From Opitutales bacterium (GTDB lineage Bacteria > Verrucomicrobiota > Verrucomicrobiia > Opitutales > UBA2987), in contig CBDDEL010000011.1 in NCBI GenBank assembly GCA_965226885.1, positions 160,001 through 224,000 of the forward strand: a DNA stretch of 64,000 bases. Reading direction: 5' to 3'. Positions 1 through 64,000 of this stretch are shown piece after piece. Every line of letters begins with the position of its first letter. Position 1 is the stretch's first letter. The position numbers were made by a program, and so were the translations under genes. The notes beneath the pieces are model-generated. The model was not told the DNA's origin. It ran no database searches and saw only the letters and a list, made by a program, of their open reading frames with translations.

Positions 1-712
1 TATCGGGAATGCGGCGTCGCAGCAGCAGATTAAAATGTTTTTTTATTAATGCCGCCTCCGGGCTTTTCCCTTTGCCTTTCAGCTTGAGTTGGGTAATCAG
101 GCAATCCTGCAAGTCCGTGCTGCCAATGCCTGCCGGATCGAGGTTTTTAAGCAGCTTGTGCGCTTCCTGCACAGTTTTCAGGGGCAATTGCGACATCAAT
201 GCGATATCGGAAAGGCTAGAGGTGAGGAAACCCCGGTTATCGAGACTTCCGATCAGGTATTCTATGGCTTTAATGATTTTTGGATTCGAATCAGCCAATT
301 CAGCCTGTCGCATAAGATGCTCTTGCAAAGAGGTTTCGCTGGTCAGAGAATCGAAGAAGTATTGCCGTCGATCGGCGGCTTCACGAGAGTAGCTGGCATT
401 TCCATTTTCCAGCTCATAGTTTTCCTTCGAAACCTCGTCGATTTGGGCCAGCACCTTGAAATCGTCACCGAATTCAAGTTCCTTTCTACGGTCTTCTTTC
501 GCCGAGTCATCTTGGCCGTTCCTCTTTTCTTCGCCGCTTGCATCGGCCATGGGAAGTTCTTCCAAAGCCGGATTGGTTTGCAGTTCTTCCAGGATGGTAT
601 TTCGCAGTTCCAGGGCCGGTACCTGCAGAATTTTTAAGGATTGCCGAAGCTGCGGCGCCAGCACGAGCGTCTGGGTTTGCTTTTGAACTTGCTGCAATCC
701 TTGGAAAATCAT
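1..712 (-). CDS. rpoN: RNA polymerase sigma-54 factor, 5' part (runs off window)
   Basis: Not in ORF track. Hand translation from ATG at 712: MIFQGLQQVQKQTQTLVLAPQLRQSLKILQVPALELRNTILEELQTNPALEE, the Gln/Leu-rich Region I of sigma-54. Confidence 0.9.
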   Translation of the reverse strand, partial: MIFQGLQQVQKQTQTLVLAPQLRQSLKILQVPALELRNTILEELQTNPALEELPMADASGEEKRNGQDDSAKEDRRKELEFGDDFKVLAQIDEVSKENYELENGNASYSREAADRRQYFFDSLTSETSLQEHLMRQAELADSNPKIIKAIEYLIGSLDNRGFLTSSLSDIALMSQLPLKTVQEAHKLLKNLDPAGIGSTDLQDCLITQLKLKGKGKSPEAALIKKHFNLLLRRRIPD

Positions 713-739
713 GACATAAACTTGGTAAATCTAACCGGT

Positions 740-1729
740 TTAAAATCCGGATGTTGAAGACCTTTTGGCAGGTTCGTGAGTCTGCAAATAAGCGGGACCA
801 TCGGCGAAAAGCCCACTTAAATAGTTGGCCAGTTTTTCATTGGTCGGCCCGTAGCCGTCGCTATAGAGGTACATTTCTAAAGCCGTCAGCATTTCCTCTC
901 CCGTTTGATAGCGGGCATCCCGGTCGCGCTGCAAGGCCTTGTGCAAAATTTCATTCAATTTCTCATCAATCCCCGGTCGAAATGTCGTGAAATCGGGAAT
1001 GGGCATTTCAAGAATATTGCGACGCGTTGCGGGCGGGTTATCAGCTTCAAACAGATTTTCGTCTAATAAAAGCTCCGCCATCACGATGCCGCTGGCAAAA
1101 AGATCGGCTCGCGCATCGGTAACTTCCCGGCGGGCCTGTTCGGGGGAGAGGTATTCGTCCTTTCCGGCAATCACCTCTCCCTCTTCATTATACATCAGGT
1201 CGAAGGCTTTGGCGATGCCGAAATCGGTCAGTTTAACATCTCCTTCATTAGCTAGCATGATGTTTTTTGGGTTCACATCCCGGTGAACGATGTTCAGCAG
1301 CCGTCTTTGTTTATCTTCGGCAGCATGGGCATAAGCTAAGCCCCTGATTATCCGTGAAACGATAAAAACTGCTATATCCACAGGTATGCGGCGTCCTAAA
1401 CAGCGATGCTGGCAGGTAAATTCCTCCAAATTATAACCGCTGACGTATTCCATGACCATGAAATACTGCCCCGAAATCTCTGCCAGGTGGTAGGTCTGCA
1501 CGATGTTCGTATGGATGAGGTCCGCCACCAGTTTGGCCTCTCCCACGAAATTATCGCGAAATTCCTTAATGGCGGAAAATTCCTCTCGTATCAACTTGAT
1601 GGCTACAGTCTTGCAGAATTTGTCCACCCCCAGTTGGGTCGCCTCATAAACCACTCCCATGCCCCCTTCTGCAATCTTGCGCACAAGCTCATAATGGAAT
1701 TCACTGTATAGATGTTTAAGAGGTCCCAC
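740..1729 (-). CDS. Hanks-type Ser/Thr protein kinase (catalytic domain only)
   Basis: [25 protein letters not shown] and YLSPE motifs; likely GTG start at 1729 (ORF extends to 1801). Confidence 0.9.
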
Positions 1730-2018
1730 GTCTATAAGAAATAGAAAAAAAAATGCCCTTGCAAGCGGGAAGAAACATTCTAGCACGAAAAATGCTATCA
1801 AGTTTTGTAGTTATCGGTAATTAGAGGCTGTCCCAAAAGGGTGATTTTTGCGAGGGCTTTTGATAGGCGCTCATTTTAGAGGTATTTGCATTTGGGAGAG
1901 TATCAACTTTGCTCTCCTATGACGTTAGGATACTGGTTTTGGGGTCCGGTTGCCTGGTTTTCTTTGTATGAGCCGACAGTAAGGCTGTGAAAAAGTATTG
2001 TCCTTGCTTTTCCGCTCT

Positions 2019-3500
2019 CTAGGCCGCCGCTTTGGTTTTTAGTTCGTCTTGCTGGGCCAGCATCTTGGCTACTTTCCATAGGTTGTGCGAGAGTACCGAC
2101 CAGGCTACGCTGATCGAGCGGTTGGCAAAGCCTTTGCTGCGCAACCGCCCGGCCTGCCAGCGATTCTTCAATACCCCGATCCGCCCTTCGGTGCTGGCCC
2201 GGCGCTTTTGCAATTGTCTGAACAGTGGTTCCTCCATCCGTTTTTTCAACTGCTTCGGATCGCGTGGACAGAGCGCGTCGTAGATTCCCTCCTGGGCTAA
2301 CTGCCGGCGGGCCCGCTGGGAGGCAAATCCCCGGTCCGCGCACATGGCCGCTATGGGTTCTTCCAGGTTGAAGCGGTTCTGTCTTTGCAAACTCTCTTGC
2401 ATTTGTTCATTTTCGCTTGGAGTTCGGCTGCCGTAGAGTTTCCAGTCCAGCAGGTACCCTTCAACGCTTTCTCCCAAAAACAGGGTGTTGCCGAACTCGA
2501 CCTCTTGGCCCGCTTTACCTCGCACAATCACCTGCCCATCGAGTTCGTAAACACTCAAGACTTTCTCTGCGTTTTTCACCTGGCGGCCGCCAATGATCCG
2601 CTCGTGCGCCTGTTTGATGACCACCGGGATTTGCTCGCTCATGCGCTCCATCCGGGCGAGGATCTGTTGGACCTGTTTTTCGCTGTAATCGCTTTGCTCC
2701 CAGCAGGCTTGCAATAATTCCCGGTGACTGCGGGCATGCTCCCCGATCCGTTTGAGCAGCTTTTTCATCTGCCTCAAGATACCCTTGCGCTGCCGCGCGC
2801 TGTCCTTTCGCCGCCGGCTGTGGGTCATCTGTATGCACAGCCGATTCATCTGCCGAGCCAAGGGCTCCGGTTCGATCGGCATGCGATGGCGCAAACCGGC
2901 CTTCTCGCGGATCAGCCGGATCGCTTTGAGCAACGTGCCGGCTACATCCTTGAGTAATACCCAGTCCGTCGGCCAATGAATGTTAGCCTCCAAACAGGTG
3001 CCGTCGATCAGGCAAATGGTGGTGTCAATCGGCTTGTCCAATCCCACCTGCCGGGCCAGAAGGGCATCGCCCACCACCTCAGTCAAGGTCCGGTGCAAGG
3101 CCCTCAACTGCTCTTCGCTGAAAAACTTCGAGGCCCGCTCCAGGGTGCTTTTGGAGATGCCCCTGATGCCATCGATCTGCCGGACACGGCAAAAGTCGGC
3201 CAACAGATCGCTGCTGCCCAGAGCCCGCGACAAATGCCGAAACGAAATCCCTCCGAGCAGACGGCCCAGCGTATCCATGCGCAGTGCCTTGATGGCAAAA
3301 CTGGCCCGCTGCCGCCGGGCCTTTAGACCCATTGGCGGCCACCCCTCCAAGGCCAGCTCAATGGCCTGCGATTCCACCTCCGAGTCGATCAGCAGCCGAT
3401 CGATTCGATCAATGGTGGCGCGGAAGTTATCGTAATCGAGGCACCGGTCGACCACAGTTAAAGCTGGACGCAGGAGGCATTGGATGGCTATATTTTTCAT
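2019..3500 (-). CDS. DDE transposase (IS5/ISNCY-like), 493 aa
   Basis: IDGTCLEANIHWPTD, RGKAGQEVEFG, ADRGF and RRASTEGRIG motifs; native ATG at 3500 by comparison with 54044-55525. Confidence 0.9.
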   Translation of the reverse strand: MKNIAIQCLLRPALTVVDRCLDYDNFRATIDRIDRLLIDSEVESQAIELALEGWPPMGLKARRQRASFAIKALRMDTLGRLLGGISFRHLSRALGSSDLLADFCRVRQIDGIRGISKSTLERASKFFSEEQLRALHRTLTEVVGDALLARQVGLDKPIDTTICLIDGTCLEANIHWPTDWVLLKDVAGTLLKAIRLIREKAGLRHRMPIEPEPLARQMNRLCIQMTHSRRRKDSARQRKGILRQMKKLLKRIGEHARSHRELLQACWEQSDYSEKQVQQILARMERMSEQIPVVIKQAHERIIGGRQVKNAEKVLSVYELDGQVIVRGKAGQEVEFGNTLFLGESVEGYLLDWKLYGSRTPSENEQMQESLQRQNRFNLEEPIAAMCADRGFASQRARRQLAQEGIYDALCPRDPKQLKKRMEEPLFRQLQKRRASTEGRIGVLKNRWQAGRLRSKGFANRSISVAWSVLSHNLWKVAKMLAQQDELKTKAAA

Positions 3501-3718
3501 AGAAAGGGCTATAGGCGGATCCTCCAGCAGTTGGTCTTCGAGCCCCTGCCGGAACTCTCCGTCCCAGGCATTTTCTCCGGGCAGGCACTTGATCCGCTCC
3601 ACCAAAAACTCCCCGCCCTGCGCGCGAGATCAAGCATGAGTTCAGGCCCCACCTGACTCTTCATCGCTCCGCGTCGAGTCCGTATGACGTTTCTCGTCTT
3701 CTATATTCGGTGTCACAA

Positions 3719-3988
3719 CTAACTGCGGCGTGATGCTTTAGATAACACAACAGAATTTTCGATGGGTTTCGTTTCCCATGGCCCGTTTCTCGAACTGCCT
3801 TTCGACCCGCTCACTCCTCCTTCGTCGAGCCGCCCCGCCCAATACGAACCGTCCCGGACTGTCGCAAAGATAAACGGCCACCTGGGCCACCTGATGAGCA
3901 CTCGTCCCCTGGCTACCAACAATAGGCCATGAAGGCGATGCTCGTAGGAAGATTGCTCGCTTCGACGGATTTCACCTTGCAAGACCAA
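3719..3988 (-). pseudogene. IS630-like transposase N-terminal HTH remnant
   Basis: VLQGEIRRSEQSSYEHRLHGLLLVARG resembles IS630 orfA N-termini; degenerate, no DDE part. Confidence 0.5.
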
Positions 3989-3989
3989 G

Positions 3990-4238
3990 CTAGGGGCGCG
4001 CCACGGGCAGCCATCCCTGCACCGGCGTGCCCAACCGGATAGCGCCCCGCGTCTTCAGCGATGCGGCTTGCGATACGGTTGGCGGCGGCCTTGAGGGAAC
4101 CGTAGGCGAGGTGGGTGTAGCGGCGGCGGTCTGCACCTTGTTGTGCCGGAGCAGGTTTCCAATCATGGGCAGCGCCTCGCCGACCGGAAACCCGTTTCTG
4201 GCATAGCTATGTCCAAAAGGTCGTAAATGCGCTACCAA
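3990..4238 (-). pseudogene. Tyrosine recombinase C-terminal remnant
   Basis: HSYA...GEALPMIGNLLRHNKVQT resembles the HxxRH...LGH box; frameshifted afterwards. Confidence 0.65.
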
Positions 4239-4326
4239 AGCTCACGAAAAGAGGCGTGCCGCGCTTGAAGTCGGGCATCACCCGGGGGGGTTGCCTTCCT
4301 AAAGTGCGCCGCGGCGCTGAAGCTCT

Positions 4327-6852
4327 TCAAAAACTGTAGCCGAGCTTTCCGTACCAGAAGGCGCCATCAAACCCAAAGGGGCAGAACTGGCCGTATTTGT
4401 TGCCAGTAGTCGCGGCGGACTTCGGATTTTCGTCAGGGTAATTGTTGAAGACGTTCTGAGCGCCCGCCGTTAAGGTGATTCGATCCGTAAGGGAGTAGTT
4501 GACTTCGAAATCAACGAGGAATTCGTCTCCGTAGGTTTGACTATCCTCGGAATCATGCCAGGAACTATAGTAACGGCCGCGGCCCAGCAGATTCCAGCGA
4601 TCCAGCATGGGCTGCGTCAGGGTTATGGTTGCCCGATGCCTGGGAAGACCCTCCTGTAATTCCCGGATGCGGACGTCGTTTATCGTCTCGGGGCTGAACT
4701 GGGTGACTTCCGTATTCGTGTAGTTATAACCGAGGCTCAGTTCACCCTCCCGCACTCCGGTCGACAGAACGACGTCGATGCCGCGGGTTTCCGTGTCAAA
4801 GTCATTGATGAAAAAGACGTACTCCACCAGATTGTAGGCGTCGGTGATGCCCGTAGCGAACAATTGATCGCGCTCTGCATCCGTAAACTCGAAGTCCTGT
4901 GAGAGCGACATGCGGTTCTTCACGTCGATGCCGAAATAATCGACCGTGATTACCGTATTGCCCATATCGACAACGAAGCCGATACTGAAGTTGGTCGATT
5001 TTTCAGGCGTGAGCGCCTCGCCGCCCCTCCCCATCGCAACGGGATTGGTGGGAGGAATCACGGCCCTGGTGATTAGTTCCATTCGGTCCGCTTGAAATTC
5101 AGTGGTTACGTTGAAAGCGTTTTGCTGACCGGGAGTGGGGGCCCGGAAACCGGTGTTGAAGCTCCCGCGCACCTTCAGATTCTCGTTGATGCCGTAGGTG
5201 GTCGCCAGCTTATAGTTGATTGTGCCTCCGAAATCATTGAATTCTTCATAGCGCAAAGCGGCGGCAACCAACCAGTCGTCGGTCAGCTCGTATTCCGCGT
5301 CCACGTAGACGGCATAGTTGGAGCGGTCCCATATACCGGCGGCGCTATCACCGAAACCCGAGAAACCGTTGGAAGCACCCCTGAATCCCTGCTGATGCAG
5401 AGCCTGGCCGATCGCATATGACTCGGGTTGCCCCCTCACGATTTCAAACTCCTCGACACGGTATTCGAAGCCACTGGCGAGGAACAACTGCTCGCTTAGC
5501 GGATAGGTCACGCCAAAGTTGAGGTTGATTTCGGTCTGAATATAATCACCGGGATCGAAATAAGTCGGAGTATCGGGGCCGAGAGAGGCGTTGACGGTAT
5601 TAAAGATAAAGAAATCAGTGTGATGACGCCCGTAAGCAGCGCTGAAATCCAAGCCGAGTTTCGATCCGGTTGTTCTCACCCCGGCGACAATGGATTGGTC
5701 CTTCGCGTACCCGCCAAAGCGGGGCGTGAAACCGCCGGGGAAGAGTTCCTGAAAGGTGAACAGATTGGGATCGTCGAACACCTGTTGCAAAGCGACGGGG
5801 TCCGGCACATGGTTAGTTATCGTTACCACAGGGACCTTGGACTCATCGCCATCCAAAGCGCCCACCAGCAACGTTTTTCCGGCGTCATTACTGAATACGC
5901 CGCGTCGCGTATTGGGATTGCGGTAATAGAACCCGCCCTCCACTTCCTTGCTCGCGTAGTTGGCATGACCGTAGAACTCGAGGTTCCCGCCTATGGCGGC
6001 GCCGTAATTGGCAAACAATTTGAGATCGTCCCGAACGAAGGGTTGACCCCAGATTTGAGCGGGATTCGCCACCTCGCTGTTTCCCACCGCGATCAGAGCA
6101 GCGGCGTCATCTCGCTGCACGGAGCGGATGGTCTCGCCAGAGTTGCCGTACTCCCCGCTGAGATTGATCCAGGCCTTTTCGCTGCCCAAGCCGATATTGC
6201 CGGCGATGGAAACTGCTTCGCCGCCACCGTCCTGGTAAATCCCCGTTCGAACGATGAGAGACCCTCCTTCGTAACTGTCGTTGAGCTCGAAGTTCAACAC
6301 CCCCGCAATGGCATCGGAACCGTACTGCGCCGAAGCTCCGTCGCGCAGCACTTCAATCCGTTTCAGAGCGAGCGCGGGAATGGGGGCTACATCGGGCCCC
6401 TGTGCGCCATCGGCGACGCCGTTGCCCAACCAGTGAATCACGGACGCGCGGTGGCGGCGCTTGCCGTTGATGAGCACCAGCGTATGGTCCGGCGGCAGCC
6501 CGCGTATATTGAGCGGCCGAACGATCGTCGAGGAGTCGCTGATCGGCTGGGTATTGACGTTGTAAGAGGGGATGACGTTCCTCAATAGATCCTGTAAATC
6601 AGTGAAGCCTTGCATGGTGAGGGATTCGCCGGCGAATGTATCGACGGGCACCGCTGAATCAACCACCGAACGCGGCTCCGCCCGCGAACCGATGATGACC
6701 AGTTCTTCGAGGACCTGCAGATTCTCGGAGTCGTCCCGGGGCTCGGACGGGGCTGGGGTCGAGTGAACGCTTTCGGGCTGCAGCACCTCCTGCGCGAAGG
6801 CATTTAAAGGAAGCAATGCAAGTATGGTAAGAGTAATTGTAGAAAGTCTCAT
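4327..6852 (-). CDS. TonB-dependent outer-membrane receptor, 841 aa
   Basis: Signal peptide MRLSTITLTILALLPLNAFA, TonB box EELVIIGSR, plug motifs IRGL/LVLINGKR/RIEVLRDGASAQYGSDAIAGVLNF, C-terminal YSF. Confidence 0.95.
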   Translation of the reverse strand: MRLSTITLTILALLPLNAFAQEVLQPESVHSTPAPSEPRDDSENLQVLEELVIIGSRAEPRSVVDSAVPVDTFAGESLTMQGFTDLQDLLRNVIPSYNVNTQPISDSSTIVRPLNIRGLPPDHTLVLINGKRRHRASVIHWLGNGVADGAQGPDVAPIPALALKRIEVLRDGASAQYGSDAIAGVLNFELNDSYEGGSLIVRTGIYQDGGGEAVSIAGNIGLGSEKAWINLSGEYGNSGETIRSVQRDDAAALIAVGNSEVANPAQIWGQPFVRDDLKLFANYGAAIGGNLEFYGHANYASKEVEGGFYYRNPNTRRGVFSNDAGKTLLVGALDGDESKVPVVTITNHVPDPVALQQVFDDPNLFTFQELFPGGFTPRFGGYAKDQSIVAGVRTTGSKLGLDFSAAYGRHHTDFFIFNTVNASLGPDTPTYFDPGDYIQTEINLNFGVTYPLSEQLFLASGFEYRVEEFEIVRGQPESYAIGQALHQQGFRGASNGFSGFGDSAAGIWDRSNYAVYVDAEYELTDDWLVAAALRYEEFNDFGGTINYKLATTYGINENLKVRGSFNTGFRAPTPGQQNAFNVTTEFQADRMELITRAVIPPTNPVAMGRGGEALTPEKSTNFSIGFVVDMGNTVITVDYFGIDVKNRMSLSQDFEFTDAERDQLFATGITDAYNLVEYVFFINDFDTETRGIDVVLSTGVREGELSLGYNYTNTEVTQFSPETINDVRIRELQEGLPRHRATITLTQPMLDRWNLLGRGRYYSSWHDSEDSQTYGDEFLVDFEVNYSLTDRITLTAGAQNVFNNYPDENPKSAATTGNKYGQFCPFGFDGAFWYGKLGYSF

Positions 6853-6933
6853 TGGTATCTGAATATGACCATTACACCACTCAACCAACTCGAGGTCAAG
6901 TCCGGATTCTACTGCCAGGGTAGAAAGATTCTA

Positions 6934-7277
6934 GGTTCCTCGACGTTTTCAGTGGTACATTGCGGAGGGGATGTTGAGTTTACCGACGGCGAAGTGGAGC
7001 ATGGTGATTAGCTTCTTTAGTGGTGTGATGGCCTCTGGCTTTGCGTTTGGTTGCGCTAAAGACACTGTTGAGTTCTTCAATGCAGGTATTGGTGAAGTGC
7101 GATTCCCAGTGGGCGAGGGTTTCCTCTTGGTGATTTTCGATTATGTTGGCCCATGGGTTTAAGGAAGCCTCGCCATGATGCTTACACATTGCGGTAATAA
7201 CGTTCGAAATAGGTACTCAGGTTGCGTCTTCTCAGTAAAGGATATTGTGCCAGTACCACTGAAAACGTCGAGGAACC
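6934..7277 (-). mobile_element. 344-bp non-autonomous ISL3-derived element (MITE-like)
   Basis: Perfect 25-bp IRs GGTTCCTCGACGTTTTCAGTGGTAC, 8-bp TSD AGATTCTA (6926-6933, 7278-7285), internal ISL3 C-terminal remnant TNTCIEELNSVFSATKRKARG. Confidence 0.85.
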
Positions 7278-7380
7278 AGATTCTAAGACGCAACTAGCTG
7301 ATAAGCAGCTGATAAGCAAAAAGATAAAAAAAGAGCTAGACAATCCCGAATAAATCAGTCATGTTAAGATGGTATGAAAG

Positions 7381-9080
7381 CCGAGATTTCCCATATGAAC
7401 ATTCGTAATCGTTGAAAATAGCTACTTTCTAATATTTCGATCCAATTTTCTGCTTTCAATGTGATTTTGCAATCCTTTCCTTGGTTATTTGATGATCAAA
7501 TCGGCAGTATTTAACAATTATTGCTGATTTTCCCTTTGCTTGGTCAAATCAGGGAAAGATATTTCCTTCTGTTGGAGGTTTCCACAGCACTGATTCCCAC
7601 AGCACTGATTCCTTTTGTATCGAAAAATCTTCTTACTCACCCCGTATCAGGTGCGAGTCGCAGTCGCTCTACTCGCTTGAGCATGGTTCGAAACATTTCT
7701 CTTGGGATGGCCACCTCAGCCATCTGGAAAGTGATATACTTGGCATGGTGGATCACCTTTGCTCCGATTTTGATGAGTTTCTCCCGCAAAGAGCTCAGCA
7801 TCTAGTGCTTCACCTTGCCAGGAAGAATCAACCGGCGCATGAAGTTGCCCAGATTGTAGGCTAAGCCGAAGAGCTGAAGCCGAACGGCATTGTCCTCAAA
7901 GTCATGGCAGGACAAGCGGGTCCAGTGGATGGCATGTTTGCCCTCTTTGATCCACTGCTCTGCGGTGCCCCGGTGGTTGTAAAATTTCACTACCTTCCTG
8001 GGTGGCCAGTTCAGATTTGTCACGATGAAACCGACCCGCGCAAATAACTCTCCGGCCTGCCACTCGACCTTGGCCACCACCCGGCGAGGTCTCTGCCAAC
8101 TAGCGGCTTGATACGGAAAACTGGCATAAAACACCTTGGGTGCCCACGAGGGTCGCCCCACTGGCCGAGTGAGTAAAGGGGCGATATGTTTTTGTAAAAT
8201 CGTGTTGCTCTGCAGCCGAATGGCATAGGAGAAGTTCTCTTGCTCAAGGTAACCGTAGAGGTCCGGATTGGCGAAGGCTGCGTCACCTCGGAAAAATCGT
8301 TTCAGGGGACAGTCACGATAGCGGGCAACGACCGGTTGGAGCACCGACAACCAATCGTCGGCACTGTGCACATTGCCTTTACGCAGGTTGGCCCGTTCCA
8401 GATCACCAAACTGGTTGAAGCAGAACAGGGGATGGTAACAGGTGCAGCCGAAATGACCGTTGAAGGCTGAGCCTTCCTGCTTCCCGTAAGTAGGGCTCTC
8501 CGAACTATCCATATCGAGAATCAATTTTTTCATCCCCACTCGCCTATTCACCTGGTCGATCCATTGACCACTCATGTCCATCAGTGCGCTCAGATTCGCA
8601 GGCTTGGTTAACATCTGTGTTTCAAAGCGGCTCATTTCACTGGGCGAAGCCGCCGGTTGCCAATCGGCACGACCCCCGACAATCTGCCTCATGACCGGAT
8701 CAAAGCGCAGGCGCTCCGCATCGTTCGTATCTTTGTATCCTGCCAGGCGACTAAAGACAGACTGCCGAAGCAGAGCCGTTCTGCCGTGCTGGATATTTTT
8801 GCCCGTGCGCTCCTCCACCACATTTTTGCTTCCTATTGCAGTCAGCCCGAAAGCCTCATCGAGTTCCCGGTAGAGTAACAATCCTGCATCACTGGTAACC
8901 TTCGCACCGTGGAACTCCAACTTGATTCGGCGGTTGAATTGAACCCGAAAACTGCTCTTTTTTGCGTCACCCATTGGATTTTAAGAATTTGCTCGTTATA
9001 AGTATATTTAAGTAACTTATTATTAAACACATAGCGCTTATTTCAAGCTAATTTTCTTATGATGAAATGGGAAATATGGG
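7381..9080 (-). mobile_element. IS1380-family element A (1700 bp)
   Basis: Imperfect IRs CCGAGATTTCCCAT / CCCATATTTCCCAT around an IS1380 transposase; no TSD at the native 7381 end. Confidence 0.85.
7637..8974 (-). pseudogene. IS1380 transposase with one premature TAG (7802-7804)
   Basis: VTSDAGLLL, LDMDSS, RGDAAF and YNHRGTAEQWIKEGK motifs; frame continues past the stop as MLSSLREKLIKIGAKV to TGA at 7637. Confidence 0.85.
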
Positions 9081-9212
9081 CTATATTGATTTTCGCTAAC
9101 TCAATTATAGAACCCTTTTTTGGCCGGATCGAGCAAAAACTTGCTCTTTCCGGCTCTTTTTATCAACGTCATCCAGTTGACTATAAAATCTTTATATTTT
9201 TGGGACAGCCTC

Positions 9213-10039
9213 TAACTAACTTCGTTGCGGTCGCACCAAGAGAGTATCCGGTCTCGACAAAATCCACTGTCGGCGCGCCAAATAATCCGCGTACGGGGCC
9301 AGCTTTGGCGAATCCGTTTAACCAGCAATTTGAGGATGGCCCCGGCATGCTTGCTGGCATCGATCTTGCTCGGCCGCAGGTAGGCCACCAGCAGCTGATC
9401 ACCGCAAAAAACATATAGCGGCAGAAAACAGTAATGATCATAATAACCGTGGAAAAAACGTCCCTCCTGGAGCCCGTGCACCGGATTGTCGGTGGCGTCA
9501 AAGTCCAGGATGATCTCTTCGGGTTCCTCGGCAAAGGAGCCCATGAACTGTTCGACCAACAGCTCGTTTACCGCAAAGGCCGCCCGCCGATCCTGCCCGT
9601 TTTCAAAACGACACAAAGTCGGCGCGCTGGCCAACGTTTCAATGCGCCCCGTTACCGTTGGCAACAATGGATCGTGGCGCAGGGTATCAAAGTCGTTCAA
9701 ATCCTCATAGCCCGCCACCAGCCCGTAAACGCGCTGCCGCAGCATCCCCAATACCTCATGGCGTACTTTGCCCTTCTGCCGTTTGTCCACTAACTGTCGG
9801 GCCGCTCGTTCGGTCAAGCCCAACTGCCGATCCACTTCCCGGATCAAAAGCAGTCCGGCATCCGAAGTAACCTCTCCGCCCTTGAAATCAACCCGCACAC
9901 GGCGGCCTTTTACCCTTGTCAACTGTAGCTTTAATTGTTTACCTTTTGTCATCGCTGATATTGCTTTAATTATTGATCTATCCTGCTGTATATCAGCAGT
10001 TAAGCATATCAACGATACTTTTTTTACGAAATATCCGGG
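9213..10039 (-). mobile_element. IS1380-family element B, 3'-truncated
   Basis: IR CCCGGATATTTC at 10039; transposase stops at WCDRNEVS where the IS5-like end abuts. Confidence 0.9.
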
Positions 10040-10222
10040 CTAACCCGGATGTAAACGCCGGGATGAAACCGGTACGGGGGTCGGGGTAAAACCGGTACGC
10101 TTGGAATAAGGTTTAGGTTAGTAATTGCAGGTACGTCAAGGTTTAGGGTTTGGGAGTTGGTTTTGGGGATTGGCTTGGGGTCGGTGAGGAGGCCGGAGGC
10201 CGACGAGCCGGGCCCAAGGCGT

Positions 10223-10990
10223 TTATTGTTTTGTGCCACGGCGACGGCGTCGAGCATCGCGCAAGCGGTAGCTTTGCCCGTTGGCTTCGAGGATATGCAC
10301 CCGATGGGTGAGTCGGTCCAGCAGAGCTCCGGTGAGCCGTTCGGAACCGAGCACTTCGATCCAGTTCTCAAAGGGCAGGTTGGTGGTGACGATGAGACTG
10401 GTGCGCTCGTAAGCGCGGCTGACCACGTCGAAGAGCAGTTCGGAACCGGTCTTGGAAAAAGGGACGTAACCGAGTTCGTCGAGGATGAGTAGGTCGAGCC
10501 TTTCGAGTTGCTTCATGAAGCGCTGCAGGTCGTGGTTGTCGCGTTGCTCGAGCATATGGGTAACCAGGGCGGTGACCCCGAAGAAACGGATCCGCCGGCC
10601 CTGGGCACAGGCGGCAAAGCCCAGGGCGGTGGCCAGGTGCGTTTTACCGGTACCGGCGTTACCGAGGAGCAGCACGTTTTCGCGCTGGTCGACATACTCC
10701 CCGCGCATGAGCTCTCGGATGAGCGCTTCGTTGAGCGAGGGCTGCGCTTCAAAGGCGAAGCTCTCGAGGGTCTTGAGCACGGGGAAACGGGCGTTTTTGA
10801 TCCGCCGCTGGGCGGCCCGCTGTTCGCGTTCAATGAGCTCCCGTTCGACCAGATGCAACAAAAAGGCGGCGTAATCGAGCCGGTCCCGGGAACAAGCCGC
10901 GGCCACCGCCGGCCATTCGCGCAGGATGGTGGGCAACTTCAGTTTCTTGAGGTGATGGTGTAACAGCAGCTGGTTTTTTTCTTCCTTCAT
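10223..10990 (-). CDS. istB: IS21 helper ATPase
   Basis: GNAGTGKTHLA Walker A, LLILDELGY Walker B, LLDRLTH, GQSYR. Confidence 0.95.
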   Translation of the reverse strand: MKEEKNQLLLHHHLKKLKLPTILREWPAVAAACSRDRLDYAAFLLHLVERELIEREQRAAQRRIKNARFPVLKTLESFAFEAQPSLNEALIRELMRGEYVDQRENVLLLGNAGTGKTHLATALGFAACAQGRRIRFFGVTALVTHMLEQRDNHDLQRFMKQLERLDLLILDELGYVPFSKTGSELLFDVVSRAYERTSLIVTTNLPFENWIEVLGSERLTGALLDRLTHRVHILEANGQSYRLRDARRRRRGTKQ

Positions 10991-12492
10991 AAAGCCCCTC
11001 CTGGAATCTTGAGCAGTTCGCTGTAGGCACCGAGGTCAGGGGCGGCCACACGGACGTGACGCAGGTGTGGATGGCCGTCCAGCCGGAAGGTTCTGCTCCC
11101 GTAGTCTTCCTGAGGATAGAGATACTGGGCGATGGCCTCACGAGTCAGTCCCCCCACCCGCAGGGCCGAGACGACGGCCTGCTGCAAGGCCGCCATGGGG
11201 TGTTTCTCCAACAGCCGCAGCACCCGGATATACTCCCGGGTGCCTTCGCCCCCGCATTGGCTTTCGAGCCGGCGTCTGAGGACCTGCAGGCACTGCGGCA
11301 ACTGCCAGCCCGAGAGTGGGCGGGCGAAGTCCAAAGCGCCCGGTTTTTTCTCCAGCAAAGCCAGGTAGTGCACCGGCTCGAAAGAGACTTGCTCTTTATC
11401 CCAAATGCGGCGGTGCCGGGCCACCTCTTGGCCCCCACAGAAGATCACCACCTGCCGACAGGACCCTTCCACCACCACCGGATGGTGGGCGCAGCGCACC
11501 GGCACCGAATAGTCGTTGCACTCGAAGCGCACCAGCGAGAGGCTGCTGACGCAGGTCGAGCGTTTGCGGCTCGCTTCAAAGGGTATGGGCGGCAACGCCA
11601 GCATGACGGCGCGCTCCTCGGCCAGCAGTTCCTTTTTCACCGCCCTTTTCCCGCGTAATTTACGCTCCATGTCCCGCTCACATGCCTCCAACAGCTTTGC
11701 GTTGAGTTCCTCCAGGTCCCGAACCTGCGGTACCGGTACCAGGAAGTTGGCCCGGGCATAACGCACGATCCCCTCGACCACGCCCTTCTCGTTGGGCCGG
11801 GCGGGCAGACAGAAGTGTTCCTCGAACAGGTAATGGCTCTGTAGCTGCAGAAACCCGTCGGTCAGCTTGCGTTCACGCGAACCGATAATCTTACCCACCG
11901 CCACCTTCGAGTTGTCATAGCTGATGCGCCGGGGCACCGCCCCGAAAAACTCAAAAGCTCGCAGGTGCCCCTCCCAGAAGCTCTCCGTGCACTCCCGTTC
12001 GAACACCTGCACGAAAAAGGCATCGCTGTAGGGCAGGCTCATGGCAAAAAATGGCCGCCTACGCAATTGCCCCGCCTCCTTCACCAGGGCATGACCGAAG
12101 TCCACCTGTCCCTCCCCGGGGCGGTGCTCCAGCGGCACGAACACTTCCCGCCGCCTCGCTCGCAGCTCGGCCACCACCTCCTTGACCGCCGTGTAGCCCC
12201 CTTGGTAGCCCTTCTCCCGACCCAAACGCTGGTAGATCCGTTTGGCCGTATGGCGCTGCTTCTTGGGCACGTTCCGGTCCGCTTTGAGCACCTCCTCGAT
12301 CCAGCCCACATACGGATCGATCTTGCGCTCTCGCCTCTTCTTGCGCCGGTCTCCCGGCGGCTGGGAATAGGCCAGCATCTTTCCCAGGGTCTCCCAGTGC
12401 AGTCCCTCTTCTCGCATTACAGAGCGCTTGCTCTGCTTGTCCCGCAGCACTTTGTGCCGCACTCTTGTCCATTGCTTCATATCTCGATACAC
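10987..12492 (-). CDS. istA: IS21 transposase
   Basis: KKQRHTAKRI, GQVDFG, YDN, NEKGVVE; 4-bp overlap with istB. Confidence 0.95.
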   Translation of the reverse strand: MYRDMKQWTRVRHKVLRDKQSKRSVMREEGLHWETLGKMLAYSQPPGDRRKKRRERKIDPYVGWIEEVLKADRNVPKKQRHTAKRIYQRLGREKGYQGGYTAVKEVVAELRARRREVFVPLEHRPGEGQVDFGHALVKEAGQLRRRPFFAMSLPYSDAFFVQVFERECTESFWEGHLRAFEFFGAVPRRISYDNSKVAVGKIIGSRERKLTDGFLQLQSHYLFEEHFCLPARPNEKGVVEGIVRYARANFLVPVPQVRDLEELNAKLLEACERDMERKLRGKRAVKKELLAEERAVMLALPPIPFEASRKRSTCVSSLSLVRFECNDYSVPVRCAHHPVVVEGSCRQVVIFCGGQEVARHRRIWDKEQVSFEPVHYLALLEKKPGALDFARPLSGWQLPQCLQVLRRRLESQCGGEGTREYIRVLRLLEKHPMAALQQAVVSALRVGGLTREAIAQYLYPQEDYGSRTFRLDGHPHLRHVRVAAPDLGAYSELLKIPGGAL

Positions 12493-12566
12493 TCCTCCTT
12501 TCTAGGATAAGCGTACCGGTTTTAAAGCGCCCTCTTTACCGTACCGGTTTTTCCCCGGCGTTTACA

Positions 12567-12638
12567 TATGAAAAAGGCCAAATCGTTGCTCAAGATTATA
12601 ATGAGACCATCAAGTGGTATAAACTGGCTGCAGAAGTG
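12567..12638 (+). pseudogene. Sel1-like repeat gene fragment (72 bp) between two ISs
   Basis: YEKGQIVAQDYNETIKWYKLAAEV fits the Sel1 consensus YxxGxGVxxDxxxAxxWYxxAA. Confidence 0.75.
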
Positions 12639-13028
12639 GGTAGTGTTAACATTTTGAATGTTTAAGCTGTACTTTTTAGCGTGATTATGTTGTGAACTGG
12701 GAATGGTCCATATCACAGTAAAATGTCCTCAATGCGGAAGCGATCACATCATCAAGCACGGCAAGGATCCGAAAGGGGTTCAGAAGTATCGATGCAAGGG
12801 GTGTGGTTATCAGTTTCGGCTTCACCCCAAAAGTCGTGAGCATCCTCCGGCGCTGGTCAAGCAGGTGCTCCGTGCGCACCAAAACCGGATGAGCCTGCGT
12901 GCCATTTACCGTACCTTCGGGGTAGCCCCAAAGACGGTCATCGAATGGATTAAAAAAAAAGTCCTGAGTTTGCCGAAGCTGGAGTCCACTCTGCTTGCCC
13001 GCCAGTGTAGTGATGTGCTGGAACTGGA
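12639..13028 (+). mobile_element. IS1-family element A, truncated by IS1-B
   Basis: IR GGTAGTGTTAACAT; matches 63206-64000 up to GAACTGGA; InsA zinc ribbon CPQC...CKGC. Confidence 0.9.
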
Positions 13029-13834
13029 GGGAGTGTATAAAAAAAGAATGTTATTTTGTATTTTTAGCTGTACAAATAGCGTTAGGCAGTTTATTCTTAG
13101 TGCATGGTTACTAAAATTATTAATTGTCGGCACTGTGGAAGTGAAAATATCATTAAATTTGGCAAGACGCCCAACCATAAACAGCGCTACCGCTGCCATG
13201 ATTGTGGTAAACAAAGCCGCGAAAACCCCACAGTGAAATACACCGAAGAGCAAAAAGAAATGATCCTTCGAGTCTATCAGGAACGCAGCAGTCTACGCGG
13301 TTTACAGCGCGCCTTCGGGGTGAGTCCCAACACCGTTTTGAGTTGGTTAAAAAAAACGACAATCGCTGCGACCGCTCAAAAGCACGATTCTTGCGGCCCG
13401 CCGCCATGATGTCATTGAACTGGACGAACTGTGGTCTTTTGTGGGGCGCAAGAGCGATGCCCAATGGGTTTGGATCGCTCTTTGCCGACGCACCCGTCAA
13501 ATCCTCTCCTATGCCATTGGGCCTCGGGATTGGTATCGTTGCCGGGAACTTTACGAGCGTCTGCCACGGGCCTACAAAAGATGTGCCACCTACAGCGACT
13601 TTTGGAGCACTTATGATGAAGTGATGAAGTCTTTCCTCATAACCGATCCGTGGGAAAAGAAACCGGTGAAACGGCCCATGTGGAACGATGGAACAATACC
13701 CTGCGCCAACGACTGGGTCGTTTCACACGCAAAACCCTCTCCTTTTCCAAGCTTAAGAGTATGCATGAAACCTGTCTGAGACTTTTCATCAATATAATCA
13801 AGAATTAGCCACCATTCCTACTTAATACACTACC
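13029..13834 (+). mobile_element. IS1-family element B, degenerate copy
   Basis: Matches 31250-32051; variant left IR GGGAGTGTAT; 8-bp duplication frameshifts insB; no TSD. Confidence 0.9.
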
Positions 13835-14093
13835 GGAATACGCAGGTGTCGCCGGTGTCGGGATCATACTGCACCATACGGTTATTGGGGATGTCGGAAA
13901 TAACGACCAGGTTCTGGCGCGGCAGGTATACGGGCCCCTCCATCCACTCACCGCCGCGTCAATGGTGGACAAGTTGGGGGTTTTCCGGCAATAGCCGGTC
14001 AAACCTGGGGTCGTAAGACTCAAAGCCTTCTCTGAGCTCTTCAGAAGATTTTTGGCTTCTGTGGGTGGGAAAAATTTTGGATTCAGCCGTCAT
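13835..14093 (-). pseudogene. SMP-30/gluconolactonase-family 5' remnant
   Basis: Hand translation EGFESYDPRFDRLLPENPQLVHH*RGGEWMEGPVYLPRQNLVVISDIPNNRMVQYD; internal stop, cut by IS1-B. Confidence 0.8.
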
Positions 14094-14130
14094 TATTTAT
14101 TTAGTTTTGTAAATCTAAATTAATTAAAGG

Positions 14131-15282
14131 TCAATTGTGTATCCATTTGGATGGCGAAAAAGCTTCGAGTCTGAAATTTGTTGAGCCTTTGGTGGCGAAG
14201 TCAGCCAGAATTTCCCCGATGACGGGGCAGAATTTGTAGCCGTGGCCGGAGAAGCCGACGCCCAGCACCAAATTCTCATACGCGGGATGTGGACCGAGGA
14301 TGAAATCGCCTTGGGGGCTTTGGGTGTAGGGGCATGTGACTGAATACAGACAGGGCCCCGTTAAGGCGGGGATGGTTTCGGCCAGGCAACTGCGCATCTG
14401 TTCGATATCGTCCTCCGTTACTTCCCGTTGGATGGTATCCGGGTCGCAGGGTGTGCCTTTGTTGTGGATGGCTATCTTGATCCCGTTTTCCACCTCGCCG
14501 TCGTAGGGGAATCCGTAAAACTCGGTGCCATCTTCCACTTTCCAGATGTGAACGGGGAAATGTTCGGGCAGGAATGGTTCAATGCCGCATTTGGGCTGGA
14601 ACCAATGCAGGACCCGTCGTTCGATGCTCAGGGGCAAGCGCAGTTCGGGAAAAAGTTTGGCCGCCCACGGGCCCGCCGTGACGATCAGTTTTCCGGCGGA
14701 GTAACGGCCTTTGTCGGTAATGACTTCGATGCCGCCGCCGTTGGGATTTTTTATCCATTTCAGGAACGATTCATCGGTTCCGATTTGAGCGCCGTGTGCG
14801 ATTGCATTTTCGAGGTGGGCCCGGATGGCTTTTTCGGGGTGAACGAATCCTCCTTTTTTCTCGAAAAGACCGGTGTAGTTGTCGTTGGGATTGAAAACTG
14901 GAAAACGTTGCCGGATCTCGCTGGCGGTTAAAATTTCGTGGTCAATACCGTGAGTTTCAGCGCTGAGGCGGCTGCCTTGAATGATTTTTCCATCCGTTTT
15001 ACCGACCATCAGGCAGCCGGTCTGTTTTAACAATATTTGGCCGGATTGGCGGGAAAGTTTTTCCCAGAGTTCGTAGGACCTGAAAAGGAGCGGAACATAC
15101 TCGGGCCCCTCGAAATAGGCCTGCCGGATAATTCGCGATTGTCCGTGGCTTGATCCCTGGGTGTGGGGCGGGCTGAGGCGGTCGAAACCAAATACCTTTA
15201 CCCCTCGTTCAGCCAGGTGGCTGAGGGCGGCGCTGCCCATGCCTCCCAGGCCGCAGACGATGATATCATATGTTTTGGGCAT
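14131..15282 (-). CDS. solA: N-methyl-L-tryptophan oxidase / monomeric sarcosine oxidase
   Basis: GLGGMG FAD motif, HTQGSSHGQSRIIRQAY, CPYT, GFSGHGYKF. Confidence 0.88.
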   Translation of the reverse strand: MPKTYDIIVCGLGGMGSAALSHLAERGVKVFGFDRLSPPHTQGSSHGQSRIIRQAYFEGPEYVPLLFRSYELWEKLSRQSGQILLKQTGCLMVGKTDGKIIQGSRLSAETHGIDHEILTASEIRQRFPVFNPNDNYTGLFEKKGGFVHPEKAIRAHLENAIAHGAQIGTDESFLKWIKNPNGGGIEVITDKGRYSAGKLIVTAGPWAAKLFPELRLPLSIERRVLHWFQPKCGIEPFLPEHFPVHIWKVEDGTEFYGFPYDGEVENGIKIAIHNKGTPCDPDTIQREVTEDDIEQMRSCLAETIPALTGPCLYSVTCPYTQSPQGDFILGPHPAYENLVLGVGFSGHGYKFCPVIGEILADFATKGSTNFRLEAFSPSKWIHN

Positions 15283-15301
15283 GGCAAGGTGTCAGGTTGA
15301 A

Positions 15302-15329
15302 GGATGTCGCTTCGCTCGGTACAGGTGTC
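15302..15329 (+). repeat. Intergenic dispersed repeat (27/28 identical to 57827-57854)
   Basis: GGATG(T/G)CGCTTCGCTCGGTACAGGTGTC at both sites. Confidence 0.8.
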
Positions 15330-15353
15330 AGGGTTTGGAATACTTTCCCTTTT

Positions 15354-15857
15354 CTATATCACTTTTATTTCCTGATTGGCGAGGTTGGTTAGGGTTTTTC
15401 CGGTTAGTTGGTTGACGATCCATTCTTTTTTTAGCTTTGCTCCGAGGTTGACGTAGAAGTCGATGGCTGGCTGGTTCCAGTCCAGTACGGCCCATTCGAA
15501 ACGGCCACAGTCGTTATCGCGGGCATGTTTGGCCAGGTAAATGAGGAGGGCTTTGCCGATGCCTTTGCCGCGGTAGGCGGGCTTGACGAAGAGGTCTTCC
15601 AGATAAATGCCGGGGCGGCCCAGAAAAGTGGAAAAATTATAAAAAAAGAGAGCGAATCCAGCCGGCGCTCCCTTGTAATAAGCGAGGAGAGCTTTGGCCA
15701 CCGGGTTTTCTCCGAAAAGGTTTTTTCGCAAAATATCCTCCGTCACGACGACCTCATGGAGCAGTTTTTCATACTCCGCCAAATCTTTGATAAAAGAAAG
15801 AATGAGGGGGACATCTTCAATCGCAGCCTGTTTGATGTTAAAATCCGGAGTGGTCAT
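15354..15857 (-). CDS. GNAT N-acetyltransferase (diamine acetyltransferase-like)
   Basis: LAEYEK, YLEDLFVKPAYRGKGIG, WAVLDWNQPAIDFY. Confidence 0.9.
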   Translation of the reverse strand: MTTPDFNIKQAAIEDVPLILSFIKDLAEYEKLLHEVVVTEDILRKNLFGENPVAKALLAYYKGAPAGFALFFYNFSTFLGRPGIYLEDLFVKPAYRGKGIGKALLIYLAKHARDNDCGRFEWAVLDWNQPAIDFYVNLGAKLKKEWIVNQLTGKTLTNLANQEIKVI

Positions 15858-16121
15858 TGAAATGGTAAAGGATCATTCCCAGTCGCTTGGGACGAGGGAA
15901 GTTTATGGAATGATGAATACCCTTGAATCTCAAAACAATCTAATAATTATTTTGAATATTAATCCGTTTTGAGGTTCCTTGAAGTCAAAAATCACGTATT
16001 GATCCCATTATCCTCTCCCGAGTGTATTTGCATTGTTATGTTTTGTTAACTTCTACTATGATAGTATCTTTCTGAATATTTGTTTATCAGGCTTGCTATA
16101 TCCAGGTCATGAGTATCGATA

Positions 16122-18745
16122 TGATGTGACCGCCAAAAACACGACCATTGCCAGTGAGAGTCTTTCTGTGAAAATTACCGGAAAGACCTATAAAACAAAA
16201 AAGATACACACCTGAACAGATCATAACGATACTGCGCGAAGTAGACGCGGGCAAAGGCATCCAGGATGTCTGTCGGTTCCACAATATTAGTCCTCAAAGC
16301 TACCATCGTTGGCGTAAAAAGTATGGCCGCATGGAGTTGCGTGACGCCAAGCGGCTGAAGGAGCTGGAGCGCGAGAACACGCAGCTTAAGAAGATAGTAG
16401 CCGAGCAGATGCTGGAGAACCGTGTGCTCAAGGAGGTGAACGCAAAAAAATGGTAGGCCCGAAGCAGAAAAAGGAAGCGGTGAAGCATGTATTGGCCCAA
16501 GGGTCGTGCTCGCTGCGTCGGGCCTGTCAGTATTTTGGGTTGCACCGCTCAACCTATCTGTATGAACCCAAGAAAGCTATTGAGTACTGAGTATAGGCAT
16601 AAACTGGTGGCACGGATCATTGCCTTTTCGAAGAAGCATCCTCGCTATGGCTATCGTCGAATCCGCGCTTTATTGGCCCATGAAGGATGGCCCGTGAGTC
16701 GCAAATTCGTCCAAAAGGTGCGTCGTGTCGAAGGACTGGGTGTGCGCCCGCCACGCAAGCGCCGCCGTAGGCAGGGTCAATCTACGGCTTCCCCGACACG
16801 GGCTGTAAGGCCCAATCATGTATGGAGCTGGGACTTCGTGGTCGATCGCACTGACCGGGGTGGCCCGCTCAGGCTCATGACATTGATCGATGAGCATACC
16901 CGTCAATGCCTGGCCATTAAGGCAGCTCGGTCACTGAAAAGTGCCGACGTGGTGGAGGTCTTGAACGAAGCCATAAAGGACAACGGCAAACCCCAATGCA
17001 TCCGCTCGGACAACGGATCGGAGTTTATAGCCCACCAAGTCAGAGGAGAACTGCAGCGCCAGAAGATCGACATCGTATACATTGATCCTGGAAGCCCTTG
17101 GCAAAATGGACATATAGAGTCCTTTCACAATCGCCTGCGCGATGAATGCCTCAACCAGGAACTGTTCCTAAGTGACGTGTACTGGATTTGTTGGACACGG
17201 GATTCTCTTATATTCATTGTTTATTGATTAGTGTGTCAGGCGGCTTGTTTTGGTAAAGGGTTTTGTTTTCTCGTTGCCCCCCATGGGGGGCAAATATTTT
17301 CCTCGAATTGGACTGGGCTTTGGTAACTCAGAGAGGAATGTTTGCGATATCGGTTGTAGAAGATTTCCACGTATTCGAAGACAGTTGATCGCAGTTCGCG
17401 CTCGTCGGCAAAGTGGCGGCCTCGAATCGTGCTGGTCTTGAAGCGGCCGTAGAACGATTCCATGGCCGCGTTGTCGTAGCAGTTGCCTTGGGCGCTCATG
17501 CTCGGCTTCATGCCTAGTTCAGAGACCAGCCTCTGATAGTCGTCGCTGGCGTAGGGGCTGCCCCGATCGCTGTGATGAATAATCCCGGTGCGCAGTGTGC
17601 CGCGGGTCATGGCCGCGGCTTTGAGGGCCTTGCCAACCAGCTTCGCGTCGTTGTGGTTGGAAACGCTCCAGCCCAGCAGGCGTCGGCTGAACAGGTCCAT
17701 CACCGTGGCCAAGTACATCCAACCGGCCAGGGTCCGTAGGTAGGTCGTGTCCGCCACCCAGACCTCGTCGATATGGGTCGGCTGGCCATGCTTTTTAAGC
17801 ACATTGGGGCTGTAACCATAGGGATGGTTACTGTTGGTTTTTAATGGCTTAAAGCGTTTACTCTGGGTGCTTTTGATTCCCATTTCACGCATCAGACGCA
17901 GAGCCCGGTCACGGCCGCAATCGATGCCCTCATCATCCTTCAGATGGCGGTGCATTGGCCGATGCCCATAGCGGCCCTTGGCCTCTTTGTGTACCTTCAG
18001 GATCGCCCCCTTGATTCCCTCGTCCTCGATCCGCCGGGCCGAGGGCGCTCGGTGCCTCCAGCAGTAATAGCCACTGCGACAAATCCCCATCGCCGAGCAT
18101 ATTTCCTCGATCTTGAAGCGCCCCTCGTTGTCTTTGACAAACTGGTACTTCATTGTTCGTCCTTGGCAAAGTAGCCCACCGTTTTTTTTAGTATCTGGTT
18201 GATCCGCTCCGAGCGGCGCAGCTCTTTGCGAAGACGATCTATCTCGGCCGCCATCTCCTTCGGACTGCTCTGTCGCTTTGAGGTGGCTTCGCCCTGCTGA
18301 TCGTCCAGATAGAGCCTCTTCCACCTATACAATTGGTTGGTGTTGACCCCAAGTTTGGTCGATACCTCGGTGGCGCTCAGACCATCGAGTATCATCAGTT
18401 GAACTGCCTCATTTTTGAACTCTATACTAAAGCGTCTTCTTCCCATGCTTCGATTCTCCATTTAGGAGAATCTCGTGTCCACTTTTTCCAGTGCACATCA
18501 TAAGCGTGACCGAAGCGCGTGTGGTGATCGAACAATGGCGACACAAATACAACGCCGGACATCCCCACAGCCGATTAGGCTTTCTCTCCCCCAATACATT
18601 CGCCAGACTCTGGCGAACAATCAACAAAGCAGCGGCTGGCTCCATTCGGCCTACGGCCTCACTCCGCCACCCCCTGCAAAACCTACAATACCAAACCTAC
18701 GGAAATACTCTCACTTAAAGTGGTAGCAAAGATGGGGTCCGATCA
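16122..18745 (+). mobile_element. IS3-family element A copy 1, degenerate, with nested IS3-B
   Basis: Ends TGATGTGACC/GTCCGATCA; orfA ATG changed to ATA; 7-bp insertion in orfB; no TSD. Confidence 0.9.
17173..18500 (-). mobile_element. IS3-family element B copy 1 (orfA 18150-18461, orfB 17236-18153)
   Basis: IRs TGACGTGTACTGGA / TGATGTGCACTGGA, TSD TAAG; WVADTTY, HSDRGS and DNAAMESF motifs. Confidence 0.95.
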
Positions 18746-18901
18746 ATCTCGCCGAGTTGAATACCATTCGGTGAGGATTCTCTCTTGAGATGGTCGTAAT
18801 GGTCCCGTCTCACTACGTCTATCCAATAAATCGTATATTTCGACTGGATCGACTTTTTTAGGAATATCTTGTTTCTTTAATCGTTTCTTAAAATCAACCA
18901 T
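18746..18901 (-). pseudogene. 5' remnant (52 codons) of a DEAD/DEAH-type SF2 helicase gene
   Basis: RBS AGGAG then MVDFKKRLKKQDIPKKVDPVEIYDLLDRRSETGPLRPSQERILTEWYSTRRD; LRPSQ is Q-motif-like; cut by IS3-A. Confidence 0.7.
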
Positions 18902-18914
18902 CAATTAACTCCTA

Positions 18915-20199
18915 TGATGTGACCGCCGAAAACACTACCATTGCCAGTGAGAGTCTTTCTGGAGAAATTACCGGAAAGACCTATGAAGCAAAAAAGATAC
19001 ACCCCTGAACAAATCATAACGATACTGCGCGAAGTAGACGCAGGCAAAGGCATTCAGGATGTCTGTCGGTCCCACAATATCAGTCCTCAAAGCTACCATC
19101 GTTGGCGTAAAAAGTATGGCCGCATGGAGCTGCGTGGCGCCAAGCGGCTGAAGGAGCTGGAGCGCGAAAACACGCAGCTTAAGAAGATAGTAGCCGAGCA
19201 GATGCTGGAGAACCGTGTGCTCAAGGAGGTGAACGCAAAAAAATGGTAGGCCCGAAGCAGAAAAAGGAAGCGGTGAAGCATGTATTGGCCCAAGGGTCGT
19301 GCTCGCTGCGTCGGGCCTGTCAGTATTTTGGGTTGCACCGCTCAACCTACCTGTATGAACCCAAGAAAGCTACTGAGTATAGGCATAAACTGGTGGCACG
19401 CATCATTGCCTTTTCGAAGAAGCATCCGCGCTATGGCTATCGTCGGATCCGCGCTTTGTTGGCCCATGAAGGTTGGCCCGTGAGTCGCAAATTCGTCCAA
19501 AAAGTGCGTCGTTTCGAAGGACTGGGTGTGCGCCCGTCTGGCAAGCGCCGTCGCCGGCAGGGCCAATCCACGGCTACCCCGACCCGAGCAGTGCAGCCCA
19601 ACCATGTGTGGAGTTGGGACTTCGTGGCGGATCGCACCGACCGGGGCGGTCCGCTCAGGCTCTTGACACTGATCGATGAACATACCCGTCAATGCCTGGC
19701 CATTAAGGTTGCGCGCTCACTGAAAAGTGCCGATGTGGTAGAGGTATTGAACGATGCCATAAGAGAGAACGGCAAACCTCAGTGCATCCGCTCGGACAAC
19801 GGATCGGAGTTTATAGCCCACCAAGTCAAAGAAGAACTGCAGCGACAGGAAATTGCCATCGCATACATTGATCCAGGAAGCCCTTGGCAGAATGGACATA
19901 TAGAATCCTTTCATAATCGTTTGCGCGATGAATGCCTTAACCAGGAACTGTTCCTGAGCGTGACCGAAGCGCGTGTGGTGGTCGAACAATGGCGACACAA
20001 ATACAACGCGAAACACCCCCACAGCCGATTAGGCTTTCTCTCCCCAAATACATTTGCCAGACTCTGGCGAACAATCAACAAAGCAGCGGCTGGCTCCATT
20101 CGGCCTACGGCCTCATTGCGCCACCCGCTGCAAAACCTACAATACCAAACCTACGGAAATACTCTCACTTAAAGTGGTAGCAAAGATGGGGTCCGATCA
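18915..20199 (+). mobile_element. IS3-family element A copy 2, intact (orfA 18983-19249, orfB 19243-20172)
   Basis: TSD CCTA (18911-18914, 20200-20203); WSWDF, RSDNGSEF and PWQNGHIESF motifs. Confidence 0.95.
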
Positions 20200-20506
20200 C
20201 CTAGTGGAAATGAATCAATTTACAATAACAAAACTATATTTAGGCGGCAATTACACCTCGATTATAAGGTATATTATTTTTACGACCGATATTTTCAATA
20301 ATAATTGTGATAATTTGACGAAGAACTGGACCGCAATGTGATTCCTGGAATAGAGCAAATGAGGATTTGTGAGGGGATATTTTTTGGTGTGGCTTGGGGT
20401 CCAGGGGTTTTACCCCTGGCTGGCGAATGTTGCCCTTTTAGGGCGCTGGATACAGGATGCGGGCTGGGGGATTTTTAAACCCGAATGGACGCTGATTTGG
20501 TTGGTG

Positions 20507-23500
20507 TCAGATTCCCGTAGCTGTGGCTGTATCTGTACCGGTGTCGGTGTAGAAGTCTGGGGGGGTGAAGGTGGATAGGGCGCTTATGTCGCTGAAATCG
20601 ATTCGGTCCACTTTGTCGTAGATTTCCGTCCAGGTATCGATTTTGAAGGTGGGTTCGCCACCGTAAAAATCTGCCAGGCCTTCGTCGTAGTGAAAATAGA
20701 TTCCACCATTCAATGTTATGTTGTTGGCTACTGCCGCTCCGTTGAAATTAGCGTTGCCGCTTATGATCACATTGGCATTGGGGGCATATACGACAGCGGT
20801 CATGCCTGCCCCTCCGTGAAGAGAGATTTGTTGGCGATCATCCCCTCCCGCAATGTCGGCTTCAGACTGGGTGCCATAAACGACCAGGCTGTCGGAATCC
20901 GGATTCGCGTTGTTGATAGTATTACTGCCTTGGTTATGTCCCAAGTCGCCGCCTACATAAATGGTGAGGGTACTTCCGGCGTTAATAACAACATTGGATA
21001 GGTCGACATCTCCGGAAACAAGCATGCGGATGTGGCCGTTAATGGTCAATATGGAGTTCTGACCCATGAAGTGGACGGGGTTGTTTGAAGTGGACGGGGT
21101 TGTTTGGACAATTTTGACGTGGGATTAAGGTGGAAATCGTGTTCATATTATTTTTTAAAAATATATTTTGTCCTTAGCCAAAGACGGGCACGCAGGTGCC
21201 CGCAAGCTGTATTGGCGGGGAGGTTGGTTTTGCTCCGATTGCATGGACTTCGGCCGGGGTCCGGTAGCCCAGGGCTTGGTGGGGGCGCAGGTGGTTGTAG
21301 AAGTCCAGGTAGCGGGCTATCCCTTCGCTGGCTTCCTTTGCCGTGGCGTATTCGCGCAGGTAAATGTCTTCATACTTGAGGGTTCTCCAAAAGCGTTCAA
21401 CAAATATGTTGTCCAGGTAGCGGCCACGCCCGTCCATGCTGATGCGCACCCCGGCTTGCCCCAGCACCGAGGTGAACTCGCTGCCGGTAAACTGGCTGCC
21501 TTGATCGGTGTTGAAGATTTGAGGTTGGGCCCGCCTCAGAGCTTCCTCCAGGGCGAGCACACAGAAGCGGCTCTCCAGGGTGTTGGAAAGCTGCCAGCTC
21601 AACACGTAGCGGCTGAACCAGTCCAACACCACGGTCAAGAAAAGGAATCCTCGGCTCAGCCGCAGGTAAGTGATGTCGCTGCACCATACCTGGTCGGGCC
21701 GCTCGACCGCCAAACCCCGCAGCAGATAAGGGAAAATGCGGTGCTGCCGGTGCCCCTGGCTCAAGTTTCGACGCGGATAAATAGCCTCCAGGCCCATTTG
21801 GCGCATGAGCCGCTGGATGCGGCCTCGTCCCACTGCATGGCCCTCTCGACGCAGCCACTGGGTCATCCGGCGAGAACCAAAAAACGGATATTGGGTGTAG
21901 AGCTCATCCATGCGATGCATGTAGAGAACGTTCTGCTCGCACTGGGCACGGGCCCGATAGTAATAGCTGCCGCGGGCCAGCCCCAGCAACTGACATTGCC
22001 TGCCGATACTGATTTTTCCTTGAAGTGGTTGCACCATCTTGCGCCTCTCACCAACCGAATTGTTCAGACTTTTTTTTTAGCCAATCGCATTCTACTTTCA
22101 GCTTTCCAATCTCCTGGTAAAGGTGATCTTTTTCCGTCTCGTTGTCCTTGCTGAGAGTCTGCCGCTGGCGCGAAAACAGCTCCGTTGCTCCCTGCAAAAG
22201 CTGCTTCTTCCATTGGGTCACCTGGTTGGGATGCACCTCAAAACGACCGGCGATCTCGTTGATGGTATGAGCGCCCCTGATGGCTTCCAGGGCCACTCGG
22301 GCTTTAAACTCAGCACTGTATTGTCTTCTCTTTCGTGATTTAATAACATTCATAGGTTAGCGGATTTAGTGGTTCAAGACCACCTTATTCCACTGTCCAG
22401 TTTTCCCCGTCCATTTCAGTTTGGACAATTTTGACGTGGGATTAAGGTGGAAATCGTGTTCATATTATTTTTTAAAAATATATTTTGTCCTTAGCCAAAG
22501 ACGGGCACGCAGGTGCCCGCAAGCTGTATTGGCGGGGAGGTTGGTTTTGCTCCGATTGCATGGACTTCGGCCGGGGTCCGGTAGCCCAGGGCTTGGTGGG
22601 GGCGCAGGTGGTTGTAGAAGTCCAGGTAGCGGGCTATCCCTTCGCTGGCTTCCTTTGCCGTGGCGTATTCGCGCAGGTAAATGTCTTCATACTTGAGGGT
22701 TCTCCAAAAGCGTTCAACAAATATGTTGTCCAGGTAGCGGCCACGCCCGTCCATGCTGATGCGCACCCCGGCTTGCCCCAGCACCGAGGTGAACTCGCTG
22801 CCGGTAAACTGGCTGCCTTGATCGGTGTTGAAGATTTGAGGTTGGGCCCGCCTCAGAGCTTCCTCCAGGGCGAGCACACAGAAGCGGCTCTCCAGGGTGT
22901 TGGAAAGCTGCCAGCTCAACACGTAGCGGCTGAACCAGTCCAACACCACGGTCAAGAAAAGGAATCCTCGGCTCAGCCGCAGGTAAGTGATGTCGCTGCA
23001 CCATACCTGGTCGGGCCGCTCGACCGCCAAACCCCGCAGCAGATAAGGGAAAATGCGGTGCTGCCGGTGCCCCTGGCTCAAGTTTCGACGCGGATAAATA
23101 GCCTCCAGGCCCATTTGGCGCATGAGCCGCTGGATGCGGCCTCGTCCCACTGCATGGCCCTCTCGACGCAGCCACTGGGTCATCCGGCGAGAACCAAAAA
23201 ACGGATATTGGGTGTAGAGCTCATCCATGCGATGCATGTAGAGAACGTTCTGCTCGCACTGGGCACGGGCCCGATAGTAATAGCTGCCGCGGGCCAGCCC
23301 CAGCAACTGACATTGCCTGCCGATACTGATTTTTCCTTGAAGTGGTTGCACCATCTTGCGCCTCTCACCAACCGAATTGTTCAGACTTTTTTTTTAGCCA
23401 ATCGCATTCTACTTTCAGCTTTCCAATCTCCTGGTAAAGGTGATCTTTTTCCGTCTCGTTGTCCTTGCTGAGAGTCTGCCGCTGGCGCGAAAACAGCTCC

Positions 23501-24621
23501 GTTGCTCCCTGCAAAAGCTGCTTCTTCCATTGGGTCACCTGGTTGGGATGCACCTCAAAACGACCGGCGATCTCGTTGATGGTATGAGCGCCCCTGATGG
23601 CTTCCAGGGCCACTCGGGCTTTAAACTCAGCACTGTATTGTCTTCTCTTTCGTGATTTAATAACATTCATAGGTTAGCGGATTTAGTGGTTCAAGACCAC
23701 CTTATTCCACTGTCCAGTTTTCCCCGTCCATTTCACCATATCGAAATCAGTCAAGCTGTATTCAATAGGGCTGTCAGCGGTACCCCCGGAAAGTGTTTCC
23801 GTTTTAGAATTTCGCTCGATATTGACGATTTGAGGATCCGAATCCGTTTTGGCAGAAACACCTGCTGTTGGGGCATCAACATCGGGCAGGTCGACATCGA
23901 AATCATAAGAGACTCTGTCGGGATCGATGGTGACTCCAGTGGGAGTATCTTCCCCGGTGACAGTGCCATTGCCGAAATCTATATTGGAACCGCCAGTGGA
24001 AACGTAGCCGAAAACATCGGAATTGCCGATATCAACTCCGGTAACATCGCTTTCAAAATTAATACTGCCGAGGGTTCCTTTGTCTCCTATGTTGCCAGCG
24101 CCTGGTAAACCAACAGCCGAGTCGTAACTATCGTCAGTGGCAGCAGCGCCCGTTATACGCAGAGTATTCTTAGCGGTCAAGCCATTGGCAAAGAGGGAGC
24201 GGTAGGCTAAGGCAATTTCAATCTGCCTGATAAGCTGACGCCCGTCCAGCATGGTGGCCCTGCCCTCGACATAGAGGGTGGGGATGGCGGTATAATCCCA
24301 AGCGATAATTGACAAGGTACCGGTCTTTCCGCTACCCATATTGATGCCGGTGTTTTGCCGCACCATGTGAGTGGTGTGGTCCGTCCAATCGGTCCAGTCA
24401 TTATTATTGAGGGCCCATGTGGCTTCCTCCGCGGCAGCTTCGGCCGCATTGAGGAGCGCGTTGGACATAAAGGCATCGTCCGATAATTCCAATTCGGTCA
24501 TGGACATCTTCAGGTAAGTGGCCACAAGAATGCCAATGACCAACGAAAAGACGATCGCGAATATTAATAGCGAACCTCGGGAGGAACGGTTCAATCGGGA
24601 AGAGGAAGAGGAATCTTTCAT
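20507..24621 (-). pseudogene. PilX-N-terminal-like surface/pilus assembly protein split by IS3-C pair (~480 aa reconstructed)
   Basis: RGSLLIFAIVFSLVIGILVATYL...AAEAAAEEA N-terminus; removing IS plus one CCA gives in-frame DFDMGQNSIL; C-terminal VYAPNA...FHYDE. Confidence 0.75.
21067..23735 (-). mobile_element. Two IS3-family C copies, one (21086-22418) nested in the IR of the other
   Basis: Outer TSD CCA, inner TSD GTT; orfA 22048-22353/23365-23670, orfB 21174-22037/22491-23354; WCSDITY, NTDQGSQF and DNIFVERFW motifs. Confidence 0.93.
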
Positions 24622-24893
24622 GCTTAATTTATTAATCGTGATTTCCAATATGACGGGTATGAATCGTTAAGATTATTCATCTCAGGATCTATTAGAGCGT
24701 ATTGCTTGATTTTCGCTTCATTTTTTGGTTTTCAGCATACTTTCTGTATATATTAACGATAGCTTTTTGTCAATGGAATACGGATACTGGATGCTGGATG
24801 GGGGGATTAAAGGTGTCGGGTGTCAGGGGGAGGGATGCTGGATGTAGGATGTTTTGGTGGGACATTTTGGCGCTTTTCTGGTTTTTTTTAAAC

Positions 24894-24958
24894 TTTAATC
24901 AAACGCATCAAACGTAGCCAACGTATCCATTGACGGATTTTGATTTTTATGTTATATG
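24894..24958 (+). promoter_or_regulatory. Shared promoter cassette, copy 1
   Basis: TTTAATCAAACGCATCAAACGTAGCCAAC-N7-TTGACG-N17-TATATG; 39/42 identical to 57997-58038. Confidence 0.6.
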
Positions 24959-25161
24959 TGGTGGCATGGTTTATGACGCATTAAATATGAGCGGGTCCGA
25001 TGGTTTTGGCTTGGCGGGTGGTTTGGCTGGGGGTAGCGGTGGCGTCAGGTGCCAGTGTCGGAATGGTGGAATCGGATTTTTTGGAATTTTGCCCGAAGGT
25101 GGCGCATCGGATTGACAAACCTATTTCCGAAGCTAGAAAGAACATTTTTACTCTGAAATCA

Positions 25162-27018
25162 ATGACTGCCCCAATCGATAGCGGCTTGCCGCCGACCGTA
25201 GAAATAGACCGTAGTTCCCTCAAGGAGGAGACGATCAGCGATGCCGTGATCCGTTTTGCGGGGGAATCGCAGGATGGCATCCAGAGCATCGGCGGTTTCC
25301 TGGCCCGGCTGGCGGGGCGGAGCGATCAGGATGTGATGACTTATATGACGATCCCTTCGACCATTTCGGGGGGGCCCTCCATTTTCCAGGTGCGGATGGG
25401 AACGGGGGAAGTCCTTTCGGCCGGGGATTCGGCGGATTTCCTGGTGGCTTTTTACCAATACAGCTACGAGGAGCATATCGAGCATTTGAAGGAGGGGGGC
25501 GTCCTCATTTACGATTCCGACAATGTAACCCCCGACACCAAAGACCACCGCTATGTTTATGTGGGCGTTTCCATTACCGGGATGACCATCGAGGCTCTGG
25601 GTGGAAATGCCAAAACGAAGGGGAAAAACATTTTTGTGCTAGGTCTGCTTTCCCGCATCTTCAACCTTGATGTGGGCAAACTGAAGGATTTGATGCGCGA
25701 ACGGTTCGGTGGAAAAGGGGAGGGCATCCTGCGCAACTCCTACCTGGCTTTCGATGCGGGGTTTGCCTTTCCGGCGGACAATATTCTGGGTCGTTACTAT
25801 CAGTTTGAAAAGGCATCGGCCAACAAATCGGGCAGGCCGCAGGTGTCCATGGATGGCAACCAGGCGCTGACGCTTGGGCTGATTGCGGCGGGAGTGCGTT
25901 TCGGGGCGGGTTATCCGATCACGCCCTGGTCAACGATCATGGAAGCGCTGCGCACGGAGCTGCCCAAATATGGAGGCTGTTTTGTGCAGGCGGAAGATGA
26001 ATTGGCGGCGGTTTCGATTACCCTGGGGATGGCCTACAGCGGCTACCTGGCGGTGACAGGAAGTTCCGGGCCCGGCCTTTCCCTGAAAATGGAGGCCTTG
26101 GGGTGGGCTTCGATGGCGGAAATACCGCTCATTATCATCAATGTGCAGCGCGGCGGACCCAGCACCGGTTTGCCCACCAATGTGGAACAGGGTGATTTGA
26201 TGCAGGCCATTTACGGCAGCCACGGGGATTCCCCGCGGGTGGTTTTGGCCCCCCGCAATGTTGAAGATTGTTTTTATATCGCTTTGGAGGCCGGCCGTAT
26301 CGCCCGTAAATACAGCACGCCGGTCATCATTTTATCGGACCAGGCGCTGGCCACCCGCATTGAGGCATTCGACAAGCCGGACCTGGATGGGTTGATGCTC
26401 GACCCGAAACCGGAGATCGTTTCCCGGAAGGAGGAGTTTCTGCCCTACGATTTAAAAGAAATCACGCGGCATGCGCCGCCCGGCACGATCATGGAGGGGG
26501 GCAAATACCCGGTTGTGACGGGCCTGGAACATGACGAATCGGGGCACCCCACGGCCAATCCGGCCATGCACATGAAGATGACGGCGAAGCGCCGCGACAA
26601 ATTGAAGGCGCTGGCCAAGGACATTGGCAAAACCGAGGTGTACGGCGATAGCGAAGGAGATGTTTTGCTGGTTGGGTGGGGCTCCACTTACGGACCGATC
26701 CGGGAAGCGGTCAAGGTGCTGCGCGATAAAGGGGAAGAGGCAGGCAGCATGCATTTGCATCATTTGCATCCGCTGCCGGCCGGCATCGAACGGATACTGA
26801 ACCGTTTTCGCCATGTTTTCGTGGTGGAAATGAATGACGAGGGCCTCTACGGATACGGCCAACTGGCCGGTATTCTAAGGGCTTGTTTCCGGCACCCGGC
26901 CATTCGCAGCATTACCAAGACAGACGGGCTGACTTTCAAAGTGAAAGAGATTCTTTCCGGCGTCAGCCATTTGCGCGGCGACGCGGTGGCCACCTACTCC
27001 TCTTATCCCTACATTTAA
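25162..27018 (+). CDS. 2-oxoacid:acceptor oxidoreductase alpha subunit
   Basis: RFAGESQDG, GYPITP, QAEDELAA, SSGPG, QRGGPSTGLPT; likely ATG at 25162. Confidence 0.93.
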   Translation: MTAPIDSGLPPTVEIDRSSLKEETISDAVIRFAGESQDGIQSIGGFLARLAGRSDQDVMTYMTIPSTISGGPSIFQVRMGTGEVLSAGDSADFLVAFYQYSYEEHIEHLKEGGVLIYDSDNVTPDTKDHRYVYVGVSITGMTIEALGGNAKTKGKNIFVLGLLSRIFNLDVGKLKDLMRERFGGKGEGILRNSYLAFDAGFAFPADNILGRYYQFEKASANKSGRPQVSMDGNQALTLGLIAAGVRFGAGYPITPWSTIMEALRTELPKYGGCFVQAEDELAAVSITLGMAYSGYLAVTGSSGPGLSLKMEALGWASMAEIPLIIINVQRGGPSTGLPTNVEQGDLMQAIYGSHGDSPRVVLAPRNVEDCFYIALEAGRIARKYSTPVIILSDQALATRIEAFDKPDLDGLMLDPKPEIVSRKEEFLPYDLKEITRHAPPGTIMEGGKYPVVTGLEHDESGHPTANPAMHMKMTAKRRDKLKALAKDIGKTEVYGDSEGDVLLVGWGSTYGPIREAVKVLRDKGEEAGSMHLHHLHPLPAGIERILNRFRHVFVVEMNDEGLYGYGQLAGILRACFRHPAIRSITKTDGLTFKVKEILSGVSHLRGDAVATYSSYPYI

Positions 27019-27053
27019 CCCTGATATAATTAGCAACTCAGACTCTTAGAACC

Positions 27054-28001
27054 ATGACAACGACGGCAATTAGTGAAATTTCACCGGGCGATCAACCGCG
27101 CGAAAAATTAACCAGAAAGACCCTCATCGCCGATCATCCGACATGGTGTCCGGGGTGCGGAGATTTCGCGGTCCTTTCGGCCTTTTACCGCACACTGGAA
27201 AAGCGGCAGTTTGCCCATGAAAAGATAGTCACCCTGGCGGGCATCGGTTGCTCCTCGCGGTTTCCCTACTTCGTCAACACGCATGGGGCGCATTTCATAC
27301 ACGGGCGCGCCCTGCCGTTTGCCTCCGGCATCAGCCTGGCGCGGGAAGACTTGCATGTGTTTGTTTTCGGTGGCGACGGCGACGGCTTTTCCATGGGCGG
27401 GAACCACCTCGACCATACGGCCCGCAAAAATTTTAACCTGACCTATGTCATCATGGACAATTTTGTCTATGGCCTGACCAAAAAACAAACCTCGCCCACA
27501 TCGCCGATTGGTTTCAAATCGAAGACCGATCCGGGCGGTTCCGTCGATCAGCCCATCAATCCGATGAAAAAGCTGGTTTCGAGCGGGGCCACATTTATTG
27601 CGCGGACCCATGCCTCCCAGGTCAAACATATGATGGAAATGTTAGCCCGGGCGATCGACCACGAGGGTTTCTCGGTGATCGAATGCCTATCCGAATGCGT
27701 AGAATTTTTCCCCGGCGCTTTCGATGCCAGCATCCCCAGAAAAGGGGGCCAGTTTAATGCCATTGAGGAAAAGAAATTCGACGGCAGCGAGGAAGACGAG
27801 TCGAGGCATGATCCCTCTGATGAGGTGGCCGCGTTTAACCTGGCAAACCTTGAATGGCCGGGGGTGTTCGGTGTTTTTTACGAAAAACAACGCATCACCA
27901 AAAACAAGAACGAAGCGGAATTTGTGAGCAAAGCCCGGCAGAAACACGGCAATCTCAGCGACCTGGAAATCCTTGAACAATCCTTTGCTCTTATGACCTG
28001 A
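27054..28001 (+). CDS. 2-oxoacid:ferredoxin oxidoreductase beta subunit
   Basis: WCPGCGD, GIGCSS, HGRA, GGDGD TPP motif, YGLTKKQTSPT. Confidence 0.93.
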   Translation: MTTTAISEISPGDQPREKLTRKTLIADHPTWCPGCGDFAVLSAFYRTLEKRQFAHEKIVTLAGIGCSSRFPYFVNTHGAHFIHGRALPFASGISLAREDLHVFVFGGDGDGFSMGGNHLDHTARKNFNLTYVIMDNFVYGLTKKQTSPTSPIGFKSKTDPGGSVDQPINPMKKLVSSGATFIARTHASQVKHMMEMLARAIDHEGFSVIECLSECVEFFPGAFDASIPRKGGQFNAIEEKKFDGSEEDESRHDPSDEVAAFNLANLEWPGVFGVFYEKQRITKNKNEAEFVSKARQKHGNLSDLEILEQSFALMT

Positions 28002-28069
28002 GGGCAGGTTCTAATTAAGACCCGTCTCCCTTGTAGTGGCTTCTTTCCCTTTCCTGTAATTTAAGAATT

Positions 28070-29036
28070 ATGGCCAGAATCAATGTTGTTATTTTAGGGA
28101 CGGGTTTGATCGCCCGCAAACACATGGGTGAAATGCTCAAGCGCCCGAGAATCACCCGCATTCAGGCGCTCATCGAGGTCAGTGAAAAATCCCGCGAAAT
28201 TACCGCCGACTGGTTTACCCAAGAGGGCAAAAAATGTCCGCCTTTCTATTCCACTTTGCAGGAATGCCTGGCCAAGGAGCCGAAACCGGATGCCGCACTG
28301 ATTGGCACGCCCCACAAATTTCACTTCGAACAGGCCAGGGATTGCCTCAAAGCCGGTCTCGACGTGATGGTCGAGAAGCCGATGGTGATGAATGAAAGCG
28401 AGGCCCGTCGGCTGATTCGTGTGCGCAACCAAACGGGCAGGCTTTTGGTGGTCGGGTTCAATGGAAGCCTCTCAGATGCCATAGCCAAAACCAAGAAACT
28501 GATTGCAAAGGGAAAAATCGGACGCGTAACCGGGATCACGGCCCATGTCCACCAGGGGTGGAAGGAGTCTCAAAAAGGCGCCTGGAGGGTAAAGCCGGAA
28601 ATTTCCGGAGGGGGTTTTCTTTTCGACACCGGCTCGCACATGCTGAACACGGTGGTTGATTTGGCGGGTTCCGATGTGGCGGAAGTTTTCGCCATCCTGG
28701 ATTATAGCGGGACGGCGGTGGAAATTAATTCAGCGGTGTGTGGGCGGTTTCGGCGACTCCATTTATTGCAATTCGTTTATCCGCATCATAGGAAGCAAAG
28801 GGGTGCTAGAAACAGGGATTTGGGGAGAATGCCTCCTCTTTTTGCCGGATGGCGCCAGTGAATACGAACCCTTGGTATTTACGCCCCGTGGCAGCACCTG
28901 GAACCAGTTTGTAAAAGTCTTTCGGGGGAAAATGGAAAACCCTTGCCCGGCCGAAACCGGGCTGCGGCTGGCCCGGCTTATGGATATGATCCGCGAAAGC
29001 GCGGCGGACGGGAAATTAGTGCGGCGCAAAAAGTAG
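28070..29036 (+). pseudogene. Gfo/Idh/MocA oxidoreductase, frameshifted near 28750
   Basis: [29 protein letters not shown]-terminus (IRIIGSKGVLE...IRESA) lies in another frame. Confidence 0.8.
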
Positions 29037-29040
29037 CTGA

Positions 29041-29679
29041 TCAAAAACCGGGGACCATGGGGGCCAGGCAGATAAACATCAAGGCGAGGAGAACGGAACC
29101 GGCCAGCACCTTGAGCTTATTCATGGATTTCACCGTAATGGGTTCGGGCACCCTTTTGCCGAACAAGGCAGCCAGCAATACATAATAGGCCCACCAGGCA
29201 AAAGAACCGAGGCCGACTCCCGCTCCCAGCAGCAGGGAGTTGCCCATTTCGATATGGCGGACATGGAAATTCATTGAAATGAGGAGGGCCAGGAATCCGG
29301 GCAGCCGCATGGGCATTGCCAAAGCAATGCCAAAAGTGCTCCTGAATGTTTTACCGACGCTTTTTAGAGGGCCTTCGTAGCGCAGGGATTTAATTTTCTC
29401 GGCCCCGAACACCGTTGTGCTCATATAGACGAGCACCCCGGCGGCAAAGAGCCGGAACAACCAGTCCAAAGAGTCGCTGAAGGGATGCAGCCAGAAAACC
29501 ATTGTAGCAGCTAAAGCCGACCACAAAGATTGGGCCAGGGCTATTCCCCCGCCCGCTCCCAATCCGGTAAAAAACCCGCGGCTAAGGGTAATTTGCACGC
29601 ACCATACCGCCCCCGAAACGATGGTGGTGGAAAATACCAATCCCAGGATGATTCCGAAATAAAAAAAGAATTCACTCAT
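29041..29679 (-). CDS. LysE-family translocator
   Basis: 212 aa hydrophobic; GFFTGLGAG and GVGLGSFAWW patterns. Confidence 0.75.
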   Translation of the reverse strand: MSEFFFYFGIILGLVFSTTIVSGAVWCVQITLSRGFFTGLGAGGGIALAQSLWSALAATMVFWLHPFSDSLDWLFRLFAAGVLVYMSTTVFGAEKIKSLRYEGPLKSVGKTFRSTFGIALAMPMRLPGFLALLISMNFHVRHIEMGNSLLLGAGVGLGSFAWWAYYVLLAALFGKRVPEPITVKSMNKLKVLAGSVLLALMFICLAPMVPGF

Positions 29680-29759
29680 AACCCCTCAGACACATTAATG
29701 ACACCAGTTTGGCGGCCAATGTTATTTTCATCAACCGGGGGTTATCAGGCAATGTCTAG

Positions 29760-30593
29760 TTAGCTGTTTTCCAAATTTGCCAATGGCAGCAGGAGGAGAA
29801 AAGTAGTTCCGACGCCTTCTTCGTTCAGAATTCCCAATTGCCCTCCGTGGTTTTGGGCGAAATTCTGGGCAAAATACAAACCCAGACCCATTCTACCCCA
29901 TTGTTCACTAGTCGTGAAAAACGGTTCAAATACCCTTGGCAGGATGGCCGGGGGTATGCCTCCCGCTGTATCGGAGAAAGAAAGCTCAGCCGCATCGACC
30001 GGAAGTCCGTAGGGTTGCGGAAAAATTGCCCTGCCGTCAGTGCCGCCGCCGCAAACACGACGCAGGGACAGTTTAATGCCGCTCTGGCCGGAGAGGTTGC
30101 CACCAGCATTCAAGGCAAAATGCAGCAATACCATCTTGAAGGTGTTTTCATCGATCCTGACAGGCAATTCCGGCCCCATGGAATCCATTAACAGAGTAGC
30201 TCCCGGAGGCAGCACGACCTCCAAAGTCTCCTTCTGGCGGTGCACAAGTTTGGTTAAATCGACGAGGGTAGGTTCACCCGGTTTTGATCGATTGACCTCC
30301 GAAATGCTGTGAATATTTTTTTGGGTTCTGAGAGCGCTTTTGTAGATAAGCTCAATGTTTGGCTGTAAAGGATGCTCTGGCTCAATAGAGTGGAGAAGCG
30401 ATTCGCTCAAGGAATAGATGCCCATCATGGAGTTCACCATATCGTGCAACAAACCGGAGATGGCGGCTATTTTGGCCTGGTTCATCGATGCCGCCTGAAG
30501 CGCATTTTCGGGCGGTAAATTATCCAGGACGGATTTTTCGGCTGGAGACGGCTTGGCCACGCATCCAGGTTCTAATTTACCCATTGCCGGCAA
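29760..30593 (-). CDS. Cytoplasmic histidine kinase without obvious sensor domain
   Basis: H-box LLHDMVN, ALNA, DTAGGI, FEPFFTT, GLGL. Confidence 0.85.
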   Translation of the reverse strand: MPAMGKLEPGCVAKPSPAEKSVLDNLPPENALQAASMNQAKIAAISGLLHDMVNSMMGIYSLSESLLHSIEPEHPLQPNIELIYKSALRTQKNIHSISEVNRSKPGEPTLVDLTKLVHRQKETLEVVLPPGATLLMDSMGPELPVRIDENTFKMVLLHFALNAGGNLSGQSGIKLSLRRVCGGGTDGRAIFPQPYGLPVDAAELSFSDTAGGIPPAILPRVFEPFFTTSEQWGRMGLGLYFAQNFAQNHGGQLGILNEEGVGTTFLLLLPLANLENS

Positions 30594-30645
30594 TGGGGGT
30601 TATGACTGCTCAACAACCCGAAAAACATAGCCCGGTAATTGCTGT

Positions 30646-32880
30646 TCATAAGCGTTCCAATTCCTGATATTGTTTCAATTTATTGCGGAGAGTTCGACTT
30701 GTGACCTTTAAATGCCTGGCTGCCAACGAGCGGTTTCCACCGGTTGTTTCCAGCGCGTGCAAAATATACCGTTTTTCCAATTCCTCAATGGATATGAGTG
30801 ATTCCGGATCGGGTTTGCCGCTTCCCTCGCCCTCAATAAAAGCAATTTTGGGGTGCGCAAAATTGGGATGCGAGGCCAATTCCTGCAAATGAAGTTCTGG
30901 GCCGTCCGGGGAAATCAATCCAAGGTTCGAGGGTTCGATATAATTCCCCGATTCGGTCAATATAACGGCTCGTTCGATCGTATTCTGCAATTCCCGGATA
31001 TTGCCGGGCCAATCGTGCGAGAGCAGGCTCGAATTGGCGGCAGAGGAAAAACCCGTTAGATTAACCCCGTGTTTGCGTTGCAAAATGGCTTTAAAGTGCT
31101 CCGCCAGGAGGAGTATGTCTTCCTTTATTTCACGCAATGGTGTGCTGTAAATGGGAAACACGTTGAGCCGATAATAAAGATCCTCCCGGAATTCGCCTCT
31201 TTTCACGCATTTGGCCAGGTCGCGGTTGGTAGTGGCCAGAACCCGCGTAGGTAGTGTATTAAGTAGGAATGGTGGCTAATTCTTGATTATATTGATGAAT
31301 GAAAAGTCTCAGACAGGTTTCATGCATACTCTTAAGCTTGGAAAAGGAGAGGGTTTTGCGTGTGAAACGACCCAGTCGTTGGCGCAGGGTATTGTTCCAT
31401 CGTTCCACATGGGCCGTTTCACCGGTTTCTTTTCCCACGGATCGGTTATGAGGAAAGACTTCATCATAAGTGCTCCAAAAGTCGCTGTAGGTGGCACATC
31501 TTTTGTAGGCCCGTGGCAGACGCTCGTAAAGTTCCCGGCAACGATACCAATCCCGAGGCCCAATGGCATAGGAGAGGATTTGACGGGTGCGTCGGCAAAG
31601 AGCGATCCAAACCCATTGGGCATCGCTCTTGCGCCCCACAAAAGACCACAGTTCGTCCAGTTCAATGACATCATGGCGGCGGGCCGCAAGAATCGTGCTT
31701 TTGAGCGGTCGCAGCGATTGTCGTTTTTTTTAACCAACTCAAAACGGTGTTGGGACTCACCCCGAAGGCGCGCTGTAAACCGCGTAGACTGCTGCGTTCC
31801 TGATAGACTCGAAGGATCATTTCTTTTTGCTCTTCGGTGTATTTCACTGTGGGGTTTTCGCGGCTTTGTTTACCACAATCATGGCAGCGGTAGCGCTGTT
31901 TATGGTTGGGCGTCTTGCCAAATTTAATGATATTTTCACTTCCACAGTGCCGACAATTAATAATTTTAGTAACCATGCACTAAAAATAAACTGCCTAACG
32001 CTATTTGTACAGCTAAAAATACAAAATAACATTCTTTTTTTATACACTACCCCCGCGTATCGACCTGAATGGCTTTGTTTCCACCGACGCGCTCGAATTC
32101 CCTCTCCTGCAACACCCTCAAAAGTTTAGCCTGCAAATGCGGAGAAATCTCACTGATTTCATCCAGTAGAATGGTCCCGCCATGGGCCAGTTCAAAACGA
32201 CCACTACGGCGGCCGACCGCTCCTGTAAAGGCCCCCTTTTCATGTCCAAAAAACTCGCTCTCGATAAGAGTTTCCGATATTGCCGCGCAATTCATCTTGA
32301 TAAACGGAGCTGCGGAGCGGGAACTCGCTTTATGTAGTTCACCGGCGATAACCTCTTTGCCAGTACCGCTTTCACCATGTATGAGCACAGTGGCCTGCGT
32401 GGGCGCCACTTTTTGAATCAACTTTCGCAATTGGCGGGTGGCTGGGCTCCGGCCCACAAGCTCGGTTTTGAAGGAAACGCTTTGGCTGTAGAAGCGATTG
32501 ACATTAACGAGATGAGTATAGTTCTCAGCTTTGTGGATAACCATCTCGATCTGGTTGGTGGAAAAGGGTTTGATCAGATAATCGAAAGCGCCCGCCCGCA
32601 TACAGTCAACGGCGGATTCAACGGTTCCATAGCCCGTCATCATAACAATTAAAGGGGCGTCTGGCTTTTTCGAAATTTTGTTCAATAAAGTCGTTCCATC
32701 TCCGTCGGGCAGACGTAAATCCATAAAAACCAGGTCGAAGAGGTCCTTCTCCAGATACTTCTCGGCGGTCTTGATGGTTCCGGCAACGGAAACGGAATAA
32801 CGCTTTCTGCGCAATAATTCCTGCAGAGATTTTCGGATGATCAGCTCGTCATCGAGTACGAGTATTTTCTCAAAAGCCAT
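30646..32880 (-). pseudogene. Sigma-54-dependent response regulator (NtrC family) interrupted by IS1-B
   Basis: Receiver, [18 protein letters not shown]; after the IS FREDLYYRLNV, WPGNIRELQN, Fis HTH; 8-bp TSD. Confidence 0.93.
31250..32051 (-). mobile_element. IS1-family element B, intact (802 bp)
   Basis: IRs GGTAGTGTAT; TSD CCCGCGTA (31242-31249, 32052-32059); insA 31671-31976, insB to 31259. Confidence 0.95.
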
Positions 32881-33022
32881 TTGCCGCCACTATTATCTGC
32901 AACCAATAAAGACCGATAACTCAATAAAAAACCAACCCCAGTTGGCTAAAACTGACTGGGGAAATAAATATTTCATCAATGACCGATTCTAAGTTATGAG
33001 TATTTTTATGCAATGAGGGAAA

Positions 33023-33038
33023 ATCCCTATTTAGGGAT
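33023..33038. promoter_or_regulatory. Palindrome, possible operator upstream of the sigma-54 regulator
   Basis: ATCCCTA-TT-TAGGGAT in AT-rich intergenic DNA. Confidence 0.3.
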
Positions 33039-33083
33039 AATTTATACCCTCTAGCGGCCTCGGATTCTTAAAAAAATGACTAA

Positions 33084-34646
33084 CCCGGATATTTCGTAAA
33101 AAAAGTATCGTTGATATGCTTAACTGCTGATATACAGCAGGATAGATCAATAATTAAAGCAATATCAGCGATGACAAAAGGTAAACAATTAAAGCTACAG
33201 TTGACAAGGGTAAAAGGCCGCCGTGTGCGGGTTGATTTCAAGGGCGGAGAGGTTACTTCGGATGCCGGACTGCTTTTGATCCGGGAAGTGGATCGGCAGT
33301 TGGGCTTGACCGAACGAGCGGCCCGACAGTTAGTGGACAAACGGCAGAAGGGCAAAGTACGCCATGAGGTATTGGGGATGCTGCGGCAGCGCGTTTACGG
33401 GCTGGTGGCGGGCTATGAGGATTTGAACGACTTTGATACCCTGCGCCACGATCCATTGTTGCAAACGGTAACGGGCGCATTGAAACGTTGGCCAGCGCGC
33501 CGACTTTGTGTCGTTTTGAAAACGGGCAGGATCGGCGGGCGGCCTTTGCGGTAAACGAGCTGTTGGTCGAACAGTTCATGGGCTCCTTTGCCGAGGAACC
33601 CGAAGAGATCATCCTGGACTTTGACGGCACCGACAATCCGGTGCACGGGCTCCAGGAGGGACGTTTTTTCCACGGTTATTATGATCATTACTGTTTTCTG
33701 CCGCTATATGTTTTTTGCGGTGATCAGCTGCTGGTGGCCTACCTGCGGCCGAGCAAGATCGATGCCAGCAAGCATGCCGGGGCCATCCTCAAATTGCTGG
33801 TTAAACGGATTCGCTAAAGCTGGCCCCGTACGCGGATTATTTGGCGCGCCGACAGTGGATTTTGTCGAGACCGGATACTCTCTTGGTGCGACCGCAACGA
33901 AGTTAGTTACATCGTGGGGATGGCTCGCAATGCACGCTTGCAGCAAGACGCCCAGCAGTTGCAAAAGCAGGCCAAAGAATGGTTCGAACTAAGGGGTAAA
34001 AAACAACGGTTATTCCAGGACTTCGTCTATGCTGCCGATTCGTGGCGATGGCTGCGGTTGGTCATCCATAAAGCCGAACACACCGCACAGGGGTCCAACC
34101 CGCGCTTCGTGGTGACGAACCTGCCGGGCGATCCCCAGGAGCTTTACGACAAGGTATACTGTGGCCGCGGTGAAATGGAGAACCGAATCAAGGAACAGAT
34201 GCAATTGTTCAGCGAGCGCACCAGCGCCCATCAATGGTGGGCCAATCAGTGGCGATTGCTCTTGTCGGCGCTGGCCTACACCTTGATGGAAGCCATGCGC
34301 CGGTTAGCCTTAAAAGGGACGAAGTGGGCGCGGGCCCAATGCCACACCCTGCGGCTCAAATTAATCAAGATTGGAGCGGTCATCGTGCGCAACACCCGAA
34401 CGATTCACTTTCACCTAAGTGGTTATCCTTGGGCCAGTCTTTTCAACCATGCGGCCCGCCGATTGGTGCCAACCTAAAGGGTGCATTGGTGCTGCCCCCG
34501 GCACTACCGAACCAATGGGGGAAAGGGGGCAGTGTCTCTACACCCTGAAAAACACCTAAAAATCAAGACGATCTGCTCAAAATACAAAGAAATCCATCTC
34601 CAATAGCAATAACGAGCCAAACTTTACCCTTCATGAAATATCCGGG
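33084..34646 (+). mobile_element. IS1380-B full-length, defective transposase
   Basis: IRs CCCGGATATTTC, TSD CTAA; 1-bp deletion near 33475 and CAA>TAA at 33815. Confidence 0.93.
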
Positions 34647-34790
34647 CTAAGGTTATCTGTTTTTTCGATTTGGCAACCAAAAGAATTGCTTTTTTTGTCG
34701 GTGCGCCCAAATTGCTTAGATTGCTTCGTTTGAAAAGACCCACCATTCGACGTCAATTCATCCTTACAACCCGAGCTTGAAAGTATTTTT

Positions 34791-35015
34791 ATGGATTCAC
34801 ATGATTTGCCACCGGATTCACTGCGTAAAATAGTGCACGACCTGAATGGAGAATTATTTCTCATACGTGGTTTCGCTGACCTCACCTTGGGGAAAATTGA
34901 AAATAACCATCCGATTGCGGATAATATACGAAAAATCCTCCGCCGCACCGATGAGCTGGAACGCATTATTCAAACATTACGGCATAAACAGCAAGTTTTG
35001 GAGCCCGATGAATAA
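34791..35015 (+). CDS. Small stand-alone HisKA (DHp)-like protein, 74 aa
   Basis: LRKIVHDLNGELFLIRGFADL H-box pattern; no ATPase domain. Confidence 0.65.
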   Translation: MDSHDLPPDSLRKIVHDLNGELFLIRGFADLTLGKIENNHPIADNIRKILRRTDELERIIQTLRHKQQVLEPDE

Positions 35016-35176
35016 ATTCCCATGTATTTAATTACTGGAAATATTGGCTAAGAAATTGTCTTCTCAGGGCCATGTTATGATGTCGGCTGGTTGATTGAGA
35101 GTGAATTTCGATAATATTTTATATTTTCTTAAGGATTAAGTATAATTTCCGATATGAACCATGAGTAAAAGTACGT

Positions 35177-35425
35177 ATGGAAATTATAATTCAATCATCA
35201 TTTAGCGCACCCAACCCCCCACATACTCAACATAGGCAAATTATGCCCACAATACCCGAAAAGAAAAAAGTGGACCCTAAAAACAATCACCAGGGCCAGG
35301 AAATCCGGTCTCATATCGTTGCAAGGGGCAAGCTTCTTGCCCAGGATTCGAATTATCCAGACAGCAATATACTCAGGCAAACCGCCCAAAATTTGGTGGC
35401 TGAAAAATTGATTAAATTAATCTAG
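35177..35425 (+). CDS. Small protein with FlgM-like C-terminus (tentative)
   Basis: EIRSHIVARGKLLAQDSNYPDSNILRQTAQNL resembles the R..V...K..I..G.Y pattern of FlgM C-termini. Confidence 0.35.
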   Translation: MEIIIQSSFSAPNPPHTQHRQIMPTIPEKKKVDPKNNHQGQEIRSHIVARGKLLAQDSNYPDSNILRQTAQNLVAEKLIKLI

Positions 35426-35496
35426 AGGCAATTTTACCCGATTCAGATCGTCTTTCCGCCGTCTAGCCGTGACGGTCCCTGGTCCTTGCTTATGAG

Positions 35497-36183
35497 CTAG
35501 TCAATCAGGATCAGAGTGTCCTGCAATTCATTGAGGTCGTCTTCCGCTCGGGGCAATGGGCCGGATAACTGCCTGCCGGCCTCTTCAATTACCGCACTGA
35601 GGGCTTCGGCAGGATGATTTTTCGCCATCCCATTTGTCAATTGCCGGCAAAGTTGGTCGAGGAATGGCTGACCGAGTTTGTCCAGGATAATCTGGTCGCT
35701 CAAGACCATGGCCGTGCGCTCAAAGAGGGATATGTAAAACAAAAGACCGGAACTGCCGGCCGTATGATGGACCCGATTGTCGAAAAAAACTTCGCGAGCC
35801 CGGGCCGCCACTTCCTCCTGCATTTGTAATCGCGGAGTAAACAGCCGCCGGAGCCATCCGATGTGACTTCCCGCCGTGGCTCCGGCTGTGAAAGCGACCA
35901 CCATGGCCACCGCAAGGATCAGCAATTCCAGTAACAAGGGCAGCCCGCCGCCCCAGCTGCCTGTATCTTCTTTTTGCCCCGGGAGCAGCAGCCACAGGGA
36001 GATCGCGGCCACTATGGCCAGCCATAAACCAATAATATCTTCCGCCCGGTCGTAGCGACCCGAAGCGGTGGCCACTGCCGGGACAATTTCGCAGGAGGTT
36101 TGGCCCTCGGCTTTTTCCACCGCTTGCTCCACCTGTTTGCGCTGTTCTTCGCTAAAAAGTTGGGATGCCTTTTGCATAAGCAT
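35497..36183 (-). CDS. TPM-domain membrane protein
   Basis: AVEKAEGQTSCEIV, VHHTAGSSGLLFYISLFER, EDDLNELQD; in-frame ATG at 36183 inside the last 34-bp repeat. Confidence 0.85.
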   Translation of the reverse strand: MLMQKASQLFSEEQRKQVEQAVEKAEGQTSCEIVPAVATASGRYDRAEDIIGLWLAIVAAISLWLLLPGQKEDTGSWGGGLPLLLELLILAVAMVVAFTAGATAGSHIGWLRRLFTPRLQMQEEVAARAREVFFDNRVHHTAGSSGLLFYISLFERTAMVLSDQIILDKLGQPFLDQLCRQLTNGMAKNHPAEALSAVIEEAGRQLSGPLPRAEDDLNELQDTLILID

Positions 36184-36258
36184 AATTTCCAAGTTGGGAT
36201 GCCTTTTGCATAAGCATAATTTCCAAGTTGGGATGCCTTTTGCATAAGCATAATTTCC
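36157..36258. repeat. 3 x 34-bp perfect tandem repeat covering a translation start
   Basis: AAGTTGGGATGCCTTTTGCATAAGCATAATTTCC at 36157, 36191 and 36225, no spacers. Confidence 0.97.
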
Positions 36259-36263
36259 TGATT

Positions 36264-37070
36264 TTACCACGAACCGGAGGCTCCTCCGCCCCCGGAAGAT
36301 CCGCCGCCGAACGAGCCGCCGCTGAAACCCCCGCTCGAACTGCTTCTGAGCATTTGCATGAGCAAAAACCCTAGCAAGGTGAAAACCGCTCCCCAAAACA
36401 GCCAGGCCCATCCGCTCGCTCCCCGCTTGATGAGTGAAACTATGGTGAAGATGGCCAAACCGATAAATCCAACAACCAGGGCAAAATGCCACCAAGGGCG
36501 TGGCCGGGTCGGCAATTCAAGCTGTCTCGCCATTTTATCGAGAGCGCCCACCCCGGCTGCAATTCCCGCTGAAAACTTTCCCTGTTTAAAATGGTAAATG
36601 ATATGCTCCTGCATAATCTGGCGGCATTGGGCATCTTCCCGACGGCCCCACCCGGCGCCCAGTTCTATTCTCGCCTGCCGGTCGCCCCTTGAGACCAGCA
36701 GCAGAATGCCCGTATTCCAGTCCTGCTCTCCCAATTTTGCATGTCCTATGCCCCATTGGTTGAAGAGGATGGTGGAAAAAGTTTCGATGCTCATGCCGGA
36801 ACCTCCATGCCGCGCCATCGACTCAATGGTCACCACAATGATGGGGGTGGCTTTATCTGTCAGCAAGGCATCGCATAAAGCCTTAATTTGTTCTTCGTCC
36901 GCCGCATCAATCAAATTGGCCTGGTCGCGGACAAATTCCCTTTCCCCGGGTCGTTCAATGGTGATTTCCAGCCCCCATACGGTAGAACCACATACCGCTA
37001 TCGAGATTAAAAAAACGGAAAAGAGACGGATAACCGTTTTATTAAAGCTGCGATTATGGAATTTATTCAC
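36264..37070 (-). CDS. TPM-domain protein (YgcG-like)
   Basis: VRDQANLI, FNQWGIG, GILLLVSRGDRQARIELGAG, Gly/Ser tail GGGSSGGGGASGSW. Confidence 0.9.
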   Translation of the reverse strand: MNKFHNRSFNKTVIRLFSVFLISIAVCGSTVWGLEITIERPGEREFVRDQANLIDAADEEQIKALCDALLTDKATPIIVVTIESMARHGGSGMSIETFSTILFNQWGIGHAKLGEQDWNTGILLLVSRGDRQARIELGAGWGRREDAQCRQIMQEHIIYHFKQGKFSAGIAAGVGALDKMARQLELPTRPRPWWHFALVVGFIGLAIFTIVSLIKRGASGWAWLFWGAVFTLLGFLLMQMLRSSSSGGFSGGSFGGGSSGGGGASGSW

Positions 37071-37098
37071 CAGTCCGGTCTTTCTCCACGACTTAATA

Positions 37099-37620
37099 TT
37101 AACGCCAGATCACATTCCTTATTAAACCGTAAATGGTTCCAAGCAATCCCAATATACAAAAGCCCGCTCCCGGAATGGCAATAAAATTCAAGGATTCCTT
37201 AGCCGCGCCGGTACTTCCCAAGCCCGGCGCCTTGAATGCGGCCAGCATCCAGAACAAAGTGTAAAGCACTGCCCCCGCTCCGAAAGCTGTGGTAATTGTT
37301 TTTTCCACCCGCCCCGATTTGCCGATGAGGGCCATTAAGAGAATGCAGCTCAACGCGGTAGTCCCGATAGCGCCGCCATGAAGATGGGCTCTTTGCAGGT
37401 AAGTCCAGGACTTGTTGGCGACGGCATTCATTTGCGCCATATTCCCTTCGTAAACCGTTTCCAGAACCGATTCGGCGGATTCCCTTAAAATTGCTTTGAT
37501 CGAATCCTCGGCCGCTCCAAATATACCCCCCAGGCCAAACCCCAATTAAATGGAAATCAGGGCTAGGAGAATGCCGCAGGCAAAAGGTTGCAAGCTATTG
37601 ACGTTGTTCGTTTCACTCAT
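37099..37620 (-). pseudogene. Membrane protein with in-frame TAA at 37546-37548
   Basis: ATG 37620 reads MSETNNVNSLQPFACGILLALISI*LGFGLGGIFG; the stop splits a hydrophobic helix. Confidence 0.65.
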
Positions 37621-37736
37621 TTATCTGCCCGGCAGTTTGGTTATGGTAAAAACCGATGCAACTCCAAAGCATTTTCTAAAGAAACATAAAACTATACCCC
37701 TGCAAACGATCTCAAACCTGCTTGCCTCCTCCTAAA

Positions 37737-38555
37737 ATGACTTTTTATGAAAAACTGGATCATATTTGGAAACTGAATAATTCTTTGGTTTGCGTTGGTC
37801 TGGATCCCGACCTGGATCGAATGCCCCTTCATTTTCGGGGACAGGAGAATCCGATTTTTGCGTATTTGCGGGAGATCATCACCAAAACAGCAGATCTGGT
37901 ATGCGCTTATAAACCCCAGATCGCTTATTTTTCCGGCCAGGGAGCGGAGGATCAATTGTTGCTCACCATGAGGTACTTGAAGGAGCATCATCCGGAAATC
38001 CCCGTCATCCTCGACGCCAAACGGGGAGATATCGGCAGCACTGCGGCCATGTACGCGCGGGAAGCCTTTGACCGCTATGGGGCCGATGCGGTGACGGTTA
38101 ATCCCTACCTCGGAGGCGATTCTCTGGGGCCATTTTTGGAATGGAGCGACAAGGGAGTCTTTATTCTGTGCAGGACCTCCAATCCCGGAGGCATGGAATT
38201 GCAAAACCTTCAGGTGGATGGCCGGAAAATTTACCAGATCGTAGCGGAAAAAGCGGCTTGTGACTGGAATGGAAACGGAAATGTGGGACTCGTCGCCGGA
38301 GCCACCTATCCTCGGGAACTGGCTCAAATCCGTGAGGCCGTCGGCGATATGCCGCTGCTGGTGCCGGGAGTTGGAGCGCAGGGGGGCGATATCGGCCAGG
38401 TTGTCGAGGTGGGTTTGAACTCCCGCGGAACCGGGATGATCATCAATTCAGCGCGTGGCATTCTCTATGCGGGAAATGACCGGGATTTCGCCCAAGCGGC
38501 GCGCGCAGAGACAATTAAGCTAAGGGACGCCATCAATTTGTGTCGCCCGATTTGA
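37737..38555 (+). CDS. pyrF: Orotidine-5'-phosphate decarboxylase (type 2)
   Basis: CVGLDP, ILDAKRGDIGST, RTSNPG, LVPGVGAQGG. Confidence 0.95.
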   Translation: MTFYEKLDHIWKLNNSLVCVGLDPDLDRMPLHFRGQENPIFAYLREIITKTADLVCAYKPQIAYFSGQGAEDQLLLTMRYLKEHHPEIPVILDAKRGDIGSTAAMYAREAFDRYGADAVTVNPYLGGDSLGPFLEWSDKGVFILCRTSNPGGMELQNLQVDGRKIYQIVAEKAACDWNGNGNVGLVAGATYPRELAQIREAVGDMPLLVPGVGAQGGDIGQVVEVGLNSRGTGMIINSARGILYAGNDRDFAQAARAETIKLRDAINLCRPI

Positions 38556-38714
38556 ATTAAATTATTTTCCAGAGTGTAAGCATATTCAAGGCTGTCCGAC
38601 CTAAATGAAAATGCAGCCAAGAAACCGGCTGTTTGAAAATTGGGAAATAATCATGAAAATAATTAAAAAATTGGGAAGAGGCTTTTTATCGATTTTCATC
38701 GGGGGGTCTTCAAA

Positions 38715-39098
38715 ATGCCGATCCTGTGGCAGCTTTGGCTGGCCCTGCTGGTAGCTGGAAACATGGTTGTGCCGCTTTTATTTATTGATCGGCTGGAATC
38801 GCAGGTGGTTTTGGGCGCCATGGTTGGCGCTTTCATTTTGATGGTGGTTCTGACCGGGTTTACCGGTTTTACCCGCCTGCTGGGGCTGGGATATCTCGTT
38901 TTTTGGACTCCGGCCGTAATCTACCTTTTTGGCCGGTTGGGGGAGACCCCGGCAAACGATTTTTTTGGAATCTGGTTACGCTTGCTACTCGCCATTAATA
39001 TTTTATCTCTCATCATTGATGCTGCCGATGTCATTCGCTACATAGGCGGTGATCGTCTGGATTCTTTGTCCGGGCACAATTCTACCACAGATAATTAA
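38715..39098 (+). CDS. Small membrane protein (possibly 5'-frameshifted from ATG 38653)
   Basis: Four hydrophobic segments; upstream ATG out of frame by one base at a T5 run. Confidence 0.6.
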   Translation: MPILWQLWLALLVAGNMVVPLLFIDRLESQVVLGAMVGAFILMVVLTGFTGFTRLLGLGYLVFWTPAVIYLFGRLGETPANDFFGIWLRLLLAINILSLIIDAADVIRYIGGDRLDSLSGHNSTTDN

Positions 39099-40073
39099 TT
39101 GCTTAAAAAACACATCGTTATGCGGAAGATCCAGAACACTACTACTGCGGCGGCCTTTTTATTTTTCGGAATGTCTTTTGCTTCCTGCCTTATTGGGGGG
39201 GATGAGGAAATGGTGGAGGGGAGGCTGCACATCGAGATGGAGGACGCCAACGAAAGGACGCCCAACTGGTTTCCGGATGGGAAAAGGATTCTACTTGAAT
39301 CGGACTATTTTGGGGATTGGGAACTTTATACGATGAACGTGGATGAGGTCGGTTCGGAGAGGGAAAGGCTGACTTTCGATAAGAGTTCGGAACGCCAGCC
39401 AGCCCTTTCGCCCGACGCCAAGAGGGTTGTTTTTCAAAGCAATCGCAACGGCCCGATGGATTTGTTCATTTTGGAATTGGCGGATAAAAAAGTCCGGCAA
39501 CTGACCAGCATGGAGGGCGACGAGATGTTTCCCCACTGGTCGCCGGATGGCCAGCGAATTGCCTTTACCGCCAACAAGGCGGGAAATCTCGATCTTTATG
39601 TGACCGATGCGGAGGGCAAATCCGTACGGCAGTTGACCGACCACCCGGGCCGCGATGTCTGGCCGCGGTGGTCTCCCGATGGCTCGCAAATTCTGTTTTT
39701 CTCACGCCGGGATACCGATGGGCAGGATGACGAGCTATACCTCATGCCGGCGGAGGGCGGACCTGCCCGGAGAATTACCAATCGTGCGGGACATGATTTC
39801 TGCCCCGCCTGGTCGCCCGACGGTCAGCGCATTGCGGTCTCAGCGGTTGATGAAGAGGCCGGACGGAGCATCCACATCATCGACTTGCAGGGAAAGGTAT
39901 TAAGCTGTATCGGGCTGGGCTTTGTCAGGGTTACCATGCCGGTCTGGTCGCCGGACGGGACCAAAATCGCCTATATCGCGAGGGGCAATAAGGGGCTTTA
40001 CGATATTTATATCGAGGAAGTTCCCGCGACGGCCGATCAGGACGCTACTTTTTCTCCAGCCAGGAAACGATGA
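39099..40073 (+). CDS. TolB-like PD40 beta-propeller protein
   Basis: Repeated PxWSPDGxxI motifs after a signal-like N-terminus. Confidence 0.88.
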   Translation: MLKKHIVMRKIQNTTTAAAFLFFGMSFASCLIGGDEEMVEGRLHIEMEDANERTPNWFPDGKRILLESDYFGDWELYTMNVDEVGSERERLTFDKSSERQPALSPDAKRVVFQSNRNGPMDLFILELADKKVRQLTSMEGDEMFPHWSPDGQRIAFTANKAGNLDLYVTDAEGKSVRQLTDHPGRDVWPRWSPDGSQILFFSRRDTDGQDDELYLMPAEGGPARRITNRAGHDFCPAWSPDGQRIAVSAVDEEAGRSIHIIDLQGKVLSCIGLGFVRVTMPVWSPDGTKIAYIARGNKGLYDIYIEEVPATADQDATFSPARKR

Positions 40074-40884
40074 CTTCGCGGTTTTGTTTGTAAATGGCGT
40101 AAAGGATGCCGGGGGCGGAGCGATCCCAAGCGATACCCTGGCCGGGATTGCTGACTTTTATAGTTTCAAGCAACTCCAGGATGGAGCCGGCTTCGGGGAT
40201 TTTCATGACATAGATTTCCTCGGCGTCGTGCCCCGTCACATAGAGAAGGCCCTCTTCATCAAAAATACCGCCGGAAGAACTATAGCCGGCGAATTTTTCA
40301 AGGACCGAGGCGGGAAAAATCCAGCCTTCCTTGCGGTTCCAGTCCTTGTCGAATTTAACCAAGTTGGTCCATGTGGGATCGCGGTTGGGCTCCGCCGCCC
40401 GGTTCCCATAATGCGCGAAAGCGACGTACCAATGGTCGTCGTAAAAATCGATCCAGGTGGTGGAACCGGAATAGATGCCGAAGCTGTGCGAGCCGATGTG
40501 TTTCAGTGTCTTGGTATCCCAGATTTCGATGGAACCGGTCATGGGAACTCCCGGATAGTTGGAATGGGCGCAGTATAGTTTGCCGTCGAGAACGATTCCG
40601 CTGTTGAGGTGGATGAGCGGCTCTCCTTCGGGACACTCCCAGCCTGTTAGGCGCTCACCGGTGGTTTTGTCGTACTTGCCGATAGCATGATTGCTGATGG
40701 CGTAGAAGTATTTGGCGTCCACGGCCACAGCCTGCCTGGCTTCCACGGCCGGAAACCGCCGCAGCTCCTCGTAATCATAAGAACTCTCCGCCCAAAGGCC
40801 AGGCAGAGAAAGCGAGAGCAAGAAAACCCCGATAAGGCCAGGGCGAAGAAGGTTGAGAGATGGTAATATCTTATTCATATACAT
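40045..40884 (-). CDS. Secreted hypothetical protein (probable beta-propeller)
   Basis: Signal peptide-like N-terminus; EARQAVAVD, GQGIAWD; long intact ORF. Confidence 0.7.
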   Translation of the reverse strand: MYMNKILPSLNLLRPGLIGVFLLSLSLPGLWAESSYDYEELRRFPAVEARQAVAVDAKYFYAISNHAIGKYDKTTGERLTGWECPEGEPLIHLNSGIVLDGKLYCAHSNYPGVPMTGSIEIWDTKTLKHIGSHSFGIYSGSTTWIDFYDDHWYVAFAHYGNRAAEPNRDPTWTNLVKFDKDWNRKEGWIFPASVLEKFAGYSSSGGIFDEEGLLYVTGHDAEEIYVMKIPEAGSILELLETIKVSNPGQGIAWDRSAPGILYAIYKQNREVIVSWLEKK

Positions 40885-40917
40885 GATTCTGGCAAAGTGA
40901 GGATGGAAGACGTTTTT

Positions 40918-41174
40918 TCATTCTTCGGAGTGGAGCTTGAAATTCTCGAACTCGGGTTCTCCGGTTTCATTTTTTACTTTTAATTGTTCGATTTTTAATT
41001 CCGCCTCTTGCAGCCGTTTCTGGCAAAGACGCAAAAGTTTGTTGCCTTCTTCGAATTGGGATACCAGGTCGGCCAGCGGAATATCCCCGCCTTCCATTGA
41101 TTCCAGGATGGATTCGAGCTTCTCCAGCGCCTCCTCGAAAGCGATGGCTTTTTTTTGTCTTTGGACCCCGGCAT
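40918..41174 (-). pseudogene. xseB: Exodeoxyribonuclease VII small subunit, frameshifted in an A8 run
   Basis: FEEALEKLESILESMEAGDIPLADLVSQFEEGNKLLRLCQKRLQEAELKI; ATG at 41174 is out of frame by one base. Confidence 0.85.
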
Positions 41175-41249
41175 AATAATATTGAATGTTCTCCGGTATG
41201 AGCTAGTTGTCTAGCCAAAATTCGTTTGTGGAATTTCTGGAAACTCATC

Positions 41250-42497
41250 ATGGTGACAATTTTAATCTTATTTGTTGTATTACTGGGGCTTAAAACCGTT
41301 TTTGAAATCTGGCTCGAATGGCTCAACCGCCAGCACGTGGAAAAAGCTTCCGATTCAGTGCCGGAACCGTTCAGAGATTTTATCGACCGGGAAACATACA
41401 AAAAAACGATCGATTATACCCTGGCTAAAAGCCGGTTTGGCCTGGTGGAAACCTTTTTTGACGCAGCCTTCATCGCCATCGTCATACTGGGCGGTATTCT
41501 GCCTTGGTTGTATGGAGGACTGATCGGTGTATTTGGCAATAGCCTCTGGGGCCAGGGCCTCACTTTGCTCGCCATCGGCATCATTTTTTCGTTTTTTTCG
41601 CTGCCTTTTCAATGGTGGCAACAATTTCGGCTGGAGGATCGTTTTGGTTTTAACAAGAGTACCCTAAAACTTTGGATAAGCGATCAAATCAAAGGCATCA
41701 TCCTCGGCCTAGTGATTGGATTTCCCATTCTCTGCCTGCTCCTTTGGCTGGTGGGGCTGCCGGTTTGGTGGTTGTGGGCATTCACCGTGGTCTTTGCCTT
41801 TCAACTTTTGATGATGGTCGTTTACCCCATGATCATCATGCCGCTTTTCAATAAATTCGAGCCCCTGCCCGAAGGTGGACTGCGGGAGCGCTTGATGGCC
41901 CTGGCCAAAAAGACCGGGTTCAAGGCCAAGGCCATCCTGGTCATGGATGGCAGCAAACGCTCCGCTCACTCCAATGCGTTTTTTACCGGGTTCGGCAATT
42001 TTCGGCGCATCGTTTTATTCGACACCCTGATGGAGCAATTGGAAGACGAAGAGTTGGAGGCGGTACTGGCTCACGAGATCGGCCATTATAAATTGGGGCA
42101 TGTTTCCCGCATGTTGGCGGTATCGGGCCTGGGCACACTGCTGGGGTTTCGTATTTTGGCGTGGCTGGCGGAAAGCGACTGGTTTTATGAAGGTTTTGGA
42201 TTTTCGGTGGAGCAGGGTCTGGCCCCGGCTTTGCTACTTTTCGGAATGCTCAGCGGGCTTATTACTTTTTGGCTGCATCCGGCCATCAATTTCTGGTCTC
42301 GCAAACACGAGTACGAGGCGGATGCCTTTGCCCGCGAAGCCATCCAATCGGGTGAACCGATGGTGCGGTCACTGCGCAAATTGCATGAAAAAAATCTCAG
42401 CAACCTGACTCCCCACCCGGCTTATAGCGCTTTTTACTATTCCCACCCAACCTTGCTGGAACGCGAAACCTCAATCGCCTCGACCGGAGACGGTTGA
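41250..42497 (+). CDS. M48 (Ste24-like) zinc metallopeptidase
   Basis: [33 protein letters not shown]. Confidence 0.93.
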
Positions 42498-42504
42498 TCA
42501 AGAA

Positions 42505-43455
42505 ATGCCGAACCCCCTCCACCGACCAATCGCCAAATACACGGTTTTAAAATACCTGATACCGGTGGCGGTGGCCGTCCTGGTGGGATTGGGGATGGAG
42601 GGAAAAGCCGACGCCAATCGGGTGCGGGTAGCCACGCTAAACCTCGACAACTACCTCATCACCAATCGCATAGCCGATGGCGGTTTCCGTCCCGATTACC
42701 CCAAACCGGAAGCGGCCAAAGAAGCCCTCAGAAAAGTTATCCTGTCGGTTGATGCCGATGTCCTGGCGGTTCAGGAAATGGGACCACAACCGTTTCTGCT
42801 GGAATTGCAAAGGGACCTGCGAATTAACGGCCTCGATTATCCTCACACAGCTTTGATGGAGGGGAATGACCCCGACAGGCATACGGCGGTGCTCTCGAAA
42901 TTGCCGTTTATCGAGGTTATCCGCCGCAACGATCTCGATTTCAAATATTTTGAAGGGCGGGAGGTTGTCAAAAGAGGCCTGTTGGAGGTGGTTTTGGAAA
43001 CGGGCGGCGTGCGCTGGTCGTTGTTCAATGTGCACCTTAAAAGCCGGCTCGAAACAAGGCCGGAGGACCCGCAGTCCAACCTCCGGCGACGAGGGGAGGC
43101 CCTCGCCGTGCGTAATTTCATCCGCCATAAATACCCGCCCTCAGACAATCATTACTATCTGATCGTCGGAGATTTGAACGGTTCGAAAAACTCTCCTTCG
43201 ACCAAACTGCTGTTAAGCCGAGGGGCATCCATTCTCTCCCGTCTGGCGCCGGCTTTTGATTCCAGAGGGGAGGTGTGGACGTATTTTTACGCCCGGGAAG
43301 AGGAGTATTCGCGGGTGGATTATATTATAGCTTCCCCGGCTTTTTTTCCCAGGATTGTCAATGGACAGGGAACGGTGGCCGATTCGCCGTCCATGCGGGA
43401 GGGTTCGGACCACCGAATGGTTTACGCGGATTTTCTTTTCCCGCAATCGCGGTAA
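42505..43455 (+). CDS. Endonuclease/exonuclease/phosphatase family protein
   Basis: ATLN, AVQE, HLKS, GDLN, RVDY, SDH motifs. Confidence 0.9.
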   Translation: MPNPLHRPIAKYTVLKYLIPVAVAVLVGLGMEGKADANRVRVATLNLDNYLITNRIADGGFRPDYPKPEAAKEALRKVILSVDADVLAVQEMGPQPFLLELQRDLRINGLDYPHTALMEGNDPDRHTAVLSKLPFIEVIRRNDLDFKYFEGREVVKRGLLEVVLETGGVRWSLFNVHLKSRLETRPEDPQSNLRRRGEALAVRNFIRHKYPPSDNHYYLIVGDLNGSKNSPSTKLLLSRGASILSRLAPAFDSRGEVWTYFYAREEEYSRVDYIIASPAFFPRIVNGQGTVADSPSMREGSDHRMVYADFLFPQSR

Positions 43456-43471
43456 TGGAGCGATTGATTAT

Positions 43472-44368
43472 TTAAAATACGGTTATGGGAACTTCGACCG
43501 TTTCAAATCCGGGCGCTTCTACATAAATCTTGCCCCGCCCCGGATCTCCCCCTTCGAGTGGGATATTGACCGATCTTGCACCCTCCGGGATGACCACTTC
43601 GGGCATGATGACGCTTTCCGGTATATCGGTCGTTAAATTGATATAAAGCCCGCCCGGTGGCGCCGTGAAACCGATCGTGAACAGCATCATGGTGCGCTCG
43701 CCGCTATTGATTTCGGAGTCTTCCAGGTAGGCGTTGATGCTGGCCGAATCGATGCGAAACAGCCCTATGGGGATATCGCCCTGGCCGGTGCGCAGGGACA
43801 CCCGGTAATCCTGCCCCGCGGTCATCGAAGGGACGATAAAGCTGAGGGCGTTGGAGGAGGCGAATTCAATGGAAACTTCCTCTTCCCCGAATAAAATCAC
43901 ATCGTAGCGGGAAAACCCTCTGCCCACCACGGCGATATTGGAGCCGACGGGCGCCCGTTCGCTCTCCATTTGAATAATGTAGCGGTTGACCAGGTGGGCT
44001 TTGAACACATCAGTAAATTTCTTGAAATGGACGCGCCTGCTGTCGTTGAAATAATCGTATTCGAGCACATAGTAATAGCCCACTTCATTCATGTCCCGGG
44101 GCATATTGAAATCGAATTCGTAGACGTTATCGCCAATATTGCTCAACTTCATCTTTTGCTCTTGGCCGTTGATGATGATGGTGGTTTTGACGGAGTCCTT
44201 GTCGATATTGCTCTGCCAGATTTTTGTGGCCACACTGAAGGTATAAATACTGGAAGGATTTTCCGGAATATTCAATGGCATCAGATTGGTCAGCGTTGAG
44301 GCGCAGCCCCCCAGCAGAAAAGAAATTGCCGTGAAGGGAAGGAGGAAGTAATTATTTATAGTTTTCAT
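43472..44368 (-). CDS. Lipoprotein with IPT/TIG-like domain
   Basis: Lipobox LGGC; APVGSNIAVVGRGF IPT-like segment. Confidence 0.7.
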   Translation of the reverse strand: MKTINNYFLLPFTAISFLLGGCASTLTNLMPLNIPENPSSIYTFSVATKIWQSNIDKDSVKTTIIINGQEQKMKLSNIGDNVYEFDFNMPRDMNEVGYYYVLEYDYFNDSRRVHFKKFTDVFKAHLVNRYIIQMESERAPVGSNIAVVGRGFSRYDVILFGEEEVSIEFASSNALSFIVPSMTAGQDYRVSLRTGQGDIPIGLFRIDSASINAYLEDSEINSGERTMMLFTIGFTAPPGGLYINLTTDIPESVIMPEVVIPEGARSVNIPLEGGDPGRGKIYVEAPGFETVEVPITVF

Positions 44369-44404
44369 GGAAAAAGGTTCTAAAGCAGGTTATCCATAAC
44401 AATA

Positions 44405-45592
44405 GTGAGTCTGCAAGAAAAAGCTGACACGCAAATGCCGTTGGGAGTATATTTTCACATTCCTTTCTGCGCGCGTCCATGCGATTTTTGCGATTTTTAC
44501 GAAGAAGCGCCAAAAAGAAGCGATATTGAACGCTTTCTGCAGGGTATGGAACGGGAACTTGCCCTGATTTCGATGAACCGGCCGGTGGAAACGGTTTTTT
44601 GGGGCGGAGGCACTCCGGGGCTTCTTCCACCGCGGGATTTGCAACGGCTCGGCCAGGCCATGCTCCAATGTTTGCAAAATTCACCAGGGGAATGGACTGT
44701 GGAGATGGCGCCTTCCACCGTCAAAAGGGAAAAACTGCGGGTCTTGCGCGATCTTGGCGTCAACAGAATCTCACTGGGGGTGCAAAGTTTCCACCCAGCC
44801 ATGCTGGAAACGCTCGGGCGTTCCCACGCCCCCAAACAGGTTTGCCGGGCCATCGAATTAATTAAAGAGATGGGGTTCGAGAACCTCAACCTGGACCTTA
44901 TTTTCTCCATTCCCGGACAAAGCATCGAGGATTGGCTGGACGACTTGCAAATGGCCGTTGCGGCGCAACCGCAACACATCTCGACTTATTGCCTGACCTT
45001 CGAGGAAGACACGGCCCTCTGGCTGCGGCGGCAAAAAGGGCAAACTTCAGCCAAAACAGAGGCGGAGGAAACAGCATTTTACGAAAAATCGGCCGAATTT
45101 CTGCCCGCCAGCGGTTATTACCAGTACGAAATCTCCAATTATTGCCAACCGGGGTTTGCTTGCCGGCACAATCTCAACACCTGGAAAATGACCGAATGGA
45201 TTGGTTTCGGGCCGTCCGCGGCATCGCAATACGCGGGCCTGCGCCATGCCAATGTGGCCTCGCTGGATGAATGGTTGAAGGGCGTTTCGGAGGGTAAGCC
45301 CAGAAATGTCGAGCGAACGATGCTGAACCCCGATTTGCTTTTTGCCGATAGCCTCATATTCGGCCTTCGCATGAACGAGGGGATCGACCTGCCCGCCCTT
45401 AAGAATCGGTTTGCTCCCACCAAGGCGCATTTGGCGGACGAGTTGTGGCTGAACCTTCAGGCCGAGGGTTTGCTCGAAGGAATAGAGACGGGAAAACTGA
45501 AATTGACAAAAAAAGGATTATTGCTGGCCGACCGCATCGGGGTCGAAATTCTCTCCACTCTCGAGGATGAAATTGAATGCATGGCACATTAA
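44405..45592 (+). CDS. hemW: Radical SAM heme chaperone
   Basis: YFHIPFCARPCDFCDF, GGGTP, SLGVQSF, YEISNY, HNLNTW. Confidence 0.9.
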   Translation: MSLQEKADTQMPLGVYFHIPFCARPCDFCDFYEEAPKRSDIERFLQGMERELALISMNRPVETVFWGGGTPGLLPPRDLQRLGQAMLQCLQNSPGEWTVEMAPSTVKREKLRVLRDLGVNRISLGVQSFHPAMLETLGRSHAPKQVCRAIELIKEMGFENLNLDLIFSIPGQSIEDWLDDLQMAVAAQPQHISTYCLTFEEDTALWLRRQKGQTSAKTEAEETAFYEKSAEFLPASGYYQYEISNYCQPGFACRHNLNTWKMTEWIGFGPSAASQYAGLRHANVASLDEWLKGVSEGKPRNVERTMLNPDLLFADSLIFGLRMNEGIDLPALKNRFAPTKAHLADELWLNLQAEGLLEGIETGKLKLTKKGLLLADRIGVEILSTLEDEIECMAH

Positions 45593-46968
45593 ATTACCTT
45601 TTTTGTTAGCTCTCGCTGCGGGTTGTCGGCGAAGAGGGCGCTCAGGAGCATGAGGGCGGAGATGCCGAGGGAAAGGACGAAGAGGTGGCGGTAAGCGCCG
45701 AAGTGATCCTTGCAGAGGCTGAAGACGAGGGGGCCGAAGGCGCTCCCGATAACGATTTTGGAGAGTGCGTAGCCGCTGATCGCACCCAGATGCTGGCGTC
45801 CGAAAAATCGCGGCCAGACAACTCCGTTGAGCGTAGGCAGGCTGCCCAGGCACAATCCCAAGCCGATGACAATCAGAGCTATTCCTAATGATGAAGGCAT
45901 GATAAGGATTCCGCCCATGCAAACGCCGAGCGCTATAGTGACGGCGATGAGAAGGTATTTTATCTTGGCGTGGTCGCACACCCAGCCGGTCAGGAGGGTG
46001 CCTAAAATACTGATTAATGCCATGCGTGGAAAAAGGCCGAGTATGGCGTTCCTGTCTAGTCCAAGTTCCTCGCCCACGGAAACCACATGAAAGGTATAAC
46101 CGGTTATAAACATGCTGAAATAGGAGCCGATCAGAACGACGATCCAAAATGAAGGCGACCGCTTGGCTTCGGCCAGGGTGAATTCTTTTATGGTGGGTGG
46201 GCCCGACTCTTTTTTAGTTTTGGAATGAGCTGGATTTATGGAAACGCCGTCCATTCGCAGACCGCATTCCTCGGGGTTGTCGCGGAAAAAAATCCAGGCG
46301 ATGGCAGACATGCCAAAAATGAGGAGGGCCGCCATGAGCCACCAAGCGCCTCGCCAACCGAACATTTGAATGAGCCGATCGAAAACTGAGGGCGCCACGG
46401 AAAAACTCAGCGAGACCACTATGCCACTAGTGGCCAACACCCTGCCGCGGCGTTTGTCGAACCATTTTCCGGTCATGGCCCAGGAAGTCATCGAAAGCAT
46501 GCCCTGCCCGAAAAACCGGGCCATGAAAAAGCCTATCCCGATGACCATAAACGAAATCAGCCAGTGTGACGGTTTGCCGATCAGAGCGGAGAAAACGTTG
46601 GCGATGCGGTCGGCAAGGCTCAGGTAAACCACCACCAAACCCATGGCCAAAGACGACAAAACCATGGTCTTGCGAATTCCCCACCGATCCAAAAGCCGAC
46701 CCCCGAGGGGAAGCAGGAATCCACTCAAGGCCGTCCCCAGAAAATAGGCGGTGCTCAGCCGAACCCGGCTCAATCCCAATTCCACGATCAAGACATCGGC
46801 AAATACACTGAACCCGATGGTCTGTCCCGGAATGCTGGCGATTAAACCCAAGGTGGACACGAAGACGACCACCCAGCCATAAAAAAAAGGCCATCGCGCC
46901 GGGGAAAAGGGAAAATCGGGCCGCCAAAGAATTCCCTGGCCCGTGTTGCCAGATGATAAATCACTCAT
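45589..46968 (-). CDS. MFS transporter
   Basis: About 12 hydrophobic segments; GRLLDRWG motif A, WFDKRRG. Confidence 0.9.
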   Translation of the reverse strand: MSDLSSGNTGQGILWRPDFPFSPARWPFFYGWVVVFVSTLGLIASIPGQTIGFSVFADVLIVELGLSRVRLSTAYFLGTALSGFLLPLGGRLLDRWGIRKTMVLSSLAMGLVVVYLSLADRIANVFSALIGKPSHWLISFMVIGIGFFMARFFGQGMLSMTSWAMTGKWFDKRRGRVLATSGIVVSLSFSVAPSVFDRLIQMFGWRGAWWLMAALLIFGMSAIAWIFFRDNPEECGLRMDGVSINPAHSKTKKESGPPTIKEFTLAEAKRSPSFWIVVLIGSYFSMFITGYTFHVVSVGEELGLDRNAILGLFPRMALISILGTLLTGWVCDHAKIKYLLIAVTIALGVCMGGILIMPSSLGIALIVIGLGLCLGSLPTLNGVVWPRFFGRQHLGAISGYALSKIVIGSAFGPLVFSLCKDHFGAYRHLFVLSLGISALMLLSALFADNPQRELTKKVI

Positions 46969-47798
46969 GAGGCTCGAAAGGAAAAGAACTTTGGCTTAGG
47001 GGCGCAAAAGAATAAATCCACCTGGGGAGAAAACAGCCGTGAGTTACGGTCGGCCATTAAAAAAAAACCAAATTATGTAAATCGCAGGGCGCTGTATAGA
47101 TTAGATAAGCCGTAATCGCGGCTTCACTGGCAAATTTCACCCTTTGGGGAAAGTCTCTATTTAATTGGTTAAAACCTATTTCAAGAGAGTGAATCCACCA
47201 TCGATATCGTAAGCCGATCCGGTAATAAATTCCGCTTCATCGCTGCATACAAAAGCTGCCAGCGCCGCGATCTCCTGAGGCTGCCCCATGCGCCCGATTG
47301 GTTGATAACGGGAAAGTTTTTCCATCATTTCCTCTTTATTGTCAGCGTAATGCTTTTCTACGAAGGAATCTACAAACGGAGTATGCACCCGGCCGGGGCA
47401 GAGGCAGTTGCAGCGTATCCCGTCATCTATATAATCCCGAGCTACGGACAAGGTCATGGTAAGTACCGCTCCTTTACTCATGGAGTAGGCAAACCGATCC
47501 TGAATCCCCACTTTGCTGGCCACGGATGCCATATTGAGAATCACGCCCTTACCCTTTGATTTCATTTTTGGAATTGCGGCGCGCAGGCAATGATAAACTC
47601 CCTTCACATTAACGGCATAAATCCGATCCATTTCTTCCGGAGTAGTTGCCTCAATATTACCGATGGAGGCGATGCCCGCATTGTTTACCAGAATATCCAC
47701 CCTTTTGACCTTTGAGAATACCGATTGAACCGACCCAAATTGTGACACATCGCAGGCCCAGGTTTGGCACTTCCCCCCCGCCTCGCGAATGCTATTAG

Positions 47799-50188
47799 CC
47801 CGGATATTTCGTAAAAAAGTATCGCTAATATGCTTAACTGCTGATATACAGCAGGATAGATCAATAATTAAAGCAATATCAGCGATGACAAAAGGTAAAC
47901 AATTAAAGCTACAGTTGACAAGGGTAAAAGGCCGCCGTGTGCGGGTTGATTTCAAGGGCGGAGAGGTTACTTCGGATGCCGGACTGCTTTTGATCCGGGA
48001 AGTGGATCGGCAGTTGGGCTTGACCGAACGAGCGGCCCGACAGTTAGTGGACAAACGGCAGAAGGGCAAAGTACGCCATGAGGTATTGGGGATGCTGCGG
48101 CAGCGCGTTTACGGGCTGGTGGCGGGCTATGAGGATTTGAACGACTTTGATACCCTGCGCCACGATCCATTGTTGCCAACGGTAACGGGGCGCATTGAAA
48201 CGTTGGCCAGCGCGCCGACTTTGTGTCGTTTTGAAAACGGGCAGGATCGGCGGGCGGCCTTTGCGGTAAACGAGCTGTTGGTCGAACAGTTCATGGGCTC
48301 CTTTGCCGAGGAACCCGAAGAGATCATCCTGGACTTTGACGCCACCGACAATCCGGTGCACGGGCTCCAGGAGGGACGTTTTTTCCACGGTTATTATGAT
48401 CATTACTGTTTTCTGCCGCTATATGTTTTTTGCGGTGATCAGCTGCTGGTGGCCTACCTGCGGCCGAGCAAGATCGATGCCAGCAAGCATGCCGGGGCCA
48501 TCCTCAAATTGCTGGTTAAACGGATTCGCCAAAGCTGGCCCCGTACGCGGATTATTTGGCGCGCCGACAGTGGATTTTGTCGAGACCGGATACTCTCTTG
48601 GTGCGACCGCAACGAAGTTAGCCCGGATATTTCGTAAAAAAAGTATCGTTGATATGCTTAACTGCTGATATACAGCAGGATAGATCAATAATTAAAGCAA
48701 TATCAGCGATGACAAAAGGTAAACAATTAAAGCTACAGTTGACAAGGGTAAAAGGCCGCCGTGTGCGGGTTGATTTCAAGGGCGGAGAGGTTACTTCGGA
48801 TGCCGGACTGCTTTTGATCCGGGAAGTGGATCGGCAGTTGGGCTTGACCGAACGAGCGGCCCGACAGTTAGTGGACAAACGGCAGAAGGGCAAAGTACGC
48901 CATGAGGTATTGGGGATGCTGCGGCAGCGCGTTTACGGGCTGGTGGCGGGCTATGAGGATTTGAACGACTTTGATACCCTGCGCCACGATCCATTGTTGC
49001 AAACGGTAACGGGGCGCATTGAAACGTTGGCCAGCGCGCCGACTTTGTGTCGTTTTGAAAACGGGCAGGATCGGCGGGCGGCCTTTGCGGTAAACGAGCT
49101 GTTGGTCGAACAGTTCATGGGCTCCTTTGCCGAGGAACCCGAAGAGATCATCCTGGACTTTGACGCCACCGACAATCCGGTGCACGGGCTCCAGGAGGGA
49201 CGTTTTTTCCACGGTTATTATGATCATTACTGTTTTCTGCCGCTATATGTTTTTTGCGGTGATCAGCTGCTGGTGGCCTACCTGCGGCCGAGCAAGATCG
49301 ATGCCAGCAAGCATGCCGGGGCCATCCTCAAATTGCTGGTTAAACGGATTCGCCAAAGCTGGCCCCGTACGCGGATTATTTGGCGCGCCGACAGTGGATT
49401 TTGTCGAGACCGGATACTCTCTTGGTGCGACCGCAACGAAGTTAGTTACATCGTGGGGATGGCTCGCAATGCACGCTTGCAGCAAGACGCCCAGCAGTTG
49501 CAAAAGCAGGCCAAAGAATGGTTCGAACTAAGGGGTGAAAAACAACGGTTATTCCAGGACTTCGTCTATGCTGCCGATTCGTGGCGATGGCTGCGGTTGG
49601 TCATCCATAAAGCCGAACACACCGCACAGGGGTCCAACCCGCGCTTCGTGGTGACGAACCTGCCGGGCGATCCCCAGGAGCTTTACGACAAGGTATACTG
49701 TGGCCGCGGTGAAATGGAGAACCGAATCAAGGAACAGATGCAATTGTTCAGCGAGCGCACCAGCGCCCATCAATGGTGGGCCAATCAGTGGCGATTGCTC
49801 TTGTCGGCGCTGGCCTACACCTTGATGGAAGCCATGCGCCGGTTAGCCTTAAAAGGGACGAAGTGGGCGCGGGCCCAATGCCACACCCTGCGGCTCAAAT
49901 TAATCAAGATCGGAGCGGTCATCGTGCGCAACACCCGAACGATTCACTTTCACCTAAGTGAGAGTTATCCTTGGGCCAGTCTTTTCAACCATGCGGCCCG
50001 CCGATTGGTGCCAACCTAAAGGGTGCATTGGTGCTGCCCCCGGCACTACCGAACCAATGGGGGAAAGGGGGCAGTGTCTCTACACCCTGAAAAACACCTA
50101 AAAATCAAGACGATCTGCTCAAAATACAAAGAAATCCATCTCCAATAGCAATAACGAGCCAAACTTTGCCCTTCATGAAATATCCGGG
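47799..50188 (+). mobile_element. IS1380-B 5' fragment (47799-48621) followed by full copy (48622-50188)
   Basis: TTAG at 47795, 48618 and 50189; IRs CCCGGATATTTC. Confidence 0.93.
48649..50019 (+). CDS. IS1380 transposase, intact (start may be ATG 48709)
   Basis: VTSDAGLLL, LDFDATD, RADSGF, YCGRGEMENRIKE. Confidence 0.93.
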   Translation: MICLTADIQQDRSIIKAISAMTKGKQLKLQLTRVKGRRVRVDFKGGEVTSDAGLLLIREVDRQLGLTERAARQLVDKRQKGKVRHEVLGMLRQRVYGLVAGYEDLNDFDTLRHDPLLQTVTGRIETLASAPTLCRFENGQDRRAAFAVNELLVEQFMGSFAEEPEEIILDFDATDNPVHGLQEGRFFHGYYDHYCFLPLYVFCGDQLLVAYLRPSKIDASKHAGAILKLLVKRIRQSWPRTRIIWRADSGFCRDRILSWCDRNEVSYIVGMARNARLQQDAQQLQKQAKEWFELRGEKQRLFQDFVYAADSWRWLRLVIHKAEHTAQGSNPRFVVTNLPGDPQELYDKVYCGRGEMENRIKEQMQLFSERTSAHQWWANQWRLLLSALAYTLMEAMRRLALKGTKWARAQCHTLRLKLIKIGAVIVRNTRTIHFHLSESYPWASLFNHAARRLVPT

Positions 50189-50396
50189 TTAGCCGTTTCC
50201 TCGGCGTCCGATTCGTTCACATCAAGGATATGCACTATTGCTCCCTCCGCTGAAAAGCGAAGGGCTATCGCTCTGCCAATGCCTGAACCACCGCCGGTCA
50301 CGAAGGCGTGTTTCCCATTAAACTTTGTTTGTTCGCTCATAATTTAATCGAAATGTAAGACTTCCCCAAAAATGCCCACCATGCCGGTTAGTGATT

Positions 50397-51614
50397 TCAA
50401 GCGGGAAAACAGGCGGGGCCCAGCGGTTCGAAGGATTTATAGGTCAAGACAAATTCCTGGTGCCCCAAGGCTTCCGAGGCCGTTGGCTCCCCCGCCGCGG
50501 AATAGGCAATTTTTCCATATATTTCTTCTCCCACTTCGTCCAGGGTCGCCCTTCCTTCCAGAATTTTTCCCGCGTCGATATCCATGTCTTCCTCCATTCG
50601 ACGATAGGTTTCCGGATTGGCGCAGACTTTGATGACCGGTGAGATGACCGAGCCCACCACGGATCCACGACCGGTGGAAAATATAATGACGTGGCATCCG
50701 CAGGCGATCAGTTCGGCAATTTCCGCATTGTCGTTGATGTTTGGAAAACCGAAGCGCACTTCTCCATCGGGAACAACATCCAGCAGGTATAGGCCGCCTT
50801 TTTGGGGAAAGTCTCCTGGTTTTAACAGGCCCGAAATCGGTGAATTTCCACTTTTCACATAGGCGCCCATCGATTTTTCCTCCAGGGTGGTGAGACCTCC
50901 ATCGGCATTTCCGGGGGCAAAACTGCCGTGACCCAGCGTTTTGTAAAATCGGGCCGCCTTTTCCACTGTCTTGCGGATTTCATCTCCAAGGCCAGGCGTC
51001 GCCGCCCGGTCGGCCATGAAGTTCTCGCATCCGATCATTTCCCCGGTTTCCTCAAAAATGACCCGGGCGCCCTTTTTTACGAGAATGTCGAAACATCGCC
51101 CAATGGCCGGGTTGGCTGTAATCCCGCTGGTGGCGTCGGACCCCCCGCAAATTGTGCCCACCACCAGTTCGTCAACGGTGAGGCTGCAACGCGGAACTTC
51201 CCGCATTTTTTCCAGGGTTTCCCCGATCCATTTCTGCCCTGCTTCCAGGGTTTTGCGAGTTCCGCCGGAGATTTGTATGCCAAGGGTATGGACTGGGCGG
51301 CCCGAAGCGGCAATTGCCTGTTGCAAAGAATTCCGGTCAAAACCCTCGCATCCCAAAGAAACCAGAAGGGCTCCTCCCACATTGGGATGGGTGCATAAGC
51401 GCCGCAGCATCTGGTTGGAATATTTATTCGGAAAACAACCGCTGAACCCGATGAGTTGCACTTCATTTTCAGGATAGGATTGAACAATTTTCTCAGCTAC
51501 ATGGCGCGCGCATTCGACCAGGTAAACGACTACAATGCAGTTGCGAATGCCCTTTCTGCCGTCTTTTCGAAGGTATCCCTGCAGCTCAGCTTCCATATTT
51601 CTGTCCGTCTTCAA
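50397..51614 (-). CDS. UxaA-family sugar-acid dehydratase, large subunit
   Basis: GYLRKDGRKGIRN, HPNVGG, LGCE, CGGSDATSG, LEEKSMG, STGRG. Confidence 0.9.
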   Translation of the reverse strand: MKTDRNMEAELQGYLRKDGRKGIRNCIVVVYLVECARHVAEKIVQSYPENEVQLIGFSGCFPNKYSNQMLRRLCTHPNVGGALLVSLGCEGFDRNSLQQAIAASGRPVHTLGIQISGGTRKTLEAGQKWIGETLEKMREVPRCSLTVDELVVGTICGGSDATSGITANPAIGRCFDILVKKGARVIFEETGEMIGCENFMADRAATPGLGDEIRKTVEKAARFYKTLGHGSFAPGNADGGLTTLEEKSMGAYVKSGNSPISGLLKPGDFPQKGGLYLLDVVPDGEVRFGFPNINDNAEIAELIACGCHVIIFSTGRGSVVGSVISPVIKVCANPETYRRMEEDMDIDAGKILEGRATLDEVGEEIYGKIAYSAAGEPTASEALGHQEFVLTYKSFEPLGPACFPA

Positions 51615-51903
51615 GGGTGTAGGTAGGAAGATAATCGCTTTTCATATTATGCAGGTGCACATGCTCGCCAACCGAAATCCGTTCTATGGCCGAACCAATG
51701 GGCGCTCCGAATTTAATGATATTTTCTCCCTTCGAAATGTCATCAAGGGCGATTTTGTGGCCCAAACCCAATGTCATTTCCATAGTGAATGTTCTCCCTC
51801 CGACTAAGAGCGTTTCCCCTTTTTCAATCGTCCGTCTGAGGCAAACAATATTGTCATCGGGATGAAGCTGGATTAATTGACTGTCTATTTGTGTTGGCGG
51901 CAT
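51586..51903 (-). CDS. UxaA-family dehydratase SAF-domain small subunit
   Basis: LHPDDNI, GHKIAL, KFGAPIG, GEHVHLHN. Confidence 0.9.
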   Translation of the reverse strand: MPPTQIDSQLIQLHPDDNIVCLRRTIEKGETLLVGGRTFTMEMTLGLGHKIALDDISKGENIIKFGAPIGSAIERISVGEHVHLHNMKSDYLPTYTLEDGQKYGS

Positions 51904-52048
51904 GAAATGAAGCAATCAGGCAAAAACGATGACAAGTCCAACCAAACTTTATTCATTTTTCAGAAACAGCCAAGGACGGGAATACAAACGTCAGGCTTAC
52001 CAATGGGCAATTCCAAAGCCGGATCACCGGTGGAGCTTATGGTGACCG

Positions 52049-53754
52049 AAAGCAAGTATTACAGGACTTCCGGGCGGGATTACGCGCAAGAAGCCGGAGT
52101 TCACCAACGATTACCGGGGTCGGCGGGTGGAAAAAAAGGTACCCGACTGGAACGTGACCTCCTTTAGCCTTGTGAGTCACAACCGGTTCGTTTACGATGT
52201 GACGTGTACTGGATTTGTTGGACACGGGATTCTCTTATATTCATTGTTTATTGATTAGTGTGTCAGGCGGCTTGTTTTGGTAAAGGGTTTTGTTTTCTCG
52301 TTGCCCCCCATGGGGGGCAAATATTTTCCTCGAATTGGACTGGGCTTTGGTAACTCAGAGAGGAATGTTTGCGATATCGGTTGTAGAAGATTTCCACGTA
52401 TTCGAAGACAGTTGATCGCAGTTCGCGCTCGTCGGCAAAGTGGCGGCCTCGAATCGTGCTGGTCTTGAAGCGGCCGTAGAACGATTCCATGGCCGCGTTG
52501 TCGTAGCAGTTGCCTTGGGCGCTCATGCTCGGCTTCATGCCTAGTTCAGAGACCAGCCTCTGATAGTCGTCGCTGGCGTAGGGGCTGCCCCGATCGCTGT
52601 GATGAATAATCCCGGTGCGCAGTGTGCCGCGGGTCATGGCCGCGGCTTTGAGGGCCTTGCCAACCAGCTTCGCGTCGTTGTGGTTGGAAACGCTCCAGCC
52701 CAGCAGGCGTCGGCTGAACAGGTCCATCACCGTGGCCAAGTACATCCAACCGGCCAGGGTCCGTAGGTAGGTCGTGTCCGCCACCCAGACCTCGTCGATA
52801 TGGGTCGGCTGGCCATGCTTTTTAAGCACATTGGGGCTGTAACCATAGGGATGGTTACTGTTGGTTTTTAATGGCTTAAAGCGTTTACTCTGGGTGCTTT
52901 TGATTCCCATTTCACGCATCAGACGCAGAGCCCGGTCACGGCCGCAATCGATGCCCTCATCATCCTTCAGATGGCGGTGCATTGGCCGATGCCCATAGCG
53001 GCCCTTGGCCTCTTTGTGTACCTTCAGGATCGCCCCCTTGATTCCCTCGTCCTCGATCCGCCGGGCCGAGGGCGCTCGGTGCCTCCAGCAGTAATAGCCA
53101 CTGCGACAAATCCCCATCGCCGAGCATATTTCCTCGATCTTGAAGCGCCCCTCGTTGTCTTTGACAAACTGGTACTTCATTGTTCGTCCTTGGCAAAGTA
53201 GCCCACCGTTTTTTTTAGTATCTGGTTGATCCGCTCCGAGCGGCGCAGCTCTTTGCGAAGACGATCTATCTCGGCCGCCATCTCCTTCGGACTGCTCTGT
53301 CGCTTTGAGGTGGCTTCGCCCTGCTGATCGTCCAGATAGAGCCTCTTCCACCTATACAATTGGTTGGTGTTGACCCCAAGTTTGGTCGATACCTCGGTGG
53401 CGCTCAGACCATCGAGTATCATCAGTTGAACTGCCTCATTTTTGAACTCTATACTGCGTCTTCTTCCCATGCTTCGATTCTCCATTTAGGAGAATCTCGT
53501 GTCCACTTTTTCCAGTGCACATCAATGGCTTCAATCTTATTACGGAATTAAATGTGAACGTAAACACAGACACAGTGTCATTGAAACGCAGTTTTATTTG
53601 GGGTCTGGAAGGAACTGTATACAAAATAATGATCATGCAGAGATTGATTTCATCACAGACGATATCCGAAATTCTAAAATTTGAAAGATTACCCCCTGTA
53701 AAAGCAACTGACTTAATAAAGGGGCCTCCTGATATTAAAATTGACAACGATTAA
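52049..53754 (+). pseudogene. RHS-repeat protein remnant split by IS3-B
   Basis: After removing IS and one ATG: KKPEFTNDYRGRRVEKKVPDWNVTSFSLVSHNRFVYDGFNLITELN...RSFIWGLEG. Confidence 0.75.
52200..53524 (-). mobile_element. IS3-B copy 2
   Basis: Matches 17173-18500 with a 3-bp deletion in orfA; TSD ATG. Confidence 0.95.
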
Positions 53755-53831
53755 TTTTAGTTAGGTTTTATGTAAATATTCAATTAAATTTTTGAGATGA
53801 AAACTCAAGCCTTTTTCATATCTACTATCTA

Positions 53832-55665
53832 GAGGCTGTCCCAAAAGGGTGATTTTTGCGAGGGCTTTTGATAGGCGCTCATTTTAGAGGTATTTGCATT
53901 TGGGAGAGTATCAACTTTGCTCTCCTATGACGTTAGGATACTGGTTTTGGGGTCCGGTTGCCGGGTTTTCTTTGTATGAGCCGACAGTACGGCTGTGAAA
54001 AAGTATTGTCCTTGCTTTTCCGCTCTCTAGGCCGCCCCGCTCTCTAGGCCGCCGCTTTGGTTTTTAGTTCGTCTTGCTGGGCCAGCATCTTGGCTACTTT
54101 CCATAGGTTGTGCGAGAGTACCGACCAGGCTACGCTGATCGAGCGGTTGGCAAAGCCTTTGCTGCGCAACCGCCCGGCCTGCCAGCGATTCTTCAATACC
54201 CCGATCCGCCCTTCGGTGCTGGCCCGGCGCTTTTGCAATTGTCTGAACAGTGGTTCCTCCATCCGTTTTTTCAACTGCTTCGGATCGCGTGGACAGAGCG
54301 CGTCGTAGATTCCCTCCTGGGCTAACTGCCGGCGGGCCCGCTGGGAGGCAAATCCCCGGTCCGCGCACATGGCCGCTATGGGTTCTTCCAGGTTGAAGCG
54401 GTTCTGTCTTTGCAAACTCTCTTGCATTTGTTCATTTTCGCTTGGAGTTCGGCTGCCGTAGAGTTTCCAGTCCAGCAGGTACCCTTCAACGCTTTCTCCC
54501 AAAAACAGGGTGTTGCCGAACTCGACCTCTTGGCCCGCTTTACCTCGCACAATCACCTGCCCATCGAGTTCGTAAACACTCAAGACTTTCTCTGCGTTTT
54601 TCACCTGGCGGCCGCCAATGATCCGCTCGTGCGCCTGTTTGATGACCACCGGGATTTGCTCGCTCATGCGCTCCATCCGGGCGAGGATCTGTTGGACCTG
54701 TTTTTCGCTGTAATCGCTTTGCTCCCAGCAGGCTTGCAATAATTCCCGGTGACTGCGGGCATGCTCCCCGATCCGTTTGAGCAGCTTTTTCATCTGCCTC
54801 AAGATACCCTTGCGCTGCCGCGCGCTGTCCTTTCGCCGCCGGCTGTGGGTCATCTGTATGCACAGCCGATTCATCTGCCGAGCCAAGGGCTCCGGTTCGA
54901 TCGGCATGCGATGCCGCAAACCGGCCTTCTCGCGGATCAGCCGGATCGCTTTGAGCAACGTGCCGGCTACATCCTTGAGTAATACCCAGTCCGTCGGCCA
55001 ATGAATGTTAGCCTCCAAACAGGTGCCGTCGATCAGGCAAATGGTGGTGTCAATCGGCTTGTCCAATCCCACCTGCCGGGCCAGAAGGGCATCGCCCACC
55101 ACCTCAGTCAAGGTCCGGTGCAAGGCCCTCAACTGCTCTTCGCTGAAAAACTTCGAGGCCCCCTCCAGGGTGCTTTTGGAGATGCCCCTGATGCCATCGA
55201 TCTGCCGGACACGGCAAAAGTCGGCCAACAGATCGCTGCTGCCCAGAGCCCGCGACAAATGCCGAAACGAAATCCCTCCGAGCAGACGGCCCAGCGTATC
55301 CATGCGCAGTGCCTTGATGGCAAAACTGGCCCGCTGCCGCCGGGCCTTTAGACCCATTGGCGGCCACCCCTCCAAGGCCAGCTCAATGGCCTGCGATTCC
55401 ACCTCCGAGTCGATCAGCAGCCGATCGATTCGATCAATGGTGGCGCGGAAGTTATCGTAATCGAGGCACCGGTCGACCACAGTTAAAGCTGGACGCAGGA
55501 GGCATTGGATGGCTATATTTTTCATAGAAAGGGCTATATTGATTTTCGCTAACTCAATTATAGAACCCTTTTTTGGCCGGATCGAGCAAAAACTTGCTCT
55601 TTCCGGCTCTTTTTATCAACGTCATCCAGTTGACTATAAAATCTTTATATTTTTGGGACAGCCTC
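53832..55665 (-). mobile_element. IS5/ISNCY-like element copy 2, intact (transposase 54044-55525)
   Basis: 15-bp IRs, 6-bp TSD TATCTA, 17-bp duplication at 54020-54053 around the stop codon. Confidence 0.93.
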
Positions 55666-56131
55666 TATCTATGCATGCTTCATATTAAGCTGTAATGCAA
55701 ACGGTACTGATTTTTCAACATCTGATGGGTTAAAAATTTCCTGCTATTATTCCATTGCAAGGGGAACTAACTATAGTGAATTAGACAGATTTTTATTTGG
55801 AGAATACGGTTATAATGAATATCTTTTTAAAGCATATCTTGAAAATATCAGTGAAAAGCCTATTACCGTTCTCACGCCCTATTACCGTTCTCACGCGTAT
55901 GTACAAATCAGATCCTTTAGCAGATCGTATGATTTTAGATTATTTTTGGTTTATCCCAGAAACTGATGATGGGCGTAAAATTAAGCCACCATTATCATTG
56001 TTGGGACCTGTTACTTTAAGGAGCGGTGAGTTAACAGGGCTTAAGACTACTACAATAAAAGTTAGATCCGATATGAAATTATCTGAAAATTTTGTTGTTA
56101 TTTATAAAGTCCCAGAAATTTACAAGGAGTA

Positions 56132-57524
56132 TGACGTGTACTGGATTTGTTGGACACGGGATTCTCTTATATTCATTGTTTATTGATTAGTGTGTCAGGT
56201 GACGTGTACTGGATTTGTTGGACACGGGATTCTCTTATATTCATTGTTTATTGATTAGTGTGTCAGGCGGCTTGTTTTGGTAAAGGGTTTTGTTTTCTCG
56301 TTGCCCCCCATGGGGGGCAAATATTTTCCTCGAATTGGACTGGGCTTTGGTAACTCAGAGAGGAATGTTTGCGATATCGGTTGTAGAAGATTTCCACGTA
56401 TTCGAAGACAGTTGATCGCAGTTCGCGCTCGTCGGCAAAGTGGCGGCCTCGAATCGTGCTGGTCTTGAAGCGGCCGTAGAACGATTCCATGGCCGCGTTG
56501 TCGTAGCAGTTGCCTTGGGCGCTCATGCTCGGCTTCATGCCTAGTTCAGAGACCAGCCTCTGATAGTCGTCGCTGGCGTAGGGGCTGCCCCGATCGCTGT
56601 GATGAATAATCCCGGTGCGCAGTGTGCCGCGGGTCATGGCCGCGGCTTTGAGGGCCTTGCCAACCAGCTTCGCGTCGTTGTGGTTGGAAACGCTCCAGCC
56701 CAGCAGGCGTCGGCTGAACAGGTCCATCACCGTGGCCAAGTACATCCAACCGGCCAGGGTCCGTAGGTAGGTCGTGTCCGCCACCCAGACCTCGTCGATA
56801 TGGGTCGGCTGGCCATGCTTTTTAAGCACATTGGGGCTGTAACCATAGGGATGGTTACTGTTGGTTTTTAATGGCTTAAAGCGTTTACTCTGGGTGCTTT
56901 TGATTCCCATTTCACGCATCAGACGCAGAGCCCGGTCACGGCCGCAATCGATGCCCTCATCATCCTTCAGATGGCGGTGCATTGGCCGATGCCCATAGCG
57001 GCCCTTGGCCTCTTTGTGTACCTTCAGGATCGCCCCCTTGATTCCCTCGTCCTCGATCCGCCGGGCCGAGGGCGCTCGGTGCCTCCAGCAGTAATAGCCA
57101 CTGCGACAAATCCCCATCGCCGAGCATATTTCCTCGATCTTGAAGCGCCCCTCGTTGTCTTTGACAAACTGGTACTTCATTGTTCGTCCTTGGCAAAGTA
57201 GCCCACCGTTTTTTTTAGTATCTGGTTGATCCGCTCCGAGCGGCGCAGCTCTTTGCGAAGACGATCTATCTCGGCCGCCATCTCCTTCGGACTGCTCTGT
57301 CGCTTTGAGGTGGCTTCGCCCTGCTGATCGTCCAGATAGAGCCTCTTCCACCTATACAATTGGTTGGTGTTGACCCCAAGTTTGGTCGATACCTCGGTGG
57401 CGCTCAGACCATCGAGTATCATCAGTTGAACTGCCTCATTTTTGAACTCTATACTGCGTCTTCTTCCCATGCTTCGATTCTCCATTTAGGAGAATCTCGT
57501 GTCCACTTTTTCCAGTGCACATCA
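56132..57524 (-). mobile_element. IS3-B copy 3 preceded by an extra 68-bp copy of its end
   Basis: 56132-56199 repeats at 56200; outer TSD GTA. Confidence 0.93.
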
Positions 57525-57996
57525 GTATTATAATATCTGGACCGGAAGAATTACTTTAAAACCTATAAAAAATAAAAAGATGGCACACGGTAGCAAAGGG
57601 GATGCCAAATGACGGCAAATCTTGAAGCCAGCTTCTCGGAGTGGTTGCTCCTTGTGCACCTTCCCCTACTATCCAAACACGCCTACCGAGAAGCGCCGTG
57701 ACGACAGCTCAACGAGCAAAGTAAGAATAATACAAAAGGTCCCACCGCCTCCATGTGATGTCCAATATTTATCAACCACGGATTGCACGGATTTTTGCGG
57801 CTACTGGAGATTGGATGGAGGATGAGGGATGGCGCTTCGCTCGGTACAGGTGTCGGGTGTCAGTGAATATGATGGCTGCGTTTGTGGGCGCAATTTGCGG
57901 GTTTATGGTATTTTTTTGGGGTTTTTATCGGTGATTGGTGGATTTTTATCTGTTGGGAGGGTGTTTTTTTGATGAAAAATACCCTGAAAATCGATG

Positions 57997-58061
57997 TTTA
58001 ATCAAACGCATCAAACGTAGCCAACCTATGGATTGACGTTTTTTACGATTTGCTGTATAAT
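57997..58061 (+). promoter_or_regulatory. Shared promoter cassette, copy 2; near-consensus sigma-70 promoter for fabD
   Basis: TTGACG (58033-58038)-N17-TATAAT (58056-58061) preceded by the 29-bp conserved block. Confidence 0.8.
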
Positions 58062-58190
58062 GTCGCTCTATGTTGCAAAAGACTTCAGTGGAACCGACTT
58101 CAGTGGAACCGTTTTTTGGCTGTTGCCGTTTGAGTGAGGTTTGGGTTGATCTTTGATTGAGGGTTTTCTTACTGGGTGGTTTTTATTTTT

Positions 58191-59126
58191 ATGAACAAAA
58201 CTAAATCTATGGCTATTGCTTTGCTTTTTTCGGGGCAGGGCGCGCAAAAAGTCGGCATGGGCCGCAGTTTGCACGACAGCTCTCCACTGGCGCGCGATCT
58301 TTATGGGCGGGCCGATGATATCCTGGGCTGGAGCCTGAGCGAGGCTTCTTTCCGGGGTCCCGAGGATTTGCTGACTGAAACGCGCGTCTGCCAGCCAGCT
58401 TTGTTTGTCATGGGGTATGCACTTTATGCCATTCTGAAAGATGCAGGCAGGCTCGATGGCGGTGGTTTGAGGGTCGCGCTGGGGCTCAGTCTGGGCGAAT
58501 TGACGGCCCTGGCGGCGGCGGAAGCATTCGATCTCGAGACCGGTTTGCGGCTGGTAGCGGAGAGGGGGCGGCTCATGCAGCTAGCTTGTGAAGCAACCAA
58601 GGGAGGCATGGCCAGCCTGATCGGGGGGACGGTCGAGGATGCGAAAAACCTTTGCGCCGAGTTCGATATCGATCTGGCCAACCTCAATTGTCCGGGCCAA
58701 ACCGTGGTATCGGGTGCAACGGACCGGATCGAAGCGGCAGTGGCAGTGGCCAAAGAGGGGGGGTTGTTTCGGATGGTTGTCCCTCTCAAGGTGGCGGGCG
58801 CTTATCACAGCCGCTTGATGGAACCGGCGCGGGAGGACTTTGCCCGTTTCCTGGCCAAATGCGATGTTAGAAAGCCCTCCATACCGGTCTATTCCAACAC
58901 CGAGGCCAAAGTCATGGAAGATCCGCCAGCCATCCGGTCGGCTTTGACCCGGCAAATAGTGTCGCCCGTTCGATGGGAAGAGTGCATGCGCAATGCGGCC
59001 GCCCCCGGTATCGATGCCTTTTATGAATGCGGACCTGGAAAAGTGCTCGCCGGTTTGGCCCGCAGAACCGATAGATCCTGGAATGTGATAAGCCTGGCCG
59101 AGTATGGCGATTTGATGAATGAGTGA
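58191..59126 (+). CDS. fabD: Malonyl-CoA:ACP transacylase
   Basis: LFSGQGAQKVGMG, QPAL, GLSLGE, NCPGQTVVSG, AYHS, GPGKVL. Confidence 0.93.
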   Translation: MNKTKSMAIALLFSGQGAQKVGMGRSLHDSSPLARDLYGRADDILGWSLSEASFRGPEDLLTETRVCQPALFVMGYALYAILKDAGRLDGGGLRVALGLSLGELTALAAAEAFDLETGLRLVAERGRLMQLACEATKGGMASLIGGTVEDAKNLCAEFDIDLANLNCPGQTVVSGATDRIEAAVAVAKEGGLFRMVVPLKVAGAYHSRLMEPAREDFARFLAKCDVRKPSIPVYSNTEAKVMEDPPAIRSALTRQIVSPVRWEECMRNAAAPGIDAFYECGPGKVLAGLARRTDRSWNVISLAEYGDLMNE

Positions 59127-59228
59127 TGGCGGATGCTTGATACTTGATGTATCCTATCCCCTTGGGCATTTTTTAAAGATTGCAATCAGCCGCTTCCGGC
59201 ACTTTCTCCCATAGTCTCCATTTTATTT

Positions 59229-61028
59229 ATGTCTTCGGTATCCCATATCAGGAATTTTTGTATCATTGCCCATATCGATCATGGCAAGACGACTTTGTCC
59301 GACCGGCTTCTGGAGATTACCAATACGGTCGAAAAAAGGGTTATGAAGGAACAATTGCTGGACTCCATGGACCTGGAGCGGGAGCGAGGCATCACCATCA
59401 AGAGCCACCCGGTTACGATACACTATCGCGATTCCACCGGGCAGGATTATACCCTGAACCTGATCGATACGCCGGGGCATGTGGATTTTTCCTATGAAGT
59501 TTCGCGAAGCCTGGCTGCCTGTGAAGGGGCCCTCCTTCTGGTGGATGCGGCCCAGGGAATCGAAGCGCAAACGGTGGCCAATGCCCATCTGGCCATAGAA
59601 CAGGGCCTGGCGATTATTCCCGTCATCAATAAAATCGACTTGCCGGGGGCTGACATCCCCGCGGTGCAGCACCAGTTGGAAGAAATTCTGGCCATCCCGG
59701 CAGATGAAACCTTGCAGGCCAGCGCCAAAAGCGGTCAGGGCATCGAAGAGATTCTGGAGAGAGTGGTAGAACTTGTGCCCGAGCCCCGATGGGCCGATCT
59801 AAAAGAGACCCGCGGGCTTATTTTCGATTGTATATTCGATACCTTCAAGGGGGTCATTTGCTATGTGCGCGTTTTCTCGGGCTCATTGAAACGGGCCGAT
59901 CATGTGCTCTTGATGAGCGAAGGGGTGCGGGCGGAGATTAAGGAGGTCGGCTTGTTTACCCCCAAAATGAAGCCGGCCGAATCACTGCAAAGCGGCAGTG
60001 TGGGTTATATAGTGACAAACCTGAAAGAAGTTTCCGATGTCAAACTAGGCGACACCGTAACGCTGGCCCAGGAACCGGCCACGGAGATGCTTCCTGGCTA
60101 CCATGAAGTGCGCCCCATGGTTTTTAGCGGAATCTATCCCCTGGACACCACCTCTTATGAAAAGCTCAAATCCAGCGTGGGTAAATTGCGGCTCAACGAT
60201 GCCGCCTTCGTTTATCAGCCGGAAACGTCCACTGCTCTCGGTTTCGGCTTTCGCTGCGGATTCCTCGGACTGCTGCATATGGAGATTATCATAGAGCGAA
60301 TCCGGCGTGAGTACGACCTGGACATCATCTCCACCTACCCCAGCGTGGTTTACCGGATAATCCTGACCGATGGGCGGCATATCGAAATTGACAATCCCGC
60401 CCACCTGCCGGAAATCACCGAAATCGAGTACATCGAAGAACCTTTTATCAGCGCCAATCTGCATATACCGACCACCAGCGTGGGCGATATTCTCGGGCTC
60501 ATCCTGGATCGGCGGGGCACCTGCGAACATACCGAGAGTGTGGACGAAAGCCGCCTCATATTGCGGTGCCTGCTGCCCTTGAACGAAATCCTGGTGGATT
60601 TTAACGACCGCCTGAAAAGCATTACGCGCGGCTACGGCTCCATGGATTACGATCTCGCAGATTACCGTAAGGCGGACATGGTGCGGCTGGATATTCTAGT
60701 CAACGGGGAGCTGGTCGATGCCTTCTCTTCTATAGTCCACCGCAAAAAGGCGGATGGAAAAGGGCGCGTCCTCTGCAAAAAACTTAAAGAAATTCTACCA
60801 CGGCAACTTTATAAAGTAGCCATCCAGGCGGCGGTGGGAGGAAACGTCGTGGCCAGAGAAACATTGGGCGCTCTGCGCAAGGATGTGACCGCCAAATGCT
60901 ACGGCGGCGATATAACACGCAAAAAGAAATTGCTGGAAAGACAGAAAGAAGGTAAAAAACGGATGAAACAAATCGGGAAAATCAGCATACCGCAGGAAGC
61001 TTTTATCAATATTCTCAAATCGACCTGA
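59229..61028 (+). CDS. lepA: Elongation factor 4
   Basis: RNFCIIAHIDHGKTT, DTPGHVDF, GFRCGFLGLLH, KCYGGDITRKKKLL. Confidence 0.98.
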   Translation: MSSVSHIRNFCIIAHIDHGKTTLSDRLLEITNTVEKRVMKEQLLDSMDLERERGITIKSHPVTIHYRDSTGQDYTLNLIDTPGHVDFSYEVSRSLAACEGALLLVDAAQGIEAQTVANAHLAIEQGLAIIPVINKIDLPGADIPAVQHQLEEILAIPADETLQASAKSGQGIEEILERVVELVPEPRWADLKETRGLIFDCIFDTFKGVICYVRVFSGSLKRADHVLLMSEGVRAEIKEVGLFTPKMKPAESLQSGSVGYIVTNLKEVSDVKLGDTVTLAQEPATEMLPGYHEVRPMVFSGIYPLDTTSYEKLKSSVGKLRLNDAAFVYQPETSTALGFGFRCGFLGLLHMEIIIERIRREYDLDIISTYPSVVYRIILTDGRHIEIDNPAHLPEITEIEYIEEPFISANLHIPTTSVGDILGLILDRRGTCEHTESVDESRLILRCLLPLNEILVDFNDRLKSITRGYGSMDYDLADYRKADMVRLDILVNGELVDAFSSIVHRKKADGKGRVLCKKLKEILPRQLYKVAIQAAVGGNVVARETLGALRKDVTAKCYGGDITRKKKLLERQKEGKKRMKQIGKISIPQEAFINILKST

Positions 61029-61084
61029 TTTTTTGTGGAACCGGACCCGTGGGAATGATTGTCTAACTGCAAATCCGATCAATA

Positions 61085-62350
61085 ATGCCTTTTCTGAAAA
61101 AATCCAAATCATCGCAAAAAAAGCTTCGCAAAGAGGCCGGCCATTGGCTTCGGCTGGGGCACAAGGTGCAAGCTTATCGCTGTGACGTCATGGCGGCTGG
61201 CGATTTGGAAAAATTGCGCCGGGCTATGGCCGAACTCGAGGAGGCGTTGAAGGCGGAAGAAATGGAGGAAGCGGTGGCCGGTTCGATCACCCGACTGAAA
61301 AAGATATTAAGCAAATGCGGCGGCTGTTATTACCCTCACAGCCATTGGGTTGAAAACGTGGAAATGTTTCTGGTGGCGGCGATCCTGGCCATAGGCATCC
61401 GCACCTACTTCATCCAGCCATTCAAAATTCCGACCAATTCCATGTATCCCACCTACAATGGATTGACCTATAAACTTTATGACGTTGAAAACTCCGAGCC
61501 CGAAGAACCTCCGGGGATTGCGAATCGAATTTTCAGAAAACTGGTTCTGGGCGCTTCCTACAAAGAGATCGTTGCTCCCGTGGATGGCGAATTGCGCATC
61601 GCTCTGCCCTCCTTTCGTTCCAGCAGGGAAGCCATGGGGCACAACAGCAATTTTTCCTATCAGATGGTTGGCGGGCGCAAATGGCTTCTCTTCCCCACCA
61701 CGCTGAAGGAATTCAAATTTTATATCGGCAATCAACCCGTAACCGTTCGTGTACCGCCCGATTTCGTATTCGACCGGGTAGTGCAGGAACTATTTGCCAA
61801 GACTTTCAACAATCCCGTGACGGATCCGAATTTGGGCCGGGTGTTGAACACGGGACTGCATTTCAAAAAAGGTGAATGGGTATTGAGTTTCGAGATTTTA
61901 ACCGGAGACGCTCTCTTTGTGGACCGCATTTCCTACCATTTTTTTCCTCCCAAGATTGGCGACCCCTTTGTTTTCCGTACCGACAATATTGTGGGCATCT
62001 CCCAATCGAACCGTGGAAAATATTATATCAAGCGGCTGGTCGGCCAGGGGGGCGACACCCTGAGCGTTAGAAACTCGGTCCTCTACCGCAACGGTAATCC
62101 CATTGAGGGAGCCGGGGCATTCGAAAAGAATGCCAACCGGGAGGGGGATTACGAGGGGTACTCAAACCGTTGGCGGCTAAACACCGGCCTCGAAGACACG
62201 ATTCCGGAGCATCATTATTACGCCATGGGGGATAATTCCGACCAGAGCTCCGACAGCCGAGCTTGGGGTTATGTGCCGAAGAGGGAAGTAGTGGGCAAAG
62301 CCATCTTCATCTACTACCCATTTACCCGCCGTTTCGGACCTGCCCGATAG
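61085..62350 (+). CDS. lepB: Signal peptidase I
   Basis: FKIPTNSMYPT, YIKRLVG, MGDNSDQSSDSRAWG; follows lepA. Confidence 0.93.
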   Translation: MPFLKKSKSSQKKLRKEAGHWLRLGHKVQAYRCDVMAAGDLEKLRRAMAELEEALKAEEMEEAVAGSITRLKKILSKCGGCYYPHSHWVENVEMFLVAAILAIGIRTYFIQPFKIPTNSMYPTYNGLTYKLYDVENSEPEEPPGIANRIFRKLVLGASYKEIVAPVDGELRIALPSFRSSREAMGHNSNFSYQMVGGRKWLLFPTTLKEFKFYIGNQPVTVRVPPDFVFDRVVQELFAKTFNNPVTDPNLGRVLNTGLHFKKGEWVLSFEILTGDALFVDRISYHFFPPKIGDPFVFRTDNIVGISQSNRGKYYIKRLVGQGGDTLSVRNSVLYRNGNPIEGAGAFEKNANREGDYEGYSNRWRLNTGLEDTIPEHHYYAMGDNSDQSSDSRAWGYVPKREVVGKAIFIYYPFTRRFGPAR

Positions 62351-62494
62351 AGCCAGATACGTCTGGGGAAGGTGGCTGGCGGATTGGAGGTTGTTGCGCT
62401 GCCCGGCGCCGCATCCGTCCCTTAAAACATATTGGATTTATTCTGAACGGATAATGGGATGAATGTTTGTTCCGAATCTAAGCGGAAATGAAAC

Positions 62495-62635
62495 TGTCTC
62501 GAAAATGGGACATGGCCTGTACCGCAAGTGGAACAAATAAGATGTCAGAGAAATTTCCAGGAGTCTAATATAAATGCATCTACCTTATTATCAACGAGAT
62601 AAACTGAACCAATATCGAATTGGCACGCTTAATGA
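62495..62635 (+). promoter_or_regulatory. Putative sigma-54 promoter with two upstream activator-like sites
   Basis: TGTCTCgaaaatGGGACA (62495) and TGTACCgcaagtGGAACA (62518); TTGGCACG-N4-ATGA at 62620 (weak -12). Confidence 0.45.
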
Positions 62636-63205
62636 TTAAAGGACAGGCAAAATGGAAACTATCAACCCTAATGTTTCAAAAAACCGTGGACGACACAATG
62701 AGCGCGGATCATGAAAAAAGAGTTTCTATCCCCCATAAACCATTATCTGAATTTAACTTTTTAATCTGTGGTTGATAGATTGGAGTACCATCCACCCTGG
62801 CCTTGAGTGTCCCGCTTATATTTCAAAACGAAAATTTTCCTGAATCCAAAACTATCTTTTTTCCGTCTATTTATAAAACAAACGATGAATAATGCAGATC
62901 AAGTACAGCTTGGGCCAAAAGTATACAATACAGTTTTAGAAAAAGAGTCTGTAATGGTTACAATTTATGAATTTTGTATCTGTTTTGATAATTAAAAATG
63001 ACGTAATATAAATATCGAATAAAGAAAATTGTGATAACGAAATAACTGGCGGTTCGCCATAACCAAATAAATTTCAACCCCGCGCACTAAATAATCTGGA
63101 CTGATTAATATTATGAACACATTAATACAATCCTCAGCAAAAAGGGAAAGACCAACAATAGAAGTGATGGAAAACTCCTACCCAACCCGAAGAGAAGAAA
63201 AAAAT

Positions 63206-64000: not shown

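Follow-up and report, generated by a model that had tools for sequence, protein, structure and literature searches.

Capture of adjacent DNA by IS1380-type elements has mostly been studied as the engine of CTX-M and CMY beta-lactamase spread. In the ISEcp1 units that carry blaCTX-M or blaCMY-2, an IS1380-family transposase uses its left inverted repeat (IRL) together with a surrogate end, and takes along cargo lying beyond the right inverted repeat (IRR). As described in the relevant section of PMC9330008, elements of this family mobilize DNA from the side of their 3' end, and the ISEcp1 units covered in the corresponding part of PMC9429958 are flanked by AT-rich 5-bp repeats such as TATAA and TATTA. 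Capture of DNA other than resistance genes is already in print: in the section devoted to them, the ISPme1 transposable modules (TMos) of Paracoccus mobilize 3'-adjacent DNA of variable length with no resistance link (PMC9330008). The rolling-circle elements IS91/ISCR, as summarized there, leave no direct repeats, and their tyrosine transposase is related to the replication proteins of plasmids (PMC9330008).

The locus described here lies in a 64,000-nucleotide stretch (the window) of a genome assigned to an Opitutales bacterium. Very probably, an IS1380-family element, IS1380-A, captured 3.9 kb of neighboring DNA with a TonB-dependent receptor gene by one-ended, ISEcp1-type transposition into another insertion sequence, the host IS. 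The pairing of an IRL with an end that belongs to no IS, the CTATA repeats and the cargo beyond the IRR support the initial annotation, which had proposed such a unit, and its sequence features make classification as an IS1380-family transposition unit or transposable module of the ISEcp1 or ISPme1 type well supported. Like ISEcp1 units, it combines an IS1380-family transposase with cargo beyond the IRR and an IRL paired with a surrogate end; its inverted repeats start with CC, and its CTATA resembles their AT-rich 5-bp repeats. A predicted outward promoter-like site shares the -35 TTGAAA quoted for ISEcp1 in the promoter description of PMC9330008. Unlike ISEcp1 units, it carries a TonB receptor plus IS and gene scraps and no resistance gene, resides in an uncultured environmental bacterium, has another IS as its target, and shows a transposase broken in all copies and about 530 bp of IS debris before the cargo gene. 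With the ISPme1 TMos it shares an environmental host and an IS1380-family element mobilizing 3'-adjacent DNA without a resistance link; however, those modules were trapped experimentally in plasmids, whereas the present event is deduced from sequence alone, concerns another phylum (Verrucomicrobiota, judged by the receptor's nearest named relative) and involves a module nested two elements deep. In IS91/ISCR systems, too, one element takes adjacent DNA along, but the enzyme here is a DDE transposase, and a duplication flanks the unit. A composite transposon likewise joins IS and passenger genes; here, in contrast, IS1380-A is present only once, and the far end consists of unique DNA from within a gene. 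The features are listed in Table 1.

Table 1. Features of the nested IS1380-A unit and its surroundings, in window coordinates.
Feature	Position	Strand	Remarks
Host IS, left part	1822..3513	-	IS5/ISNCY-like; intact length about 1825 bp; IR TAGAGGCTGTCCC
Host transposase ORF, 493 aa	2019-3500		within left part of host IS
CTATA, left copy	3509..3513	.	8 bp if the preceding GGG is counted
Surrogate end: PLP-dependent decarboxylase 5' fragment	3514..3700	-	spans about 50 codons with one frameshift; cut at ...EDPP
IS630-family scrap, internal deletion	3701..3989	-	two pieces match a 1144-bp IS of G008
Spacer	3990..4326	.	shared with G032 from 3981; place of the integrase scrap of the initial annotation
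TonB-dependent receptor gene, 841 aa, intact	4327..6852	-	PF07715 8.3e-19, PF00593 6.7e-35
ISAs1-like IS, first ~18 bp	6916..6933	+	split off by MITE; compared with G006 and G008 copies
MITE, 344 bp, ISL3-derived	6934..7277	.	25-bp terminal IRs; PF01610 E 1.5e-6 on a 69-aa ORF
ISAs1-like left end, continued	7278..7380	+	to transposase codon 3 (ATGAAAG), IS1380-A insertion point
IS1380-A, 1700 bp	7381..9080	-	IRR 7381, IRL 9080; 18/25 IR positions alike
IS1380-A transposase	7637-8974	-	broken by in-frame TAG 7802-7804
CTATA, right copy	9081..9085	.	
Host IS, right part	9086..9214	-	about 150 matches for 9078-9214
IS1380-B, right (IRL) half	9215..10039	-	outer element; host IS inserted in it

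The host IS, a high-copy element, is split at 3513/9086 by an insert of 5567 bp (3514-9080) with CTATA on both sides. The octamer GGGCTATA stands at 3506-3513 and is repeated at 9078-9085; it is single in the window's intact host-IS copy (about 53826-55667). Exact 60-mers of the uninterrupted site number 111 genome-wide, the left junction being present in three copies and the right in four. These 111 empty sites with their single octamer confirm the CTATA-flanked insertion into an IS5-like element that had been proposed, and the accompanying caveat also stands, GGG preceding CTATA at both ends so that the repeat can be read as 8 bp. The split had been placed 9 bp upstream of the transposase ATG; the nine bases are right, but they are measured from the start of CTATA to the first ATG (3500) of the host transposase ORF. 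For the host IS, 116 paired copies were counted, each about 1.8 kb long, and its transposase matches NF033593 at 206.8 bits and NF033578 at 117.8 bits, both below cut-off, and PF01609 at E 1.1e-5.

The insert's right end is exactly the IRL terminus of IS1380-A, as first reported; this terminus is defined by 12 matches outside the composite in 11 different flanks, and 15 of 16 IRL-side matches end in GGG. On the IRR side, 51 matches begin together at the repeat found at 7381 (CCGAGATTTCCCAT). The IRR is preceded by GAAAG, as against the CTATA that follows the IRL, and this internal IRR indeed has no duplication of its own. The transposase belongs to the IS1380 family (NF033539, 334.9 bits, cut-off 180; PF13701, E 4e-115) and reads from 8974 to 7637, with the cargo beyond the 3' (IRR) end of its gene on the same strand, from 7380 to 3514. 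The premature TAG is present in all four copies of the unit, while other IS1380-A copies have TGG (14 of 15) or TTG (1 of 15); the source genome (G000) showed no intact gene for the IS1380-A transposase. In G032, a genome from another family, copies of the IS1380-A-type transposase have an intact 445-aa form.

Collecting IS1380-A copies defined the ends of the element, but its duplication length rests on one 4-bp case, because the other copies gave almost no duplications. A clean duplication was absent at all six independent IRR/IRL pairs in G000, paralogous empty sites for the 12 IRL flanks were not found in that genome, and the flanks of the recent copy at C10:401810-405891 had no common empty site in eight genomes of the family. 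The three full copies in G032 have shuffled or recombined flanks. The only usable duplication, 4 bp (TTAA/TTAA), comes from G004, in which an 84-bp IRL-terminal piece of IS1380-A lies in tandem and TTAA stands on both outer sides.

At the opposite boundary, position 3514 cuts the decarboxylase gene at about codon 82. The fragment has 73-79% nucleotide matches in three genomes (G045, G209 and G194), all starting at 3514, and tblastn alignment shows the homologues in all three continuing past ...PP; the G209 homologue is a PF00282 protein (E 1.6e-31). Because 3514 lies inside the decarboxylase reading frame, no separate element ends there, an eventuality that had been held open at first. The reported similarity of the far end to the IRR (6/14 positions) was counted correctly, but the argument for a weak inverted repeat does not survive, since 11.8% of random 14-mers reach an equal score; over 25 nt the far end agrees with the IR at 8/25 positions, which random sites equal in 27% of cases. 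All three assembled left junctions represent one and the same event. A public contig of 892 letters (run X1) starts exactly at 3514, matches 3514-3732 over its first 219 letters and differs in the other 673.

The cargo (3514-7380) measures 3867 bp, close to the 3.9 kb first estimated, and its receptor gene is intact: the uninterrupted ORF encodes plug and barrel domains and has a length similar to those of the orthologues in G032, G008 and MAGs. No NCBIfam subfamily that would assign a substrate class reaches its cut-off, and the nearest named relative is from Verrucomicrobiota. Of the integrase and IS630 scraps noted earlier in the cargo, a single IS630 scrap holds, one of its pieces starting at the terminus of a G008 IS that carries HTH_32/33 and DDE_3, whereas 6934-7277 proved to be an ISL3-derived MITE. 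The integrase scrap, for which a putative integrase C-terminal motif could be suspected, found no support: the place gave no Pfam match at E 0.1, none of the genome's 12 PF00589 matches, no tblastn match with 10 integrases and no PHROGs integrase match. The MITE is flanked by an 8-bp duplication, AGATTCTA (6926-6933 and 7278-7285), and occupies the same site in G032, inverted. The candidate promoter near the IRR, TTGAAA-17-AATATT at 7459-7431 on the minus strand, matches the consensus and reads outward; the IRR region holds 7 promoter-like sites versus 4.2 expected. The receptor might be expressed from an IS-borne promoter.

The arrangement in G032 shows the cargo in a state free of IS1380-A. 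That genome contains a 96%-identical segment corresponding to 3981-7380, with 95% amino acid identity in the receptor, which runs into an intact ISAs1-like 453-aa ORF (NF033564, 110.6 bits, cut-off 70). This comparison places the IRR some 100 bp into an ISAs1-like IS, the sequence of which is fixed by at least 8 copies each from G006 and G008. The remainder of that IS, starting ACAAAAAATC, is absent beyond the IRL in the window, and G000 gave no blastn match to it. Because the ISAs1-like IS is truncated at the IRR and its continuation is missing beyond the IRL, IS1380-A and its IRR-side flank moved together. A TMo driven by IS1247a is reportedly joined to an ISAs1-family IS.

Elsewhere, the cargo was traced in part. 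G032 shares 3981-7380; in the source genome the region 3514-7380 is confined to four composite copies. No donor locus turned up among 41 relatives or among the 401 genomes searched from the order. The far end and the cargo/IRR junction, each queried as an exact 30-mer, had no match in metagenome_contigs, and a receptor scan of genome_contigs revealed no IS1380-A beside the receptor at L073, L040 and L074, the three compared of 80 loci. In an RNA run (X15), portions of the receptor gene are covered by pieces with 2-10 differences each, and the sequence diverges at 4322 and 7277/7282. These pieces therefore probably come from a relative's copy in another context, and they carry no information on transcription of the IS1380-A unit.

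The unit is the innermost of three layers in a nested element that appears to move as one: IS1380-B, which also contains an IS21, encloses the host IS, which encloses the IS1380-A unit. Full-length IS1380-B, about 1572 bp, is present 210 times and makes 4-bp duplications at YTAR; of its 270 right halves, 15 immediately follow another right end. Such tandem, IRL-terminal partial copies suggest that the transposases of both IS1380 types pair the IRL with surrogate ends. The unit itself has four genomic copies. On their outer sides, the window and C10 composites carry the two halves of a single IS1380-B site. Movement of the composite through the termini of the host IS itself was considered and rejected on account of these flanks, the window and C10 copies also being without matching host-IS duplications.

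We infer that the IS1380-A transposase itself made the cuts and that events took the following order. IS1380-A would have inserted about 100 bp into the ISAs1-like IS, 64 bp upstream of the receptor gene, in an earlier genome or locus. In a later event its transposase would have used the true IRL (9080) together with an unrelated sequence in the decarboxylase gene, 3.9 kb past the IRR (3514), and the 5567-bp stretch would have moved as one unit into the high-copy IS5/ISNCY-like element, duplicating CTATA (5 bp, possibly 4 bp). The TGG-to-TAG change in the transposase would have come later, and the unit would have reached four copies as a passenger of the host IS within IS1380-B, together with recombination between IS copies.

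The same one-ended event could have been catalyzed in trans by the IS1380-B transposase acting on the IS1380-A IRL. IS1380-B is very abundant, its IR (CCCGGATATTTC...) resembles the IRL of IS1380-A (CCCATATTTCCC...), and its right halves in extra tandem units suggest that it uses surrogate ends. This reading is nevertheless unlikely: the two transposases share 32% identity over 241 aa only, the 4-bp YTAR duplications of IS1380-B are not matched by CTAT or CTATA, and a cognate enzyme was available, given the near-identical IS1380-A copy with TGG in G000 (C10:401810-405891, now interrupted). A two-step history receives even less credence. IS1380-A alone would have entered the host IS, producing CTATA, and the cargo would later have been placed between the left CTATA and the IRR by illegitimate recombination or another element. 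G000 is saturated with ISs, and rearrangements at IS1380-A ends are common, since duplications are rare at independent copies, but the second event would require single-base precision. The cargo, moreover, has no ends of its own and a truncated gene at each end, while the interrupted ISAs1-like IS at the IRR flank is the expected trace of a primary IS1380-A insertion elsewhere; homologous exchange with a different IS1380-A copy would leave the host IS without its left half.

The genome's hundreds of near-identical IS copies also invite the suspicion that the junctions are assembly artefacts. The unit copy on contig C16 ends at the contig end within the receptor gene, and neither 3513/3514 nor 9080/9086 is spanned by any of the public contig pieces shown from four runs; in runs X1-X3, the loose ends at 3513 belong to uninterrupted host IS. 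An artefact is nonetheless the least credible of these explanations. Three assembled copies of the left junction and four of the right lie on different contigs, their outer flanks vary, and the copies have peculiarities of their own: two carry an 11-bp duplication, one a 30-bp duplication and one an additional IS. The order of the cargo is independently confirmed by G032. One-ended transposition by IS1380-A remains the preferred account.

The present case leaves the known mechanism unchanged. A capture mechanism known from resistance genes here moves an ordinary physiological gene, a TonB uptake receptor, in an uncultured environmental bacterium, and the forensic evidence is unusually complete, comprising an empty target in 111 copies, an IS-free arrangement in another family and a truncated gene at either end of the cargo. 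A receptor of 95% protein identity is common to two bacterial families, and the cargo gene has been multiplied within one genome via IS nesting. More speculatively, the three-layer nest may still transpose as a block, which would provide a route for a nutrient-uptake gene between the families of G000 and G032 and for its rise to four copies, and surrogate-end pairing might be routine for both IS1380 types in this Opitutales-like lineage.

The DNA up to position 3513 and that from 9086 onward consist of parts of a single insertion sequence (the host IS), whose terminal repeats are TAGAGGCTGTCCC..., and the sequence read over 3000-9700 contains GGGCTATA twice, at 3506-3513 and 9078-9085. The genome holds at least 116 paired host-IS copies of about 1.8 kb. 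The uninterrupted site, with a single GGGCTATA, is found as 111 exact 60-mers genome-wide, one of them at window position 55509, and junctions with the insert occur three times on the left and four times on the right. Together, intact sites and junctions fix the insert (3514-9080) to the base, at 5567 bp with CTATA duplicated, bearing out the initial annotation of a CTATA-flanked insert of this length in an IS5-like element. The host IS also has recurrent insertion hot spots, many alignments breaking at 2955-2961 and 3323-3330.

Features of the unit, its host IS and IS1380-B in the window, with the unit copies on contigs C9, C10 and C16 of the source genome
Feature	Position	Strand	Remarks
Host IS DDE transposase, 493 aa	2019-3500	minus	best scores with ISNCY and IS5 models, both below cut-off
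PLP-dependent decarboxylase, 5' fragment	3514-3700	minus	first ~50 codons, one frameshift; ends abruptly ...EDPP
IS630-family scrap, deleted	3701-3989	minus	sequence comparison
Spacer between IS630 scrap and receptor gene	3990-4326
TonB-dependent receptor gene, intact, 841 aa	4327-6852	minus	plug and barrel domains
ISAs1-like IS, left ~120 bp	~6916-6933 and 7278-7380		to codon 3 of its transposase
MITE, ISL3-derived, 344 bp	6934-7277		splits ISAs1-like end; 8-bp duplication AGATTCTA
IS1380-A	7381-9080	minus (transposase)	1700 bp
IS1380-B-related stretches	9215-10039, 47813-49448, 33081-33909
Unit copy 1	window
Unit copy 2	C10:127654-135051		99.95% identical
Unit copy 3	C9:15109-22215
Unit copy 4	C16:951194-944443		cut by contig end at 4724

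The IS1380-A transposase (8974 to 7637, minus strand) scores 334.9 bits with the NCBIfam IS1380 model (cut-off 180) and matches PF13701 at E 4e-115. Matches across the genome, 51 on the IRR side and 16 on the IRL side, set the ends of the element, and its two repeats agree at 18 of 25 positions. Nearly all IRL ends (15/16) finish in GGG; the 12 outside the composite share this terminus and have 11 different flanks, which confirms that the insert ends at an IS1380-A repeat. The simplest reading thus takes the GGG at 9078-9080 as the IS terminus and CTATA as the duplication, which could also be CTAT, the A at 3513 being assignable to either side. GAAAG stands before IRR, leaving this second native repeat without a partner for CTATA, as had been annotated. 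The far end at 3514 does match the repeat at 6 of 14 positions, but a likeness beyond chance was not upheld, as 11.8% of random sites reach that count. None of the six pairs of independent IS1380-A copies in the source genome has a clean duplication. The three full copies in G032, a genome of the same order and a different family, have exchanged flanks, and in comparison genome G004 a full element plus an extra 84-bp IRL-terminal piece is bordered by TTAA on each outer side.

Rather than being the terminus of another element, the far end cuts a decarboxylase gene: G045, G209 and G194, all from another family within the order, have 73-79% matches starting exactly at 3514, and their homologous proteins continue past the cut (...PPEDGQPAAEV...), the G209 reading frame matching PF00282 at E 1.6e-31. 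The cargo (3514-7380) was found nowhere else in the genome beyond the unit copies, and an integrase scrap initially annotated in it went unconfirmed by four different kinds of search. Window 3981-7380 is present in G032 at 96% identity. At the IRR position G032 is without IS1380-A and reads on from ...GATGGTATGAAAG into ACAAAAAATC... and an intact 453-aa ISAs1-family transposase gene; at least eight ISAs1-like copies in each of G006 and G008 have the same sequence across this point. These uninterrupted elements indicate that IS1380-A had at one time inserted into an ISAs1-like IS adjoining the receptor gene. A simple insertion predicts the rest of that IS after IRL, whereas the window has CTATA and the host IS, and blastn of the G032 locus found no remainder in the source genome. 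This points to a later event in which IS1380-A and its IRR-side flank travelled together, leaving the IRL-side flank behind. Joint travel, a gene-cutting far end, duplicated bases around an insert whose target is known, and a cargo confined to the unit copies form the signature of IS1380-family capture, so that, judged from sequence, the unit fits the one-ended capture proposed in the initial annotation and described for ISEcp1 and ISPme1. The relevant passage of PMC9330008 has the transposase binding a downstream sequence instead of IRR and taking the DNA adjoining the 3' end; flanking repeats of ISEcp1 units are given as TATAA or TATTA in a passage of PMC9429958.

The MITE has 25-bp inverted repeats and identical copies in G006, and lies inverted at the same site in G032 (locus L039, 13276-13619; 99.7% identity). 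Depths in the thousands in the public-run bins that cover it show that the element is very abundant in those samples. An 892-letter contig from public run X1 begins exactly at the unit far end, without differences over 3514-3732, and its remaining 673 letters have no match within window 3000-9600; it may represent either a second target or the left junction that the assembly lacks for the C16 copy.

Common junctions and a common stop codon indicate that the four copies descend from one insertion. Transposition by the ends of the host IS was rejected as the way they spread, since the two outer flanks of one IS1380-B site are divided between copies, the right one kept in the window and the left one in C10. 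The host IS lies within IS1380-B, in a copy that also holds an IS21. This composite occurs without the unit at C12:82950-88874 and C14:234712-240636, which form one 5933-bp alignment at 99.97% identity. Each is bordered by CTAG at either end and their flanks are unrelated, and hence the nested block moves as a whole. The C9 composite with the receptor unit (9575-22211) has TTAG on both sides. Recombination between IS copies accounts for the remaining copy pattern. An 11-bp tandem duplication, GCTGATAAGCA (window 7296-7306), is shared by the copies in the window and C10 and absent from C9, C16 and G032; a 30-bp one covering 7787-7816 occurs only in C9 (C9:19930-19989).

IS1380-B is a second IS1380-family element, about 1572 bp long. 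The genome holds 210 full copies, which are about 99.5% identical and make 4-bp duplications of the form YTAR. A full copy can also be followed immediately, in tandem, by an additional IRL half of 831 bp: an IS1380-B right end precedes 15 of the 270 right halves, and 47813-49448 reads full copy, CTAA, right half, CTAA. These tandems look like the product of pairing between IRL and a surrogate end inside the element. The genome is extremely IS-rich, with two IS1380 types and dozens of IS21 copies besides the host IS.

All four unit copies carry TAG at 7802-7804, where 15 other IS1380-A copies have TGG (14) or TTG (1) and contigs from public runs X1-X3 read C at 7803, giving TGG. G032 has three intact 445-aa IS1380-A transposase genes; none was seen in the source genome, so the unit is probably immobile by itself at present. 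A promoter-like TTGAAA-17-AATATT (7459-7431), a consensus match only, reads from the IRR end towards the receptor.

In a FastTree phylogeny of 82 rows with SH-like supports, the window receptor pairs with the G032 protein, to which it is 95% identical (support 99). Their sister group consists of G008, of the source's own family, and a MAG labelled Opitutales, and the four-member clade (support 100) lies among MAG sequences labelled Latescibacterota, Poribacteria and Gemmatimonadota. Comparison with host taxonomy thus places the protein nearer another family than its own, which, with the flanking scraps that the two have in common, speaks for the segment having been transferred horizontally. 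In G008 and the Opitutales MAG conservation is limited to the gene itself (4322-6873), in differing contexts. G032 (L039 5381-8393) and the source genome (C14:435228-438212) also have in common a stretch of about 3 kb that contains two genes for outer-membrane beta-barrels, at 97-98.6% identity, indicating further recent exchange between these lineages. The source genome has 19 PF00593 matches, four of them unit copies, and eight TonB_C matches, so partner machinery for the receptor is present. The unit represents a clean, well-documented natural case of a known mechanism, in which cargo and host are unusual.
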